Assembly (NCBI GenBank): GCA_017438635.1
Contig: JAFRUZ010000007.1
Location: 18,069 to 82,068, forward strand
Direction: 5' to 3'
DNA: 64,000 bases
Source of the DNA: Bacilli bacterium
GTDB taxonomy: Bacteria; Bacillota_I; Bacilli_A; RF39; UBA660
Within the stretch, counting starts at the first letter, position 1. Each line of letters starts with the position of its first letter. The position numbers and the translations under genes were made by a program. The notes beneath the pieces are model-generated. The model ran no database searches. It was not told where the DNA came from and saw only the letters and a program-made list of their open reading frames with translations. This document shows positions 1 to 64,000 of this stretch, one piece after another.

Positions 1-1
1 T

Positions 2-349
2 CCAGGTTCTTGGGGAAAACTTCGTGTATCAGCACGTCATTTAGATGAAGAAAAATCTACTGAATATCAACCAGTACATACTCATGATAGAGTTGAAAAA
101 CTTAAAAAAGGAGAAATTGTTCCAGTTGATATTGAAATTTGGCCTATATCAAGAATTTGGCATAAAGGCCAAAAATTACGTCTTCATATAGCAGGACGTT
201 ACATTCGTGATGAATGGTTTGAACCACTTGTTTGGTTCCCAGATAATAAAGGAGATCATGTTATTCATACTGGTGGAAAATATGAATCATACTTATTAGT
301 GCCAGAAATACCTCCAAGATATGAGGATGGCGATTATATCTACAGATAA
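2..349 (+). CDS. CocE/NonD-family hydrolase, C-terminal fragment (5' end outside window)
   Basis: The frame is open from the window edge to TAA at 347-349. The translation (...IWHKGQKLRLHIAGRYIRDEWFEP...HVIHTGGKYESYLLVP) resembles the C-terminal beta-sandwich of X-Pro dipeptidyl-peptidase/CocE-type hydrolases. It is absent from the ORF track because it has no start codon. Confidence 0.5.
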   Translation, partial: PGSWGKLRVSARHLDEEKSTEYQPVHTHDRVEKLKKGEIVPVDIEIWPISRIWHKGQKLRLHIAGRYIRDEWFEPLVWFPDNKGDHVIHTGGKYESYLLVPEIPPRYEDGDYIYR

Positions 350-359
350 GGAGGTTTCT

Positions 360-1376
360 ATGGATTTAATGGAAAATGTCCGCGCTAAGGCAAAAGCAAA
401 CCCTGGTAGGGTTGCTTTTCCCGAAGCCGGAGATGTAAAAATGTTAACAGCAATAGACGAAGTTGTACAAGGTAAATATTGTACAGCAGTAATTGTTGGT
501 AACCCTGATGAAATAAAGAAAATATGTAAAGAAAATAAAATTGATGATTCAGCATATGAATATGTTGATATAAAAGATGAAAAGTATAAAGAAAAAGTTC
601 TTGCTAAGTATTTAAAATTACCAAACATAATCTATGGTGAAAAATCACTTAGAAGAAGAATGGAAGATCCTTTATATTTTGCATTAATGATGGAAGCAAT
701 TGATGAAGTAGACGTAACATTTGGAGGATTCTTTAGTACTACTGGAGACTTCATCCTAGCAGCTCAAACTATCATTGGCTTACAAGATAATCTAGATATC
801 ATATCTTCTGTAGGTATAGCAGATATACCAGATTATACTTTTGCAGATGGTGGTCATCTAATTGCTGCAGGAGACTGTGCAGTTGCTACTAATCCTAGTG
901 CTTCAGAACTTGCTAGCATCGCTATCGCTACTTGCGATACTGTTCATGCAGTTACAGATTGGGAACCAAGATGTGCAATGCTATCTTATTCAACACTAGG
1001 ATCTGGTCAAGGTGAATTAGTTGATAAAGTTCAAACAGCTGTAAAAATAGCTAATGAAAAAAGACCTGATTTAAAAATTGATGGTGAATTCCAACTTGAT
1101 TCTGCAATAGTACCAGAAGTAGCTGCTAAAAAAGTAAAAAGAGAAAGTGAAGTTGCAGGAAAGGCTAATATCATAATATTCCCAGATTTAAATGCTGGAA
1201 ATATTGGAGTTAAATTAATTCAACAATTTGGTCATTCTAATGCTTATGGACCACTTCTACAAGGATTCAGAAAGATTTGTAGTGATTGTTCTAGAGGTGC
1301 ACCTGTAGGAGAATTAGTAGGAAATATTTTATTTTCTGTAGTAAGAGCAGGTGAGTTAAAAAATGGCAAAAAATAA
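360..1376 (+). CDS. phosphate acyltransferase, Pta/Ptb family (probable phosphate butyryl/acetyltransferase)
   Basis: The N-terminus RVAFPEAGD and the C-terminal NAGNIGVKLIQQFG...GPLLQGF...DCSRG are typical of Pta/Ptb. ATG at 360 follows AAGGAGG, so I prefer it to the track start at 321. The gene overlaps buk by 14 nt. Confidence 0.8.
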   Translation: MDLMENVRAKAKANPGRVAFPEAGDVKMLTAIDEVVQGKYCTAVIVGNPDEIKKICKENKIDDSAYEYVDIKDEKYKEKVLAKYLKLPNIIYGEKSLRRRMEDPLYFALMMEAIDEVDVTFGGFFSTTGDFILAAQTIIGLQDNLDIISSVGIADIPDYTFADGGHLIAAGDCAVATNPSASELASIAIATCDTVHAVTDWEPRCAMLSYSTLGSGQGELVDKVQTAVKIANEKRPDLKIDGEFQLDSAIVPEVAAKKVKRESEVAGKANIIIFPDLNAGNIGVKLIQQFGHSNAYGPLLQGFRKICSDCSRGAPVGELVGNILFSVVRAGELKNGKK

Positions 1377-2472
1377 ATATAGAATTTTAGCAATTAACCC
1401 TGGTTCTACAAGTACAAAAATTGGTGTTTTTGATAATGATGAATGTGTTTTTAAAACAAATATTGCTCATTCACCAGAAGACTTAGCACCATTTAAAGAT
1501 ATACCAAGTCAAAAAGGTTATCGTTTTGATTTAATACTTAAAACTTTAAAAGATAATAAAATTGATATTTCGACTATTGATGCTTTCGTAGGACGTGGAG
1601 GAGGACTTGTTTCTTGTGAAGGTGGAACTTATGAAATAAACGATAAGTTATATGAACACGCAAGTACATGTTTTACTATTAAACATCCTGCCACTTTAGG
1701 AGCAACACTAGCATATGAATTAGGAAATAAATATGGAAAACGTTCTTTCTGCGTTAATCCACCTGATGTAGATGAATTCAAATTAGAAGCGAGAATAACT
1801 GGAATTCCTGAAATATATCGTGAAAGTAGAATTCATGCACTAAATCAAAAAGAAGTTGCTCAAAGATATGCAAAATCTATCAATAAAAAATATGAAGATT
1901 TAAATATCATTGTTTGTCATATTGGAGGAGGTATTTCTATATCTGCTCACAATCATGGAAAAATGATTGATAGTAATGATAACGTTAATGGAGATGGACC
2001 AATGGCACCAACAAGATGTGGCTTTGTTCCTGCTAAACCATTAATTGACTTATGTTTCAGTGGTAAATATGACCAAAAAGAACTATCTGCATTTACTACC
2101 AAAAAAGGTGGATTAGTTGCTTGGTTAGGCACTGATGACTTAAGAGAAGTCAAAAAGATGATAGAAAATGGCGATAAAAAAGCTAAAGTTATATATAACG
2201 CTTTAGTTTATCAAATATCAAAACAAATTGGTGCTATGTTTGTAGCACTAAAGTGTAATTGTAGTGCCATTGTATTAACGGGAGGACTTATCAATGATAA
2301 GAAATTCGTTAATGATATCAAAAAGTACGTTGATAAATTAGCAACTGTTGTACCAATGCCTGGAGAGTTTGAACTTGAAGCTTTATCTGCGGGTGCTATT
2401 AGAGTACTTGAGGAAGAAGAAAAACCAAAAATTTATTCAGGCATACCTGTATTTAGTAAGTTAGGAGAATAA
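1363..2472 (+). CDS. buk: butyrate kinase
   Basis: YRILAINPGSTSTKIGVF is the ASKHA N-terminal motif, and the 369-aa length and overall pattern fit butyrate kinase. Confidence 0.9.
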   Translation: MAKNKYRILAINPGSTSTKIGVFDNDECVFKTNIAHSPEDLAPFKDIPSQKGYRFDLILKTLKDNKIDISTIDAFVGRGGGLVSCEGGTYEINDKLYEHASTCFTIKHPATLGATLAYELGNKYGKRSFCVNPPDVDEFKLEARITGIPEIYRESRIHALNQKEVAQRYAKSINKKYEDLNIIVCHIGGGISISAHNHGKMIDSNDNVNGDGPMAPTRCGFVPAKPLIDLCFSGKYDQKELSAFTTKKGGLVAWLGTDDLREVKKMIENGDKKAKVIYNALVYQISKQIGAMFVALKCNCSAIVLTGGLINDKKFVNDIKKYVDKLATVVPMPGEFELEALSAGAIRVLEEEEKPKIYSGIPVFSKLGE

Positions 2473-2473
2473 T

Positions 2474-2914
2474 ATGAAGGGAAAAGAAATGGTAAAATTG
2501 CTATTCCCAGGAGTAATACTAGGTATTGTATTAGGAATGGGAATTGGAATGGCTGTTGGAGTAAATCCTACAGATCCAAAACCAAATTATATTGGAGGAG
2601 CAGTATGTTGTATAATACCAACACTATTAAACTGTACTGTGGTATTAAAGCAAACTGCTGGTAAATTAAAAAGAAAACTATCTTTCGGAGCAGTATTAAA
2701 AAGAATAATTCCATATGTTATAATTGCAGCAATTATAGGATTCTTAAGTTATGTAATAGTAATTGAAAAAGTAATAGGATTTGATAGTTGTGCTATACCA
2801 AGACTAACAAATGCAGTTATTCAAGCATGTCTAGGAATAGTTACTTCAACATTATTTGGTTATATAGCAGTTAAAAAGTATATAAAAGATGTAAAATATA
2901 CTAAAAGGAAATAA
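2474..2914 (+). CDS. small polytopic membrane protein, unknown function
   Basis: A 146-aa ORF starting 1 nt after the buk stop, with about 4 hydrophobic segments and a basic C-terminus. I recognise no family. Confidence 0.5.
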   Translation: MKGKEMVKLLFPGVILGIVLGMGIGMAVGVNPTDPKPNYIGGAVCCIIPTLLNCTVVLKQTAGKLKRKLSFGAVLKRIIPYVIIAAIIGFLSYVIVIEKVIGFDSCAIPRLTNAVIQACLGIVTSTLFGYIAVKKYIKDVKYTKRK

Positions 2915-2936
2915 TAAAAAAAACACAATAAATGTG
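2905..2936 (+). terminator. rho-independent terminator after the pta/ptb-buk operon
   Basis: The hairpin AAAAAACAC-ATAAAT-GTGTTTTTT is followed by a T-run. Confidence 0.6.
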
Positions 2937-3069
2937 TTTTTTTTATGTCCAAACATTGATAAAACATACAAATAAAGTGTAAACAATATCAAAAAGAGTA
3001 TTGTATTTTCTTAAAAAATTATATATAATAATAGTGTAAAATAGAGATATTGTAGAAAGTAGGGATCAT

Positions 3070-3981
3070 ATGAATAATAATATGCCGAATAATTTTAATA
3101 ATGGAATGCCAAATGGTGGTGGTAATCCAATGGAACAAGCTGCAAAAGAACAATTAGTAGGAGGACAAAGCGCTGTAGGTAGTGGACCATCAGTTATGCA
3201 AGGAGTACCTGGTGCTCAAAATGGGCCTGGAGTTATGCAAGGAATGCCTGGAGTTCAAAATGGACCTGGTGTTATGCAAGGTAATCCAGCACCAAAACCA
3301 GCACCTGCACCAGCAATGCCTGGTCAAGGTAATTCTGGAATAAATGCAATGACTATGCAAAAAGAAGAAGTAAAGAAAGACTCTCCTGAAGTAGTATCAA
3401 TACCAAACTTTGCATCAAATATGCCAGAACCTCCAGCAGCACCACAACCTGGAGTAGTACAAACACCAAATCCAATGCCAGGGCCAGCACCTGCACCAAA
3501 CCAAATTGGAAATCCTACTAATCCATTGAATAATACAATGAATATGCCTAATGTTAATGAACCAAAGCTACCTATGGGTCCTCAAACTCCAAATACTATC
3601 GGAGGTAACAATATTATAGGGAACCCCACACCAAACAGTATTGGGCAAGTAAATAATCAAAATTTAAATGGTATTCCATCAGATAATAATATAAATCAAA
3701 TGAATAAACCACAAAGTACTATTGGAGTAATTCCACCAGCACCTGGTAACAGTGCTCCAAAAGATTTAAATGATACAATGCCAAGTATTAATACATCAAG
3801 TATAGGTTCTACATCGCAAATAGGAGCCAGTGATACTAGCACTACATTAAACAATGATGTTGTAGAAATGCCTGATATGCCTCAAAAGAAATTTCCATTA
3901 TCAACTAGAGAAATGGTATTAATTGGAATAGCTTTAGTAGGTATTGTAGCAGTAGTAATAATGTATTGGCCAAGAGGCTAA
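3070..3981 (+). CDS. tail-anchored low-complexity (Pro/Asn/Gly/Met/Gln-rich) protein
   Basis: A 303-aa ORF whose only hydrophobic segment is the C-terminal MVLIGIALVGIVAVVIMYW. It contains GPGVMQG repeats. An ORF this long is unlikely by chance in AT-rich DNA. Confidence 0.55.
   Translation: MNNNMPNNFNNGMPNGGGNPMEQAAKEQLVGGQSAVGSGPSVMQGVPGAQNGPGVMQGMPGVQNGPGVMQGNPAPKPAPAPAMPGQGNSGINAMTMQKEEVKKDSPEVVSIPNFASNMPEPPAAPQPGVVQTPNPMPGPAPAPNQIGNPTNPLNNTMNMPNVNEPKLPMGPQTPNTIGGNNIIGNPTPNSIGQVNNQNLNGIPSDNNINQMNKPQSTIGVIPPAPGNSAPKDLNDTMPSINTSSIGSTSQIGASDTSTTLNNDVVEMPDMPQKKFPLSTREMVLIGIALVGIVAVVIMYWPRG
3193..3282 (+). repeat. 39-nt (13-aa) tandem repeat, about 2.3 copies, inside the low-complexity CDS
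   Basis: The units VMQGVPGAQNGPG / VMQGMPGVQNGPG / VMQGNP start at 3193, 3232 and 3271. Confidence 0.8.
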
Positions 3982-3986
3982 AAAAC

Positions 3987-4015
3987 TTGACAAAAATATA
4001 ATATTGAAATAGAAT
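3987..4015 (+). promoter_or_regulatory. sigma-A-like promoter candidate upstream of asnS
   Basis: TTGACA (3987-3992), a 17-nt spacer, then TAGAAT (4010-4015). This call conflicts with the alternative reading of 4003-4024 as an RNA hairpin (see findings). Confidence 0.35.
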
Positions 4016-4030
4016 AATATCAATTCGATG

Positions 4031-4085
4031 AAAAGGTGGTACCACGGATTTCGTCCTTTAGGTAGCACTTTTCTTATTAAAGGAG
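4031..4085 (+). promoter_or_regulatory. T-box discriminator (antiterminator-like) element with SD-sequestering alternative helix
   Basis: AAAAGGTGGTACCACGG matches the T-box core. Helix A1 pairs 4033-4036 with 4055-4058. The 7-nt bulge is UGGUACC (4037-4043). Helix A2 pairs 4044-4046 with 4052-4054. In the alternative fold, 4054-4060 (TCCTTTA) pairs with 4078-4084 (TAAAGGA), which covers the asnS Shine-Dalgarno. Confidence 0.45.
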
Positions 4086-4094
4086 AAAATCAAT

Positions 4095-5477
4095 ATGGAT
4101 TTAAGAGAACTATTAAAAGAAATAGAAAAGTATGAAGGAAAAGAAGTAAAATTACAAGGTTGGATAAGAAATCATAGAAAACAAAAAGAATTCGGTTTTA
4201 TTGATTTTTCTGATGGGACTTGTTTTAATCATTTACAAATAGTTTATGACGATAAATTAAGCTCTTTTGAAGAAATACAAAAGTATAAAAATGGAAGTTC
4301 TATTACTGTAATAGGTACTATTGTAAAAAGTGAGGGTTCTGGCCAAAGCCATGAGTTAAAACTAAAAGAAATAATACTTGAAGGTGATTGTCCAGATGAC
4401 TATCCTATGCAACCAAAACAACACTCTAGAGAGTTTTTAAGAGAGCAAGCATATCTTAGACCTAGAACAAATCTTTTTCAAGCAGTATTTAGAATAAGAA
4501 GCGTAACAGCTATGGCTATTCATACATATTTTCAAGATAGAGATTATATATATTTCCATTCACCAATTTTAACAGGTAGTGACTGTGAAGGTGCTGGAGA
4601 AATGTTTAGAGTAACAAATCAAGATTTAGATGAAATAGCAAAAATGAGAGAGAATGACCAAGAAAAAGAATTGTTTGGTAGAACTGTAAGCCTTACAGTA
4701 TCTGGTCAACTTGAAGGAGAAACATTTGCCCAAGCTTTTAAAAAGATCTATACTTTTGGGCCAACCTTTAGAGCAGAAAATTCAAATACTAAATTCCATG
4801 CTAATGAATTCTGGATGATTGAACCTGAAATAGCCTTCTGTGATTTAGAGCAAGTTATGGATATAGAAGAAGACTGTCTAAAATATATAATTAATTATGT
4901 ACTTGAACACTGCAAACCAGAAATGGAATTTTTAGATAAATACGTAGAAAAAGGATTAATAGAAAAACTAAAAAAAGCAGTAAATAGTAAATACGTTAGA
5001 ATAACTCATGAAGAAGTAATAAAAATACTAAAAGAAGCAGAAGAAAAAGGTATTAAATGGGAATTTAAACCAGAATACGGAGAAGATATTGCCAAAGAAC
5101 ATGAAAAATATATAACAGAATATTTCAATGGTCCAGTGTTTATTAAAGACTGGCCTAAAGACATAAAATCGTTCTATATGAAACAAAACGAAGATGGAAA
5201 GACAGTTGCAGCAGTAGACCTAGAATTACCTGGAATAGGGGAATTAATTGGTGGTTCTCAAAGGGAAGATGATTACGATAAACTAGTTAACAGAACTAAA
5301 GAGTTAAATATGGATATGAAAGATTACTGGTGGTATCTAAACCTAAGAAAATATGGTAGTACAGTTCATTCAGGATTTGGAATAGGTTTTGAGAGACTAC
5401 TTCTATATTTAACAAGTGTAGATAATATTAGAGATGTTATTCCATATCCTAGAACACCAGGGAATTGTGAATTTTAA
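4095..5477 (+). CDS. asnS: asparagine--tRNA ligase
   Basis: FRAENSNTKFHANEFWMIEPE, GGSQRED and GFGIGFERL are class IIb motifs typical of AsnRS. The protein is 460 aa. Confidence 0.93.
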   Translation: MDLRELLKEIEKYEGKEVKLQGWIRNHRKQKEFGFIDFSDGTCFNHLQIVYDDKLSSFEEIQKYKNGSSITVIGTIVKSEGSGQSHELKLKEIILEGDCPDDYPMQPKQHSREFLREQAYLRPRTNLFQAVFRIRSVTAMAIHTYFQDRDYIYFHSPILTGSDCEGAGEMFRVTNQDLDEIAKMRENDQEKELFGRTVSLTVSGQLEGETFAQAFKKIYTFGPTFRAENSNTKFHANEFWMIEPEIAFCDLEQVMDIEEDCLKYIINYVLEHCKPEMEFLDKYVEKGLIEKLKKAVNSKYVRITHEEVIKILKEAEEKGIKWEFKPEYGEDIAKEHEKYITEYFNGPVFIKDWPKDIKSFYMKQNEDGKTVAAVDLELPGIGELIGGSQREDDYDKLVNRTKELNMDMKDYWWYLNLRKYGSTVHSGFGIGFERLLLYLTSVDNIRDVIPYPRTPGNCEF

Positions 5478-5480
5478 TAA

Positions 5481-5510
5481 AAAAAGCAAAATTGTTGTAT
5501 TTTGCTTTTT
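5481..5510 (+). terminator. rho-independent terminator after asnS
   Basis: The hairpin AAAAGCAAAAT-TGTTGT-ATTTTGCTTTT is followed by T residues. Confidence 0.6.
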
Positions 5511-5541
5511 AATTTAATATAATTTTAATATAGGTGATAAA

Positions 5542-6237
5542 ATGTTAGAACAACTAAAACTATATTTTTTATACTTTATAATATATGCAATGATAGGGTG
5601 GTTTCTTGAAGAAATATATGCTTATGGTACAAAAAAGAAAATAACTAACAGAGGCTTCTTCATTGGACCATATTGTCCTATATATGGAATAGGATGTATC
5701 TTAATAATACTTCTCTTGTCAAGTTACAAAGAGCATCCTGCAGGTATGTTTGTTTTAGCCATTATAATTTGCAGCGTACTTGAATATATAACAAGTTATC
5801 TAATGGAAAAACTATTTAAAGCTAGATGGTGGGATTATAGCAAAACAAAATATAATATTGATGGAAGAGTATGTGCCGATACAATGATTCCTTTTGGTAT
5901 AATTGCTTGTATTGTTATTTATGTATTACATCCTGCTATTATATCTGTATTAAGTAAAATACCAAGTGATACACTAAATATTATAACTATAGTCATATTA
6001 GTAATTTTTGTATCAGATTTGATAACCTCATTTAATGTAGTTAACAATTTTAAGAAGACAATTAAAAAAGCCTCACTTGAAGATAAAACAGATGATATAA
6101 ATAACTATATAAAAGAAATACTATCAAAAAGATCTCTTCTATACCGAAGACTATTACATGCATTCCCAAATAGTTATGCAATTATAAAGAAAAGAATAAA
6201 TAAAACTATAAAACCTAATACAAATAAAAAAGACTAA
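5542..6237 (+). CDS. polytopic membrane protein (resembles the 'putative ABC-transporter type IV' CmpB-like family)
   Basis: The N-terminus YFIIYAMIGWFLEEIYA...GPYCPIYGIG resembles that family from memory. There are 5-6 TM segments. Confidence 0.45.
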   Translation: MLEQLKLYFLYFIIYAMIGWFLEEIYAYGTKKKITNRGFFIGPYCPIYGIGCILIILLLSSYKEHPAGMFVLAIIICSVLEYITSYLMEKLFKARWWDYSKTKYNIDGRVCADTMIPFGIIACIVIYVLHPAIISVLSKIPSDTLNIITIVILVIFVSDLITSFNVVNNFKKTIKKASLEDKTDDINNYIKEILSKRSLLYRRLLHAFPNSYAIIKKRINKTIKPNTNKKD

Positions 6238-6920
6238 GCTTTTCTAGCGTTGAAAACTTTAGTCTTTTTAAATTCAATAAACTCTTCATGAGCTTTTTTA
6301 TCAAGTGATAAATCTAAAGATTTAAACTTGTATTTTTTATCTTTAAATAACAATAATTCTTTTAAAAAGTATTCTAAAAACTCTGGATTTCTAGATAGTA
6401 TTGGACCAACTACATAAGTGCCATAAAAGTTCTTATAATGAACACCTTCATCTCCAAATAAAGGTTGATTATTATCAATAACTTCATCACTATGATTCAT
6501 AAAACCATATATTGGGCTACATATATCATTATCTAAAATTACTTCTTTAGAAACTCTTTCCTCAGTTTCTACAACTTCAAAATCAAATATTCCAAGAGCT
6601 TTTTTATCATATAGTTTTTTACCAAACATACCAAGAGCATTACCAGTTACTAAAAAGAATTTATTAGCATCAATTGCTTTTTCTACTTCTTTTTTATACT
6701 TTAATATATGATTTAAACAAATATCTCTATTTTCTTCAGTACTATCTCCCATTAAAATAAGATCATATTTAGAAAAATCTAATTTATCATCTATTGATAG
6801 ATAATCAATATTATAATTAACTTTTAACCTATCTAAATGATATTTTAATACTCTAATATTTCCAGTATCTCCATATAAATTCATAAGATCATAATATAAA
6901 CACAAAATATTAATCTTCAT
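6234..6920 (-). CDS. gatD: GatD-like (CobQ-type glutamine amidotransferase-like) partner of MurT, catalytic residues missing
   Basis: It aligns end to end with my recollection of S. aureus GatD (NLYGDTGNI, GFMNH, HYKNFYGTY.GPIL). It overlaps the MurT stop by 11 nt. The nucleophile elbow reads VTGNALG and the His position reads YVVGP. Confidence 0.65.
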   Translation of the reverse strand: MKINILCLYYDLMNLYGDTGNIRVLKYHLDRLKVNYNIDYLSIDDKLDFSKYDLILMGDSTEENRDICLNHILKYKKEVEKAIDANKFFLVTGNALGMFGKKLYDKKALGIFDFEVVETEERVSKEVILDNDICSPIYGFMNHSDEVIDNNQPLFGDEGVHYKNFYGTYVVGPILSRNPEFLEYFLKELLLFKDKKYKFKSLDLSLDKKAHEEFIEFKKTKVFNARKA

Positions 6921-8241
6921 TTTTTAACCCCTCCATAACTGTATTAAAGTCATTTAAATAATCAAAATTAAGTATGGCAAATATTGGACCTTTAGAATTC
7001 TTAATAGAATCTTTTGCATCATATAAATCAGTATGTATTTTTATTTTACTCTCATCAATACCAGCATATTTCAATCTAACAGCAAGGTCATATCTTTGAG
7101 GTCCTGCACATATAAAACAAGTTGTTTTATCTTTTAATAGTTCGAATTCTATATCATAAAGCCAAGAAAGTTCATCCCATAAATATCTTCTAGAGATTTC
7201 AAACCAACCGAGAACGACTGTTTTTTCTCTTTTATCATTATATGTATATAACATTGATTGATTATATGTTGCAGCATTTTCACATTTATTATTTAAAACG
7301 TAAACATCTCTACTGTTGACTTTATATTTATTAAATACTTTAGTATCTTGATTTATATTAGATATTGATTCACAAACTTTGTCTTTGTCTAATCCATAGT
7401 CACATAAAACAGAGTATGATGCTAAAGTATTAATTAAACTATATAGCATATTATTACTTAAAGTAATACTATACTTCTTATCAACAGTAATAGTATTTCC
7501 ATTAAAATCAGTAATACTATATTTTGGTTTTGGCATTGCAAATTTACAGTTTTTATTAGAACATTTATACTTTCCTAAGTCTTCAATGTGATAATAATCA
7601 TAAACTAAAGTACTATGACAGATAGGACATCTTGTGTTATTAACGACACTGAATAAACTATCTTTATATGAATCTCTCAATTTATCAATTCCAAAATAAG
7701 TGACTTTATTATTTCTATTAAGTACAAATCTTTGCAAAGCAGGATCATTAGCATTTAAATATAAATGAATGCTATCATCTATACCTCTTAAAATTTCCTC
7801 TACAATAAACTCTATATGTCTCTGCCTTGGAGGTTGATCTCTGGTAACATTTGTTATAACTATATCTGTTGTTTTAATAAAAGGTGCAACAAATTTAACA
7901 CTTCTTTCATCCATTTCAAGCACTAAAACCTCAGGTTTTACTTTTCCTCCTAAAGTGCAGTTTTTAAGCAAAGTAGTAATTACGCCATATAGCATATTAC
8001 CGCCTTCTTTGTTATAAGCTACAGAAAACCCAAGATCTTTAAAACCATTAGCAATTATTCTCGTTGTAGAACCTTTTCCAGAGGAACCCGTAACGATAAT
8101 TACTTTGTTAGGCATTTTAAATTTTTTTATAATATTTTTATCAAGTTTTTCTGCTACAACCCCAGGAAAAGTGCTTCCTCGTCCAATCGTTGTGCATAAA
8201 AAAGCTGCTAGTTTTCCCATTAAAATACTAATAAGTTTCAT
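6910..8241 (-). CDS. murT: MurT-like Mur-ligase family protein (lipid II isoglutaminyl synthase ligase subunit)
   Basis: Features are the P-loop VTGSSGKGST, RDQ, LNANDP and the Cys4 ribbon CPICHSTLVYDYYH...YKCSNKNCKF typical of MurT. Start chosen at ATG 8241 (MKLISIL...), which follows AGAGGTG. Confidence 0.75.
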   Translation of the reverse strand: MKLISILMGKLAAFLCTTIGRGSTFPGVVAEKLDKNIIKKFKMPNKVIIVTGSSGKGSTTRIIANGFKDLGFSVAYNKEGGNMLYGVITTLLKNCTLGGKVKPEVLVLEMDERSVKFVAPFIKTTDIVITNVTRDQPPRQRHIEFIVEEILRGIDDSIHLYLNANDPALQRFVLNRNNKVTYFGIDKLRDSYKDSLFSVVNNTRCPICHSTLVYDYYHIEDLGKYKCSNKNCKFAMPKPKYSITDFNGNTITVDKKYSITLSNNMLYSLINTLASYSVLCDYGLDKDKVCESISNINQDTKVFNKYKVNSRDVYVLNNKCENAATYNQSMLYTYNDKREKTVVLGWFEISRRYLWDELSWLYDIEFELLKDKTTCFICAGPQRYDLAVRLKYAGIDESKIKIHTDLYDAKDSIKNSKGPIFAILNFDYLNDFNTVMEGLKNED

Positions 8242-8360
8242 AAAAACACCTCTACTAAAAGTATACCACATAAAATGCTTTTTAAAATTAAAAAATTAAC
8301 TATTTGTCATATGGATTTTTAATCAATTTTCATATATAATATTTAATAGGAGAGTATTAT

Positions 8361-9167
8361 ATGGATTTAAGTAACATAAAAATTATTTTCGTGGATATCG
8401 ATGGAACACTAGTAAACAGTAAATCAGAAATAACAAGGCGCACAAGAAAAAGCATAAAAAGAATAACAAAAAAAGGAATAAAAGTAGTATTAACTTCTGG
8501 AAGAGATATGTTTCATACAACTAAAAGATCTATCAAAGCGCATGCTTCAAGTATCATAATATCTGCAGGTGGAGCAGAAATATATGACTATAAAGAAAAC
8601 AAAATGATTTTTGAAGACTATTTTGAATTAGATAAAATTGAAGCAATATGGAATTATTGTATGGATAACAAAATAGGAATATTTTTAAAAAGTAATCGCT
8701 TTGTTTACCATAATAACTATGTGCTAATAAAAAAAGGAATCAGATATAAACGAATAAATGATATTTCTGAATGCAAAGATGCTAAAGTTTATCAGTTTCT
8801 TATCAATTCGAACAAAAAAGAAAAAATTGAGAAGATGAAGGAATTTATTGGAGAAATAGAATTAAATATAACAAGTTACTCTTCTAGTTATTTTACACAA
8901 AAAAAAGCTAATTATTATGGCATAGATATCAATCATTATAATATTTCTAAAGGAACAGGAATAACCAAATTACTAGAGTATCTAAATATAGATAAAAAAG
9001 ATAGTTTATGTATTGGAGATTTTTATAATGATTTAGAAATGTTCGAAGAATGTAATATAAGAGTAGCCATGGGAAATGCTGTAGAAGAAATAAAAGAAAA
9101 AGCTGACTTTATCACTAAATCAAATAATGAAGATGGAGTTGCTTACTTTTTAGATAATTATTTATAA
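8361..9167 (+). CDS. Cof-type HAD-IIB phosphatase
   Basis: FVDIDGTL, TSGR and GDFYNDLEMF...AMGNA are HAD motifs I-IV. The protein is 268 aa. Confidence 0.8.
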   Translation: MDLSNIKIIFVDIDGTLVNSKSEITRRTRKSIKRITKKGIKVVLTSGRDMFHTTKRSIKAHASSIIISAGGAEIYDYKENKMIFEDYFELDKIEAIWNYCMDNKIGIFLKSNRFVYHNNYVLIKKGIRYKRINDISECKDAKVYQFLINSNKKEKIEKMKEFIGEIELNITSYSSSYFTQKKANYYGIDINHYNISKGTGITKLLEYLNIDKKDSLCIGDFYNDLEMFEECNIRVAMGNAVEEIKEKADFITKSNNEDGVAYFLDNYL

Positions 9168-9179
9168 TTGGAGGTTCAT

Positions 9180-9482
9180 ATGGATTTAATAATACTTTTA
9201 ATACTTATTGTAATAGTTATAATGGTGTATAGAGATGTAAAATTTTTAGTCTACTTGCTAGGAACATTAGAATTGTTATTCAGACTAATTCATCACATTG
9301 GAGATAAGTTTAAAATTATAGATATCAATACATTTATTAATAGATATATACCATCATCACTATTCTCAATTTTTGAAAAGTATACAACTGGTTTAGTATA
9401 TGACATAATCAGTTGGTCATTAATAATTGCTTTCTGTGCTTTTCTATATTATTTAGTAAAATATTTAATTACAAAAAAATAG
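9180..9482 (+). CDS. small membrane protein, unknown function
   Basis: ATG at 9180 follows GGAGG. The protein is 100 aa with hydrophobic N- and C-terminal segments. Confidence 0.4.
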   Translation: MDLIILLILIVIVIMVYRDVKFLVYLLGTLELLFRLIHHIGDKFKIIDINTFINRYIPSSLFSIFEKYTTGLVYDIISWSLIIAFCAFLYYLVKYLITKK

Positions 9483-9485
9483 AAT

Positions 9486-9506
9486 AAGAGCCTAGCTCTT
9501 TTTTTA
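9486..9506 (+). terminator. rho-independent terminator
   Basis: The hairpin AAGAGC-CTA-GCTCTT is followed by TTTTTT. Confidence 0.55.
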
Positions 9507-9575
9507 TTTATTGGATTAGTTTTAACTTGTTTTAATATATAAAATAGTTTATAATATGTACGTGGAGGAGATAAT

Positions 9576-10835
9576 ATGAAAAAAGATAATGTTTTCGAAG
9601 AAACAGTAAAATTTGATAAAAAAAGATTTGAAGAAGCTATTGATAAAGCTTTTGAAAAGAAAAAAGCTAATATAAAACTAGATGGATTTAGAAAAGGAAA
9701 AGTTCCAAAAGATGTATATTACAAGAAAATGGGTAAAGAAAGTTTATATATGGATGCATTAGATGAACTACTTCCTGAAGCATACGACGAAGTAATGAAA
9801 AATTATAAACCAATAATCGATCCAAAAGTAGATATTAAATCAATTGGAGAAGATGGAGTAGAGTTTATATTTACAATTACTACTATGCCAACTGTAGAAA
9901 TATCTAAATATAAAGGTTTAAATGTAAAGAAAGAAAAAGTAAAAGTAACGGCAGAAGAAATAAATCATGAAATGGGGCATTTACTTGAAAGATTTACTGA
10001 GTTAGGTATTAAAGAAAAAGGTAAAGTAGAAGCAGGAAACATTGCAGTAATTGATTTCGAAGGCTTTAAAGATGGAGTAGCTTTTGAAGGTGGAAAAGGA
10101 GAAAACTATTCACTAGAAATAGGTTCAAATACATTTATTCCAGGTTTCGAAGATCAAGTAATCGGTATGGAAAAAGGTGAAGAAAAAGATATAGTTGTAA
10201 TTTTCCCAGAAAATTACCATGCTGAAGACCTAAAAGGAAAAGAAGTAACATTTAAAGTAAAAGTTCATGAAATAAAAGAAAAGCAAGCTCGTGAACTTGA
10301 CGAAGAATTCTTTGAAGATTTAGGACTTGAAGGTGTTAACGATGAAAAAACTTTAAAAGAAGAAATTAAAAAGAATATTGAAGCCTCTAAAGAAAGAGAA
10401 GCAGAAGATAAATTTGTAGATGAAATACTTACTAAAATTGCTGAGAATACAAAAGTAGATGTACCTGAAGAGTTAATAGAAGACGAAATACATCACATGA
10501 TGCATAATTTTGAAGATCAAATCAAAATGCAAGGACTTTCTTTAGAAGTGTTCTATGAAATGACTAAATCTACTGAAGAAGATTTAAAGAATCAAATGAA
10601 ACCTGAAGCTGAAAAACATGTACTTTATAGAATAATTCTTGAAAAAGTAAAAGAATTAGAAAAAATTAAAGTTACTGATAAAGCAGCAGAAAAAGAAGCA
10701 GAAGAATTAGCTAAAAAATACAGCGTAGAAAAAGAAGAATTCTTAAACATGTATGGTGGATTAGAAATGCTAAAATATGAACTTGAAGTTAAAAAGGTTC
10801 TAGAACTATTAATGAAAGAAAATGAAAAAAAATAA
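9576..10835 (+). CDS. tig: trigger factor
   Basis: The ribosome-binding signature GFRKGKVP, a central FKBP-like segment (IDFEGF.DG..FEGG) and an acidic C-terminal arm are all present. Confidence 0.9.
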   Translation: MKKDNVFEETVKFDKKRFEEAIDKAFEKKKANIKLDGFRKGKVPKDVYYKKMGKESLYMDALDELLPEAYDEVMKNYKPIIDPKVDIKSIGEDGVEFIFTITTMPTVEISKYKGLNVKKEKVKVTAEEINHEMGHLLERFTELGIKEKGKVEAGNIAVIDFEGFKDGVAFEGGKGENYSLEIGSNTFIPGFEDQVIGMEKGEEKDIVVIFPENYHAEDLKGKEVTFKVKVHEIKEKQARELDEEFFEDLGLEGVNDEKTLKEEIKKNIEASKEREAEDKFVDEILTKIAENTKVDVPEELIEDEIHHMMHNFEDQIKMQGLSLEVFYEMTKSTEEDLKNQMKPEAEKHVLYRIILEKVKELEKIKVTDKAAEKEAEELAKKYSVEKEEFLNMYGGLEMLKYELEVKKVLELLMKENEKK

Positions 10836-10854
10836 GCTAAATGCTTATTTTTTT
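10831..10854 (+). terminator. rho-independent terminator after tig
   Basis: The hairpin AATAAGC-TAAAT-GCTTATT is followed by TTTTT and overlaps the stop codon. Confidence 0.55.
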
Positions 10855-10871
10855 AAAAGAGGAGTTAGTGT

Positions 10872-12053
10872 ATGAATAGTATAATTTTAATAAAATATGG
10901 GGAACTTACTACTAAGGGTGACAATAGAAAAGAATTTATTAATTTACTTTATAATAATATTAAAGATAAATTAAAAAACTATGATGTAAACATTATAAAA
11001 GAACACTCTAGAATGTATATAGAACATCATAAAGAAAATCAAAAAGAAATAATAGACGTTTTAAAAACAACTTTTGGTATTCACGCTTATGCAGTAGTTT
11101 ATAAAGTAAAAACTGATAATGATGAAATATGTGAAGAGATTTTAAAACAGTTAAAAAAAGAAAACTTTAAAACATTTAAAGTAGAAACCAAAAGAAGAGA
11201 CAAAACTCTTCCTACTACAAGCATGGACTTCAATAAAATTGTTGCAAGTCACATTTTAAAAAATTGTAATGATATATATGTTGATGTTCATAACCCAGAA
11301 GTATATATAAAAATAGAATTAAACAAAGACTATACATACTTTTATTTTAATGAGTATAAGGGTTTAGGAGGTTATCCAGTAGCAGTAGCGGGTAAGGGAC
11401 TTTTAATGCTATCAGGTGGTATTGATTCACCTGTAGCAGGTTATTTAGCTACCAAACGTGGTGTTAAAATTGATGCTATTTACTTTGAAGCGATTCCTCA
11501 TACAAGTTTAGATGCTAGAGAAAAAGTAATTACTTTAGCTAAAAAACTATCAAAGTATTCTGGAGATATGAAACTACACATTGTTCCCATAACTAAATTA
11601 CAAGAAGAGATATATCAAAAAATTGATAGCACATATCTAATAACAATTTTAAGAAGAATGATGTACAGAATAAGTGAAGAAATAGCAAGAAAAAACAAAA
11701 ATCTAGTACTGATAAATGGCGAATCAATCGGTCAAGTTGCAAGTCAAACACTTACTAGTATGAATGCTATAAATGAAGTAGTAAAAATACCAGTAATTAG
11801 ACCAGTTGCCTGTTTTGACAAACTAGAAATAATAGATATTGCTAAACAAATAGATACATATGATACAAGTATTCTTCCATATGAAGATTGTTGTACAATA
11901 TTTGTTCCAAAACACCCAGTAATAAATCCTAAAATAGATAGATGTATTGAATATGAAAAACTAATTGATTATGAAGGTTTAATAAAAGAAATAGTGCAAA
12001 ACACTAATACAATAACTATAAAAAATGAAGATGAGTTTTCAGATCTTTTATAA
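10872..12053 (+). CDS. thiI: tRNA 4-thiouridine(8) synthase ThiI (no rhodanese domain)
   Basis: It has a THUMP-like N-terminal half and the PP-loop SGGIDSPVA. The protein is 393 aa. Confidence 0.88.
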   Translation: MNSIILIKYGELTTKGDNRKEFINLLYNNIKDKLKNYDVNIIKEHSRMYIEHHKENQKEIIDVLKTTFGIHAYAVVYKVKTDNDEICEEILKQLKKENFKTFKVETKRRDKTLPTTSMDFNKIVASHILKNCNDIYVDVHNPEVYIKIELNKDYTYFYFNEYKGLGGYPVAVAGKGLLMLSGGIDSPVAGYLATKRGVKIDAIYFEAIPHTSLDAREKVITLAKKLSKYSGDMKLHIVPITKLQEEIYQKIDSTYLITILRRMMYRISEEIARKNKNLVLINGESIGQVASQTLTSMNAINEVVKIPVIRPVACFDKLEIIDIAKQIDTYDTSILPYEDCCTIFVPKHPVINPKIDRCIEYEKLIDYEGLIKEIVQNTNTITIKNEDEFSDLL

Positions 12054-12109
12054 TTATTATGAATAAAGAACAAATAATTATACAGGTATAAATTACCATG
12101 TCAAATTGT

Positions 12110-12139
12110 GTATAAAAATGTAATCTTTTTCACATTCTA
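12110..12139 (+). promoter_or_regulatory. forespore sigma-G-type promoter candidate for the SASP gene
   Basis: GTATA (12110-12114), an 18-nt spacer, then CATTCTA (12133-12139). This fits the B. subtilis sigma-G consensus GHATR-N17/18-CATXHTA. Confidence 0.35.
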
Positions 12140-12163
12140 TAAATGTATAGGAGGTGAAAAACG

Positions 12164-12373
12164 ATGAATCAATCAAATAGTAAGAATAGTAAACTAGTTG
12201 TTCCTGGAGCAAAACAAGCTATCGAAAGTATGAAATATGAAATAGCTAGAGAATTTGGTGTAACTTTAGGACCAGATACTACTTCAAGACAAAACGGATC
12301 TGTTGGTGGAGAAATCACAAAACGTTTAGTAGAAAGAGGAATGTCTGGATTAAGTGGTTATTCTAACAAATAG
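12164..12373 (+). CDS. alpha/beta-type small acid-soluble spore protein
   Basis: [10 protein letters not shown]...GGEITKRLV is the SASP signature, including the germination-protease site region. The protein is 69 aa. Confidence 0.9.
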
Positions 12374-12383
12374 TTAATATAAA

Positions 12384-12412
12384 AAAGTACTCAAGATTTT
12401 TGAGTGCTTTTA
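12384..12412 (+). terminator. rho-independent terminator after the SASP gene
   Basis: The hairpin AAGTACTCAA-GATTT-TTGAGTGCTT is followed by T residues. Confidence 0.6.
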
Positions 12413-12450
12413 ATTTAGTTTAATGCTATAATAAATAAAGGTGATACTTT

Positions 12451-14835
12451 ATGAAAAATGACATACTTAATACATTGAAAAATAATGATTTAATAGTAAC
12501 AGAAAACTGTTATAAATTAGATTTATTAGAAAAATTAAACAATAGAGAAGAACTGATGAATCTAAAATTCATAACAAAAAAAGAGTTTTTATCTAAGTAC
12601 TATTTTTCGTATGATGAAAAAACAGTTTATTATCTGATAGAAAAATATAATATTAATGAAAGTATTGCCCGTATTTATTTAGATAATTTGTACTATATAA
12701 ATAATAAAAAATATAATAATCAAAAACTAGATAATTTAGTAAAAATAAAAGAGGATCTAATAAAAAATTATCTTCTCATTTTTGATACTCTATTTAAAGA
12801 CTATATAAAGAATAAAAGAATAGTTTTTTATAACTATAACAGTTTTACAAAATTTGAACTTAATACTATAGAAAAACTAAAAGAGTTAACAGAAGTGCTA
12901 ATTATAAATAAAAAATATGAAAAACATATTCCAAAAGTATATGAATTTGACAGTATCTTTAATGAAGTATCTTTTGTAGCAAATTCAATTTCAAAACTTA
13001 TAGAAGAAGGAATAAATCCAAATAAAATAAAAATTACTAATTTAGATGATGATTATAAAAGAGTAATAGATTTTATTTTTCCTTTATATAATATTAAAAC
13101 AAGTATAAACGAAGACTATCTAATATCCAATAAAATAGCTAATGAATTCTTAGAAAGAAATTGTTCTATAGAAGAAGAAATAAATATATTAAATGATAAA
13201 TATCCAAATAATGAAGTGTTAAATAAAATAGTTAAAACAGTTAATAAATACATTGTCTTTGATAATGAAACAGTTATCAATGAAATGATTACTAATGAGT
13301 TTAAAAGAGTAAAACTAGATAAAGAATCTTATATTAATTCTATTGAAGAAATAGACTATCAAAACTACCCGATAACTGATGAATATGTATTTATGCTAGG
13401 ATTTAATCAAAAGTCTATTCCTAAACAATATAAAGATGAAGAATACATAACTGATAATATAAAAGAAGGTTTATTACTTGATACTACAGTAGAGAAGAAT
13501 AAAATAGAAAAAGAAGTAACTATTTCCAATCTATTAAATATTAAAAACTTAACTATATCTTATAAACTAAATACGCCATTTGAAGTATATTTCCCTTCAA
13601 GTTTGATAAAAGATCTAGATTTAGAAGTAATAACAGATTACAAGCCAAACTCTATATATTCAAAAGATTACTACAGTTTAGAACTTGCTAAACTATATGA
13701 TAATTTTATTTTATATGGATCAGTACCTAATAGTCTAAAAGAATATAATTCAAGTATAGATATTCCGTATAATACGTATGACAATAAATATAAAAATATC
13801 AATAAAGATAAATTCTTATCATCAATAAAAGATGGGCTTAATTTTTCTTATTCAAAGATGAATGACTATTATAAATGTTCATTTAAATACTATTTATCAA
13901 ACATATTAAAACTAAATATTTATGAAGATAACTTTGCAGCCTACATAGGAAGTATGTTTCATTATGTCTTAGAAAAAGGTTTACTAAATGACATAGAAGT
14001 AACATCTTTAGTAGAAGAATTTATTACTAATAACAAAAGAGAATTAACAAAGAAAGAAAGATTTTTAATAGATAATATAACACCAGATATAGAATATACA
14101 CTTAATACCATAAAAGATAATTTAAATAAAACAAATTTAGATAAATTTTTATTTGAAAAAGAAATAGAAATAATAAAAAATAAAAAAATAAAAATAACAT
14201 TTAAAGGTATTATTGATAAAGTAATGTATAAAGAAGATAATAATAGAACTATTCTAGCAATAATAGATTATAAAACAGGTAACACAGATATAAATTTAAA
14301 ATATGTTCCATTTGGCTTATCTATGCAATTACCAGTATATTTATATTTAGCAAATAATATAAAAGAAATAAATAATCCAACAATTGGAGGATTCTACTTA
14401 CAGAAAGTATTACCGGCAAATCCAGTTATAAGTTTAGAAAAGACAGTAGAAAAACAAAAACAGGAGAACTTATTATTAAATGGATATTCCAATAGTGATA
14501 AAGACATCTTAAAAGAAGTAGATAATACATATGTAAATAGCAGCATGATAAAGTCTTTAAGCTTAAAAAAAGATGGAGAATTCTACGCTCATTCAAAAGT
14601 CCTTGATAACGATGCAATAAAAAAACTTATAGAAATAACAGAAGAAAAAATAGAAGAGGCAATAGATTCTATTTGTGATGCTAAATTTGATATTAACCCT
14701 AAAGTAGATAATGATAAAAATCTTGGCTGCATATACTGTGATTATAAAGATATTTGCTTTATGACCAATAAAGATGAAATGAGCATAACAACAGATAATG
14801 ATTTATCTTTCCTTGGAGGTGATTTAGATGCCTAA
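12451..14835 (+). CDS. addB: helicase-nuclease AddAB subunit B (short form, 794 aa)
   Basis: The C-terminal RecB-type nuclease motif is GIIDKV...IIDYKTG. The four Fe-S cluster cysteines are CSFKYYL ... CIYCDYKDIC. The gene overlaps addA by 8 nt. Confidence 0.8.
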   Translation: MKNDILNTLKNNDLIVTENCYKLDLLEKLNNREELMNLKFITKKEFLSKYYFSYDEKTVYYLIEKYNINESIARIYLDNLYYINNKKYNNQKLDNLVKIKEDLIKNYLLIFDTLFKDYIKNKRIVFYNYNSFTKFELNTIEKLKELTEVLIINKKYEKHIPKVYEFDSIFNEVSFVANSISKLIEEGINPNKIKITNLDDDYKRVIDFIFPLYNIKTSINEDYLISNKIANEFLERNCSIEEEINILNDKYPNNEVLNKIVKTVNKYIVFDNETVINEMITNEFKRVKLDKESYINSIEEIDYQNYPITDEYVFMLGFNQKSIPKQYKDEEYITDNIKEGLLLDTTVEKNKIEKEVTISNLLNIKNLTISYKLNTPFEVYFPSSLIKDLDLEVITDYKPNSIYSKDYYSLELAKLYDNFILYGSVPNSLKEYNSSIDIPYNTYDNKYKNINKDKFLSSIKDGLNFSYSKMNDYYKCSFKYYLSNILKLNIYEDNFAAYIGSMFHYVLEKGLLNDIEVTSLVEEFITNNKRELTKKERFLIDNITPDIEYTLNTIKDNLNKTNLDKFLFEKEIEIIKNKKIKITFKGIIDKVMYKEDNNRTILAIIDYKTGNTDINLKYVPFGLSMQLPVYLYLANNIKEINNPTIGGFYLQKVLPANPVISLEKTVEKQKQENLLLNGYSNSDKDILKEVDNTYVNSSMIKSLSLKKDGEFYAHSKVLDNDAIKKLIEITEEKIEEAIDSICDAKFDINPKVDNDKNLGCIYCDYKDICFMTNKDEMSITTDNDLSFLGGDLDA

Positions 14836-17800
14836 ATGGACTGATGAACAACAATTAGCAATTGATAAAGATAATACAAATATCATAGTATCTGCAGGAG
14901 CAGGATCTGGTAAAACGGCAGTATTAACCGCTAGAGTTCTTAGAAAACTAAAAGATGGAATAGATATTAATAAATTACTTGTCTTAACATTTACAAATGA
15001 AGCAGCAGGAGAGATGAAAAACAGGATAAGAAAAGCTATAAAAGAAGAACCTTCTTTAAAAGAACAACTTGATTTAATAGATAGTAGTTACATAACAACC
15101 TTTGATAGTTTTGCACTTTCGATTCTAAAAAAATACCACTACTTACTTAATATGCCTAAAGATATATCAATAGTAGAAAGCGCTATTGTAGAAACCAAAA
15201 AAATAGAAGTATTAAATAGTATATTTGATAAACTATATGAAAAAGAAGAAATATCGTTTTTAAAACTAATAAAAGATTTTTGTATTAGAGATGATACTGA
15301 AATAAAAAATGCTATACTTACAATAAACACAAAACTCGATTTAAAAGAGGATAAAGAAGATTATTTAAATAACTATATAGATAATTACTATAATCATACA
15401 TACATAGATGTTTTAATAGACAATTATATATCTAAAATAACATCTATAAAAAATGAAATAGAAACAATATATCACGAGTATTTAACAAAAGAATCAGACA
15501 AAGTAGTAAAAGAGTACGAAGAGCAATTATTACCTCTAATAAACAGCAATACTTATGAAGATATAAAAAATAATTTAGATATAACTCCTCCGAGAAAAGT
15601 AGAAGATAAAACATCAAAAGAAAAAGTAAAAGAATTAATAGACAATTTGAAGGAACTTACGATTTATCAAAGTACAGATGAAATAAAAGAAATATATTTA
15701 AGCACCAAACCATATTTGGAAGCAATTATAAATATAATTAAAGAATTAGATTATGAAATAAAAATATTCAAAGATAGAAATAATAGTTATGAGTTTACAG
15801 ATGTTGCTAAAATGGCTATTAAAATATTAAAAGAAAATAAAGAAGTACGAGATGAAATAAAATATTTTTACAATGAAATAATGATAGATGAATATCAAGA
15901 TACTAATGATCTACAAGAAATATTTATAAGTGAAATACAAAACAATAATGTTTATATGGTTGGTGACATAAAGCAATCAATTTATAGGTTTAGAAATGCT
16001 AATCCAAGTATATTTAAAAATAAATATGATATGTACAGTAATAATGAAAATGGTTTTAAAATAGATTTAACTAAAAACTTTAGATCTAGAGAAGAAGTAT
16101 TATTAGATATAAATAAAATATTTGATAAAATTATGAATAATTTCCTTGGAGGAGCAGAGTATAAACAAAGTCATAGAATGGTATTTGGTAATAAAACATA
16201 TGAAATAGAAAATGATTCAAATATTTCTAATTTTCTAGAACTATACAGTTATGATCCTAAATCTACAAAATATACAAATGAAGAGGTAGAAGCATTTATA
16301 ATAGCAAAAGATATTAAAGAAAAAATAAATAGTAATTATACAGTATTAGATAAAGAAACAGAAAAACTAAGAAAAGCAAGATATGATGATTTCTGTATAA
16401 TTATGGACAGAGGAACTTCATTTGATTTATATAAAAAAGTATTTGAATATGAAAATATACCATTATCCATTTATAAAGATGAAACACTTACAGCATCTTA
16501 TGATGTCTTAATAATAAAAAATATAATTAAATTTATTATAAAAATAAAAGATAAAGAATATGATACAGAGTTCAGATATTTATTTACATCACTTGCAAGA
16601 AGTTATTTATTTGAATATACAGATGAATATATATTTGATATATTTAAAAACAATGAGTTTTATAACACTGATATATATAAAATATCAAAAAATATTTCAA
16701 AAGAGATAGATAATTTAACTACTAATGAATTTATAAATAGAATAATAGAAGACTTTAATATATATCAAAACATAATAAAAACAAATGGTATCGAAGGAAT
16801 AATAATAAGAACTATTTATTTACAAAAAATGATAAATTCTCTAGAAACATTAAAATATACACCTTATGATGTAAATAACTTCTTAGAAGGACTAACTACC
16901 GCAAATCTAGACATAAAGTATAAACAAAATAACAAACAAGATGGTAGTGTAAAAATAATGAATATTCATAAATCGAAAGGTTTAGAGTTTCCGATATGTT
17001 ATTACAGTGGTCTTTATAAGAGGTTTAAGATAAGTGATTTTAATGATAAATTTCTATATAATCAAACATATGGTATTATTACACCATATTATAAAGATGC
17101 TATGGGAATACTACCACAAAAGCATCTATCTAAAGACATATATATTAGAGAAGAAATATCTGAAAAAATAAGACTTCTCTATGTAGCAGTAACACGTGCC
17201 AAAGAAAAAATGATTTTTGTTGGCCCTTTAAATAGTGATATCTACAACAAAGAAGAATTAGTAAATGATAATACAAGATTAAAATATAGATCGTTCTTAG
17301 ATATAGTTAATACTATAAAAGACGATTTTGATACAATTAAATACATAGAAGATTTATCATTTGTAACAAAAGACTATCAAAAGTTTAAGGATATAAAAAT
17401 AAGCATAGAAAAGACAAATCCATTACCTGTAAAAGATATCAAAATAGACTACGTAGAAAAAAATACAAATAAGTTTTCTAAAACAAGTAATAAACTATTA
17501 TCAAAAGAAGAACTATTTATATTAAACAAAGGTAATAAAGTACACTATGCTTTTGAAATAACAGATTTTAAAAATCCAAACTTTAATATAAAATATGGAG
17601 ACTATATTAAAAGATTTCTAAGTAATAAACTATTAAAAAATATACCTCAAGCTGATATATATAAAGAATATGAATTTACATATGTAGCACAAGGCTCTAC
17701 ATATCATGGAATTATAGACTTGATGCTAGTATATGAAGATCATATTGATATAATAGATTACAAATTATCTAATATAGAGGATTCAAATTATATAAAGCAA

Positions 17801-17899
17801 TTGAAAGGGTATAGAGAACACATTGAAAATAAGACAGGTTTAAAAACTAATACTTATTTATATTCAATAGAAAAAGATGAATTTAAGGAAGTTCCTTAG
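14828..17899 (+). CDS. addA: helicase-nuclease AddAB subunit A (UvrD/Rep-type helicase plus RecB nuclease)
   Basis: Motifs present are the Walker A AGAGSGKT, DEYQDTN, VGDIKQSIYRFR, VTRAK and the C-terminal nuclease GIIDLM...IIDYKL. Confidence 0.88.
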   Translation: MPKWTDEQQLAIDKDNTNIIVSAGAGSGKTAVLTARVLRKLKDGIDINKLLVLTFTNEAAGEMKNRIRKAIKEEPSLKEQLDLIDSSYITTFDSFALSILKKYHYLLNMPKDISIVESAIVETKKIEVLNSIFDKLYEKEEISFLKLIKDFCIRDDTEIKNAILTINTKLDLKEDKEDYLNNYIDNYYNHTYIDVLIDNYISKITSIKNEIETIYHEYLTKESDKVVKEYEEQLLPLINSNTYEDIKNNLDITPPRKVEDKTSKEKVKELIDNLKELTIYQSTDEIKEIYLSTKPYLEAIINIIKELDYEIKIFKDRNNSYEFTDVAKMAIKILKENKEVRDEIKYFYNEIMIDEYQDTNDLQEIFISEIQNNNVYMVGDIKQSIYRFRNANPSIFKNKYDMYSNNENGFKIDLTKNFRSREEVLLDINKIFDKIMNNFLGGAEYKQSHRMVFGNKTYEIENDSNISNFLELYSYDPKSTKYTNEEVEAFIIAKDIKEKINSNYTVLDKETEKLRKARYDDFCIIMDRGTSFDLYKKVFEYENIPLSIYKDETLTASYDVLIIKNIIKFIIKIKDKEYDTEFRYLFTSLARSYLFEYTDEYIFDIFKNNEFYNTDIYKISKNISKEIDNLTTNEFINRIIEDFNIYQNIIKTNGIEGIIIRTIYLQKMINSLETLKYTPYDVNNFLEGLTTANLDIKYKQNNKQDGSVKIMNIHKSKGLEFPICYYSGLYKRFKISDFNDKFLYNQTYGIITPYYKDAMGILPQKHLSKDIYIREEISEKIRLLYVAVTRAKEKMIFVGPLNSDIYNKEELVNDNTRLKYRSFLDIVNTIKDDFDTIKYIEDLSFVTKDYQKFKDIKISIEKTNPLPVKDIKIDYVEKNTNKFSKTSNKLLSKEELFILNKGNKVHYAFEITDFKNPNFNIKYGDYIKRFLSNKLLKNIPQADIYKEYEFTYVAQGSTYHGIIDLMLVYEDHIDIIDYKLSNIEDSNYIKQLKGYREHIENKTGLKTNTYLYSIEKDEFKEVP

Positions 17900-17991
17900 T
17901 TCATTTTTTTGTGTAAAATCATGTGTTTTTTATTTAAAAAAGTTGTTAAAAAAAACAATATAAGCTATAATTAATATGATAGGGTGATAAA

Positions 17992-20298
17992 ATGGGGAAA
18001 GTTTTAAGTGATACTGAAATAAAAAGAATTAATCGCTACTGGGCTGCAACTAACTATTTATCAATATGTCAAATATATTTAAAGGATAATGTTCTGTTAA
18101 AAAGACCATTAGAGTTTTCTGATGTAAAAAATAAACTTATAGGACATTGGGGAACTGCTCCAGGACAAAACTTTATCTATGCCCATTTGAATAGAATAAT
18201 AAAAGATTTTAATATTGATATGATATATATATCAGGACCTGGTCATGGTGGACAAGCTATGATTGCTAATTCTTATCTTGAAGAGGTGTATACAAGAGTA
18301 TATCCTGAAATAACTCAAGATGAAGAAGGACTTACTAAACTTTGCAAACAATTTAGTTATCCAGGAGGAGTATCTTCCCATGTGGCGCCAGATGTTCCTG
18401 GTTCAATAAATGAAGGTGGAGAATTAGGATACAGTTTAGCCCATGCTTACGGTGCTGTTCTCGATAATCCAAATCTGATTGCCGCTTGTGTTATTGGAGA
18501 TGGTGAAGCTGAAACCGGCCCACTTTCTGCATCATGGAATATTAACAAAATTATCAATCCTAAAACTGATGGAGTTGTACTTCCAATCATTCACTTAAAT
18601 GGCTATAAAATAGCTAATCCTACTGTTTTAGGTAGAATGCCTGATAAAGATATTAAAGCATTGTTCAAGAGTCTTGGATACAAACCATACATAGTATCAG
18701 GAAGTGAACCTCGTGCTATGCATGAAGCAATGTCCGTTGCTCTAGAAAAAGTATGCTTTGATATAAATAAACTAAAAAATGGAAAGACAAAACTATTTCC
18801 AATGATAGTACTTAGGACTCCAAAAGGATGGGGATGTCCTAAAAAAGTAAACGACAAAAAGATTGAAGGTTCTTTCAGGGCTCATCAAGTACCATTTACA
18901 GTTGAGACAGAAGAAGATTTAAAGCTTCTTGAAAAATGGTTAAGAAGTTATTCACCAGAAAAACTTTTTGATGAAAAAGGAACACTTCTTCCTGATATTA
19001 GAAAAGTACTACCAAAATATGAAAAGAGAATGAGCGCTAGTAAATACGCTAACGGTGGATTGTTGCTAGAAGAATTAAAAACACCAGATTTCAGAAAATA
19101 CAAAATAGATGTAGAACCTGGTGTAACAAAGGCAAGTGCCATGGGTGTTTTAGGAACTTATATTAGAGATTTAATAAAAGAAAACAACAACTTTAGAATC
19201 TTTGGGCCAGATGAACTAGCCTCTAATCGTCTTAACAAAGTTTTTGAAGTTACCAATAGAAAATGGAATTATAACATAAAAAAAGATGATGAGTATCTTT
19301 CTGAAGACGGAGCAGTTATAGATTCAATTCTTTCTGAACATGTGTGTGAAGGATTACTCGAAGGGTATTTGTTAACAGGAAGACATGGTTTCATGCATTC
19401 ATATGAAGCATTTATAAGAATAATTGATTCAATGACTAGTCAACACGCTAAATGGCTAAAAGTATGCAAGGATATTCCATGGAGAGCAGATATAGCATCC
19501 CTAAATTATGTTCTAAGTTCTCATATATGGCAACAAGATCATAATGGATTCACTCATCAAGATCCAGGATTTCTTAATCATGTTGCCACTAAAAAAACAG
19601 CTATTTCTAGAATTTATTTACCTATAGATAGCAATACATTATTATCAACATTTCATCACTGTATAAAGACAAAAAACTATATTAACGTCATAGTTGCTTC
19701 GAAACACGAAAGACCAGAATGGCTTAATATGGACGAAGCCATAGAACACTGTACTAATGGTATCGGAGAATTAAAGTTTATAAGTGATAAATGTAATGAT
19801 CCTGATTTAGTATTAGTATCAGCAGGGGATACACCAACAATTGAAATAGTGGCAGCTAAAAAAATCATAAGTCAATTTTTAAATATCAAAGTAAGAGTAA
19901 TAAATGTAATAGATTTAATGAGACTGCAATCAGACTCAGTGCATCCACATGGTATGTCAGATAAAGAATATGATGCACTATTTACTAAAAATAAACCAAT
20001 TATATTTGCCTTCCATGGTTATCCAACACTTATTCATATGCTAACTTATAAGAGAAAGAATAAGAACATCCATGTTCATGGATACAAAGAAGAAGGTACA
20101 ATCACAACTCCATTTGATATGAGAGTTCAAAACGAAATAGATAGATACCACATAATACTAAATGCTTTAAAATATGTGGAAATATCAAAAAAAGAGAGAA
20201 AGGCAATAACTGATTATTGCAATTCTCAATTAGAAAAACATTACAATTATATAAGAGAAAACGGTCAAGATATGCCAGATGTTAATGAATTAAAATAA
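17992..20298 (+). CDS. xfp: xylulose-5-phosphate/fructose-6-phosphate phosphoketolase
   Basis: GHWGTAPG, EGGELGYS, GDGEAETG and the 768-aa length are phosphoketolase signatures. Confidence 0.92.
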   Translation: MGKVLSDTEIKRINRYWAATNYLSICQIYLKDNVLLKRPLEFSDVKNKLIGHWGTAPGQNFIYAHLNRIIKDFNIDMIYISGPGHGGQAMIANSYLEEVYTRVYPEITQDEEGLTKLCKQFSYPGGVSSHVAPDVPGSINEGGELGYSLAHAYGAVLDNPNLIAACVIGDGEAETGPLSASWNINKIINPKTDGVVLPIIHLNGYKIANPTVLGRMPDKDIKALFKSLGYKPYIVSGSEPRAMHEAMSVALEKVCFDINKLKNGKTKLFPMIVLRTPKGWGCPKKVNDKKIEGSFRAHQVPFTVETEEDLKLLEKWLRSYSPEKLFDEKGTLLPDIRKVLPKYEKRMSASKYANGGLLLEELKTPDFRKYKIDVEPGVTKASAMGVLGTYIRDLIKENNNFRIFGPDELASNRLNKVFEVTNRKWNYNIKKDDEYLSEDGAVIDSILSEHVCEGLLEGYLLTGRHGFMHSYEAFIRIIDSMTSQHAKWLKVCKDIPWRADIASLNYVLSSHIWQQDHNGFTHQDPGFLNHVATKKTAISRIYLPIDSNTLLSTFHHCIKTKNYINVIVASKHERPEWLNMDEAIEHCTNGIGELKFISDKCNDPDLVLVSAGDTPTIEIVAAKKIISQFLNIKVRVINVIDLMRLQSDSVHPHGMSDKEYDALFTKNKPIIFAFHGYPTLIHMLTYKRKNKNIHVHGYKEEGTITTPFDMRVQNEIDRYHIILNALKYVEISKKERKAITDYCNSQLEKHYNYIRENGQDMPDVNELK

Positions 20299-20316
20299 TT
20301 GTAGGAAGGTGATAAC

Positions 20317-21030
20317 ATGTCTTTAATAATACTTATTTCAGTTATTCCAGTAATATTATTAGCATTATTTGTATATAGTAAAGACAGTGTTAAAGAACCT
20401 AAACCATTATTAATGGCCTTATTCGCATCAGGTTTTGTAGCAGCAACAGTAGTAATAATAATTAATCTTGGTTTATCATCATTTATTCCTGATTTCTTCG
20501 TAACTGATAACTATGAGCATATTAGTTTTTACAAGTTATTCAGTGTTATCTTTCTTGAAATAGCCTTTATAGAAGAATTCTCAAAATGGATTATGATAGT
20601 AATACTTGGTTATCATAATAAAAACTTTGATCAGTTATATGATATAGTTGTATACTCTGTATTTGTAGCTCTTGGTTTCGCGTGTATTGAAAACATATTC
20701 TATTTAATACCAAATAGTTTATCACTTGGAATATATAGAGCAATATTCTCAATACCTGGTCACGCTTGTTTCGGAGTATTCATGGGTTCTTATTTAGGAC
20801 TAGCAAAAATATATGAAGATAAAGATAAAATGCTAAGCAGAGTATATATGTTTTATGCAGTGTTAGTACCAACACTTTTACACACAGCATATAACTTTTG
20901 CTTACTAGCTAACAGTAAATACTTCTTCATAGTATTCCTTATATTTATGGTAATTCTATATATAATATCAATTTTAAAAATAGATAGAATATCTAAAAAC
21001 ACTGAACAAATAAATATTGAAGAATTATAA
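20317..21030 (+). CDS. prsW: PrsW-family intramembrane glutamic/metallo-protease
   Basis: It has multiple TM segments with the EEFSKW and HACFG motifs. Confidence 0.7.
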   Translation: MSLIILISVIPVILLALFVYSKDSVKEPKPLLMALFASGFVAATVVIIINLGLSSFIPDFFVTDNYEHISFYKLFSVIFLEIAFIEEFSKWIMIVILGYHNKNFDQLYDIVVYSVFVALGFACIENIFYLIPNSLSLGIYRAIFSIPGHACFGVFMGSYLGLAKIYEDKDKMLSRVYMFYAVLVPTLLHTAYNFCLLANSKYFFIVFLIFMVILYIISILKIDRISKNTEQINIEEL

Positions 21031-22164
21031 TTAAAGATAAAAAACCATATTTGGTTTTTTTATTTTACTTTTTCTTATAGACATAACAATTCCCAATAAT
21101 ATCATATAAGAAATAAGACTGCTACCACCATAAGATATAAAAGGTAAAGTTATGCCAGTAATAGGCATTAAGCCTATAGTCATAGATATATTTTGAATTT
21201 GTTGATAGAGTAGTGCTCCTATAACTCCTGAGATTACATATTTATAAATACTATTGTCTGTTTTTGTTTTTATAATTACAACATCAAACCAAAGTATTGT
21301 AGCAATAAGTATTAACATACCTATTAAACCATATATCGAAGCAAAAGAAGCAAATATAAAATCAGTGTGTCCCTCAGGAAAGTATAACAAAATATTATTT
21401 ATTCCTTTGCCAAGTAATCCACTTGAACCTATAGATATTAATGAGTTTTGAAGTTGCATTCCTGAAGAGTTGCGCCAGTCAAAAATTCTATCAAATCTAT
21501 AAAACATGCTTGATCCAAACAAATTTATGAAAAAATCAGTTTTTACAATATATAAATAAAAAACAATACTTACTGATAAAACTGTTCCACTAAAAAGAAA
21601 CATAAACCATCTCAATCTTATTTTTGATACAAATAACATAGAAAGAGCAATTATAAAATATATTAAAACAGCACCTGTATCAGGTTCTAAAAAAGTTATA
21701 AAAGATGGTATTAAAGTAATAATAAGCACTTTTACTATCAAAACTATTTCATCTTTCCAAGTCTTTAACTTTTGCTCATCAATTACTCTAGCTAAAAAAA
21801 GAATTAAACCTATTTTCATAAATTCACTAGGTTGAAAAGTTCCGATAACAGGAATAGAAAACCATGCTTTAGCACCATTTACTTCTGAACCTATGAACAG
21901 GACTAATACAAGTAATATTGTGTTAATGATATATATATAAAAAGAATAATTTAATAACACTTTAGGATTGATTTTTAACATTAAAAGTATACAGAATATA
22001 CCTAGTGTATAAAAAATACTTTGTCTTAAAACTAAACTATAAGTATCTTTTGTTAAAAAAGAAGTAAAACTATATATAGAATTAACACTTACTATAAAAA
22101 AAATAATTAAAATATAAATAAACTGTTTATTTGATTTCATAGTATTAGTATATCTTTTAAACAT
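21031..22164 (-). CDS. FtsW/RodA/SpoVE-family (SEDS) cell-wall polymerase
   Basis: It has 10 TM segments with PSEFMKI and ...LPFISYGGSS near the C-terminus. The start is uncertain because there is no clear RBS (alternative ATG at 22140). Confidence 0.85.
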   Translation of the reverse strand: MFKRYTNTMKSNKQFIYILIIFFIVSVNSIYSFTSFLTKDTYSLVLRQSIFYTLGIFCILLMLKINPKVLLNYSFYIYIINTILLVLVLFIGSEVNGAKAWFSIPVIGTFQPSEFMKIGLILFLARVIDEQKLKTWKDEIVLIVKVLIITLIPSFITFLEPDTGAVLIYFIIALSMLFVSKIRLRWFMFLFSGTVLSVSIVFYLYIVKTDFFINLFGSSMFYRFDRIFDWRNSSGMQLQNSLISIGSSGLLGKGINNILLYFPEGHTDFIFASFASIYGLIGMLILIATILWFDVVIIKTKTDNSIYKYVISGVIGALLYQQIQNISMTIGLMPITGITLPFISYGGSSLISYMILLGIVMSIRKSKIKKPNMVFYL

Positions 22165-22207
22165 TTTTTAATTCATATATCATAAAATATAATAATGAGG
22201 AGGATAT

Positions 22208-22516
22208 ATGAATAAAAAACCAAATATATTTAAACCTAATATGGAATTTATAGATACTAATAAAAAAGCCTACTGTTCATATTTAGAAGAACCATCTATA
22301 CAAGATGAAGAAATAGAAAACGATGTAGACGTATTAACATTTTTAAATAAATTATCTAACAGTGGTTCATACGTCTTTAACAAAAGGGTAGTTATAGTAA
22401 CAAATAATAGGACTTATGATACTAGAATCGCAGGTAAAATGGGTAATAGATTAATTACTTTAGATAATGATTCTATCAATATCAATGATATTAAAAAGAT
22501 ATATGAAAAAAAATAA
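22208..22516 (+). CDS. hypothetical protein, possibly spore-coat associated (weak CotO-like C-terminal pattern)
   Basis: It has a good RBS (GAGGAGG). The pattern FLNKL...VVIVTNNRTYDTRIAGKMGNRLITLDN..ININDIKKI loosely resembles what I recall of the CotO C-terminal domain. It lies next to the CotY/Z-like genes. Confidence 0.4.
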   Translation: MNKKPNIFKPNMEFIDTNKKAYCSYLEEPSIQDEEIENDVDVLTFLNKLSNSGSYVFNKRVVIVTNNRTYDTRIAGKMGNRLITLDNDSININDIKKIYEKK

Positions 22517-22540
22517 AAGTAGACTTAGTCTACTTTTTAA
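22516..22540. terminator. bidirectional hairpin terminator between convergent genes
   Basis: The hairpin AAAGTAGAC-TTA-GTCTACTTT is flanked by A/T runs. Confidence 0.6.
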
Positions 22541-22932
22541 ATACATGCGATATATGTATCACTTAAACATCTGACAGCACCGACACAATTTAGATTAATT
22601 GTAAAAAATGAATCAGTAGAAACAAAAGTGCCTTCTGTATCACCTGGCGCTAAAACTCTTAATGTAGCACAACAATCTTCCACTGCTTCAACTCTAAAAA
22701 CAGTTGACGTACTTTCAGTACCATTTAAAGTATAAGGCATCGTCCATAACGTATTAGAAGGGCAAGTATAAAGAGTAATAGGTCTAGTGTTGTATAAAGA
22801 ATTATTACTAGTACCTAAAAAAGGTCTATCACAAGATGTTATTCCTTCATCTAAACATTGTCCTTGTTTTTGAAGCCTAACTATTGTACAAAAAACATCT
22901 TTTAAATCTTCACAATTACTATTTCCACACAT
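22537..22932 (-). CDS. CotY/CotZ-family cysteine-rich spore coat/exosporium protein (paralog 1)
   Basis: CDRPFLG, NTRPITLYT, STVFRVEAV..CCATLRVL and CVGAVRCL match the CotY/Z pattern (FFRVE..CCATL...CFCAI.CL). Start moved to ATG 22932, which follows AAGGAGGA. The track start at 22980 would overlap the upstream paralog. Confidence 0.7.
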   Translation of the reverse strand: MCGNSNCEDLKDVFCTIVRLQKQGQCLDEGITSCDRPFLGTSNNSLYNTRPITLYTCPSNTLWTMPYTLNGTESTSTVFRVEAVEDCCATLRVLAPGDTEGTFVSTDSFFTINLNCVGAVRCLSDTYIACI

Positions 22933-22946
22933 AGTCTTCCTCCTTT

Positions 22947-23351
22947 CTATACACAATCTACAAACGTATCTGGTAAACACCTAATAGCACATATACATGA
23001 ACTATTAACTATAATAAATGAATTAGTTGTTACATAAGGTAAGTCACTATCAGGATCTGTGTTTTCTGCTAAAACTCTAAGTGTTGCTGTACTATTGGTA
23101 ACTCTTTCAACTCTAAAGACAGTTGATGTCCCAGCAGTTCCATTTAATACGTAAGGTGCCTCAAATAGCGTATTATTTGAAGTATATAATGTAATAGGTC
23201 TAGTATTATAAATAAGCATATTTGAGCCATTTCCAACTCCTAAAAAAGGTCTATCGCATGTATTTGGAATATCATCTATTTTCTCAGCTTGTTCTTGAAG
23301 AACACTAATGACTTTTAAAATATCATTAATACAACATGAGTTGTTATTCAT
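22947..23351 (-). CDS. CotY/CotZ-family spore coat/exosporium protein (paralog 2)
   Basis: It has the same motif set: CDRPFLG, NTRPITLYT, STVFRVERV...ATLRVL, CICAIRCL. It sits in tandem 14 nt upstream of paralog 1. Confidence 0.7.
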   Translation of the reverse strand: MNNNSCCINDILKVISVLQEQAEKIDDIPNTCDRPFLGVGNGSNMLIYNTRPITLYTSNNTLFEAPYVLNGTAGTSTVFRVERVTNSTATLRVLAENTDPDSDLPYVTTNSFIIVNSSCICAIRCLPDTFVDCV

Positions 23352-23491
23352 ATAAATCCACCCCTTTTTCTTTCTAATATAAGATATTCAGATATAATGT
23401 TTTAGTGCAGCACTAATACCTATATATTAAATAGTATGAAAAATAGTTTTAATTTTTGCAGATTTATTGTATAATTGTAATAGGTGATTAT

Positions 23492-23803
23492 ATGACATAC
23501 CAATATTTAATAATAATTGTAATATTTGTTATTTTACTTTTAGCAATAATAAAAATAAATAAAAAAGATGTAAAACTAGATATGAATAAATTAGTAGAAT
23601 TACTTGGAGGAAAGAATAATATTTTAGATACAGAAGTTAATCTATCTAGATTTATTGTTACTTTAGAAGATGTTTCAAAAGTTGATAAAGATGGAATTGT
23701 CGATTTAGGAGCCAAAGGAATAGTAGAAATGGACAATCAGTTAAAGATTATCCTAGGACCTAATTCTAAACAATTAAAGAAATATATCGACGAAATTAAA
23801 TAA
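23492..23803 (+). CDS. membrane-anchored PTS EIIB(Glc)-like domain protein lacking the phospho-Cys
   Basis: ATG at 23492 follows AGGTGA. An N-terminal TM helix is followed by LGGKNNILDTEVNLSRFIVTLEDVSKVD...LGAKG, which aligns to EIIB-Glc LGGKENI..DACITRLRVSVADVSKVD. Confidence 0.55.
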   Translation: MTYQYLIIIVIFVILLLAIIKINKKDVKLDMNKLVELLGGKNNILDTEVNLSRFIVTLEDVSKVDKDGIVDLGAKGIVEMDNQLKIILGPNSKQLKKYIDEIK

Positions 23804-23865
23804 ATAAATACAAAATTCGACAAAATATGACATAGATCATTTGTATTATTAATACAGGTGATACT

Positions 23866-25083
23866 ATGTCTTTTTTTGATACTATTGTTTTAGATATAAT
23901 CTTAACACTTTTTCCTATTATATGTGTTTTAATAATCAAAGCAAATCTTATAAATAAAAGTAAAATAAGTACAAAAGTACTTATAGATATAGCAAATTTT
24001 ACTAGTTTATTTTTACTTATAAAATACTGTGATAAAAATAATGCATATATGATTCTACTAGTTAATATGCCATTTGTAATTTCTATACTGCACAATAGAA
24101 AAATAGCTTCAATTATTATATTGATTGCTTTAATAATATTTAATGCATATCTCGGTATAAATTTATCATTCATAATTGGGGAATATATAGTTTATTTAAT
24201 TACATTTATAATTCTTAACAAAAAGAAAGTTTCTATAAATAGCGTCTTGTTATCATTTATATCAATAAAAGGTTTCTTTTTAACAATATATGAGTACTAT
24301 ATTTTAAGTAATTCAAATTTTTTAACAATTATAAAAGTGTTCGTTTCTTTAACAATTTTTTATTTAATAGGACTTCTAATAATAAATATTATCAATATGG
24401 TTAATAATACTATGAATTTAAACCAATCACTAAAACAATTAGAAAAAGAAAAAGAATTAAAAAATGGACTTTTCAAAATAACTCATGAAACTAAAAATCC
24501 AATTGCTGTTTGTAAAGGATACCTACAAATGATGGAATATAGTGATTTAAATAAGGTTAAAAAGTATAACACAATAATTGAAAGTGAACTAAATAGAGCA
24601 TTAGACATTATGGATAATTTTAGTGAATATACAAAGATTAAAATTAACCCAGATATAATGGATTTAGATTATTTGTTAACAGAAACAATTAAGAGCATGT
24701 CTTCAATATTTAAACATAAAAATATAGATGTAAATTATGAGAACATTGATGAAGTATTTATAAATGGAGATTATGAAAGATTAAAACAAGTATTTATAAA
24801 TATACTAAAAAATAGTTCCGAGGCTATTAGTAACAAAGGATTTATAGGCATAACTTTAAAAACTAACAAAAAATATGCCATAGTAGAAATAAAAGATAAT
24901 GGATGTGGTATGAGTGAAGAAGAACTAAAAAAGATGTCTCAATTGTTTTATTCATCAAAAGAAAAAGGCTGCGGGATAGGAGTAGCATTATCAAAAGAAA
25001 TAATTAGTTTACACAGAGGGAGTCTTAGATATAAATCAGTAGTGGGAGAGTATACAAAAGCAATCATAAAATTGCCGCTATAA
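23866..25083 (+). CDS. orphan sensor histidine kinase with polytopic N-terminal domain
   Basis: It has 5-6 TM segments, then the H-box FKITHETKNPIA, N-box NILKNSSEA, G1 IKDNGCGM and G2 GCGIGVALS. There is no response regulator on either side. Confidence 0.85.
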   Translation: MSFFDTIVLDIILTLFPIICVLIIKANLINKSKISTKVLIDIANFTSLFLLIKYCDKNNAYMILLVNMPFVISILHNRKIASIIILIALIIFNAYLGINLSFIIGEYIVYLITFIILNKKKVSINSVLLSFISIKGFFLTIYEYYILSNSNFLTIIKVFVSLTIFYLIGLLIINIINMVNNTMNLNQSLKQLEKEKELKNGLFKITHETKNPIAVCKGYLQMMEYSDLNKVKKYNTIIESELNRALDIMDNFSEYTKIKINPDIMDLDYLLTETIKSMSSIFKHKNIDVNYENIDEVFINGDYERLKQVFINILKNSSEAISNKGFIGITLKTNKKYAIVEIKDNGCGMSEEELKKMSQLFYSSKEKGCGIGVALSKEIISLHRGSLRYKSVVGEYTKAIIKLPL

Positions 25084-25184
25084 AAAGTTTACATATACTA
25101 GCGTCAACAAATGAAAAATTAATAGAAAACTATTTACATTAGTTAAACAGTTGTGTATAGTTTTATTATAGGGAAGTGATCGAT

Positions 25185-25880
25185 ATGATTAAAAGAATAA
25201 GTTTATCATTATTAATGGTAGCTTTTGGTTTCTGCTTTGTAAGCGTTGTAAATGCAGCAGAATCAGATCTAAGTACTATTGCTAGTCTTACTAGTGTTAT
25301 AGGAGATGCAGATGAAGAAATAATTCAAATTGCAGATGGAAGTTATAAATACTATTACAAAATACAAGCAATAGATGATAGTGATTTTAATACATATGTA
25401 AAATCAAAATATATTTTTGATAATGGTGATGAAAATTCAGATCAATATGTTCAAGCTCAATCAAGAGTAGCAGAATATGAAGATACATTTGCAAGTTTAA
25501 TACCAACTTTGAATACTACTGCTGATTTAAATGGTTGGACTGAAAGTACAGATAAGAATATAGCGCCAACAGGATTAAAATATGAAGCTGGAAAACATCA
25601 CGGATATGTTTTAGCAGTAGCTGCTGTAAAAGATCAAACAATCTATGCTACTAGACTTATACTAGAAGCTACAAGTGCTACAACATTAGAAAATATAATA
25701 TATAATGCAAGTGATGAAACTACAACTAGTAGTAATACAAGTAACAATGGATCACAAAATAATCAATCAACTAAGACTACTTCAAACCCAGAAACTGGAA
25801 TAGAAGATTGTGCTATATATTTAGTACCTGTTGCAATCATACTAGGATCAGGTATATTATTAAAAAGAAACTATGCATAA
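25185..25880 (+). CDS. secreted surface protein with NPETG cell-wall sorting signal
   Basis: The signal peptide ends ...VVNA/AESD. The C-terminus is SNPETG, then the hydrophobic IEDCAIYLVPVAIILGSGILL, then the basic KRNYA. ATG at 25185 follows GGGAAGTGA. Confidence 0.6.
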   Translation: MIKRISLSLLMVAFGFCFVSVVNAAESDLSTIASLTSVIGDADEEIIQIADGSYKYYYKIQAIDDSDFNTYVKSKYIFDNGDENSDQYVQAQSRVAEYEDTFASLIPTLNTTADLNGWTESTDKNIAPTGLKYEAGKHHGYVLAVAAVKDQTIYATRLILEATSATTLENIIYNASDETTTSSNTSNNGSQNNQSTKTTSNPETGIEDCAIYLVPVAIILGSGILLKRNYA

Positions 25881-25905
25881 GACCTTCGTGGTCTTTTCTT
25901 TTTGT
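25879..25905 (+). terminator. rho-independent terminator
   Basis: The hairpin AAGACC-TTCGT-GGTCTT is followed by TTCTTTTT. Confidence 0.6.
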
Positions 25906-25956
25906 TGTATAATAAGGCTTTACATGATATAATAAATTCAGATTTGAGGTGATGCT

Positions 25957-26451
25957 ATGGAATATATAAATATAGGGTATATAACTAGTACTCATGGACT
26001 AAAAGGAGAACTGAAATTAAAGAGTAGTTTTACTTATATAGATAGGGTATTGCAACCAGAGTTTTCTTTATATATTGGAGATAATAAAGAACAAGTTACC
26101 CTTATAAAACATAGATTTCATAAAGGAATGTATTTATTAACTTTTAAAGGTTATGAAGATATAAACTTAGTAGAAAACTTTAGAAATAAAAAAGTATATA
26201 TAATAAAAGAAGACCTTAATCTAAAAAACGATGAATTCTTATTCGAAGATTATATAGGTTTAAAAGCTTATTATAGTGATAAAAATATAGGGACAATTAC
26301 TGATATAATAGACTGTGGAAATAACAATTATGTTTTTAGCATAAATGATAGTGAAATACTTATTCCACTTAATAAAGATTTTATAGAAAAAGTCATCTTA
26401 AATGATAGAGTACTATTTAAAGATGTGGAGGGGTTAATAAATGAAAATTGA
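25957..26451 (+). CDS. rimM: 16S rRNA processing protein RimM
   Basis: IGYITSTHGLKGELKL is the N-terminal signature, followed by a PRC-barrel C-terminal half. The gene overlaps trmD. Confidence 0.85.
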   Translation: MEYINIGYITSTHGLKGELKLKSSFTYIDRVLQPEFSLYIGDNKEQVTLIKHRFHKGMYLLTFKGYEDINLVENFRNKKVYIIKEDLNLKNDEFLFEDYIGLKAYYSDKNIGTITDIIDCGNNNYVFSINDSEILIPLNKDFIEKVILNDRVLFKDVEGLINEN

Positions 26452-27103
26452 TATTTTAACACTTTTTCCAGAAATGTTCGAAGGATTCTTAACAGAATCA
26501 ATAATTAAAAGAGCAATAGAAAAAGATATAGTAGAAGTAAATATAATCAATTTTAGAGATTATACGACAGATTCACATGGAAAAGTAGATAGTACTCCAT
26601 TTGGTGGTGGAGCAGGTATGGTACTACAAATAGAACCTATATATAATGCTCTAATGGATATAAAGAAAGATGATTCACATGTAATACTATTAACACCAAG
26701 TGGTAAAACATTTAATCAAAAAAAAGCTAGAGAATTATCAAAGAAAAAACATATTATCCTAATATGCGGACATTACGAAGGTTTTGATTACAGAATAAAA
26801 AATCTTGTAGATGAAGAAGTATCAATTGGAGATTTTGTATTAACAGGAGGAGAACTACCATCCATGATGATAAGTGATGCTATAATAAGACTACTTCCAA
26901 ATGCTATAAGTAGTGACTCTCTAGAAAGTGAATCATTCGATGATGGATTACTAGATTATCCTGTTTACACTAAACCAAGAGATTTCAAAGGTATGAAAGT
27001 ACCAGATGTATTACTAAGTGGTAATCACGCTAAAATAGAAGAATATAGGGAATTAGAAAGAAAAAGAATAACAGAGGAAAAACTTAAAAGCGAAAATGAT
27101 TAA
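26441..27103 (+). CDS. trmD: tRNA (guanine37-N1)-methyltransferase
   Basis: DILTLFPEMF, GGGAGMV, CGHYEGFD and GDFVLTGGE are TrmD motifs. Confidence 0.92.
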   Translation: MKIDILTLFPEMFEGFLTESIIKRAIEKDIVEVNIINFRDYTTDSHGKVDSTPFGGGAGMVLQIEPIYNALMDIKKDDSHVILLTPSGKTFNQKKARELSKKKHIILICGHYEGFDYRIKNLVDEEVSIGDFVLTGGELPSMMISDAIIRLLPNAISSDSLESESFDDGLLDYPVYTKPRDFKGMKVPDVLLSGNHAKIEEYRELERKRITEEKLKSEND

Positions 27104-27114
27104 GGTGGTGTCCA

Positions 27115-27573
27115 ATGGAATCTGAAAAGAAATATGTAATAAAAAAAGATGCTAAGACAGATGTTATTACTTATATGGAATATGAAAAACTAAAAGGATT
27201 GAGTGTTAAACCAAAGAATAATGTAAGTTTCGAAGATATGATAAATGTTAATGAAATGATTCTTATAAATCCTAGTTTAATAGAAAAACTTATATCTAAA
27301 AAATGCACTAAAACTTTTGATAGAATTCTTAAAATGATATCCGTAGTTTCAGATGATGAGGATGATGACACTGGATACTCACTAATTCTTGATGAAATAG
27401 CAAGGTTTAAAAATCTTCTTATGAGTAAATACAAAGACTATATGGAAGAAAAAGAATATGAGCTTAGTTTAAAAAAGTTAAAACTTTTAAAAGAAGAAGT
27501 AGAACATCGTAAAAATGCTTTAATTGAAACTTTAGAAATGGAAATGACTAGAAAAGGTAAATCTTCAAGATAG
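27115..27573 (+). CDS. hypothetical acidic coiled-coil protein
   Basis: A 152-aa ORF with RBS AAGGTGG, an acidic DDEDDD patch and a heptad-like C-terminus. I recognise no family. Confidence 0.5.
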   Translation: MESEKKYVIKKDAKTDVITYMEYEKLKGLSVKPKNNVSFEDMINVNEMILINPSLIEKLISKKCTKTFDRILKMISVVSDDEDDDTGYSLILDEIARFKNLLMSKYKDYMEEKEYELSLKKLKLLKEEVEHRKNALIETLEMEMTRKGKSSR

Positions 27574-27582
27574 GAGAGTTAT

Positions 27583-28521
27583 ATGAAAGATAAAAGAGTA
27601 GTTTTTATGGGAACACCACAGTATAGCGTTCCTGTTTTAGAGATGTTAATAGATAATACAAATGTAGTAGGGGTAGTTACACAACCAGATAAAGAAGTTG
27701 GAAGAAAAAGAGTATTAACTCCATGCCCAGTAAAAGAAGTTGCAATAACTAATGACATACCAGTATTAAGTCCTAATAAAATAAGAGAAGATTATCAAAG
27801 TATTATAGATTTAGAACCAGATATTATAATAACTTGTGCTTATGGACAAATAATACCAGAAGAGTTAATATATGCTCCAGAATATGACACTGTAAATGTG
27901 CATGCTTCACTTTTACCTCAATATCGAGGAGGAGCACCAATTCAAAGAGCTATAATGAATGGTGAAGAAGAAATGGGTATTACAATAATGTATACAGATA
28001 AAGGCATGGATAGTGGAGATATAATAAAAAAAGAATCGTTTAAAGTAGATATAGATGATACATATGATATTATCAGTGAAAAAATGAGTAAACTTGGTGC
28101 TAATCTTTTAAAAGAAGTATTACCATCTATCTTTGATAAAACATGTCAAAGAATAAAGCAAGATGATAATAATAAAACGTATGCCCCTGTTATAAAAAGA
28201 GAAGATGAACATATAGATTTTAACGATACAGCTCTAAATGTTCACAATAAAATAAGAGGACTTTCTAGTATACCTGGAGCATATGCAGTATTAGAAGAAA
28301 AAAATATAAAAATATTTCAATCCTCTTTAAATGATTGTGAAGAAACAGACAAGGTTCCTGGAACAATAACTAGGGTTACAAAAGATTCTATCTTTGTTGC
28401 ATGTAACGATAGTGAATTAAAAATAATAAAAATACAACTGCCTGGTAAAAAACCAATGCTTGTAAAAGATTATTTAAATGGTATAAAAAAAGAAGAACTT
28501 ATAAATAAAAAATTTTCATAA
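27583..28521 (+). CDS. fmt: methionyl-tRNA formyltransferase
   Basis: VFMGTP, VVTQPD, NVHASLLP.YRGGAPIQ and the 312-aa length fit Fmt. Confidence 0.9.
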   Translation: MKDKRVVFMGTPQYSVPVLEMLIDNTNVVGVVTQPDKEVGRKRVLTPCPVKEVAITNDIPVLSPNKIREDYQSIIDLEPDIIITCAYGQIIPEELIYAPEYDTVNVHASLLPQYRGGAPIQRAIMNGEEEMGITIMYTDKGMDSGDIIKKESFKVDIDDTYDIISEKMSKLGANLLKEVLPSIFDKTCQRIKQDDNNKTYAPVIKREDEHIDFNDTALNVHNKIRGLSSIPGAYAVLEEKNIKIFQSSLNDCEETDKVPGTITRVTKDSIFVACNDSELKIIKIQLPGKKPMLVKDYLNGIKKEELINKKFS

Positions 28522-28538
28522 AAAAAGGAGTGAAAATT

Positions 28539-29480
28539 ATGACAGAATTTGAAGCTGAACAACAAATAAAACAACTGATAGATTCTGGACAGTATTTTCA
28601 ACTAGGGTATGAACTTATAGAATCAATTAAGAATATTGAGCTAGATCAAGATATTAAAAACTTATTAGAAAATGTTAGTGAATACTACATTGATTATTTG
28701 GGAGACATAGAAAAACTGTCCCCCGATTTTAGAAGAATATTTTTAACTACAATAAAGGATGCAGATATTATCGATAATCAAAGTATGGAAAAAGAAGATT
28801 CGTTTTTAATATCCATATATAGACATATTCAAAAAGATAATTATGCGGTAGATAAAATAGGAAAAGTATCTAGTTTTAATCCGGATAATTTAAAAGAAAT
28901 ACATGAAGAATTATTAAAATATACGAGTTCTAGTCAAGGTAAATTAAGTGGTTTTCGTGATAATGATCGCAAATATGTAGGGTATATAGATGAGTATACT
29001 AATGAAAGAGTAATAGAGTACTTTCCAGTTAAATCTTCTGAAATAGAAGATATTGCAAAAAGAATATGTGATTATATAAATAGTCCAGATGAAGAAGAAA
29101 ACATCTTTGTTAAACCTATTATAGTTCATGGATTAATTGCAGCTTATCAAATGTTTAATGACGGAAATACTAGATTAGCTAGACTAGTTCAACATGAATT
29201 GATAAGAAGAAATACTAATAATCTTGGATATAATTATGAGACACCAACATTTTATGCTACTAGAATGTATTATCCTTTAAGATCTGTTTATCGTGGCTTA
29301 ATTACTAAACTAGTTCTAAATCATGATAACAATGCCTGGAGAGAATGGATTAAGTTTAATGCAAGAACTTTTGATAACAGTATAGCGGTAAACTACGATA
29401 ACATTGTCAAACTAGAAAGAAGTGCAATTATGAACTTAGAGGATAATGATATAAACACCCGTTATTATAAAAACAAATAA
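28539..29480 (+). CDS. Fic/Fido-domain protein with degenerate active-site motif
   Basis: GFRDN..YVG and IVHGLIAAYQMFNDGNTRLARL align to the Fic motif HPFx(D/E)GNGRxxR with Gln in place of His. ATG at 28539 follows AAGGAG. Confidence 0.6.
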   Translation: MTEFEAEQQIKQLIDSGQYFQLGYELIESIKNIELDQDIKNLLENVSEYYIDYLGDIEKLSPDFRRIFLTTIKDADIIDNQSMEKEDSFLISIYRHIQKDNYAVDKIGKVSSFNPDNLKEIHEELLKYTSSSQGKLSGFRDNDRKYVGYIDEYTNERVIEYFPVKSSEIEDIAKRICDYINSPDEEENIFVKPIIVHGLIAAYQMFNDGNTRLARLVQHELIRRNTNNLGYNYETPTFYATRMYYPLRSVYRGLITKLVLNHDNNAWREWIKFNARTFDNSIAVNYDNIVKLERSAIMNLEDNDINTRYYKNK

Positions 29481-29583
29481 GATCAAAAGCAGTGTATGAC
29501 ACTGTTTTTTTTGTATTTTTTCCTATTTTGTGTTATAATCTATATGTTGCTTACTATTTAAAAAAACTAAGAAAGGAGATTTT

Positions 29584-31230
29584 ATGAGTAAAATAAAAAT
29601 TTTTGCCCTTGGTGGGCTCAATGAAAATGGCAAGAATATGTATATTGTCGATGTAGATGATAATATATTTGTCTTTGATGCTGGTTTAAAGTATCCTACT
29701 GCCAATATGCTAGGAGTAGACTATATAATACCTAAATTTGATTATTTAATAGAGAATAAGGAAAAAATAAGGGGTATATTCTTAACGCACGCACACGATG
29801 GAAATATTGGGGCTATGGCAGATGTTATGAGTGAATTAAAAGATGTCCCAGTATATGCCACGAAATTTACAATGACTGTTTTAAAAATGGAATTAGAGAA
29901 GTATAATATTGCTGCAACTAATCTAAAAGAAATAAGGCCACATTCTAAAATTGATGTAGCAGGTTTTTCTATATTTCCTATTGCAGTAACTCACTCAATT
30001 CCAGAAACAGTAGCATTTGTTCTATATACAAACGATGGAGCAATAGTATATGCAACAGATTTTGTTTTTGATTCTGCAATGCTTGGAGCATACAAAACAG
30101 ATATTGGGAAACTGGCTTATGTTGGAAAACAAGGAGTTTTATGCTTAATGGCTGAATCAAGTTATGCCCATAGAGAAGGACATACTAGTCCACATCACAG
30201 AATATCAAATGAAATTTGGAATGTTTTAAATAAAACAGAAAATAGAATAATAATTAGTTTAATACCGGAACATGTATATAGAATTCAAGAAATATTTGAT
30301 CAAGTATCAAGAACAGGAAGAAAAATAGTATTAATGGGAAAGCAATTGCAAAAACTTGTTAATTTTGCAAGTGCAGAGAAGTATTTAAACTTTGACCCTT
30401 CTATAATTGGAGACTTATCAAATGTTAATGATAAAAATGCTGTTATAATTACTTCTAATGAAAAAGATAAGACATATGCAAACCTAGAAAAAATAATAAG
30501 CAGATATGATAAATATATTACCTTAAAAGCTGGAGACACAGTATTTATAGCAGAGCCTGTTTATCCTGGTGATGAAAAAAAGATAGCTAAAATAATGGAT
30601 GATTTATCAAGACTAGATGTAGATGTTGTCACATTACAACCCAACAAACATGTTCTTCACCATCCATCAAGTGAAGATTTAATGCAAATGATAAATCTAA
30701 TGAATCCAAAATATTATTTTCCAATAAAAGGTGAGTATAGATATCAATACATGAATGCAACTGTTGCAGAACAAGCAGGAATGAATAAAGAAAACATTTT
30801 ATTAAAACTAAATGGTGATACTGTTAGATTTGTAGATGGGAAACTAGTAGATGAACCAGAACACATAATTGTAGATGAAACACTAATCGATGGAACTAGT
30901 TCAGATGATATAGGAGATCTAGTTTTAAAGGATAGGGAACTTCTATCTAAAAATGGTATAGTTATAGTAAGTGCAACAATAGACAAAAAAACAAAGAAAA
31001 TACTGGCTAGTTCTCAAATCTTAACAAGAGGTTTCATTTATGTAAAAGATAATTTAGATATCATTGCAAAAAGTGAAGAAATATCAAATAAAGTAATTGA
31101 AGAGTGCATTAAAGGTAAAAAAGTAGACTTTTCAGGAATTAAAAACAAGATAAGAGAAGAACTAGGTAATTACTTTAACGAAGTAACTGGTTCAATTCCA
31201 ATGATAATAACAGTTATTTTAGAAATATAA
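29584..31230 (+). CDS. RNase J-family protein (J2-like paralog, metal ligands degenerate)
   Basis: It is collinear with B. subtilis RNase J1 over its full length (IFALGGL.E.GKN, GVLCL, PIKGEYR, SRGFIYV). Motif II reads THAHDGNIGA instead of THGHEDHIGG. Confidence 0.85.
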   Translation: MSKIKIFALGGLNENGKNMYIVDVDDNIFVFDAGLKYPTANMLGVDYIIPKFDYLIENKEKIRGIFLTHAHDGNIGAMADVMSELKDVPVYATKFTMTVLKMELEKYNIAATNLKEIRPHSKIDVAGFSIFPIAVTHSIPETVAFVLYTNDGAIVYATDFVFDSAMLGAYKTDIGKLAYVGKQGVLCLMAESSYAHREGHTSPHHRISNEIWNVLNKTENRIIISLIPEHVYRIQEIFDQVSRTGRKIVLMGKQLQKLVNFASAEKYLNFDPSIIGDLSNVNDKNAVIITSNEKDKTYANLEKIISRYDKYITLKAGDTVFIAEPVYPGDEKKIAKIMDDLSRLDVDVVTLQPNKHVLHHPSSEDLMQMINLMNPKYYFPIKGEYRYQYMNATVAEQAGMNKENILLKLNGDTVRFVDGKLVDEPEHIIVDETLIDGTSSDDIGDLVLKDRELLSKNGIVIVSATIDKKTKKILASSQILTRGFIYVKDNLDIIAKSEEISNKVIEECIKGKKVDFSGIKNKIREELGNYFNEVTGSIPMIITVILEI

Positions 31231-31259
31231 AAAACATAATCAAACGATTATGTTTTTTT
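31229..31259. terminator. bidirectional terminator between convergent RNase J-like and LCP genes
   Basis: The hairpin AAAAACATAATC-AAAC-GATTATGTTTTT has a perfect 12-bp stem flanked by A/T runs. Confidence 0.7.
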
Positions 31260-31260
31260 A

Positions 31261-33321
31261 TTATTCTCCAGTTTCAGGTTCAGGATCTGGATCAGGTGTA
31301 GGTTCTGTTTTTTCTACACAACTTGTTCCGTTGTCCTCTTTGCCTTCAGGACAGACACAATTGCCACTTCCATCGTCAACATATCCTGCATCAGTTTTAT
31401 CACATGTTTTAGTTGGCTCAGGTTCTGGAGTAGGCTCAGGCTCTGGAGTTGGTTCTGGTTCACTAGAGACAGCCTTTGCAACTGTTAATGTTATTGATCC
31501 TGATATTAAATCTAATCTCTTATTTTCAGGATAACTTTGATCCATTACTTGACCTGCAGGTACCTCACTAGTTTCTTTATAAACTACATTAACACCAATT
31601 CCATGACTTGATAACCAACTTCTTGCATAACTTTCACTAGAACCTACGAAATTAGGAAGTAAACTATATGAAGTACCACCACCATATACATCTGCTCCAA
31701 TTACTTTTTGTTCAAATGGCTTTTCAATATTAAATTCCATCTTTTTAACTATTGTAACTTCTTCAAGTCCTAAGTTTTGTTTCATTGTACTAACAATAGT
31801 ATTTAAACTAGCTCTATCTGGTATATAATTATACAAAGTTAATCCTATACCTTCATCATATATCATAGCACTAGAACCACTTAAATATAATTGAGTCATA
31901 TTAATTAAGTTACTTGAACTATGACTTGTTTTTATTAATCCTTTAGCAATGTTATAAAAAGATAACATTTGTTTTGTAGTAAAATTAGTATCCATACTCA
32001 TACTTACAGTATCAAGTATAGTTAATAACTGACTAGCACTTCTTATACTCTTAATTTTATTAAGTATTCCTTGTACTACAAGTTGTTGATTAACACCTCT
32101 TTGAAGGTCACCAGTAAGAAGTGTTTTTCTATGTCTTGCAAGTGCTAATGCTTGTTCACCATTTAATTTTTGTTTTCCTTTTTTAAGACATATTAAGTTT
32201 TCTGATTTTGTAGATCTCTTAGAATTAGATTCACAGAATTCTATAGGAACATCTACTTCAATTCCTCCCAAGGCATTTACTAAACTTATTACACCTTGAA
32301 AATTAACTTTTACGTAATAATCAATATTAATTCCTGTAAAGTTTTCAATTGTCTTTATCATACAAGATTCACCATTCCATGCTGCATGAGTTATTTTGTT
32401 TTCTCTTTGACCTGCAAAACATGCAATAGGCACATATGTATCTCTAGGAATACTAAGTATTGTAGCATTAAGTGTCTTTGGATTAAATGTTACTAACATT
32501 AATGAATCTCCATTACCTGTAGCATTCTTAGATAATTCTTTTTGTGTAGAATCAATACCCATAACGAGTAGGGTAAATGGTTTATCTATTTTATCTGATG
32601 TATTGAAATTTAAAATATCATCACCAGTATATTTACTAGCTTCTTCTTTTGTTAAAGTCTTTGATTTTTCAATTACTATTTTAGTATCTTCTTCTATGTT
32701 TTTATACTTATCAATACTTTTAAACATACTAGGATAGTTTTTACTAATCATTATAGCATCTACTTTTTTATTATATAAGTCTTTAACTAAAGATGTTACA
32801 TTTGAATATTCTTTTATATTATCTTCAAGGCCATTATCTTTAGCAATTTCCATTCCTATGACATATCCATCAATAGATGTCTCATCAATAACTATACCAA
32901 TCTTTTTCTTTTTTAAATCTTCTACTTTTTCAACTTTTGAATCTTTCATTACTAATACTGCTGTAGTATAAGTTATCTTATCTTTATTCATATTATCTAA
33001 AGAAGAATATGATTTATATATAAAGTATCCTGCAAAAGACTGAACAGCAATCATAATAATTGATAATATAATTGTAATAATTATTCCAATCTTTTTCTTT
33101 TTCTTAAAAAATCTTCTAACTACAAACACGAGAGCAATATTTAATAATAAAATTACTCCCATAGCAATGTATCTTAATTTATCTTCAACGCCACTTATTT
33201 TATATAAACAAAATACTAGAAAAGCACCAGAAGCAATAGTTATTAAATTAAGTAGTGTAATAGCAATCCTTTTAACTATTGAAGGTTTCTTAGGCTTTTC
33301 TAAAACTATATTTTCATTCAT
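31261..33321 (-). CDS. LytR-CpsA-Psr (LCP) family protein with extra N-terminal extracytoplasmic domain, C-terminal PASTA domain and Pro/Glu-Cys-rich tail
   Basis: The LCP core is LLVMGIDS...GDSLMLVTFNP...SIPRDTYV. The PASTA-like segment is LPNFVGSSESYARSWLSSHGIGVNVVYKE...GSITLTV. The tail has EPEPTPEPEPTPEPEPT and 5 Cys. RBS is AAGGAGG. Confidence 0.8.
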   Translation of the reverse strand: MNENIVLEKPKKPSIVKRIAITLLNLITIASGAFLVFCLYKISGVEDKLRYIAMGVILLLNIALVFVVRRFFKKKKKIGIIITIILSIIMIAVQSFAGYFIYKSYSSLDNMNKDKITYTTAVLVMKDSKVEKVEDLKKKKIGIVIDETSIDGYVIGMEIAKDNGLEDNIKEYSNVTSLVKDLYNKKVDAIMISKNYPSMFKSIDKYKNIEEDTKIVIEKSKTLTKEEASKYTGDDILNFNTSDKIDKPFTLLVMGIDSTQKELSKNATGNGDSLMLVTFNPKTLNATILSIPRDTYVPIACFAGQRENKITHAAWNGESCMIKTIENFTGINIDYYVKVNFQGVISLVNALGGIEVDVPIEFCESNSKRSTKSENLICLKKGKQKLNGEQALALARHRKTLLTGDLQRGVNQQLVVQGILNKIKSIRSASQLLTILDTVSMSMDTNFTTKQMLSFYNIAKGLIKTSHSSSNLINMTQLYLSGSSAMIYDEGIGLTLYNYIPDRASLNTIVSTMKQNLGLEEVTIVKKMEFNIEKPFEQKVIGADVYGGGTSYSLLPNFVGSSESYARSWLSSHGIGVNVVYKETSEVPAGQVMDQSYPENKRLDLISGSITLTVAKAVSSEPEPTPEPEPTPEPEPTKTCDKTDAGYVDDGSGNCVCPEGKEDNGTSCVEKTEPTPDPDPEPETGE

Positions 33322-33382
33322 TATTGGCCTCCTTTATCTATATTAGACTACTATTATTATATAATATATATTCGTAATATTC

Positions 33383-33413
33383 AAGCAAAAGAAAAAGGCA
33401 ATTTAATGCCTTT
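33383..33413 (-). terminator. rho-independent terminator after ponA
   Basis: On the minus strand, the hairpin AAAGGCA-TTAAAT-TGCCTTT is followed by TTTCTTTT. Confidence 0.55.
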
Positions 33414-33420
33414 ATTTTTA

Positions 33421-36309
33421 TTACGGTGTCGTTTCAGGAGGTGTTTCAGGTTCGTCATTACCCTCAACATATACCTTTGTTGTGGCAGTAGATGATTCTC
33501 CGTCATATTTTACTTTATATGTAATTGTATAAGTTCCAGGTTTACTAAAATCAGTACAACCATCTGGTCCAGAAACACTATGAGTAATTGTAGCAGATGC
33601 TGTAACATCAACACCGTTTTCATAAACTGTAAATGGATGTGAATCAATAGGTGCTGGATCTCCAACTGCTATAGTGATTTCAGAATCAACGTTACTCTTA
33701 ATACTTATTCTTTGACTTAAACTCTTACTAATTCCTGAACTCATATTGCTTGTAGTATTTTTATAAGCAGTTTTAACTGTATATGTACCAAATGGACTAG
33801 CCCCTGAATATGTATAACTTGTACCTGTTGTAAATCCTAAAAGTTTTCCATTTAAATATACGTTATATCCAAATGCTCCAAATGATTTATCGCTTTCTTT
33901 AGGTTTAGCAGCTGCTCCCCAAGATAAACGAACAGAGCCAGAACTATAACTCAAACGTAAATTTGATGGATTTGGTAAAGTATCATATTTTTTAGTTACA
34001 GTCTTAGGAGTATGACCTCTTCTGAACAATTCTGTAATAATCATACTGCTTGGAGTAGCGGCACTAGGTAATTGTTCAGTACCTTTAACAACTTTTACTG
34101 ATACAACACTTGATGGTTTTGTCCATCTAGAACCATTATTATCAAACAATGCCTTACTACAAGAAGAGAATAAATAATTTCTGTGATTAAACATTTGAGA
34201 CATTGTCAAATATCTACCATATTTATTTTCAACATATCCAGTCCACATTGCTATAACTGTGTCTGGTGTATAACCTACAATCCAACCATCTGGAGCAGCA
34301 TCACTAGAGTATCCCCAACGATAAGCTGTTTGAGTATCATAATTTGTAGTACCTGTCTTCATAGCATATTGACTATTAGTATAAACTGAAATTCCATTGT
34401 GAGATGCTACACCTTTTAATACATCAGTAACCATATAAGCAGTAGCGTCACTCATAGCTCTTTCACCTTCAGGTTTAAATTCTATCTTTTCATTTGAATT
34501 TCTTAAAATAATTTTGCTAACAGTATATGGTTCATAATAAGTACCACCGTTACTAAATGCTGTATATGCGCCAGCCATTTGAAGTGGAGATGCACCATTA
34601 AATGCTCCAAGTGCATGAGCTTGATGTAAATATGGATAATCAGTTTTCGAAGAATTCTTCTTATTAACACATTTTTTAGAAGAAGTATCGTATTCATATC
34701 CACTTGCACACAATTCAGGTTTAATACCTAAACCAGTAGCAAAATCAATTTTTTTCTGCATATCTACAGATTGAAAAGCAAGTACTGCAGGAACATTTCT
34801 TGAATCCATAAGTGAATATCTAAGTGTAATGTTTCCTCTGTACGCTCCATCGTAGTTAACTATTCTTTGACTAGTTCCTGAATAGTATATAGGATGGTCA
34901 TTAAATATATGTGCAGTAGAATAGTAGTTATACTCAATAGCAGGACCATAATCAAATATTGGTTTTGCAGTTGATCCTATTTGTCTTGATATATCAGTTG
35001 CATAGTTAAATGTTCTTTCACCTGTTCTATTTCTACCAGCACCAACTGCTAGTATTTTACCAGTGTGACTATCTACTGCAATAGCAGCACCTTGTATTGA
35101 ACTATTAACCCAAGTATGAGTTTTTCCACTGAACACTTTTTCAATAGCTTGTTGTCTTTTAGGATCTAGGTTTGTAAATACTTCCATAGGTACAGCATAT
35201 GGATCCATACCTGTTTTATTAATTAATTCTTGTATTACCAAGTCTATATATCCTTGATATTTATTAGTAGTTGAGTTACCATCTTTAGCAAGTAATCTTT
35301 TTACAGGAATAGCTTCTGCTATTTCTTTCTCTTCTTCTGTTATATAACCATGTCTTACCATAAGTGATAAAACTGTAGAACGTCTTTGAGTAGCAGCTTC
35401 AGAATCTAAATAAGGATCATAAGCACCAGGTGCTTGGAATAGACCAGCAATAAGAGCTGCTTCTGATAAGTTCATTTGCTTAGCATGTTTACCAAAATAT
35501 GTTTGTGCTGCTTGTTCAACACCGTATGAATTACTACCTAAGAAAGGTTCATTTACATAGAATTCTATTATTTCTTGCTTTGTAAATGCTCTTTCTATTT
35601 TAAATATTGATAGATATATATCAGTAAACTTTCTTATTATACCTTGAATACCTTCAGCTTCACGAGAAGTAAAATTATTTTTAGCAACTTGCATTGTAAG
35701 AGTAGATCCACCACCTGCATCAGAAGCTCCTGCAAGTTGACCTATAACAGCTTTAATAAATCTTGGAGCATCTACACCGTTATGTTGGAAGAATCTAGAA
35801 TCTTCAGTAGCAACTATTGCATCTACTAAAACGTTAGGAAGTTCATCATATTCAAGCTTTTCTCTTTTTTCAGTACCAAGAGTAGCTACAATGTTCTTTT
35901 TACTATCATATACAATAGTAGTTTCGTTTCTCTCTAATTTAGTAGTATCAAACTCTGGTGCTGATAGTATAACTGCAGTAAAGAAAGCAATAAATGCTAA
36001 AACTCCAAGTATACCCATAAGTAATATAAATAAGAATCCTGCTTTAGCGCGTCTTCTTTTTTTACTTCCTACTGGATATCTATCTATTACTTGTACGAGT
36101 AGCACTAGTAATAGATAAAGAACAGTAAATGGTACAGCAACCAAAGTTCCAAAAACGAAATATCCTACAATTAAGAAGGCTAAAGCAGTTATTCCTATAA
36201 AAGCAAATGTAAACATTGATACTTTTTTAGGTTTCATCATATCAGCTCTTCTTCTCATTTCCTTTTTCTCTTGTTTATTTTTTTTAATTTTTACTTTTCT
36301 TTGTTTCAT
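33421..36309 (-). CDS. ponA: class A penicillin-binding protein (PBP1A-type glycosyltransferase/transpeptidase) with Fn3/Ig-like C-terminal extension
   Basis: GT51 motifs are EDSRFFQHNGVD and GGSTLTMQ. Transpeptidase motifs are STAKP, SRN and KTGT. The ATG overlaps the recU TGA (ATGA at 36306-36309). Confidence 0.9.
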   Translation of the reverse strand: MKQRKVKIKKNKQEKKEMRRRADMMKPKKVSMFTFAFIGITALAFLIVGYFVFGTLVAVPFTVLYLLLVLLVQVIDRYPVGSKKRRRAKAGFLFILLMGILGVLAFIAFFTAVILSAPEFDTTKLERNETTIVYDSKKNIVATLGTEKREKLEYDELPNVLVDAIVATEDSRFFQHNGVDAPRFIKAVIGQLAGASDAGGGSTLTMQVAKNNFTSREAEGIQGIIRKFTDIYLSIFKIERAFTKQEIIEFYVNEPFLGSNSYGVEQAAQTYFGKHAKQMNLSEAALIAGLFQAPGAYDPYLDSEAATQRRSTVLSLMVRHGYITEEEKEIAEAIPVKRLLAKDGNSTTNKYQGYIDLVIQELINKTGMDPYAVPMEVFTNLDPKRQQAIEKVFSGKTHTWVNSSIQGAAIAVDSHTGKILAVGAGRNRTGERTFNYATDISRQIGSTAKPIFDYGPAIEYNYYSTAHIFNDHPIYYSGTSQRIVNYDGAYRGNITLRYSLMDSRNVPAVLAFQSVDMQKKIDFATGLGIKPELCASGYEYDTSSKKCVNKKNSSKTDYPYLHQAHALGAFNGASPLQMAGAYTAFSNGGTYYEPYTVSKIILRNSNEKIEFKPEGERAMSDATAYMVTDVLKGVASHNGISVYTNSQYAMKTGTTNYDTQTAYRWGYSSDAAPDGWIVGYTPDTVIAMWTGYVENKYGRYLTMSQMFNHRNYLFSSCSKALFDNNGSRWTKPSSVVSVKVVKGTEQLPSAATPSSMIITELFRRGHTPKTVTKKYDTLPNPSNLRLSYSSGSVRLSWGAAAKPKESDKSFGAFGYNVYLNGKLLGFTTGTSYTYSGASPFGTYTVKTAYKNTTSNMSSGISKSLSQRISIKSNVDSEITIAVGDPAPIDSHPFTVYENGVDVTASATITHSVSGPDGCTDFSKPGTYTITYKVKYDGESSTATTKVYVEGNDEPETPPETTP

Positions 36310-36854
36310 AGCATACCTCCATATTTATCTATGATTTCAATATAATCAATTTTAGGCATTAACTTATCTTTAATTAAATGACCTTTTTCTCTAAAATAAT
36401 CAATTGGTACTGATTTTCTAGGACTAGTATTTATAAAATTAATAAACTCTCTTCCAAATAATAAATATGTTTCATTTATTTTAGTGAATCTAACTATTAA
36501 AAAACAAATACCTCCATGTCTTAGAACTCTTTCCATATGTTTTATTTGATGCGCATGAATATTAGCAAGAGGAAAGGCTGTTCTAGTAGTTTCTTTTGCT
36601 TCAAAGTCGACATATTTTCCGTCATACAAACCGTTGTAATCAGTAGTAGAGGGCTTTTCAAAATATGCATTGACTATCTTTTCATTAATTTGTTTTACCA
36701 CTTTAACAGGAGTAGGCTTCTTATAAATAACAGCAATATCATTATCTAAATAGTATTTATTAGATTCATTAAGCTCTGCCTCTAAAGTCATACCTCTGTT
36801 TCCATAATACTTAAATTTCGCGGTTTTTTCTATCTTATTTGGATACTTAATCAA
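36306..36854 (-). CDS. recU: Holliday junction resolvase RecU
   Basis: YGNRGMTLE...IYKKPTPVKVV...DF.AKET... is the RecU pattern. It has an apparent TTG start after GGTGATGA. The recU-ponA order matches Bacillus. Confidence 0.85.
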   Translation of the reverse strand: MIKYPNKIEKTAKFKYYGNRGMTLEAELNESNKYYLDNDIAVIYKKPTPVKVVKQINEKIVNAYFEKPSTTDYNGLYDGKYVDFEAKETTRTAFPLANIHAHQIKHMERVLRHGGICFLIVRFTKINETYLLFGREFINFINTSPRKSVPIDYFREKGHLIKDKLMPKIDYIEIIDKYGGML

Positions 36855-37049
36855 AAATCATCACCGTACTAAAATTATACTATAAATACATAAATTTATC
36901 AATATAATAAGGATATATAGAGAATAGCAAATGTATATACATGTATTGTTTTACAAAAACAATGTAAATTATATACAAAAACAAAAGTAAACAATTGTAA
37001 AACAAGGAAGAAAAATATATAATAAAAGTATAATGAAGGAGGAATATAT

Positions 37050-37793
37050 ATGAAAAGTAATAAAAAAACATTAATAAATGTTCTAATACTATTTCTTGTT
37101 TTAATTCCTGTTATAGGATACAAAATATTTACAATTGTAAACTATAGTATTCCAGATAATGAAAAAGAAAATGTTACTGAGATAAAGAAAACAGTAGAAA
37201 ATATCAAAAACGTGCACTTAACCCATAAAGATTATAGCGGAAAATATTTAACATACAAAGGTATAAACGTAGCAAAAATTACTAGCAATCTAACGATGAT
37301 GTCTACAAATAAGAATTCTAATACATATAAGAATCAGTCTAACGATATTTATTTAACTCTTGGAACTGAAGACAATGAAATTGAAAAATTTAAAAAAATT
37401 AAAAACGATTGCCATTTTTGCAAAAGTACAATAGATAAGATTATTAATACTAACAATCTAGAATCTAGTAGTGATGTTTTAAACTATATAAAAGAATACC
37501 AATTTAGTTATAATAGTAGCATTATAACAAGCGCTAGCAAAATAAAAGAAGATTATATCGTGGGAACTTATCTATTATCTAATTTTGATAATATATATGA
37601 AATAATGTTTATAGAAGGCAAATATCAAGGATATTTGTATTCAACTAATAGTAAAAGCAATCCAGATTATCATGAGTATAAGGTGGTAATAGAAGAAAAC
37701 GATACCAATTATTTTATAGAAGTTAGGACTACAGATGACTCAGTAAAATTAGAGGATATGTATGATTTGATAAGTACTATGAAAATAGAATAA
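37050..37793 (+). CDS. hypothetical membrane-anchored/secreted protein
   Basis: RBS is GAAGGAGG. The N-terminal hydrophobic helix is LINVLILFLVLIPVIGY. The 247-aa protein is Asn/Lys/Tyr-rich and I recognise no family. Confidence 0.5.
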   Translation: MKSNKKTLINVLILFLVLIPVIGYKIFTIVNYSIPDNEKENVTEIKKTVENIKNVHLTHKDYSGKYLTYKGINVAKITSNLTMMSTNKNSNTYKNQSNDIYLTLGTEDNEIEKFKKIKNDCHFCKSTIDKIINTNNLESSSDVLNYIKEYQFSYNSSIITSASKIKEDYIVGTYLLSNFDNIYEIMFIEGKYQGYLYSTNSKSNPDYHEYKVVIEENDTNYFIEVRTTDDSVKLEDMYDLISTMKIE

Positions 37794-37811
37794 AAAATTA
37801 TTCTATTTTTT
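37786..37811 (+). terminator. rho-independent terminator
   Basis: The hairpin TAGAATAA-AAAA-TTATTCTA is followed by TTTTTT and overlaps the stop codon. Confidence 0.55.
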
Positions 37812-38001
37812 GTCTTTTTTTATACTCTTTTGTCGAAACTATAGAAATTATATAAACATTAATATATAATTCTATTGGTGATTATATGAATAGAGAAAAT
37901 TTAGTGTTTCTTTTCAATAACATAATTAACAATACTAAAACTATAAAGAATAACTATGAAAGCAGTATTTTAAAAATAAATCGTTAGTATGTCAGTATTA
38001 A

Positions 38002-38030
38002 TTGACAAAATACGATTTTTTTTTTAGAAT
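38002..38030 (+). promoter_or_regulatory. sigma-A-like promoter candidate for gpsB/rnpB
   Basis: TTGACA (38002-38007), a 17-nt spacer, then TAGAAT (38025-38030). Confidence 0.4.
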
Positions 38031-38053
38031 ATATATGAAGGTTGGTGATATAT

Positions 38054-38383
38054 ATGAACCAAGACTTGAATTTAACACAAGATGATATATTAGAAAAAGA
38101 GTTCAAAATTGATACTAGAGGATATCGCTTAAAAGAAGTTGATCAATTTTTAGATTTAATTATTGCTGATTATGGTACATTTCTTGATGTGATTAAAAAA
38201 CAAGAATTAGAAAAGGATAGGCTTACTGAAGAAATAATTAAATTAAAAAAACAACTTCGCGATGCAAATGTTAACATGGAAATAGCAAAGGCATCTGGTA
38301 GTACTAGTGCCCCTGTTAACAACGTTGATATTTTGAAAAGAATATCTAACCTAGAACAAGTTATTTTTGGAAAAGATGAATAA
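38054..38383 (+). CDS. gpsB: cell-cycle protein GpsB (DivIVA-domain)
   Basis: DILEKEFKIDTRGYRLKEVDQFLDLII.DY is the DivIVA/GpsB N-terminal domain. The size (109 aa) and position next to recU-ponA and rnpB match Bacillus. Confidence 0.8.
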   Translation: MNQDLNLTQDDILEKEFKIDTRGYRLKEVDQFLDLIIADYGTFLDVIKKQELEKDRLTEEIIKLKKQLRDANVNMEIAKASGSTSAPVNNVDILKRISNLEQVIFGKDE

Positions 38384-38393
38384 TATATAATAG

Positions 38394-38736
38394 TAACATT
38401 TAGGCAAACGCTGCAAACTTGTTTTGTAGAGGAAAGTCCATGCTCACAAAAGCTGCGATGCTTTTAACGATTGTGCTAAGGGAAAAAATAACCTTAGGTA
38501 GAGAAATCTAACGGCTTTGAAATGACCTAAGCTTCGGTATGGTCAAAGTAGATATAAAAGTGCCATAGTGACGATGCCTATTAGAAATAATAGGAGTGGA
38601 ACGAGGTAAACCCCACAAGTGAGAAACCCAAATTATGGTAGGGGAACTTTGATAGGGAATTGAACCAATTCAAGGATCGCAAGATAGATAAATGTTTGCC
38701 ACCTTTAAGGTACAGAACATGGCTTATTAAATGTTA
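38394..38736 (+). ncRNA. rnpB: RNase P RNA, type B (Firmicute type)
   Basis: Universal elements are present: GAGGAAAGTCCATGCTC, AGTGCCATAGTGACGA, GGTAAACCCC, GAGAAACCCAAAT and ACAGAACATGGCTTA. P1 is closed by TAACATTTA (38394-38402) pairing with TAAATGTTA (38728-38736), followed by a T-run. It is collinear with the B. subtilis rnpB sequence as I recall it. Confidence 0.85.
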
Positions 38737-38761
38737 TTTTTTATTTTATAGAGGTGTTTTA

Positions 38762-39196
38762 ATGAAAGAAATTGGAGAACAGTTTAAAGAGAAAAGAGAA
38801 GAGATAGGAATAACTATTGAAGAAGTATCTAACGACTTAAGTAGAGATGTAATAGTAATTCAAAATCTGGAAAATGGTAACCATAAAGTATTTAGAGATA
38901 TACTAGATTTAAAAGATATGGTTAGGATATATGCTAAGTATTTGGGATTAGATGATGAAAAACTTTTAGAAGAACTAGACGACTTTATATTTGAGAAAAC
39001 TTCAAAAATAAGTGCAATTGATGTAGAAAACAAATTAAAAGAAGAACAAGAAAAGAAAAAAGATGATAAAAAGATTCATACCCCATATACATTAGAACTA
39101 AAGAATCAAAAAGATTTTACAGTAGTTGTAATTATAATAATAATAGTATTCTTACTTGCATTATTTTACATACTACTTAAAATATTATTTTCATAG
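38762..39196 (+). CDS. short RodZ-like protein (HTH domain plus single TM)
   Basis: ATG at 38762 follows AGAGGTG. The N-terminal Xre-type HTH is IGEQFKEKREEIGITIEEVSNDL and there is a C-terminal TM helix. The position upstream of pgsA matches ymfM/rodZ in Bacillus. The track start at 38660 lies inside rnpB. Confidence 0.55.
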   Translation: MKEIGEQFKEKREEIGITIEEVSNDLSRDVIVIQNLENGNHKVFRDILDLKDMVRIYAKYLGLDDEKLLEELDDFIFEKTSKISAIDVENKLKEEQEKKKDDKKIHTPYTLELKNQKDFTVVVIIIIIVFLLALFYILLKILFS

Positions 39197-39205
39197 GAGG
39201 TTTAT

Positions 39206-39820
39206 ATGAAATTAAATTTACCAACTCGTTTAACATTTTTAAGATTAGGGCTTGCAGTTTTAATAATAGTTTTGTTAATATTTCCATTTTACAGAATAGG
39301 ATTTGAATTTAAAACATTTTTATTTCACAATATCTTAATAGATGTAAGATATATCATGTGTGGAGTTATATTTATAATTGCTTCATTTACAGATTATTTA
39401 GATGGATATTTTGCTAGAAAGAATAATGAAATAACTGATTTTGGAAAGTTTACTGATGCAGTAGCAGATAAAGTATTAGTAAACTCAGCATTAATAATTT
39501 TTGCTTCTCAAGGATTTATACCTGCAGCAGTACCTGTAATAATTATTGTAAGAGATATCGTTGTAGATGCAATAAGAATGAATGTTGCAACAAAAGGAAC
39601 AGTACAAGCTGCTAGAATGAGTGGGAAAATAAAAACAGCATGTTTAATGATAGGAATAGTTCTTACATTCTTTTATAATTTACCGTTTGAATTATTAGGC
39701 TTACAGATATCAAAATTTTTCTTATATTTTGGAACAATAATGTCATTGATATCTATGTATGAATATTACACTTTAAACAAAAAATTATTATTTTCTGAAT
39801 TTGAAACAAAAAAACAATAA
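39206..39820 (+). CDS. pgsA: CDP-diacylglycerol--glycerol-3-phosphate 3-phosphatidyltransferase
   Basis: DYLDGYFARK....T.FGKF.D..ADK is the CDP-alcohol phosphatidyltransferase motif. The protein is 204 aa. Confidence 0.88.
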   Translation: MKLNLPTRLTFLRLGLAVLIIVLLIFPFYRIGFEFKTFLFHNILIDVRYIMCGVIFIIASFTDYLDGYFARKNNEITDFGKFTDAVADKVLVNSALIIFASQGFIPAAVPVIIIVRDIVVDAIRMNVATKGTVQAARMSGKIKTACLMIGIVLTFFYNLPFELLGLQISKFFLYFGTIMSLISMYEYYTLNKKLLFSEFETKKQ

Positions 39821-39910
39821 TAAAAATATATAAATAAAATCCCTTGAAATATAGCATTTCTACATAGGGATTTTTTATTTTCCACTGGTTTTGTCAAGCA
39901 AAAAATAAAA

Positions 39911-39924
39911 CAAACAAATGTTTG
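39911..39924. promoter_or_regulatory. possible LexA (Cheo-box-like) operator upstream of recA
   Basis: The palindrome CAAACAAATGTTTG contains AAAC-N4-GTTT versus the Firmicute consensus GAAC-N4-GTTC. It sits 10 nt upstream of the recA -35 element. Confidence 0.3.
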
Positions 39925-39933
39925 AAAAAAGTA

Positions 39934-39962
39934 TTGACACAGTAAAAAATATAGTGTATGAT
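39934..39962 (+). promoter_or_regulatory. sigma-A-like promoter candidate for recA
   Basis: TTGACA (39934-39939), a 17-nt spacer ending in TG, then TATGAT (39957-39962). Confidence 0.45.
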
Positions 39963-39987
39963 TAATACAGATAGGGAGGAAAATACA

Positions 39988-40995
39988 ATGGCAAAAAAAG
40001 AAATAAAACACGATAAAACATTAGACCAAGTTTTAGCGGATATCGAAAAACAATTTGGAAAAGGATCTATAATGAAACTTGGAGAAAACGCACATATGGA
40101 GATAGAAACTACATCAAGTGGATCAATTGCCCTTGATTTAGCTTTAGGCGTAAATGGTTTTCCAAAAGGAAGAATAATAGAAATATTTGGACCTGAGTCA
40201 AGTGGTAAAACAACAGTTGCTCTTCACGCAATTGCAGAGGTTCAAAAAAATGGTGGAAGAGCAGCGTTTATAGATGCAGAACACGCACTTGATCCAGTAT
40301 ATGCTAAAAGACTTGGAGTTAATATAGATGAACTATTGATATCACAACCAGATACTGGTGAGCAAGCCCTTGAAATATGTGAAGCTCTAGTTAGGAGTGA
40401 AGCAGTAGATATAGTAGTAATAGATTCTGTTGCAGCACTAGTACCTAAAGCAGAAATTGAAGGTGAAATGGGAGATTCACATGTAGGTCTTCAAGCAAGA
40501 CTTATGTCTCAAGCATTAAGAAAACTTTCAGGAACAGTTAATAAAACAAAAACTACATGTATATTTATTAATCAATTACGTGAAAAAGTAGGTATCATGT
40601 TTGGAAATCCAGAAACCACACCAGGAGGAAGAGCACTTAAATTTTATTCAACAATTAGACTTGATGTAAGACGCGGTGAACAGTTAAAAACTAGTGATAG
40701 TGTAATTGGGAATAAAACAGTTATCAAAGTAGTAAAAAATAAAGTAGCCCCACCATTTAAAACAGCAGTAGTAGAAATAATGTATGGGCTTGGAATATCA
40801 AAAGAAAGTGAAATTATTGATTTGGCAGCAGAAGCTGGAATTCTTGATAAAAGTGGTGCTTGGTATTCATATAATGGAGAAAAAATAGGCCAAGGAAAAG
40901 AAAATGTTAAAGCATTATTAAAAGAAAACAAAAAATTATGTGATGAACTAGAAGAAAAAGTAAGAGCTTATTATACTGATAAAAATAGGGACTAA
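39988..40995 (+). CDS. recA: recombinase RecA
   Basis: [30 protein letters not shown] and NQLREKVG are RecA motifs. ATG at 39988 follows GGGAGGA. Confidence 0.95.
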
Positions 40996-41007
40996 TAGTC
41001 CTTTTTG
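40987..41007 (+). terminator. short hairpin terminator after recA
   Basis: AGGGACT-AAT-AGTCCTT is followed by TTT and overlaps the stop codon. The stem is short. Confidence 0.4.
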
Positions 41008-41034
41008 CTTGCAACTAAAGGGATTCTATTTATA

Positions 41035-41063
41035 TTGACAATTTTGTCATTTAAACTTAAAAT
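41035..41063 (+). promoter_or_regulatory. sigma-A-like promoter candidate for rny
   Basis: TTGACA (41035-41040), a 17-nt spacer, then TAAAAT (41058-41063). Confidence 0.4.
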
Positions 41064-41108
41064 AAGAGTAGCACTATTAATTTAGTGCAAAAATAAATGG
41101 AGGTAAAA

Positions 41109-42662
41109 ATGAACAAAACACTATTCTCCATTTTACTTGTCATAATTGGATTAGTTGTGGGAATATTATTAACTTTCTTAATTAATCATTTTAGAGTTAA
41201 TAATGCGCAATCTAAAATAAAAAAATTAAATGAAAAAGCACAAAAAGAAGCTGAAAAAGTAAAAAGAGATATGCTTTTTGAAGCTAAAGAAGAAGCTCAC
41301 AAATTAAAAATGGATCTTGATAAAGAATTAAAAGAAAAAAAAGCAGAAATGAAAGAATCAGAAAATCGTCTTATTCAAAGAGAACAAAATATGGATAAGC
41401 GTGATGAGAATTATCAAAAAAGAGAAAAATTCTTAGATGAACGTGAAGAAAAACTACAAGAAAAGATCAATAAAATTCAAAATGATCAAGCTGAAATGGA
41501 AAAATTAAAACAAGAACAAATTGAATTGCTTTCTAAAATAAGTGGACTTGATAAACAAAAAGCACATGATTTAATTATGAAGAAAGTAGAAGAAGAAATG
41601 AATATTGAAATTGCAACATACATTAAAGAACGTGAAGATGAAGCCAAACTTAACATGGATAAAGAAGCAAAAGAAATGCTTGTTAGTTGCATGCAAAGAT
41701 TTTCTTCTGAAGTGAGTAACGAACAAACAGTATCTACTATAGAACTTCCAAATAATGAAATGAAAGGAAGAATAATTGGTAGAGAAGGAAGAAACATCAG
41801 AACGATTGAAGCTATTACAGGAGTAGATTTAATAATAGACGATACTCCAGAAGCAATAGTTATATCATCGTTTGATCCTCTTCGTAGAGAAATAGCAAAA
41901 ATTACAATTGAAACACTAATAAAAGATGGAAGAATTCATCCTACTAGAATTGAAGAAGTATATGACAAAACAGTTAGAGACATGAAAGAAAAAGTAATTG
42001 AAATAGGTAATAATGCTTTATTCGAACTTGGACTTACTAAAGTTGATAATGAACTTATTGAAACAATAGGTAAACTTCACTTTAGAACAAGTTATGGTCA
42101 AAATGCTTTAGCACATTCAATTGAAGTAGCACACTTAACAGGAGTTATGGCTGCAGAACTCGGAGAAAATGTAATGCTTGCTAAAAGAGCTGGTTTATTA
42201 CACGATATAGGAAAAGCAATAGACCATGAAGTAGAAGGTAGTCATGTAGATATCGGAGTAGATATAGCTAAAAAATACAAAGAACATGAAGTTGTAGTTA
42301 ACTCAATTGCTTCACATCACGGTGATACACCTGCAACAAGTGTTATAGCTACTCTTGTACAAATTGCAGATAGTCTATCAGCTTCAAGACCTGGGGCTAG
42401 AAATGATTCATTAGAAAACTATATTAAGAGACTAGAACAATTAGAAAATATCTCTAAAGAAATAAAAGGTGTAGAAAAGAGTTATGCACTTCAAGCAGGT
42501 AGAGAATTACGTGTTTTAGTAAAACCTGAAGAAATTAATGATATTGAAATTCACAAGACAGCAAGAGAAATAAAAGAAAGAATAGAAAATGAAATGCAAT
42601 ATCCTGGAACTATAAAAGTTACAGTTGTTCGTGAAACAAGAGCTACTGAAGAAGCCAAATAG
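41109..42662 (+). CDS. rny: ribonuclease Y
   Basis: It has an N-terminal TM helix, a Lys/Glu coiled coil, a KH domain (GRIIGREGRNIR) and an HD domain (LLHDIGKA). ATG at 41109 follows GGAGG. Confidence 0.92.
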   Translation: MNKTLFSILLVIIGLVVGILLTFLINHFRVNNAQSKIKKLNEKAQKEAEKVKRDMLFEAKEEAHKLKMDLDKELKEKKAEMKESENRLIQREQNMDKRDENYQKREKFLDEREEKLQEKINKIQNDQAEMEKLKQEQIELLSKISGLDKQKAHDLIMKKVEEEMNIEIATYIKEREDEAKLNMDKEAKEMLVSCMQRFSSEVSNEQTVSTIELPNNEMKGRIIGREGRNIRTIEAITGVDLIIDDTPEAIVISSFDPLRREIAKITIETLIKDGRIHPTRIEEVYDKTVRDMKEKVIEIGNNALFELGLTKVDNELIETIGKLHFRTSYGQNALAHSIEVAHLTGVMAAELGENVMLAKRAGLLHDIGKAIDHEVEGSHVDIGVDIAKKYKEHEVVVNSIASHHGDTPATSVIATLVQIADSLSASRPGARNDSLENYIKRLEQLENISKEIKGVEKSYALQAGRELRVLVKPEEINDIEIHKTAREIKERIENEMQYPGTIKVTVVRETRATEEAK

Positions 42663-42676
42663 GCTTCTTTTTTTTG
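42649..42676 (+). terminator. rho-independent terminator after rny
   Basis: The hairpin AAGAAGCC-AAATA-GGCTTCTT is followed by TTTTTT. Confidence 0.65.
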
Positions 42677-42691
42677 TATAAAAAAAGAGAC

Positions 42692-43624
42692 TTACGCAGC
42701 CTCTATATAAATATTCTTATTATAATTGTGCTTTTCTACATTAAGCTTTTTTAATTCCTTATTATCAATAAGCAAGAATAGTTTTTCTAATTTGTTAGAG
42801 CCATCTGACATTATTGGATCATCCCAAGTTAAATCAAGATGTAACCACTTGTTATTTACTTTTACTAAATTCCAAATATGTGATTCACTAGCAATTTTAT
42901 AATTATCTATTCCCATCTTTTCTAAAAATATAGCCATGGCATCAGCATAAGCACCACATAATCCATATCCATCAATTAAAATACTATTTGCCTTACTATA
43001 TGGTTTTTCACTATTTTTCTTTCTTATACTATCAGTAGCATATTTACCATGATTAATTATATAATTATGAATAACTTCAATTTTTTGTTTATTTGTCATA
43101 TTACTTTTAATTCTGTTCTTTATAATCTTATCCACTTTAGCATCTATTAAAGCAATATCATTTTGAGAGTAAACTTTATTTATTACTAATTTTATTTCTC
43201 CATACTCATCATATGAAATACTAACATTATCAAATGAATTATAAGGATGAACAAAGTTATTAACATGAGATAAAGTCTCTTTATTATTCATTAATGCATT
43301 TACATCTTCAATACAGGTTGCATAACTATCATCACAGTAAAAAGTAAATTTCTCAACACCACTATTAACAACAGTATAGAAAATGTTCAATAAATGTTTC
43401 TTGTTTTTTACAATAAAATCATCTGTGTTTTGAACATATTTATAATTTCTGTTTTTGTAATATTGATTCTTTTCTAATTTTATATTTTCCTTTACTTTCA
43501 AGATATGCTCTCTATAATACATATATATTTCATCCTGATAACGGTCACCAAGATAATAGCATATACTGATAACAACACAACTTATAATAAGTGCAGTCAA
43601 TATCACCTTTAAAAATCTTTTCAT
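42692..43624 (-). CDS. membrane-anchored transglutaminase-like (cysteine protease fold) protein
   Basis: It has an N-terminal TM helix. The Cys-His-Asp core is GLCGAYADA ... SHIWNLV ... HLDLTWDD. Confidence 0.7.
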   Translation of the reverse strand: MKRFLKVILTALIISCVVISICYYLGDRYQDEIYMYYREHILKVKENIKLEKNQYYKNRNYKYVQNTDDFIVKNKKHLLNIFYTVVNSGVEKFTFYCDDSYATCIEDVNALMNNKETLSHVNNFVHPYNSFDNVSISYDEYGEIKLVINKVYSQNDIALIDAKVDKIIKNRIKSNMTNKQKIEVIHNYIINHGKYATDSIRKKNSEKPYSKANSILIDGYGLCGAYADAMAIFLEKMGIDNYKIASESHIWNLVKVNNKWLHLDLTWDDPIMSDGSNKLEKLFLLIDNKELKKLNVEKHNYNKNIYIEAA

Positions 43625-43670
43625 TCAATCACCAGCCTTATTTTACCAAAAAAAAATAAAGTAATCAATA

Positions 43671-43934
43671 TTACTTTATACTATTAATAGCTTTATTTAA
43701 TTTAGATTTGTCTCTAGCAGCTTTGTTTTTCTTGATTAAACCATGTTTAACAGCTTTATCAATCTTCTTATTAGCAAGACTTAATTGTTCTTCTGCTAGT
43801 TTTTTATCTCCGTTTTTTGCAGCTAATTTAACATTTTTAATTGCAGTTCTCATAGCCGCAACTTTTTCTCTATTTCTATCTTTCTTTACCGCATCAGTTT
43901 TTACTCTTTTTTTAGCACTTTTAATATTTGGCAT
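43671..43934 (-). CDS. rpsT: 30S ribosomal protein S20
   Basis: MPNIKSAKKRVK... is the S20 N-terminus. The protein is 87 aa and highly basic. Confidence 0.92.
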   Translation of the reverse strand: MPNIKSAKKRVKTDAVKKDRNREKVAAMRTAIKNVKLAAKNGDKKLAEEQLSLANKKIDKAVKHGLIKKNKAARDKSKLNKAINSIK

Positions 43935-44072
43935 TTTCTCACCTCACTTTTATAACAATTTAAATTCTAACAAAAAATCGCTAAAAAATCAAATAAAATA
44001 AGCACTTTTCTGCTTTTTTTTGAATTTTTGTATCAATTTCTCCTAAAAAAGTACACTAATAAAGGTGATAAT

Positions 44073-45104
44073 ATGAAAGAAGTAGACTTATCAAAATATG
44101 AAATAAGAACAGATTTAGTAGTTGATCTTATAGAAAAAAGCCCTTCCTTCGAAACAAAAACAGTTATTGATGACATAACAATTAGCAATATAAAACTTGA
44201 TGAAAGAAATAGTAAAGAATTAAACAAAGAAAAAGGAGATTATACAACAATTTATTTTAAAGACATTACAGATACTAGTAATTATGAAAAAGTTTTAGAA
44301 GTGACGACTAATGAGTTATCAAAAATGCTAAAAAACAGCAAAATAAAAGATGAATATTTCTGCTTAATAATTGGGCTTGGTAATGAAAAAAGTACTGCAG
44401 ATGAACTTGGAGTAACAACTGCTAAAAAAGTAATTGTAACTAAACATATATATGACCTTACAGGAACTCTAGAAGAAGGCTATAGGGTAACTGCATGTCT
44501 AATACCTGGAGTAATGGGAACTACGGGAATAGAAACAAGTGATGTTATATCATCAGTAATAGAAAAAGTAAAACCAGATTTTATAATAGCAATAGATGCT
44601 TTAGCAAGTGATTCAATAGATAGATTACTAAAAACAATACAAATAACAAATACAGGTATAAACCCAGGAAGTGGAGTCGGTAACAATAGAAAAGAAATAT
44701 CAGAAAAGGTCTTTAACATACCTGTAATAGCTATAGGAGTTCCAACAGTAGTAGAAGCATCAACAATTGTTAATGACACATTAAACTATATGAAAAAAAG
44801 TTTTAGTTATAATATAAAAAATAAAAATAAATCATCTGACAAACTAATTCCAACGAGTAATATTAATTACTTAAAAAACAACCCATATACATTATCAAAA
44901 GAAGAATCTAAAGTATTTTTAGGAATTCTCGGAGATTTAACTGACTATGAGAAAAAAGTATTTATAAAAGATATACTTAATCCTATAGGATATGATTTAA
45001 TAGTGACTCCAAAAGAAATAGATTTTATCGTACAAAAATTAACTGATTTAATATCTAGTGCAATAAATAATTGTATACATAACATATCGACAAAAAAAGT
45101 ATAA
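44073..45104 (+). CDS. gpr: germination protease (GPR endopeptidase)
   Basis: IRTDLVVD, LIIGLGN, PGVMGTTGIETSD, PDFIIAIDALA, TGINPGSGVGN.R and PVIAIGVPTVV are collinear with B. subtilis Gpr. ATG at 44073 follows AAGGTGA. Confidence 0.88.
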   Translation: MKEVDLSKYEIRTDLVVDLIEKSPSFETKTVIDDITISNIKLDERNSKELNKEKGDYTTIYFKDITDTSNYEKVLEVTTNELSKMLKNSKIKDEYFCLIIGLGNEKSTADELGVTTAKKVIVTKHIYDLTGTLEEGYRVTACLIPGVMGTTGIETSDVISSVIEKVKPDFIIAIDALASDSIDRLLKTIQITNTGINPGSGVGNNRKEISEKVFNIPVIAIGVPTVVEASTIVNDTLNYMKKSFSYNIKNKNKSSDKLIPTSNINYLKNNPYTLSKEESKVFLGILGDLTDYEKKVFIKDILNPIGYDLIVTPKEIDFIVQKLTDLISSAINNCIHNISTKKV

Positions 45105-45134
45105 GCAATATCTTATATTAATCATGGTGATTAT

Positions 45135-45965
45135 ATGAATAGAGCTAAAACTATTTTTTGTCTTTTCTTATTTGTTTTATCATTTTTATATGCAAAAGAT
45201 TTACCCAATGACAATTTTATAGATTTTATTTTAAAAGATAATAAAACAATACCAATAATTGAACGAATATCTAATAAAAGAATAAACAATCCAGTTAGTT
45301 TTTTAGATTTGAGTAACAAAACCATAATCAAAGAAAATAATAGTAAAGAACAAAAGGTTGAGAAAGAAGAATCACCAATTATTTATATTTTTAACACTCA
45401 TCAAACAGAAGAGTATGCAAAAAGTGCTTATAACATAACTCCTACAGTGGTGACGGTAAGCAACATATTAAAAGAAGAACTGAGTGAATTAGGAATTCCT
45501 TCCATAGTAGAAACTAAAGATGTAATCAAAGAAGTTAATAAAAGAGGCTATGATTACTCAGGTACTTATACAGTAAGTTTTGAAAATTTAAAACTTAGAA
45601 AAAAGCAGAACAGTTCACTTAAATACTACTTTGATATGCATAGAGATTCTGTAACAGGAAGTGCCTCTAGAACAACAATAAATAATAAAAAATACGCTAC
45701 AATTATGTTCTTGATAGGTGCCAATCATGAAGATTATCAAAAAAACTTAAATAACGTAAAAATAATGGAAAAGTATTTAAAAAAGAATTATCCAGGATTA
45801 GTTAGAGAGACATATATACAAAAAAACTGGACATATAATCAGTGGTATAGTTCAAGAATGTTTTTAGTAGAACTTGGAGGTCCTGATAACACCCTAGAGG
45901 AAATATACAATACCACTATAGCTTTGGCACATTCTATAAAATACTATATGGAGGTAGACAAATGA
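45135..45965 (+). CDS. spoIIP: stage II sporulation protein P
   Basis: IYIFNTHQTEEY and YFDMHRDS are SpoIIP signatures. The position directly after gpr matches Bacillus. Confidence 0.85.
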   Translation: MNRAKTIFCLFLFVLSFLYAKDLPNDNFIDFILKDNKTIPIIERISNKRINNPVSFLDLSNKTIIKENNSKEQKVEKEESPIIYIFNTHQTEEYAKSAYNITPTVVTVSNILKEELSELGIPSIVETKDVIKEVNKRGYDYSGTYTVSFENLKLRKKQNSSLKYYFDMHRDSVTGSASRTTINNKKYATIMFLIGANHEDYQKNLNNVKIMEKYLKKNYPGLVRETYIQKNWTYNQWYSSRMFLVELGGPDNTLEEIYNTTIALAHSIKYYMEVDK

Positions 45966-46279
45966 AAAAGTTTATTTTAGTATTCATATTATCTCTGTTT
46001 ACATTTTATGTAATTCTATTATTAGCACAGTCACAAGGCTATTATAAAACAAGAAGTGAAAAAGCAAAAATATTAACAGATGAACAAATAGAAAAATTTG
46101 AAAAAGATGTACAAAATGGCAAAAATATAGATATAACTGAATATACGATATACAAGGATAAAGACTATACAAATGATATTAGTACTAATATATACAAAGT
46201 ATCTCTAAAACTTGAAACAGTAGTGGATAAAACAATAAAACTAATATTCAATAGTGCTTCTCGTGCGGTAAGTGATTAG
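45962..46279 (+). CDS. small membrane protein, YqxA-like by position
   Basis: The ATG overlaps the spoIIP stop (ATGA). It has an N-terminal TM helix and is about 105 aa. The call rests mainly on synteny (gpr-spoIIP-yqxA in B. subtilis). Confidence 0.35.
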   Translation: MKKFILVFILSLFTFYVILLLAQSQGYYKTRSEKAKILTDEQIEKFEKDVQNGKNIDITEYTIYKDKDYTNDISTNIYKVSLKLETVVDKTIKLIFNSASRAVSD

Positions 46280-46325
46280 ACTTTAAAAAATAAATATATT
46301 ATGTTATTATTTAAATGGTGGTACT

Positions 46326-47411
46326 ATGAACAAAAAAGTTTTAGAAAAACTTTACATCATACTTATAATAACAGTATTTATAGTAATAGGCTATTACACA
46401 TACAAAAGTTATGAAGACAAAAAAAGTTCTAATGATACAACTGTTGAATTAAATAATTTTTATAATGTAGATTACTTGTTTAATAATAGTTATATAGATG
46501 TTCCCAAAACTATAGAAGATTTTTCATCTATAGAAGGAAAAATTCATATAACTTTGGATACTAATAATGTAATGAATATAGAATATGAGAATAATAGTAA
46601 AAAAGTATTAGGCCTTCCAGAAGAAAAAGTAACAGTATATTACAATTATCTGTATGATAACTATTATGAATTTATAGGTAAAACTGAAAAAGGGAATGTG
46701 TATTATGTTTTTCTTGACATAGAAAATATTGACGATGAAGAGTTTAAATTAATTGGTAATAATATAAATAAAATATACATTCCAATTAATGATAAAAATG
46801 GTGTTTACATCAATAAAAAAGATGATTTTGCAACCAAATATATATTATATGATGATGAAAACTTAAAATATATAGATATAGGTTTTAAAAATAAATACGT
46901 ATTAAAATCACATATAGAACAAAAAAAGCCATATTTTGATTACATTTGTGCTGACATAAATTCTTATCTTTGTAACAAATTTATGATCTATATATCCTTC
47001 AACAATGAGCTTGTATACAATAAAGAAAGATTAACAAATAATAACAACGAAACAATATATGTCAAAGACATATTCTCAAGTTTTGAAGTAAAGTCAAAAG
47101 ATAACAATATCAAAACATTAAATAAAAAAAATTTAAAAAAGTATAACTACACATATAGTTCATATATAATTGATATAAATCAAATGGCATATCAGTTTGA
47201 CATTACTAATAAAGGAGAAAGGCTTATTCCTTTAAATAGTGATGAAAATAAAGTTAAAGAGTATGTGTATGAACCAGGTAAAAAGTTATTAATTATCTTT
47301 GAAGATGATACAGAAAAAGAAATAAAAACTAGTAAGAACAGAGTAATAATAACGTCTACAATTTACGACAGAAATGAACATAGTAATGACAAAGTGTTAA
47401 TAAAGCCATAA
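46326..47411 (+). CDS. hypothetical membrane-anchored protein
   Basis: A 361-aa ORF with an N-terminal TM helix (LYIILIITVFIVIGYY). It is Asn/Lys/Tyr-rich, with no recognisable family and no sorting signal. Confidence 0.5.
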   Translation: MNKKVLEKLYIILIITVFIVIGYYTYKSYEDKKSSNDTTVELNNFYNVDYLFNNSYIDVPKTIEDFSSIEGKIHITLDTNNVMNIEYENNSKKVLGLPEEKVTVYYNYLYDNYYEFIGKTEKGNVYYVFLDIENIDDEEFKLIGNNINKIYIPINDKNGVYINKKDDFATKYILYDDENLKYIDIGFKNKYVLKSHIEQKKPYFDYICADINSYLCNKFMIYISFNNELVYNKERLTNNNNETIYVKDIFSSFEVKSKDNNIKTLNKKNLKKYNYTYSSYIIDINQMAYQFDITNKGERLIPLNSDENKVKEYVYEPGKKLLIIFEDDTEKEIKTSKNRVIITSTIYDRNEHSNDKVLIKP

Positions 47412-47479
47412 TACATTTCAAACTTCTTGTTATTACTATTTTCTTGTGATATAATATATTTGTATAATAGAGGTGTTTT

Positions 47480-48175
47480 ATGGGAGAGGATAGGCTTACT
47501 AACAGACAATTTGTAGCTATTTCTTTAGTAATAATAATGTGCGGTATTGCTATAATAGGGCACGACTATTTTTTGGCCAAAAGATCAAAAGCCTATGAAG
47601 AGATGAGCATTCTTTTATCTCAAGAACCTCAAGCAGTAGAACCGGTTGATGGAGAAAATGACACTAGTAGAGTAATCAGTGGTACCGGAAATAATACAAG
47701 TAATAACAGTAATAGAGCTAATGACCCTTCTGGAAAAGTAAAAAAATCAACTTACACATATAACTATATTGGAAGATTAAAAATACCATCAATTAATTTA
47801 AACCGTGGATTTGTTAAATATGGTACAGCAGGCAATACTGTTAATCAAAATATAGCTATCATGAGTGGCTCAAAATATCCAGATGAAAATGAAAGTAACT
47901 TTATAATAGCAGCACACAATGGTTCAGGTTGGAATGCTTATTTTACTAATATTGATAAACTAAAACTAGGAGCTATGGCCTATGTTACATATAAAGGCAA
48001 AGAATACAGTTATATCCTTAAAAAAATATATAGTGACCCTAAAAGAGATGGAAGAGTTACGTTATATAAAACAAACAACAAAAAACACTTAACATTAGTT
48101 ACGTGCAAAAGACCAGATTATAAAAAATACTACTTAGTTCTTGTATTTGAACTTGTAGAAGAAAGAGATATGTAA
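47480..48175 (+). CDS. sortase-family transpeptidase
   Basis: It has an N-terminal TM anchor, the motif IPSINLN, a catalytic His in FIIAAHNG and a catalytic Cys in HLTLVTCK. I cannot assign the class from sequence alone. Confidence 0.75.
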   Translation: MGEDRLTNRQFVAISLVIIMCGIAIIGHDYFLAKRSKAYEEMSILLSQEPQAVEPVDGENDTSRVISGTGNNTSNNSNRANDPSGKVKKSTYTYNYIGRLKIPSINLNRGFVKYGTAGNTVNQNIAIMSGSKYPDENESNFIIAAHNGSGWNAYFTNIDKLKLGAMAYVTYKGKEYSYILKKIYSDPKRDGRVTLYKTNNKKHLTLVTCKRPDYKKYYLVLVFELVEERDM

Positions 48176-48191
48176 AAAAAGGAGTGATAAA

Positions 48192-48917
48192 ATGGCAAAT
48201 ATTCCTTTAACGGAGAGGATAAAAACAATAATTGATTTAGCAGTATCACAATCATTTTTTATTACACTTTTTGTTATATTCTTATTAACAATTGTTGCAT
48301 TAATAATTAATACAAGAGTTAAAAGTAGAGCACCAAAATATATGGTAGCAATAGCATATACAGGTATTGCAATATTACTCTTAGCAAGATATGGAAAATA
48401 TATGCTTTCTTTAAACGATAGTATTGTTGATAAATTTTTTAGAGCAATGTATTTTCCCAACATAGTAGTATACATTGCAATGCTAGTATTAACTATATTA
48501 TTTATAGTAATGACAGTTTTGAATGATAAATATTTGATGTATACAAAGATATGTAATTTTCTATGCTTCGTGGTAATATGGTTCTTGTTTGTGCTTACAG
48601 TAGATTCTGTTAAGAGAGAAGGATTAAGTTTCTATGAAGTAACAGATATATATGCTAATGGTACAATTATGATTCTGATGCAGGCAAGTATGTGTATATT
48701 CTTTATCTGGTGTGCAATACTTATATCAGATGCAATAGTAAGAAGAATATCCGAAAAGATGGAAAAAAAGGAATTACAACATGTATCTCCTGAAGGACAA
48801 ATAGTTGAAAATGATAGTGTGGAAACAATACCATTTTTCGAAGATGTACTAAATAATTTTAAAAAAGATAATGAGGAAGTTAATCAAGATTACACAGATA
48901 ATCAAGATGATAATTAA
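48192..48917 (+). CDS. polytopic membrane protein with acidic C-terminal tail, unknown function
   Basis: RBS is AAGGAG. There are 5-6 TM segments and the tail ...NEEVNQDYTDNQDDN. Confidence 0.5.
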   Translation: MANIPLTERIKTIIDLAVSQSFFITLFVIFLLTIVALIINTRVKSRAPKYMVAIAYTGIAILLLARYGKYMLSLNDSIVDKFFRAMYFPNIVVYIAMLVLTILFIVMTVLNDKYLMYTKICNFLCFVVIWFLFVLTVDSVKREGLSFYEVTDIYANGTIMILMQASMCIFFIWCAILISDAIVRRISEKMEKKELQHVSPEGQIVENDSVETIPFFEDVLNNFKKDNEEVNQDYTDNQDDN

Positions 48918-48932
48918 TAAGCAATGTGTCAA

Positions 48933-48962
48933 AAAACTGTAAAACGGTTTACAGTTTTTCTT
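48933..48962 (+). terminator. rho-independent terminator
   Basis: The hairpin AAACTGTAAA-ACGG-TTTACAGTTT is followed by TT. It lies inside the N-terminal extension that the ORF track gives to tkt. Confidence 0.65.
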
Positions 48963-49010
48963 TTTGTTTTGACATATGTTTGGTATAATTGTCATGATAG
49001 GAGTGGTAGG

Positions 49011-50990
49011 ATGACACTAGGAATAGTAGGAAAACAAGCAAAAGATTATACCATAGATATAAAAACTGTTAATAACATCAAATCGTTAGGGCTAGATATG
49101 ATTAACACTGCAAAATCTGGGCATCCAGGAATAGTTCTTGGAGCAGCACCAATAATATATAGGCTATATAATAATCATTTAATATTTGATAATAATAATC
49201 CTAATTGGATAAATAGAGATAGATTCATAATGTCTGCAGGTCATGGATCAGCTCTTTTGTATGCAACTCTATTTATGAGTGGCTTTGATTTAACTATAAA
49301 CGATCTAAAAGAATTTAGAAATTATGGTTCAAAGACACCAGGTCATCCAGAAGTAGGAGTAACTCCTGGAGTTGACTGCTCAACAGGACCATTAGGACAA
49401 GGAATAGCAACTGCAGTTGGTATGGCAATTGGAGAAGCCTATTTAAATCAAAAGTTTAAAAGTCTAAAGGCAAGTTTAATAGATCACTATACATATGTAT
49501 TATGTGGAGATGGTGATCTGATGGAAGGAATATCTTCTGAATCAGCCTCTTTAGCGGGTTCTTTAGGACTAGGAAAAATAATTGTTTTATACGATTCAAA
49601 TGGGATAAGTTTAGATGGTTCAACAACTAATGTATTTGATGAAAATGTGCTAAAAAAATATAGAGCAATGGGTTGGGATACCCATCTACTAAAAGATCCA
49701 TACGATTTTGAAGAATTTGACAATTTGATAGAAAGAGCAAAAAAAGCAGTCGATAGGCCATCAATAATAAAAATAGAAACAGTAATAGGAAAAGATTCGA
49801 AATATCAAAATACAAATACCATTCATGGTAAGCCTTTATCAAAAGAGGACTTAAAGAATATAAAGAAAAAACTAGGAATTAGAGAGATACCTTATACTGT
49901 GTTAAGTGACGCATATAATAACATGAAAAAATGTATTGATGAGAGAAACGATTTAGCAATATCAAAATGGGAAAAAACATGTGAAAAAGTAATGCAAAAA
50001 CTAGATAAAAGTATAATAGAAGATTATGAAAAATTACTTTCCCACGAAGATATTAACATAGAAAGTACACTTGATAATAAACAGTATTCAGGAAGAGAAT
50101 TAGCGCATACTTTATTAAATAAAATACCAAAAAAAGAAACATTTTGTTTACTTACTGATACTAGTAGTTCTACACAAATATTTTTTGATAAAGAAGAAAA
50201 CTTTTCTAAAAAGAACAGACTTGGAAAAAATCTACAATGTGGGGTAAGAGAACTAAGTGCTTCAGCTATTCAAAATGGATTAGCATTAATGAATATCAAA
50301 ACTGTTTCTTCAACTTTCTTAGCATTCTCTAATTATATGATTCCAAGCATCAGAATGGCATCCCTAATGAATTTAAATACCACCTATATATTTACTCATG
50401 ACAGCGTTTTAATTGGAGAAGATGGACCAACTCATCAACCTATAGAACAAATAGATCAGTTAAGACTAATACCTAATCTTACAGTATTTAGGCCATGTGA
50501 TGCTAATGAAATGACTGAAGCATTTAATTACTCATTTAATAGTGATAAACCATGCGCAATAATAGTAAGTAAGGAAGTAATACCAATATCAAAAGAACAT
50601 GGTTATATAATAGAAGAAGAACAAGATTTTGATATATGTCTAATTGCAAGTGGAACAGAAGTAGAATTAGCTATTCAAGTTAGCAAAGCCCTTGAAAAAC
50701 ATATGATTAAATCAAGAGTAATATCAATTCCATCACTAGAATTATTTGATAAAGAAACAAATGAAGAAAAAGAAAAAATACTACCTAAAGACAAGATTAA
50801 GGTAGTACTAGAATTATCAACTTGCAATAGTTATTACAAATATTTATCACAAGATGATTTAGTATTTAACATAAAAGAATTTATGAAAAGTGGAAACAAA
50901 TATTCAATTATTCACAGACTAAACTATGATGTTGATTCTATTACTAAAAATATTGCTTTTCACGTTAAACAAAAAATTTCGGAGCATTAG
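49011..50990 (+). CDS. tkt: transketolase
   Basis: SGHPG, the ThDP motif GDGDLMEG, and EDGPTHQPIE are transketolase motifs. ATG at 49011 follows GGAGTGGTAGG. Confidence 0.9.
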   Translation: MTLGIVGKQAKDYTIDIKTVNNIKSLGLDMINTAKSGHPGIVLGAAPIIYRLYNNHLIFDNNNPNWINRDRFIMSAGHGSALLYATLFMSGFDLTINDLKEFRNYGSKTPGHPEVGVTPGVDCSTGPLGQGIATAVGMAIGEAYLNQKFKSLKASLIDHYTYVLCGDGDLMEGISSESASLAGSLGLGKIIVLYDSNGISLDGSTTNVFDENVLKKYRAMGWDTHLLKDPYDFEEFDNLIERAKKAVDRPSIIKIETVIGKDSKYQNTNTIHGKPLSKEDLKNIKKKLGIREIPYTVLSDAYNNMKKCIDERNDLAISKWEKTCEKVMQKLDKSIIEDYEKLLSHEDINIESTLDNKQYSGRELAHTLLNKIPKKETFCLLTDTSSSTQIFFDKEENFSKKNRLGKNLQCGVRELSASAIQNGLALMNIKTVSSTFLAFSNYMIPSIRMASLMNLNTTYIFTHDSVLIGEDGPTHQPIEQIDQLRLIPNLTVFRPCDANEMTEAFNYSFNSDKPCAIIVSKEVIPISKEHGYIIEEEQDFDICLIASGTEVELAIQVSKALEKHMIKSRVISIPSLELFDKETNEEKEKILPKDKIKVVLELSTCNSYYKYLSQDDLVFNIKEFMKSGNKYSIIHRLNYDVDSITKNIAFHVKQKISEH

Positions 50991-51309
50991 TTTGCTCTTT
51001 TTTTTGCGAAGTTGTCTGCTTTTTGATTTGTTCGTTTTTAGTATTAGAAACTTCACTGCTATTCAAACCTCTAACAACTCTGAGCATAGTTCTAGCATTA
51101 TTCCAAATTGGTTTAATTTGATAAAAAACAGGGATAGCTTGATTAATTACACCTAATGTTTTACTAGTACCATTTAAAATACTTGAAAAAGAAACCTTTG
51201 AAGGCATTTTACCAAATAGAAAATTTGTCCTAGGGACAGGAGCCATATATCTTATATTTCTAGCAAGATAGGGGCTAGGTATAGAATTAAAATTATAACT
51301 ATTATACAT
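50965..51309 (-). CDS. VrrA/YqfQ-like small sporulation-associated protein
   Basis: ATG at 51309 follows GGAGG. FSSILNGTSKTLGVINQAIPVFYQIKPIWNNARTMLRVVRGL resembles the YqfQ pattern (...TQQVLNTAQQIGPMVQQYGPMVKNLPAMWKLYRGL) as I recall it. Confidence 0.4.
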   Translation of the reverse strand: MYNSYNFNSIPSPYLARNIRYMAPVPRTNFLFGKMPSKVSFSSILNGTSKTLGVINQAIPVFYQIKPIWNNARTMLRVVRGLNSSEVSNTKNEQIKKQTTSQKKEQTNAPKFFV

Positions 51310-51376
51310 AGTACAACCTCCTAATATAATGTATGTAAAAATCATAAAAAAGAAACAATTTTTTCACTTTAAGTCA

Positions 51377-51405
51377 TTGACTATCTTCTAGTTATAAGAT
51401 AAAAT
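51377..51405 (+). promoter_or_regulatory. sigma-A-like promoter candidate for pilC-pilD
   Basis: TTGACT (51377-51382), a 17-nt spacer, then TAAAAT (51400-51405). Confidence 0.4.
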
Positions 51406-51432
51406 ATATATATAATAGTGGAGGTGTGTAAC

Positions 51433-52803
51433 ATGGACAATCAAATGCAAGAACAAAACGCTGCTGCAGTAGCAGAACCACAAGCTACAGCAGTACCTGA
51501 ACAACAAGCTACACAAAGCAATGATGCTAATGCAACTCCTTCTACCGATCAAAAGAATAAAGAGGGATTAAAAGCTGCATCTACAATGCAAAATAAAAGA
51601 AAAAGATTTAAGTATAAAATGCAAAATGATAAAGGCAAAATAATTACAGGATTTCTAGATGCTTATAATCAAGCAGAAGTTACATCATACTTAAAAAATG
51701 AAGGTTATAAAGTTTTAAAAATTGAAGAAGTAAATCAGTTTTTAAATATGGAAATTGGTGGGACAAAATTAAATTATGCAGAATTAGCATTTTTATTGAC
51801 TCAATTATCTACATATTTAAAAGCAGGTATTCCTTTAATAGATTCAATAAAAATACTTGAAAGACAAACTCAAAAAGCTTCTAAAAAGAGGGTATATTCT
51901 AATATAGTTTACGAGTTATCAAAAGGTGAAGCATTTTCAGCAAGTTTAAGTGCTCAAGGAAATACTTTTCCACCACTTTTAATAAACATGGTAAAAACTG
52001 CTGAACTTACAGGTGACTTACCAGAAATATTAGATGATATGCGTGATTATTATGAAGCAATAGATAGAACTAGAAAAGAAGCTATCAGTTCAATGATTTA
52101 TCCATCAATTCTATTTATATTTGCTATCGGAGTACTTGTATTTATCTTAACATGGGTTATTCCATCATTCGTTGAATTATTCCAACAACAAAATGCTAAA
52201 CTTCCGACAGTAACAAAAATAGTACTTGGTGCTAGTGATTTCCTTGTTACTAAAAAATATTGGATTATAGGAATTCTTGCAGGAGTAACAATAGCATTTA
52301 TAGTATTGTATAAATATTCAAAACCATTCAGAAAAACAATGCAAACAATTGCAATGAAACTGCCAGGATTTGGAAATATAATTATATATAGAGAAGTAAC
52401 AATGTTTACTAAAACATTTGCTTCACTTTTAAACCACAACGTATTTATAACAGATTCAATGGAAATATTAAGAACTGTATCAAACAATGAAATATTTAAA
52501 GAAATAATAAATGAATCATTATCATTGTTATCAAAGGGGGCTAAAATAAGTGATGCCTTTGAAGATAAATGGGCATTTCCAGTCGTAGCATACGAAATGT
52601 TAGTAACAGGTGAAACAACTGGTCGTCTTCCAATGATGATGAGTTATGTTGCTAACTATTACGGTGATCTGCACGCTAACCTTGTAAAAAGAATAAATAC
52701 ATTTATAGAACCGTTACTAATTATAATGATTGCAATAATTGTTGGTATCGTAGTAGTATCAGTAGTTATGCCAATGTTTGATTTCTATGGAACAGTTTTA
52801 TAA
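51433..52803 (+). CDS. pilC: type IV pilus / type II secretion platform protein (GspF/PilC family)
   Basis: It has two T2SS-F repeats (LSTYLKAGIPL... / FASLLNHNVFI...) and 3 TM segments. It carries an N-terminal extension of about 55 aa rich in Gln/Ala/Thr. Confidence 0.85.
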   Translation: MDNQMQEQNAAAVAEPQATAVPEQQATQSNDANATPSTDQKNKEGLKAASTMQNKRKRFKYKMQNDKGKIITGFLDAYNQAEVTSYLKNEGYKVLKIEEVNQFLNMEIGGTKLNYAELAFLLTQLSTYLKAGIPLIDSIKILERQTQKASKKRVYSNIVYELSKGEAFSASLSAQGNTFPPLLINMVKTAELTGDLPEILDDMRDYYEAIDRTRKEAISSMIYPSILFIFAIGVLVFILTWVIPSFVELFQQQNAKLPTVTKIVLGASDFLVTKKYWIIGILAGVTIAFIVLYKYSKPFRKTMQTIAMKLPGFGNIIIYREVTMFTKTFASLLNHNVFITDSMEILRTVSNNEIFKEIINESLSLLSKGAKISDAFEDKWAFPVVAYEMLVTGETTGRLPMMMSYVANYYGDLHANLVKRINTFIEPLLIIMIAIIVGIVVVSVVMPMFDFYGTVL

Positions 52804-53566
52804 AATATATTTTACAATTGCTTTTCTACTAATAGGATTAATATTTGGTTCGTTTTACAATGTAGTGGGGTTGAGAGTATCAAAAAAAGAAAACTTATTA
52901 TTTCCAGGAAGTCATTGTCCTAAATGTAATCATAAGTTAAAACCATATGAACTTATTCCAGTATTTTCATTTATCTTTTTAAAAGGAAGATGTAAAAAAT
53001 GTAAAGAAAGAATAAGTATAATGTACCCGTTTATAGAATTATGTACTGGTATACTATTTGCAGTTAGTTTTTATAAATATGGATTTAGTACAGATCTTAT
53101 ATTAGCCTTACTGTTATCATCATTATTAATGATAATAGTAGTTACTGACCTAAACTTTTATATAATTCCCGACAGTATAATAGTAGCCTTTGGTATATTA
53201 ATATTTATATATAATATAATCGATAAAGGAATACTTGATGCGTGTACTTATGTAGTTTATGGATTACTTATGTTTGGACTAATGTATGCCTTAATGAAAT
53301 TTGGTAATGCTCTTTTTAAAAAAGAATCTTTAGGAGGAGGAGATATAAAATTAATGGGAATACTTGGAATGATTAATAAGCCAATAGTTTCCATTACAGC
53401 TCTATCCCTTGCAGCATTTATAGCATTACCATGTTCAATATATTTTCTAAAAAAGAACAAAGACAAAGTGATTCCATTTGGACCATTTATAGTAATTGGA
53501 TTCATACTTATAATGTTCTTAGGAATAGATACAAACGATATAATAAAGTTTTTAACAAGAGCTTAG
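52787..53566 (+). CDS. pilD: prepilin peptidase (A24 family)
   Basis: It has the CPKCNHKL...CKKCKERI zinc motif, catalytic Asp residues in IIPD and GGGDIKLMG, and multiple TM segments. The start is uncertain (TTG 52778 or ATG 52787). Confidence 0.88.
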   Translation: MEQFYKIYFTIAFLLIGLIFGSFYNVVGLRVSKKENLLFPGSHCPKCNHKLKPYELIPVFSFIFLKGRCKKCKERISIMYPFIELCTGILFAVSFYKYGFSTDLILALLLSSLLMIIVVTDLNFYIIPDSIIVAFGILIFIYNIIDKGILDACTYVVYGLLMFGLMYALMKFGNALFKKESLGGGDIKLMGILGMINKPIVSITALSLAAFIALPCSIYFLKKNKDKVIPFGPFIVIGFILIMFLGIDTNDIIKFLTRA

Positions 53567-53577
53567 GCTCTTTTTTT
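53557..53577. terminator. hairpin terminator between convergent pilD and cse60
   Basis: The hairpin AAGAGC-TTAG-GCTCTT is followed by TTTTT. Confidence 0.5.
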
Positions 53578-53752
53578 ATGTATAAATAATCATTGCACTA
53601 AAGCAATATATTTGTTCTTCAGAAAAAACAGAAACACTAACTTCATACTTAATATCTATTATTTCTTTATCTTCATCCAACTCTTCCAAGAAGGCATTTA
53701 TACTTTCTTCTAGATCTTTTTCATGCGCTTCATCAAATATTTTTACTCTCAT
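53576..53752 (-). CDS. cse60: sporulation protein Cse60 (58 aa; below the ORF-track length cutoff)
   Basis: Hand translation gives MRVKIFDEAHEKDLEESINAFLEELDEDKEIIDIKYEVSVSVFSEEQIYCFSAMIIYT. The pattern (VK.FDE.HEKDLE..N.FL...IIDI.Y.V......EQIYCFSA.I.Y) matches Cse60/YteV as I recall it. RBS is GGTGA. Confidence 0.6.
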   Translation of the reverse strand: MRVKIFDEAHEKDLEESINAFLEELDEDKEIIDIKYEVSVSVFSEEQIYCFSAMIIYT

Positions 53753-53866
53753 ATTTTCACCAGATTAATTTTATAAAAAAAATATAAAAAAAATTGTAGA
53801 ATAATCTTGATAAATTATTTAAATCTACTATAATAATGTGTTAAGTTTTTTGACGAGGAGGAGATT

Positions 53867-56218
53867 ATGAATAATAAAAAATTACCTGTTTTAGTACTAA
53901 AAAATATAATTCTTTTTCCTCATAGTGAGATTAGACTTGAACTTGAAAACGATAAAGATAAAGAACTAATCTCTTTAGCGGATTCATACTATAATAAACA
54001 TATATTAATAATTCATCCAGAAGATGCACTTGAAGATTCTATTGATAAAACAAGTTTCCCAAGAATTGGAGTAATAGGTTACATAAACATGAAACTTGAT
54101 CTCCCAAACAATAGAACTAGAATAGTTATCAGAGGTTTAGATAGAGTAAAAGTTCTATCTTTTGCAGAAGAGATAGAAGGTACAAAAGTTTCCTCTTTTG
54201 AAGAAATTAAAAAATCAGAATTATCACTGTCAGAACAAATGGCATATTCTCGTAGTTTAATAAAACAAACAGAATATTATATAGAACATTGTCCTAATGT
54301 TAGCAATAGCATATTATCAGATATTCTTGGGGTTAATGACATAGATAAAATAACTGATATTCTTACTATGTTTATTCCAGGAACATATGAAAGAAAAATA
54401 GAGTATTTAAATGAGACCTCGGCTACTTCAAGAGCGATGATGCTTTTAGATGATATTAATATGGAAATATCAGTTACAGATTTAGAACAAGAAATAGAAG
54501 ACAGAGTATCATTTGAACTTGATAAAACACAAAGAGAATATATTTTAAATGAAAAAATAAAAGTGATGCGAGATGAACTTGGAGAAGGTTATGATAAAGA
54601 TCGAGAAATAGACAGCTTAAAGGCAAAACTAAACAATAAAAACCTTCCAGAGTACGTAAAGAAAAAATTAGAAGTAGAGATAAAAAGATATGAGGCTATT
54701 CCTGAAATGTCATCAGAAATAGGTATGTTAAAAACATATATTGATACATTACTTGCACTTCCTTGGGGAGTATATACTGAAGACAATAAAGATTTAAATG
54801 CCGCCAAAGAAATGCTAGATAGCACACATTATGGTCTATTTGAATTAAAAGAAAGAATAGTAGAATATCTAGCATTAGCACAAATGACTAATGGATTAAA
54901 CAATCCTATAATATGTTTCGTAGGTCCTCCGGGAGTAGGTAAAACTACATTTGCTAAAAGTATTGCAGATGCTTTAGGAAGAAAGTATATAAAAATATCT
55001 GTTGGAGGAGTAAACGATGAAGCAGATATAGTAGGGCATAGACGCGCTTATATTGGATCAAGCCCAGGAAAAATAATTGATGGAATAAAAAGAACAGAGG
55101 TAGCTAATCCAGTATTTGTAATTGATGAAATAGATAAAATGACAAAAGATATAAAAGGAGATCCTGCGTCAGCCCTTTTAGAAGTCTTAGACAAAGAACA
55201 AAACAAATACTTTGTAGATCATTATATAGAAGAGCAATTTGATCTATCTAAAGTAATGTTTATACTAACCGCTAACTATATAGAAAAAATACCAGAAGAG
55301 TTAAGAGATAGATTAGAAATAATAGAAATATCTAGTTATACAGAATATGAAAAGTTTAATATATGTAAAAACTATATAATTCCAAATGGCATAAAGAAAC
55401 ACGGACTTGAAAACTATAATATAGTATTTACAGATGAAGCAATATTTAAAATAATTAGAAACTATACTAAAGAAGCAGGTGTAAGGGAACTAGAAAGAAA
55501 AGTTTATGCTATCTTTAGAAAACTAATTAAAAAAATAGTAGTAGAAAAACAAGAAACACTAAGGATAATTGATGATGGTCTAATAAAAGATTTACTAGGT
55601 AATGAGATATATACTGATACTGTGAACTTTCCTAAAGAAAGTATTGGTATAGTAAATGGAATGAGTTATACAATATATGGTGGAGATATCCTTAAAATAG
55701 AAGTTAATTTCTATGAAGGTGATGGAAAAATAATAACAACAGGTTCCTTAGGAGATGTATTTATAGAAAGTGCAAAAATAGCACTTAGTTATATAAAAAG
55801 TAATTATAAGAAGTTTGGTATAGATTATGACAAATTATCAAAAAGTGATATTCATATTCACGTTCCTGAAGGAGCAGTGAAAAAAGATGGACCTAGCGCA
55901 GGTATTACTATTACAACAGCCCTTATAAGTGCCTTTACAGACTTAAAAATAAGTAGTAATATTTCTATGACTGGAGAGATGACTTTAAGAGGAGATATTC
56001 TACCAGTAGGGGGTTTAAAAGAAAAAATAATTGGTGCGAAAAAAGCAGGAGTTAAAAAAATATTTATACCAAAAGGAAATGAAGCAGAAGTTAAATCATT
56101 TGATAAAGAAATAACTTCAGGACTTAGATTTATATATGTAGAAAACTATTCACAAGTTTTTGAAAATTTGACTTTAACAAAAAACATAAGAAAAAGAGTA
56201 AGTACTGTTAAAAAGTAA
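53867..56218 (+). CDS. lon: ATP-dependent Lon protease (LonA type)
   Basis: It has the LON N-domain, the Walker A GPPGVGKTT, the catalytic Ser in DGPSAGIT and the Lys in GGLKEKI. The protein is 783 aa. Confidence 0.93.
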   Translation: MNNKKLPVLVLKNIILFPHSEIRLELENDKDKELISLADSYYNKHILIIHPEDALEDSIDKTSFPRIGVIGYINMKLDLPNNRTRIVIRGLDRVKVLSFAEEIEGTKVSSFEEIKKSELSLSEQMAYSRSLIKQTEYYIEHCPNVSNSILSDILGVNDIDKITDILTMFIPGTYERKIEYLNETSATSRAMMLLDDINMEISVTDLEQEIEDRVSFELDKTQREYILNEKIKVMRDELGEGYDKDREIDSLKAKLNNKNLPEYVKKKLEVEIKRYEAIPEMSSEIGMLKTYIDTLLALPWGVYTEDNKDLNAAKEMLDSTHYGLFELKERIVEYLALAQMTNGLNNPIICFVGPPGVGKTTFAKSIADALGRKYIKISVGGVNDEADIVGHRRAYIGSSPGKIIDGIKRTEVANPVFVIDEIDKMTKDIKGDPASALLEVLDKEQNKYFVDHYIEEQFDLSKVMFILTANYIEKIPEELRDRLEIIEISSYTEYEKFNICKNYIIPNGIKKHGLENYNIVFTDEAIFKIIRNYTKEAGVRELERKVYAIFRKLIKKIVVEKQETLRIIDDGLIKDLLGNEIYTDTVNFPKESIGIVNGMSYTIYGGDILKIEVNFYEGDGKIITTGSLGDVFIESAKIALSYIKSNYKKFGIDYDKLSKSDIHIHVPEGAVKKDGPSAGITITTALISAFTDLKISSNISMTGEMTLRGDILPVGGLKEKIIGAKKAGVKKIFIPKGNEAEVKSFDKEITSGLRFIYVENYSQVFENLTLTKNIRKRVSTVKK

Positions 56219-56319
56219 CTTGCTTTTTTATTAAAAAATAGTTTGTTTGCTTTTAATGACGTTAATTTAGTGATATAATAAAAAACATATTTTATTTAAT
56301 TAGGATGTGAAAACTCACT

Positions 56320-56588
56320 ATGAAAGAAATCAGTTTATATATAGATGAATCAGGAAACCTTGGAACAGGTATGGGAAGATATTTTTTAATTTGCGCATTA
56401 GAAGTTGATTCTAAAATAAAGTCAAGCATTATAAAAAGATCTGGAAGGGTTATTTAATACAATGGGCAGATATAATAGCAAATTCATTATATAAAAAATA
56501 TAATAGTAATGAAGAATCATACTATAAAAAAATAAAGCCTTATATTGTTTTCGAAAGCAAATTTCCATCAAGAGAATTCGGAAAGTAA
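56320..56588 (+). pseudogene. decayed DUF3800-like gene (N-terminal 45 codons plus out-of-frame C-terminal remnant)
   Basis: 56320-56457 encodes MKEISLYIDESGNLG...FLICALEV, then a stop. A second frame from about 56458 reads ...YLIQWADIIANSLYKKY.... IYIDESGN and Q.ADIIA are the two conserved ends of DUF3800 as I recall. The total of about 270 nt compares with an expected 600-750 nt. Confidence 0.45.
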
Positions 56589-56596
56589 GATAATAA

Positions 56597-56625
56597 TTGA
56601 CATATAATATAAAAAATGATAATAT
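56597..56625 (+). promoter_or_regulatory. sigma-A-like promoter candidate immediately upstream of the inverted-repeat element
   Basis: TTGACA (56597-56602), a 17-nt spacer, then TAATAT (56620-56625). Confidence 0.35.
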
Positions 56626-56628
56626 AAC

Positions 56629-56736
56629 TATATCAAAAGAACTGGTATATAAGCCTTGTGTAACTTATTCAAGTTATTGAATATAAGAGTTATATTTTAA
56701 CTCAGTTATACAAGCTCTGCCAGTTCTTTTGATATA
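56629..56736 (+). repeat. 108-nt nested inverted-repeat / branched-hairpin element (candidate cis-regulatory RNA leader)
   Basis: The outer arms are a perfect 17 nt: TATATCAAAAGAACTGG (56629-56645) pairing with CCAGTTCTTTTGATATA (56720-56736). An inner 11-bp helix pairs 56655-56665 with 56704-56714. Two internal hairpins lie at 56666-56683 and 56687-56703. Confidence 0.6.
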
Positions 56737-56801
56737 AATATTAAACAATTGTATTTTACAAGTTTTTGTGTTAAAATTAGTAAGAACTTTGGAGTGATAT
56801 T

Positions 56802-57632
56802 ATGAAAGAAGTAATAATTGATACTTTGATTGATTCTATAAAACTATTACCATTTTTATTTATAGCATTTTTACTTATAGAATTATTTGAACATAAATTT
56901 AGTAAAAAAACAAAAAATAAATTATCTAAATCAAATAGATTGGGTCCAGTTATTGGTAGCATCCTTGGAATTATTCCTCAGTGTGGCTTCAGTGTTATGG
57001 CTACTAATCTATATGCTACAAGAATAATAACATTAGGTACTCTAATTGCAGTATATTTATCTACTAGTGATGAAATGATACCTATCTTAATAGCAGAAAA
57101 AGCACCAATTAGTTTACTTATAAAAATACTTTTAATAAAACTAGTTGTAGGAATTATATTTGGTATTATAATTGATTTACTAATAAAAAGAAAAGATAAA
57201 GAAAACTATCACATATGTGAAGATGATCATTGTAACTGTGATGACGAACATTTCTTAAAAGCAGCTTTAAAACATACATTTAACATCTTTATCTTTATAT
57301 TAATATGTACTTTAATAATAAATGCAATAATGGAATATGGTGGGAACACTATACTAAATAAAATACTTTTAAAAAATAATATTTTTGCACCATTTTTAAC
57401 TAGTTTAATAGGTTTAATTCCAAACTGTGCAGCATCAGTAATACTAACAGAACTATATTTAAATAGTGCAATAACTTTTGCAGCATTAGTATCAGGCCTT
57501 CTTACAGGTGCAGGGCTTGGTATATTAGTATTATTTAGAACAAATAAGAATAAAAAAGAAAATATTAAAATACTATTAACAATATATGTAATTGGAGTGT
57601 TAGTAGGATTATTATTAGAAATATTTATCTAA
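56802..57632 (+). CDS. polytopic metal(loid) permease-like protein (resembles the 'putative 10-TM heavy-metal exporter' ArsP_2-type family)
   Basis: It has two homologous halves with the motifs IIPQCGFSV and LIPNCAASV. The central loop HICEDDHCNCDDEH is rich in His and Cys. The motif STSDE is present. Confidence 0.5.
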   Translation: MKEVIIDTLIDSIKLLPFLFIAFLLIELFEHKFSKKTKNKLSKSNRLGPVIGSILGIIPQCGFSVMATNLYATRIITLGTLIAVYLSTSDEMIPILIAEKAPISLLIKILLIKLVVGIIFGIIIDLLIKRKDKENYHICEDDHCNCDDEHFLKAALKHTFNIFIFILICTLIINAIMEYGGNTILNKILLKNNIFAPFLTSLIGLIPNCAASVILTELYLNSAITFAALVSGLLTGAGLGILVLFRTNKNKKENIKILLTIYVIGVLVGLLLEIFI

Positions 57633-57655
57633 GAAGGCTAGTCCTTCTTTTTTCT
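57631..57655 (+). terminator. rho-independent terminator
   Basis: The hairpin AAGAAGG-CTAGT-CCTTCTT is followed by TTTTC. Confidence 0.6.
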
Positions 57656-57685
57656 TTTTGGTATAATGTTTATAAGGAGGAGCCT

Positions 57686-59848
57686 ATGGTTTGTGACTGT
57701 CTAGTAGAATTATCACATGTATTTTTTGATAAAACATTTACTTATCTAATACCAACAGAATTACAAAAAGACATAAAAATTGGTATGCGTGTAAAAGTAC
57801 CATTTGGTAAACAAACACTGGAAGCTTTTGTTATGTCTATTTATCATAGTAAAGAAGACATAGAACTAAAAGAAATAATCTCATTAGTAGATTCTTATCC
57901 AGTATTAAATGAAGAACTTATACAATTAGGTAAAGTATTACAACGAATGACTATGGCTTCTTTAATGTCTTGTTATCAAGTTATGCTTCCTAAAGCTTTA
58001 AAAGCAAAAGAGAAAGTAAGAATTAATGTTAAAAAAAATAAATACATTTTATTAAATGATATAGATATAAATGATATAAAGTTTAATGAATCACAAGAAA
58101 AAATAATTAAATATTTAAAAGAGAATAACAAGGTATTAAAAACAGAACTTAATAAAATATCAGAAAGTAGTGTAAATACTTTATTAAAAAAAGGAATATT
58201 AAAACAAATTGAAGAAGAGGCATATAGATATAACTTAGAAAAAAGTGAAAAGAAAAGCTTTACTCTAAATAATGATCAATTAGTAATTTTTAATAGAATA
58301 AATTCAAGCTTAGATGAAAATGAAATATTTTTAATACATGGAGTTACAGGCTCTGGAAAAACTAATATATATATAAAGTTAATTGAAGAAGTAATAAAAA
58401 GAGGTAAAAAAGCATTATTTCTAGTACCAGAAATATCTTTAACACCTCAGATAATAAATAGATTTACATCATACTTTGATAATATTGCAGTTTTGCATAG
58501 TAGATTATCAGATAGTGAAAAGTATGACGAATGGCGAAAAATAAACGAAGGCAAGGTAGACATCGTAATTGGGGCCAGAAGTGCCGTATTTGCACCTTTA
58601 AAGGACATAGGTATAATCATTATTGATGAGGAACATAGTTCTAGTTATAAACAAGAAAATACCCCTAGATACAGTGCTATAGATGTTGCAAAACAAAGAA
58701 GTAAGTATCATAGTTGTCCGCTTATACTAGGTAGTGCAACGCCTTCTATGGAAAGTTATGCAAGAGCTCAAGTGGGGACTTATAATTTATTAGAATTAAA
58801 AACAAGATATAATGGAATGAATCCAGATATCGAAATAATAAATATGAATGAAGAATACAAAAAAACTAATGATTACTTTTCTCAAAAACTCATAGATAAT
58901 ATCAAAGAAACAATAAATAAAAAAGAACAAGTTATCTTATTTTTAAATAAAAGAGGTTATTCATCACTAGTAACATGTTCTAATTGTGGTTATACTGAAA
59001 AATGTCCGAATTGTGATATTACAATGACTTATCATAAAACTTCAAATATGCTTAGATGTCATTACTGTGGTTATGCTAGAAAAAAAGAAAAAGAATGTAT
59101 TAGTTGTGGAGCATATTATAAAGAATATGGATTAGGAACTGAAAAAGTAGAAGAAACATTAAGAGAATTAATACCTGAATCCAAAATAATTAGAATGGAT
59201 GTAGATACAACTACTAAAAAAAATGCTCATGAAAAGATAATAAAAAGTTTTCAAAATAAAGACTACAATATTCTTTTAGGAACACAGATGATTGCTAAAG
59301 GGCTTGATTTTGAAAATGTAACTTTAGTAGGAATAATAAATGCTGATATAAGTCTTAATTTTCCAGATTATAGAAGTAGTGAAAATACATTTCAATTACT
59401 AAATCAAGTATCAGGAAGAAGTGGAAGAGGAGAGAAGAAAGGAAAAGTTTTAATTCAGACATTTAATCCGGATCATTATGCAATAAAATATAGTGCTACT
59501 AATGATTATATTGGTTTCTATAACCAAGAATTATCAATAAGAAAGAAACTAAACTATCCACCTTTCTGTTATATATGTCTTATAAGAATAATATCTAAAA
59601 ATTATGATATGGCAAGTAAAACTAGTTTTAAAATAGGAGCTTATTTAAAAAAGAAAATAGAAAATGAAACAGTTTTAGGCCCAGCAACTGCAAATACATT
59701 TAAAATAAATAATGAATATAGATTCCAAATAATTATTAAGTATAAAGATATTAACAATATAAGAAAGTACTTATACATGTTAGAAGAAAGATTTTTCAAT
59801 GACAAGGAAGTAAAATTAGAAATAGACTTCAATCCTATAAAATTTTAA
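57686..59848 (+). CDS. priA: primosomal replication-restart helicase PriA
   Basis: It has the Walker A GVTGSGKT, DEEH, and the Cys-rich zinc insert CSNCGY..KCPNCD...CHYCGY...CISCG. The protein is 720 aa. Confidence 0.9.
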   Translation: MVCDCLVELSHVFFDKTFTYLIPTELQKDIKIGMRVKVPFGKQTLEAFVMSIYHSKEDIELKEIISLVDSYPVLNEELIQLGKVLQRMTMASLMSCYQVMLPKALKAKEKVRINVKKNKYILLNDIDINDIKFNESQEKIIKYLKENNKVLKTELNKISESSVNTLLKKGILKQIEEEAYRYNLEKSEKKSFTLNNDQLVIFNRINSSLDENEIFLIHGVTGSGKTNIYIKLIEEVIKRGKKALFLVPEISLTPQIINRFTSYFDNIAVLHSRLSDSEKYDEWRKINEGKVDIVIGARSAVFAPLKDIGIIIIDEEHSSSYKQENTPRYSAIDVAKQRSKYHSCPLILGSATPSMESYARAQVGTYNLLELKTRYNGMNPDIEIINMNEEYKKTNDYFSQKLIDNIKETINKKEQVILFLNKRGYSSLVTCSNCGYTEKCPNCDITMTYHKTSNMLRCHYCGYARKKEKECISCGAYYKEYGLGTEKVEETLRELIPESKIIRMDVDTTTKKNAHEKIIKSFQNKDYNILLGTQMIAKGLDFENVTLVGIINADISLNFPDYRSSENTFQLLNQVSGRSGRGEKKGKVLIQTFNPDHYAIKYSATNDYIGFYNQELSIRKKLNYPPFCYICLIRIISKNYDMASKTSFKIGAYLKKKIENETVLGPATANTFKINNEYRFQIIIKYKDINNIRKYLYMLEERFFNDKEVKLEIDFNPIKF

Positions 59849-59856
59849 AAAATAAA

Positions 59857-59892
59857 AAAAACCGGTATGTTAGTTAATTCATACCGGTTTGT
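59857..59892. terminator. bidirectional terminator between convergent priA and the pilus ATPase gene
   Basis: The hairpin AAACCGGTATG-(10 nt)-CATACCGGTTT has an 11-bp stem. The stop codon of the ATPase gene lies in the loop. Confidence 0.65.
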
Positions 59893-61433
59893 CCGTTTGC
59901 ATTTATATTTTGATTTATCATATCTACTAAATTATTAGTGTAATTATTAGTATTAACATTAGATTGTGCTGGTGCACTAGGACTAGTTTGTGCTGGTGCA
60001 CTAGGACTAGTTTGTGCAGGTTGTGTATTGTTAGAAGTCAAAGAATTAAATACATTATCATCAAATAAGTTTTGACTATTTGTATTATAAGCTTGTTCAT
60101 TTTGAACAGGCTCAATTATTTTATTTTCAGGAGCAACTGTTTTATTATTTGGAACAGGTACTACATTTTGAGCTTCTTTTGCTTGATTTGCATTACTAGT
60201 ATTATCAGTATTATCTCTTACATATTGTTCTGATATATCATCGTAATCATCATCATCTACTAAACGGAATACTTCTTTTAAATCAGTTATTCCTTCCATA
60301 ACTTTTATAAGTCCATCTTGTAATAGATTTCTAACATTCTTATTCTTAGTATAGATTAATTTTTTTAATTCTTCACGATCAATATTTCTATTTATAGCAT
60401 CACGTATTTCTTCATTAATCATTAATACTTCTTGTAGTGCAATTCTTCCTGTATAACCATTGTGACAATGTTCACATCTGCCTGCTTCATATATTGTTTC
60501 AATATCAACATTTAAAGCTTTCTTAAACAGTGTTTTTTCAGTTTCGTTAGCAGGCCTTTGAACTCTACAATAAGGACATAATCTCTTAGCAAGAGTTTGA
60601 GAAATGATACCTTTCAAAGATGAAGAAAGCAAATATCTTTCAACATCCATATCTACAAGTCTTTCAATAGTAGTAAGAGAGTTGTTAGTATGCAGTGTAG
60701 ATAAAACTAAGTGCCCTGTAATAGAAGCACGAACAGCTATTTTTGCAGTTTCGCTATCACGAATTTCTCCGATAAGAATTATATTCGGGTCTTGTCTTAG
60801 TATTGAACGAAGAACAGCAGCAAAGTCTAGCCCAATTTCAGAATTAACTTGTACTTGGTTTAATCCTTCAATACTCATTTCTACGGGGTCTTCAACTGTG
60901 ATTATATTAACTTCTTCACGGTTTAACCTTTGAAGCATTGAATAAACAGTAGTAGACTTACCAGAACCAGTAGCACCAGTTATTAAAATGATACCATTCG
61001 GTAAAGCAAGCATATCCATAATAGTCTTGTAGTTTTCACCAGTAAATCCTAAAGTTTCAATACCTTGTAAACTCATTGAATAGTCTAGAATTCTTATAAC
61101 GATTTTTTCTCCGAAACTTGCAGGCAACGCAGAAACACGTAAATCAAGATCTTTACCTTCAATGACACTTTTTATAGCACCATCTTGAGGAAGACGAGAT
61201 TCCGTTATGTTCATACCTGCAAGAAGTTTAATTCTTGTAGTTAAATTTCTTTTATATTTATTATCAACGATGGTATAATCTCTAAGTTCACCATCGATTC
61301 TTATTCTAACTTTTAAATAATTTTCAGCAGGGTCAAAGTGAATATCACTTGCATTCTTGATTACAGAATCAATTATAATCTCGTTAACAATGTTAACAAT
61401 AGGTGTAGTTGTAAAATCAAACTCTTTCATCAT
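59874..61433 (-). CDS. pilB: type IV filament assembly ATPase (GspE/PilB/ComGA family), short N-terminus, long low-complexity C-terminal tail
   Basis: It has the Walker A GATGSGKST, the Asp box, the Walker B ILIGEIRD, the His box LSTLHTN and the tetracysteine CPYC...CEHC. The protein starts directly at the N2 domain (ASDIHFDP). Confidence 0.88.
   Translation of the reverse strand: MMKEFDFTTTPIVNIVNEIIIDSVIKNASDIHFDPAENYLKVRIRIDGELRDYTIVDNKYKRNLTTRIKLLAGMNITESRLPQDGAIKSVIEGKDLDLRVSALPASFGEKIVIRILDYSMSLQGIETLGFTGENYKTIMDMLALPNGIILITGATGSGKSTTVYSMLQRLNREEVNIITVEDPVEMSIEGLNQVQVNSEIGLDFAAVLRSILRQDPNIILIGEIRDSETAKIAVRASITGHLVLSTLHTNNSLTTIERLVDMDVERYLLSSSLKGIISQTLAKRLCPYCRVQRPANETEKTLFKKALNVDIETIYEAGRCEHCHNGYTGRIALQEVLMINEEIRDAINRNIDREELKKLIYTKNKNVRNLLQDGLIKVMEGITDLKEVFRLVDDDDYDDISEQYVRDNTDNTSNANQAKEAQNVVPVPNNKTVAPENKIIEPVQNEQAYNTNSQNLFDDNVFNSLTSNNTQPAQTSPSAPAQTSPSAPAQSNVNTNNYTNNLVDMINQNINANGQTGMN
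59967..60014. repeat. perfect 24-nt tandem duplication inside the ATPase C-terminal tail
   Basis: TGCTGGTGCACTAGGACTAGTTTG occurs twice (59967-59990 and 59991-60014). It encodes AQTSPSAP twice on the minus strand. Confidence 0.9.
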
Positions 61434-61538
61434 AATGAATTGCCCCTTCTTATTATTTTTTTAATAAACTACTAGCATTTATTCTTAAATTATTATATAA
61501 TAGATTTTGAAAATAAGCAAGTGGGAGGATTATAATTT

Positions 61539-63512
61539 ATGAAAAAAAATAACAAAAATCTAAACACAAAAGGGTTTGTAATGTCCGAACTTTTAGCGGC
61601 TTCGATAGTAATTCTTTTGCTATTCTCAATTTTATTTGCTAATTATTTACCCCTAACAGGCGAATTTGAAACAAGAATAGCATACAACAACGTAACAGCA
61701 AACTATGGAGCCTTCTATGTAAGAAAAGTATATAAAACAGTTTTAGAAGATTCTACTGCCAAAGCAACTCTTGATCAAGGTCTAGTAGACAAAGGTTATT
61801 ATACTGTTTATACTTCAACAAAACCTAATGAAATTAAACTTGCAACAAATTATGAAGACGATTTGGCTAATATAATAGAAAAGTATCAAATCGAGGAAAT
61901 AATAATAACTAAGTACAAAACAGATGAGGTAAAAGGTCGAGGAACAAACTTGGACAAACGTTATACAAGGTCTTCTGGAGTGCTATACAGTTATATAAAA
62001 TATTTGCCTTATTATACACTATCAATGTATGATGGGAAAAGTTCTGAACCGTATAGATTGATTATGAAAACAGGTTATGGATATGCCACAACTCAAATAT
62101 TACCTGACCCTCCGACACCTATAAGTTGCTTTGATTTAAAGTATATCAAAGAGGGAGAGTTTACTGTAACTAATTATCACGAAGAATGTGGTGAAAATGT
62201 TACTATAACTGCTAATGAGATTACTGTTGGAATGGGCTCAGAAGCAAGACATGGTGTCATAACATCTATCACTGGTACAGCTAATAACAAAGGTGCCTTT
62301 GAAGGTAAAGGAATAAAAACTATAAACCTATCTCAAAGGATTACAGATATTGGTAAAAATGCCTTTAAAAATAATTTTATTAATAAATTTAGTTTTGAAA
62401 ATAATGCTCCAGGAGTTACTAGTATTGGAGATTATGCATTTAGTGATAACAAATTTACTAGAATAACTATACCAGGAACTATAACCACAATAGGTGAAGG
62501 AGCTTTTGCTAATAATTATAATTTACAAGTAATAGAATTTGACTTCGAACATGCTACTAATCCAATTAACATAATATCTAAAAATATGTTTTCACTATCA
62601 GAATATGGAAGTATGAATTCAAATAATTTGATCAGTTTATTTATACCTGCTAACATACAAACAATTAAAGAAAATGCCTTCCGTAATTTACAATTCTCAT
62701 CTATTGAATTTGAAAACAATATAGAAACTAATGAAGATGAAGGAGAAGAAGTCGAAATATCAGATCCAAGTCAATTAGAAACAATAGAAGCAAATGCTTT
62801 CAGAATTGACGAACAAGCACCAATATCACCTACTAATTACATACAGTTATCTTTACCAAACAGGATTGAAACAATAGGGGCAGGTGCCTTCCAAAATGTA
62901 AAACTAGGTAGATTGATATTCCAAGTTGATGACTCATCATATTCTGCTTTAAAAACTATAGGAGCAAATGCTTTTAATGTATATGAAACAAATATAGCTA
63001 ATATAAACACTGAAGATTTTTGTGATACCGTACCTGGAGAAGAAGGACAACCAGCTACTTGTGAATATAAAAGAAATCTAAAAATTCCAACTAGTGTCAC
63101 AAGAATAAATGCCAATGCCTTTAAGAATCAAGAATTAGAGGCAATTGTGTTCGATAACATAAATGATCAAGGGATTGTTGTAACTAATAGTAAACTAACC
63201 CATATAGAAGATGGCGCTTTCAGTGGCAACAAACTAGAAACTATTACTATACCACCAAGTCTTGCGGTATCAGATGCAACTGTCGGTAAACAAATATTTG
63301 GTTCATCATATACTCTTGGTAACAATAGTGGAGAAATAATAATTCAAAACCCAGATATGTTTAACAAATCCTGGTGGTGTGATGCACTTTTTGGATCAAC
63401 TTGTACAGTAGAAAGAGTAGATGAAGAAGGTGTTAATGATTATAAATATACACATAATTCAACGACTAAATATATAAGCTATCAGGGAGAAGAAGAAGGG
63501 GAAGGAGAGTAA
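61539..63512 (+). CDS. modular type IV pilin-like protein with BspA-type leucine-rich-repeat (LRR_5-like) domain
   Basis: The N-terminus MKKNNKNLNTKG/FVMSELLAASIVILLLFSILF has Gly-1, Glu+5 and a hydrophobic helix. From about residue 230 there are at least 8 repeats of the form I(P)..(I/V)..IG..AF....L..I.F. RBS is GGGAGGA. Confidence 0.7.
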   Translation: MKKNNKNLNTKGFVMSELLAASIVILLLFSILFANYLPLTGEFETRIAYNNVTANYGAFYVRKVYKTVLEDSTAKATLDQGLVDKGYYTVYTSTKPNEIKLATNYEDDLANIIEKYQIEEIIITKYKTDEVKGRGTNLDKRYTRSSGVLYSYIKYLPYYTLSMYDGKSSEPYRLIMKTGYGYATTQILPDPPTPISCFDLKYIKEGEFTVTNYHEECGENVTITANEITVGMGSEARHGVITSITGTANNKGAFEGKGIKTINLSQRITDIGKNAFKNNFINKFSFENNAPGVTSIGDYAFSDNKFTRITIPGTITTIGEGAFANNYNLQVIEFDFEHATNPINIISKNMFSLSEYGSMNSNNLISLFIPANIQTIKENAFRNLQFSSIEFENNIETNEDEGEEVEISDPSQLETIEANAFRIDEQAPISPTNYIQLSLPNRIETIGAGAFQNVKLGRLIFQVDDSSYSALKTIGANAFNVYETNIANINTEDFCDTVPGEEGQPATCEYKRNLKIPTSVTRINANAFKNQELEAIVFDNINDQGIVVTNSKLTHIEDGAFSGNKLETITIPPSLAVSDATVGKQIFGSSYTLGNNSGEIIIQNPDMFNKSWWCDALFGSTCTVERVDEEGVNDYKYTHNSTTKYISYQGEEEGEGE

Positions 63513-63515
63513 GTT

Positions 63516-64000
63516 ATGAATAATAAAGGTATGACTTTAGTAGAATTACTTATTACTTTTTCACTTTTAATGATAATAGTAGTAGGCATGTTTAATCTTA
63601 TTTTGGATGTAAAAATGGATTTAGATGATAAGCAAATTGGTAAAGACATAAGTGAATATTCGAACTTTTTAAATAGTGATATACATTATGAATTAATAAC
63701 TAGAAGACCTATTGCTATTGCCATAAAAACAACACCTAGTGGTAATTGGAATATAAAATACAATACAATTTATGATAATGATGAAGATTGTGGAACAGAA
63801 GAAAATCCTATTCCATGTGGTATAAATGGTGATAACTTTAGAGTTGATTCAACATATAAAGATGGTACAAAAACTGTAACTATAACAGGAACAAAAAATA
63901 TTGCTAATGTTTGTAGCAATTTCTTCCCATGTGCAGTTTATACATATTACGATTCACAAGCTGTAAACAATCAAGGACAAGCATCTGCAATATTCAAAGT
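63516..64000 (+). CDS. prepilin-type N-terminal cleavage/methylation domain protein (minor pilin/pseudopilin), 3' end outside window
   Basis: MNNKG/MTLVELLITFSLLMIIVVGMF is a canonical class III signal. The gene starts 3 nt after the LRR-pilin stop. It is not in the ORF track because it runs off the window. Confidence 0.7.
   Translation, partial: MNNKGMTLVELLITFSLLMIIVVGMFNLILDVKMDLDDKQIGKDISEYSNFLNSDIHYELITRRPIAIAIKTTPSGNWNIKYNTIYDNDEDCGTEENPIPCGINGDNFRVDSTYKDGTKTVTITGTKNIANVCSNFFPCAVYTYYDSQAVNNQGQASAIFK

Follow-up and report, generated by a model that had tools for sequence, protein, structure and literature searches.

Does the 657-aa protein encoded at positions 61539-63512 of the DNA analysed here (64 kb in all, hereafter the window) belong to a type IV filament, and would such a filament then display a BspA-type leucine-rich-repeat (LRR) domain? 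A first-pass annotation, made from the sequence, had proposed a fusion of this kind. Modular pilins are the current explanation for many functions of simple type IV filaments and, to our knowledge, their only experimentally studied modules are vWA and lectin domains. BspA-type LRRs are a domain class implicated in the adhesion of gut and oral microbes. In our analysis the protein is probably a modular minor type IV pilin, which would be processed by PilD, incorporated into a filament and display its LRR domain as an adhesin.

Gene layout and class III signal

The gene comprises the following parts, all on the forward strand:

61523..61529, +, Shine-Dalgarno sequence GGGAGGA, 9 nt before the ATG (read directly)
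61539..63512, +, gene of the 657-aa modular pilin-like protein, carrier plus BspA-type LRR (ORF list)
61539..61574, +, leader peptide MKKNNKNLNTKG, aa 1-12, basic, with Gly-1 as the predicted PilD cleavage site (read directly)
61575..61640, +, predicted α1N, aa 13-34, with Phe+1, Glu+5 and a 22-residue hydrophobic tract (read directly)
61575..62102, +, carrier (pilin-like) module, aa 13-188 (AlphaFold2; profile search)
62103..62120, +, Pro-rich linker PDPPTP, aa 189-194 (read directly)
62127..63488, +, BspA-type LRR module, aa 197-650 (PF13306; Foldseek; repeat-core positions)

The best promoter candidate in the divergent intergenic region upstream (61507-61536) stops 3 nt short of the ATG; we discarded it because it overlaps the Shine-Dalgarno sequence and because the number of matches equalled the shuffled expectation. 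No terminator was found in this intergenic region.

Direct reading bore out the reading frame and the class III signal with Gly-1 and Glu+5 that the first-pass annotation had described, as well as the PDPPTP linker that it had placed after the N-terminal module. The N-terminus, MKKNNKNLNTKG/FVMSELLAASIVILLLFSILFA, has Gly at −1, Phe at +1 and Glu at +5. Its 12-aa leader carries a net charge of +4, and Glu+5 is the sole charge within the 22 residues past the cleavage site, a hydrophobic tract that had been estimated at about 20 residues. A survey of homologues, suggested at the same time, upheld both signal positions: none of the 28 full-length homologues, the least similar of which are 33% identical, departs from Glu+5 (Glu17), and 25 of them have Gly and two Ala at position −1, the remaining one lacking it due to a truncated gene call. 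The pattern extends to the wider family of the carrier module, where 142 of 150 representatives, with pairwise identities of no more than 50%, have a class III motif with Glu+5 (position −1 Gly in 133, Ala in 9). Phe occupies position +1 in 140 of the 150, and the median leader length is 9. Further, hhalign places the carrier signal in register with that of the canonical pilin encoded downstream.

The HMM check proposed for the N_methyl signature gave the opposite outcome, as the Pfam model (PF07963/IPR012902) did not match the 657-aa protein even at E≤1. It matched only 4 of 24 family members, with a best E-value of 0.036, and the family member P0165 reached 19.1 bits against a cut-off of 21.2. 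Of the features by which type IV pilins are recognized, the protein has the basic leader with its −1 residue and the hydrophobic tract (typically about 21 residues) with Glu+5, and lacks the N_methyl signature.

Our searches yielded 36 near-full-length homologues, and the best matches in genome collections were to MAGs named ‘uncultured Tenericutes/Bacilli/Mycoplasma sp.’. Two matching contigs are labelled Lachnospiraceae and Bacteroidaceae and were probably mis-binned. Conservation is highest in the signal and α1 region, and mean column identity is 53% in the carrier module against 30% in the whole protein. In the linker, D190, T193 and P194 are nearly invariant among the 28 full-length homologues.

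The carrier module and its LRR cargo

The LRR part of the protein is the more easily classified. The LRR_5 model (PF13306), whose search had also been proposed, matches in four stretches with an E-value of 3.6e-34 (117.8 bits, cut-off 27.7). Ten clear repeat cores of the form xxIxxxAF lie between residues 268 and 561, with two degenerate ones at the ends, so that the original count of at least eight repeats was correct. They are flanked by an N-cap with Cys197 and Cys217 and by a C-terminal β-cap with Cys614 and Cys622. AlphaFold2 modelled the full-length protein with a pLDDT of 83.7, and Foldseek searches with the LRR module returned 4fs7 (E=1.9e-8) and pneumococcal PcpA (4cp6, E=3.6e-8), followed by 4h09, 4gt6 and TpLRR (6mlx), the matches spanning E-values from 1.9e-8 to 1e-4. 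By Pfam gathering score and solenoid fold, the module is an LRR of the BspA type.

The carrier, about 175 aa in size, is harder to place. In the AlphaFold2 model of the N-terminal module (pLDDT 81.9), a helix of about 60 residues (8-69) is followed by a small α/β head with four strands (87-92, 118-125, 172-178, 182-187). The first-pass annotation had proposed a check of this module for a pilin fold, for which a ‘lollipop’ shape is typical, with a globular head borne on an α1 helix of about 50 residues. A Foldseek search of the model against the PDB found no solved pilin and nothing similar (best E-value 1.8). The case for a canonical pilin fold therefore goes no further than the predicted α1 helix. 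Sequence-profile searches against the PDB with the carrier module and with the downstream pilin gave no matches, and a search with the stand-alone members of the carrier family gave a marginal match to the Geopilin N-terminus (E=0.05).

A profile search with the carrier recovered 453 representative clusters of an unannotated family. Many members are stand-alone proteins of pilin size (165-230 aa) that end at the module boundary; among the best 150 of the 453 clusters, 65 are no longer than 250 aa and stop there. Other members carry LRR_5, Flg_new, ALK_LTK_GRD with F5/8C (glycine-rich plus discoidin), DUF6273 or unknown modules, and relatives are not alike in LRR repeat number or in cargo. The carrier module is, by these sequences, an autonomous unit. 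In 46 of 50 stand-alone relatives the ComGD minor-pilin model matches weakly over α1, the best of these matches having an E-value of 2.6e-5 and remaining under the 70-bit cut-off. Modular pilins are defined by a pilin module at the N-terminus that a short linker connects to a further domain without a specific role in type IV pilus biology, and the 657-aa protein is composed in this way.

Assembly machinery and the fate of the protein

Four further genes of the window bear on how such a protein could be assembled:

51418..52803, +, PilC/GspF-type platform protein (T2SSF E=1.2e-48, two stretches; GspF 279 bits)
52778/52787..53566, +, prepilin peptidase of PilD/ComC type with an N-terminal Zn-finger/methyltransferase-associated domain (A24_N_bact E=2.6e-34; Peptidase_A24 E=2.3e-11)
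59874..61433, −, PilB/GspE-type assembly ATPase, 519 aa, with a low-complexity C-terminal tail, divergent (T2SSE E=3e-120)
63516..64000, +, second pilin gene, MNNKG/MTLVELL..., cut by the window end (N_methyl E=1.7e-5, 24.6 bits, cut-off 21.2)

The first-pass annotation had already recognized the peptidase (at 52787-53566), the divergent orientation of the ATPase and the canonical pseudopilin at 63516, and our searches agree with it on all three. The ATPase translation shows the Walker A motif GATGSGKST and a CPYC...CEHC motif, that of the peptidase CPKC...CKKC and GGGDIK. On these assignments, the prepilin peptidase, assembly ATPase and platform protein expected for a type IV pilin are all encoded.

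The same annotation had taken the 657-aa gene to be the first of a pilin operon. A second pilin gene does follow it, but the operon consists of just two genes in all relatives examined, including a 99%-identical strain of the same species (L021), where the second pilin is complete (246 aa) and is followed by a convergent Gate-family gene. A second pilin, of the canonical N_methyl type, and the ATPase are encoded at every locus examined. At most of these loci, pilB on the reverse strand faces the two pilin genes on the forward strand; the sole exception to the adjacency of the pilin genes is at L017 and L018, where pilB lies between them. The cargo is not tied to one position: in L016 it is carried by the second pilin and the first is a bare protein of 169 aa, and bare proteins of 169-189 aa take the position of the LRR-bearing pilin in relatives. 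An hhalign comparison of the carrier with the family of the second pilin aligned only the signal and α1N (E=0.013), so the two pilins are not detectably paralogous beyond α1N.

When all six frames were scanned for class III N-termini, the window gave none besides those of the two known genes, and it lacks genes for a major pilin, PilM/N/O and PilT. These components were likewise missing from the flanks of 21 related loci, of which about 20 kb were inspected per genome, save for one small canonical pilin of 131 aa in a distant relative (L019), the only locus to have one. The gene set is minimal, consisting of ATPase, platform, peptidase and two pilins, and the organism has a cell wall to cross, as shown by genes for PBP, LytR-CpsA-Psr and MurT. 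These observations would suit a PilD-processed surface protein outside a long pilus, which either remains anchored in the membrane by α1N or, together with the second pilin, forms a short pseudopilus similar to those of type II secretion or Com systems that drives the LRR across the cell wall; the machinery would then be a device for display or secretion and not a pilus.

The resemblance to the Com pilus points the same way. Both occur in monoderm hosts and make do with an ATPase, a platform and a peptidase as machinery; partial scores on the ComGA and ComGB models were obtained for the ATPase and the platform; and the stand-alone carrier relatives resemble ComGD and the second pilin ComGE, ComGD and ComGF, all weakly and over α1. 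We nevertheless rejected membership in the Com pilus (T4dP), as the genes are scattered rather than gathered in a comGA-GG operon and as ComGA reached 260 of the required 300 bits, ComGB 137 of 240 and the second pilin 16.9 of 49 against ComGE, with no ComG match at all for the 657-aa protein. Moreover, the minor pilins number two instead of four, and the operon lacks comGC. On other models of the NCBIfam collection, the ATPase scored higher (GspE 470 bits, PilB 449) than on ComGA, in each case under the cut-off. We consider an existence outside a long pilus unlikely, while giving it some weight: the gene of a major pilin could lie elsewhere, as it does in L019, given that only about 20 kb per genome were covered, and additional giant modular pilins of the canonical kind occur in these genomes, suggesting a real filament.

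It is far more doubtful that an ordinary Sec signal-anchor or transmembrane segment forms the N-terminus, making the protein a type II membrane-anchored LRR adhesin that has no relation to the type IV machinery and lies next to pilB by coincidence. The negative N_methyl search and the lack of a fold match to solved pilins would fit such an anchor, but a plain anchor would have no need of a Glu at +5 inside its hydrophobic segment together with Gly or Ala at −1 and Phe at +1, a pattern found in 142 of the 150 divergent representatives. Nor does it sit well with the strict linkage to a PilB-type ATPase and a canonical N_methyl pilin at every locus examined, with the stand-alone, pilin-sized versions of the module or with the register that hhalign found between its signal and that of the neighbouring pilin. 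BspA-type LRR proteins usually have anchors of other kinds (choline-binding, lipoprotein, LPXTG or secretion-system-specific C-terminal domains), which may be counted on the side of a non-pilin anchor.

Hardly credible, finally, is a main structural subunit, with filaments built largely of 70-kDa LRR-bearing proteins: it could draw on the very strong conservation of the α1 region and on the second gene being the only other pilin in the window, but a 450-aa solenoid on each subunit is sterically implausible, the repeat number and cargo vary where a shaft subunit should be constrained, relatives have a bare protein in the same position and known modular pilins are minor subunits (PMC8179133).

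For a modular minor pilin, the reading we prefer, the steps that we infer, from PilD cleavage and filament incorporation to tip location, adhesion and ligand, would be these. The prepilin would enter the membrane via its hydrophobic N-terminus, and the PilD-type peptidase (52787-53566) would cleave it after Gly12 and probably methylate Phe13. Extraction of the mature protein by its α1 helix would then fall to the PilB-type ATPase (59874-61433) together with the PilC platform (51418-52803). In the type IV filament or short pseudopilus so formed, the protein would probably assemble with the pilin encoded just downstream as a low-abundance or tip-located unit. The BspA-type LRR solenoid, on its PDPPTP linker, would be held off the cell and could bind a host, mucus or microbial ligand.

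Relation to known systems and implications

The combination of a pilin with an LRR module, for which the first-pass annotation knew of no precedent, is already catalogued. In Dataset S1 of Raynaud et al. 2021 (PMC8179133), N_methyl with LRR_5 (IPR012902-IPR026906, the latter being LRR_5/BspA) is the seventh commonest modular-pilin architecture with 18 proteins, and six more proteins have two LRR_5 matches; the survey rated the LRR_5 module as without clear function and did not study it (PMC8179133). Canonical N_methyl plus LRR_5 proteins (P0040, P0049, P0056) were also among the results of our homologue search, and our literature searches turned up no LRR pilin that had been studied experimentally. 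What is new here is the divergent, unannotated carrier.

As in our protein, the prepilin N-terminus of the catalogued ones precedes a BspA-type LRR whose N-cap reads CF...ITxY...C, and the gene of P0056 (L020) is likewise followed by a second N_methyl pilin gene. They differ in their canonical GFTL[IV]EL N-termini and in pilin modules whose sequences are unrelated to the carrier. Since BLASTP found similarity to P0056 in essentially nothing but the LRR part, the fusions look independent.

Modular pilins are established experimentally by PilB and PilC of S. sanguinis, pilins with a vWA and a lectin module, respectively (Raynaud et al. 2021, PMC8179133; Shahin et al. 2023, PMC9934059). There PilA stabilises PilC, and the complex has been modelled at the pilus tip (PMC8179133, PMC9934059). 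The 657-aa protein resembles them in its monoderm host, in the succession of class III signal, pilin module, short linker and bulky binding module, in a gene beside that of a non-modular partner pilin and in its predicted role in adhesion. In contrast to their vWA and lectin modules, its module is a BspA-type LRR solenoid, and its carrier is larger (about 175 aa), missed by IPR012902/PF07963 and without a Foldseek match to solved pilins. Further, no major pilins or PilT are encoded near its gene.

The solved LRR proteins of BspA/PcpA type (4fs7, 4cp6, 4h09, 4gt6, 6mlx) have the same repeat type and fold. They are extracellular proteins of gut and oral bacteria, several of them described as adhesins and none as a pilin or pilus protein; in the 657-aa protein, unlike in these, the LRR is joined to a pilin-like N-terminal module.

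The locus reveals no new kind of system. It offers a clean, conserved case of a BspA-type LRR from a little-known uncultured gut clade, and it brings to light a carrier family of at least 453 representative clusters that surveys based on IPR012902 miss entirely. One carrier, bare or with differing cargo, and with the cargo on either partner pilin, forms a natural series that should be useful for tests of assembly and positioning. It may even be, and we propose this tentatively, that the carrier pilins constitute a large unannotated family in uncultured low-GC gut Bacilli (MAGs labelled Tenericutes, Bacilli or Mycoplasma), with a head fold unlike that of solved pilins, in which the two-pilin cassette and its ATPase serve as a plug-and-play display platform for interchangeable modules (LRR_5, Listeria-Bacteroides repeats, glycine-rich plus discoidin, DUF6273, unknown folds) on either partner. 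If so, these gut symbionts with reduced genomes would present their adhesins mainly by means of type IV filaments.

The pilin/LRR gene and its surroundings

The ORF at 61539-63512 is real and has the architecture given in the first-pass annotation, a pilin-like N-terminus joined to a BspA-type leucine-rich-repeat (LRR) domain, as judged by ORF, motif and Pfam analysis. A strong Shine-Dalgarno sequence (GGGAGGA) lies just ahead of it at 61523-61529. Read directly, its product starts with MKKNNKNLNTKG before the predicted cut and FVMSELLAASIVILLLFSILFA after it: a basic leader of 12 residues, ending in Gly, is followed by Phe+1 and Glu+5, the latter being the sole charge in the 22-residue tract past the leader. 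A PDPPTP linker (aa 189-194) separates the N-terminal carrier module from the LRR module. The pilus genes are:

51418-52803, + strand: PilC, 8-10 kb upstream
52787-53566, + strand: PilD-type peptidase with an N-terminal Zn-finger domain, 8-10 kb upstream
59874-61433, - strand, divergent: PilB/GspE-type ATPase (Pfam/NCBIfam)
61539-63512, + strand: pilin/LRR gene (pilin-1), 657 aa
63516 onwards, + strand, cut by the window end: second pilin gene (pilin-2), product starting MNNKG/MTLVELL (slash, predicted cut), N_methyl above cut-off

Both neighbors of the pilin/LRR gene are thus what they had been taken for, a divergent PilB-type ATPase and a canonical pilin. Walker A, CxxC pairs and GGGDIK are readable as catalytic motifs in the machinery translations, and the 64-kb window holds no PilM/N/O, PilT or small pilin.

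Two of the machinery proteins carry low-complexity extensions. The C-terminal ~125 residues of the ATPase (59874-60250, - strand) are rich in Asn, Gln, Pro, Ser and Thr and include a tandem TSPSAPAQ repeat; ATPase homologues in related loci have 496-566 residues, so the tail varies in length. In PilC, the N-terminal ~60 residues (51418-51600, + strand; AVAEPQATAVPEQQATQ...), rich in Gln, Ala and Thr, precede two T2SSF domains.

The window has a GC content of 27.7%. The MAGs closest to the host come from the gut and bear the labels uncultured Tenericutes, Bacilli or Mycoplasma sp. The host has a cell wall, as shown by genes for a class A PBP (33421-36309), a LytR-CpsA-Psr protein with PASTA (31261-33321) and MurT. 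For the small ORFs beside pilC-pilD (50965-51345 and about 53570-53760, both - strand), the calls in syntenic loci are YqfQ-like (weak) and Spore_Cse60, a hint of genes related to sporulation in a lineage with MAGs labelled Tenericutes or Mycoplasma. At 12451-20298 lie ordinary housekeeping genes: an AddAB/RexAB-like pair of PDDEXK_1 nuclease and UvrD-type helicase and, after it, the phosphoketolase XFP.

The LRR module and its pilin-like carrier

The proposed LRR_5 match was recovered, from Cys197 onwards (117.8 bits, cut-off 27.7; E=3.6e-34). Ten repeats with a clear xxIxxxAF core lie between residues 268 and 561, two further cores are degenerate, and the protein has three Cys pairs (197/217, 495/508, 614/622). 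Comparing a full-length model (pLDDT 83.7) with the PDB by Foldseek, we obtained BspA-type LRR crystal structures, among them those of a Bacteroides ovatus protein (4fs7, E=1.9e-8) and of PcpA, a pneumococcal surface protein (4cp6, E=3.6e-8), as well as 4h09, 4gt6 and TpLRR.

A database search yielded ~36 near-full-length homologues with the same architecture, at 30-99% identity. In an alignment of 28 homologues, the first ~65 residues are best conserved, whereas the LRR module is far less conserved than the carrier and varies in repeat number, which fits a surface-exposed binding module. The expected class III signal is retained: Glu+5 is invariant (28/28) and position -1 is Gly in 25 sequences, Ala in two and missing in one, a truncated gene call.

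To the N_methyl profile, the protein gave no match at E≤1, so this proposed test failed. The predicted pilin fold of residues ~1-190 stood only in part. AlphaFold2 modelled residues 1-196 (from 24 aligned sequences; pLDDT 81.9, pTM 0.70) as a single long helix, 8-69, followed by a small head of four strands with interspersed helices, the general 'lollipop' arrangement of pilins. Foldseek found nothing similar to this model in the PDB (best E 1.8), nor did PDB profile searches with the module find a pilin. We therefore consider the α1 helix supported and the head no more than a possible pilin fold.

Searching a profile of the module against 1.84 billion representative proteins, we obtained 453 matching clusters at E≤1e-3, 250 of them at E≤1e-10. 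Among the best 150, 133 have Gly and nine have Ala at position -1, 140 have Phe and two have Tyr at position +1, and 142 have Glu+5; of the other eight, seven are truncated gene calls. Within the same 150, 65 matches have at most 250 residues, cover the whole profile and end at the module boundary of our protein; these are stand-alone proteins of pilin size. Further matches (270-1183 aa) carry differing C-terminal modules according to Pfam: Flg_new (Listeria-Bacteroides repeats), DUF6273, F5/8 type C domains together with an ALK/LTK glycine-rich domain, or modules with no Pfam match. Judged from sequence, the carrier is an autonomous, widespread unit. The ComGD minor-pilin model (NCBIfam) matched 46 of 50 stand-alone carriers weakly, below cut-off and over α1 only (best E=2.6e-5), and in the PDB their profile reached only the N-terminus of Geopilin, marginally (E=0.05).

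Pilin pairs in related loci

In most of the 21 related loci that we fetched, the order is pilB(-), pilin-1(+), pilin-2(+); in L017 and L018, pilB lies between both pilin genes. In L021, from a 99%-identical strain, pilin-2 encodes 246 residues and is directly followed by a convergent Gate-family gene, so the pilin operon has two genes. Between lon and the gene for the ArsP_2 permease, L021 (4309-5300) also contains a DUF3800 gene of 225 codons, where the window has a shorter gap of ~580 bp without such an ORF (56219-56801), suggesting a strain-level insertion or deletion.

In locus L016 (610-3475), pilin-1 is bare (169 aa) and pilin-2 (776 aa) has an ALK/LTK-type glycine-rich domain and discoidin-like domains; thus either partner can carry cargo. 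Both pilins are bare in the distant relative L019 (189 and 190 aa). There, 5 kb from the pilB/two-pilin cassette and between uvrC and mutL, a canonical pilin of 131 residues (2263-2658; MNNKG/FTLVEVLAVVAILG..., FTLVEVLAVV...) is a candidate major pilin; the 64-kb window has no counterpart. Several related genomes encode giant prepilin-type proteins with canonical GFTL[VI]E N-termini and N_methyl matches:

L003, 18871-22034: with MBG_2 repeats
L007, 1301-3010: 569 aa
L017, 15107-17497: 796 aa

The one with MBG_2 repeats exceeds 1050 residues and has at least four of them. Judging by sequence, PilD appears to have several giant substrates in these bacteria.

Proposed role and relation to known modular pilins

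Our best-supported reading is that the protein is probably a modular minor pilin. PilD would cut the prepilin after Gly12, and the PilB/PilC machine would extract the mature protein via α1 into a type IV filament or short pseudopilus. Pilin-1 and pilin-2 probably act together as a unit, to which the PilA-PilC tip complex of S. sanguinis (PMC9934059) and the Com-pilus tip complex (PMC12153270) would be parallels. The LRR solenoid, on its Pro-rich linker, would be free for ligand binding and may serve adhesion. What sequence and models establish is the domain architecture, the conserved motif, synteny, modularity, the LRR fold and the predicted α1 helix; from these we infer adhesion, processing, assembly and the place in the filament.

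The main alternative, rather unlikely, shares the processing but leads to no long filament, the protein being membrane-anchored or displayed on a pseudopilus; the sequence is compatible with both readings. A plain Sec signal-anchor is very improbable, since the motif is kept across the carrier family and an ordinary membrane anchor would not retain it. Least likely of all, the protein would be the major subunit.

The presumed novelty of an LRR pilin did not hold. Modular pilins were defined, and InterPro surveyed for them, by Raynaud et al. 2021 (PMC8179133), whose Dataset S1 lists IPR012902-IPR026906 as the seventh most frequent architecture (18 proteins, plus six with two copies); IPR026906, which they place among domains of 'no clear function', is the LRR_5/BspA domain. 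Among the results of our homologue search were also canonical proteins that combine N_methyl with LRR_5 (P0040, P0049, P0056). P0056, whose gene is followed by a second pilin gene, resembles our protein essentially in the LRR part only, and the two fusions therefore appear independent. A literature search found no experimental study of an LRR pilin. The gene thus belongs to a known kind, the modular type IV pilins with LRR_5 cargo, and what is new is narrower: a divergent pilin-like carrier family that the standard signature misses, its lack of any structural relative that Foldseek recognizes in the PDB, and a conserved two-pilin cassette with cargo on either partner. Tentatively, the carriers may represent a large, unannotated plug-and-play family of adhesin-display pilins in uncultured gut Bacilli.
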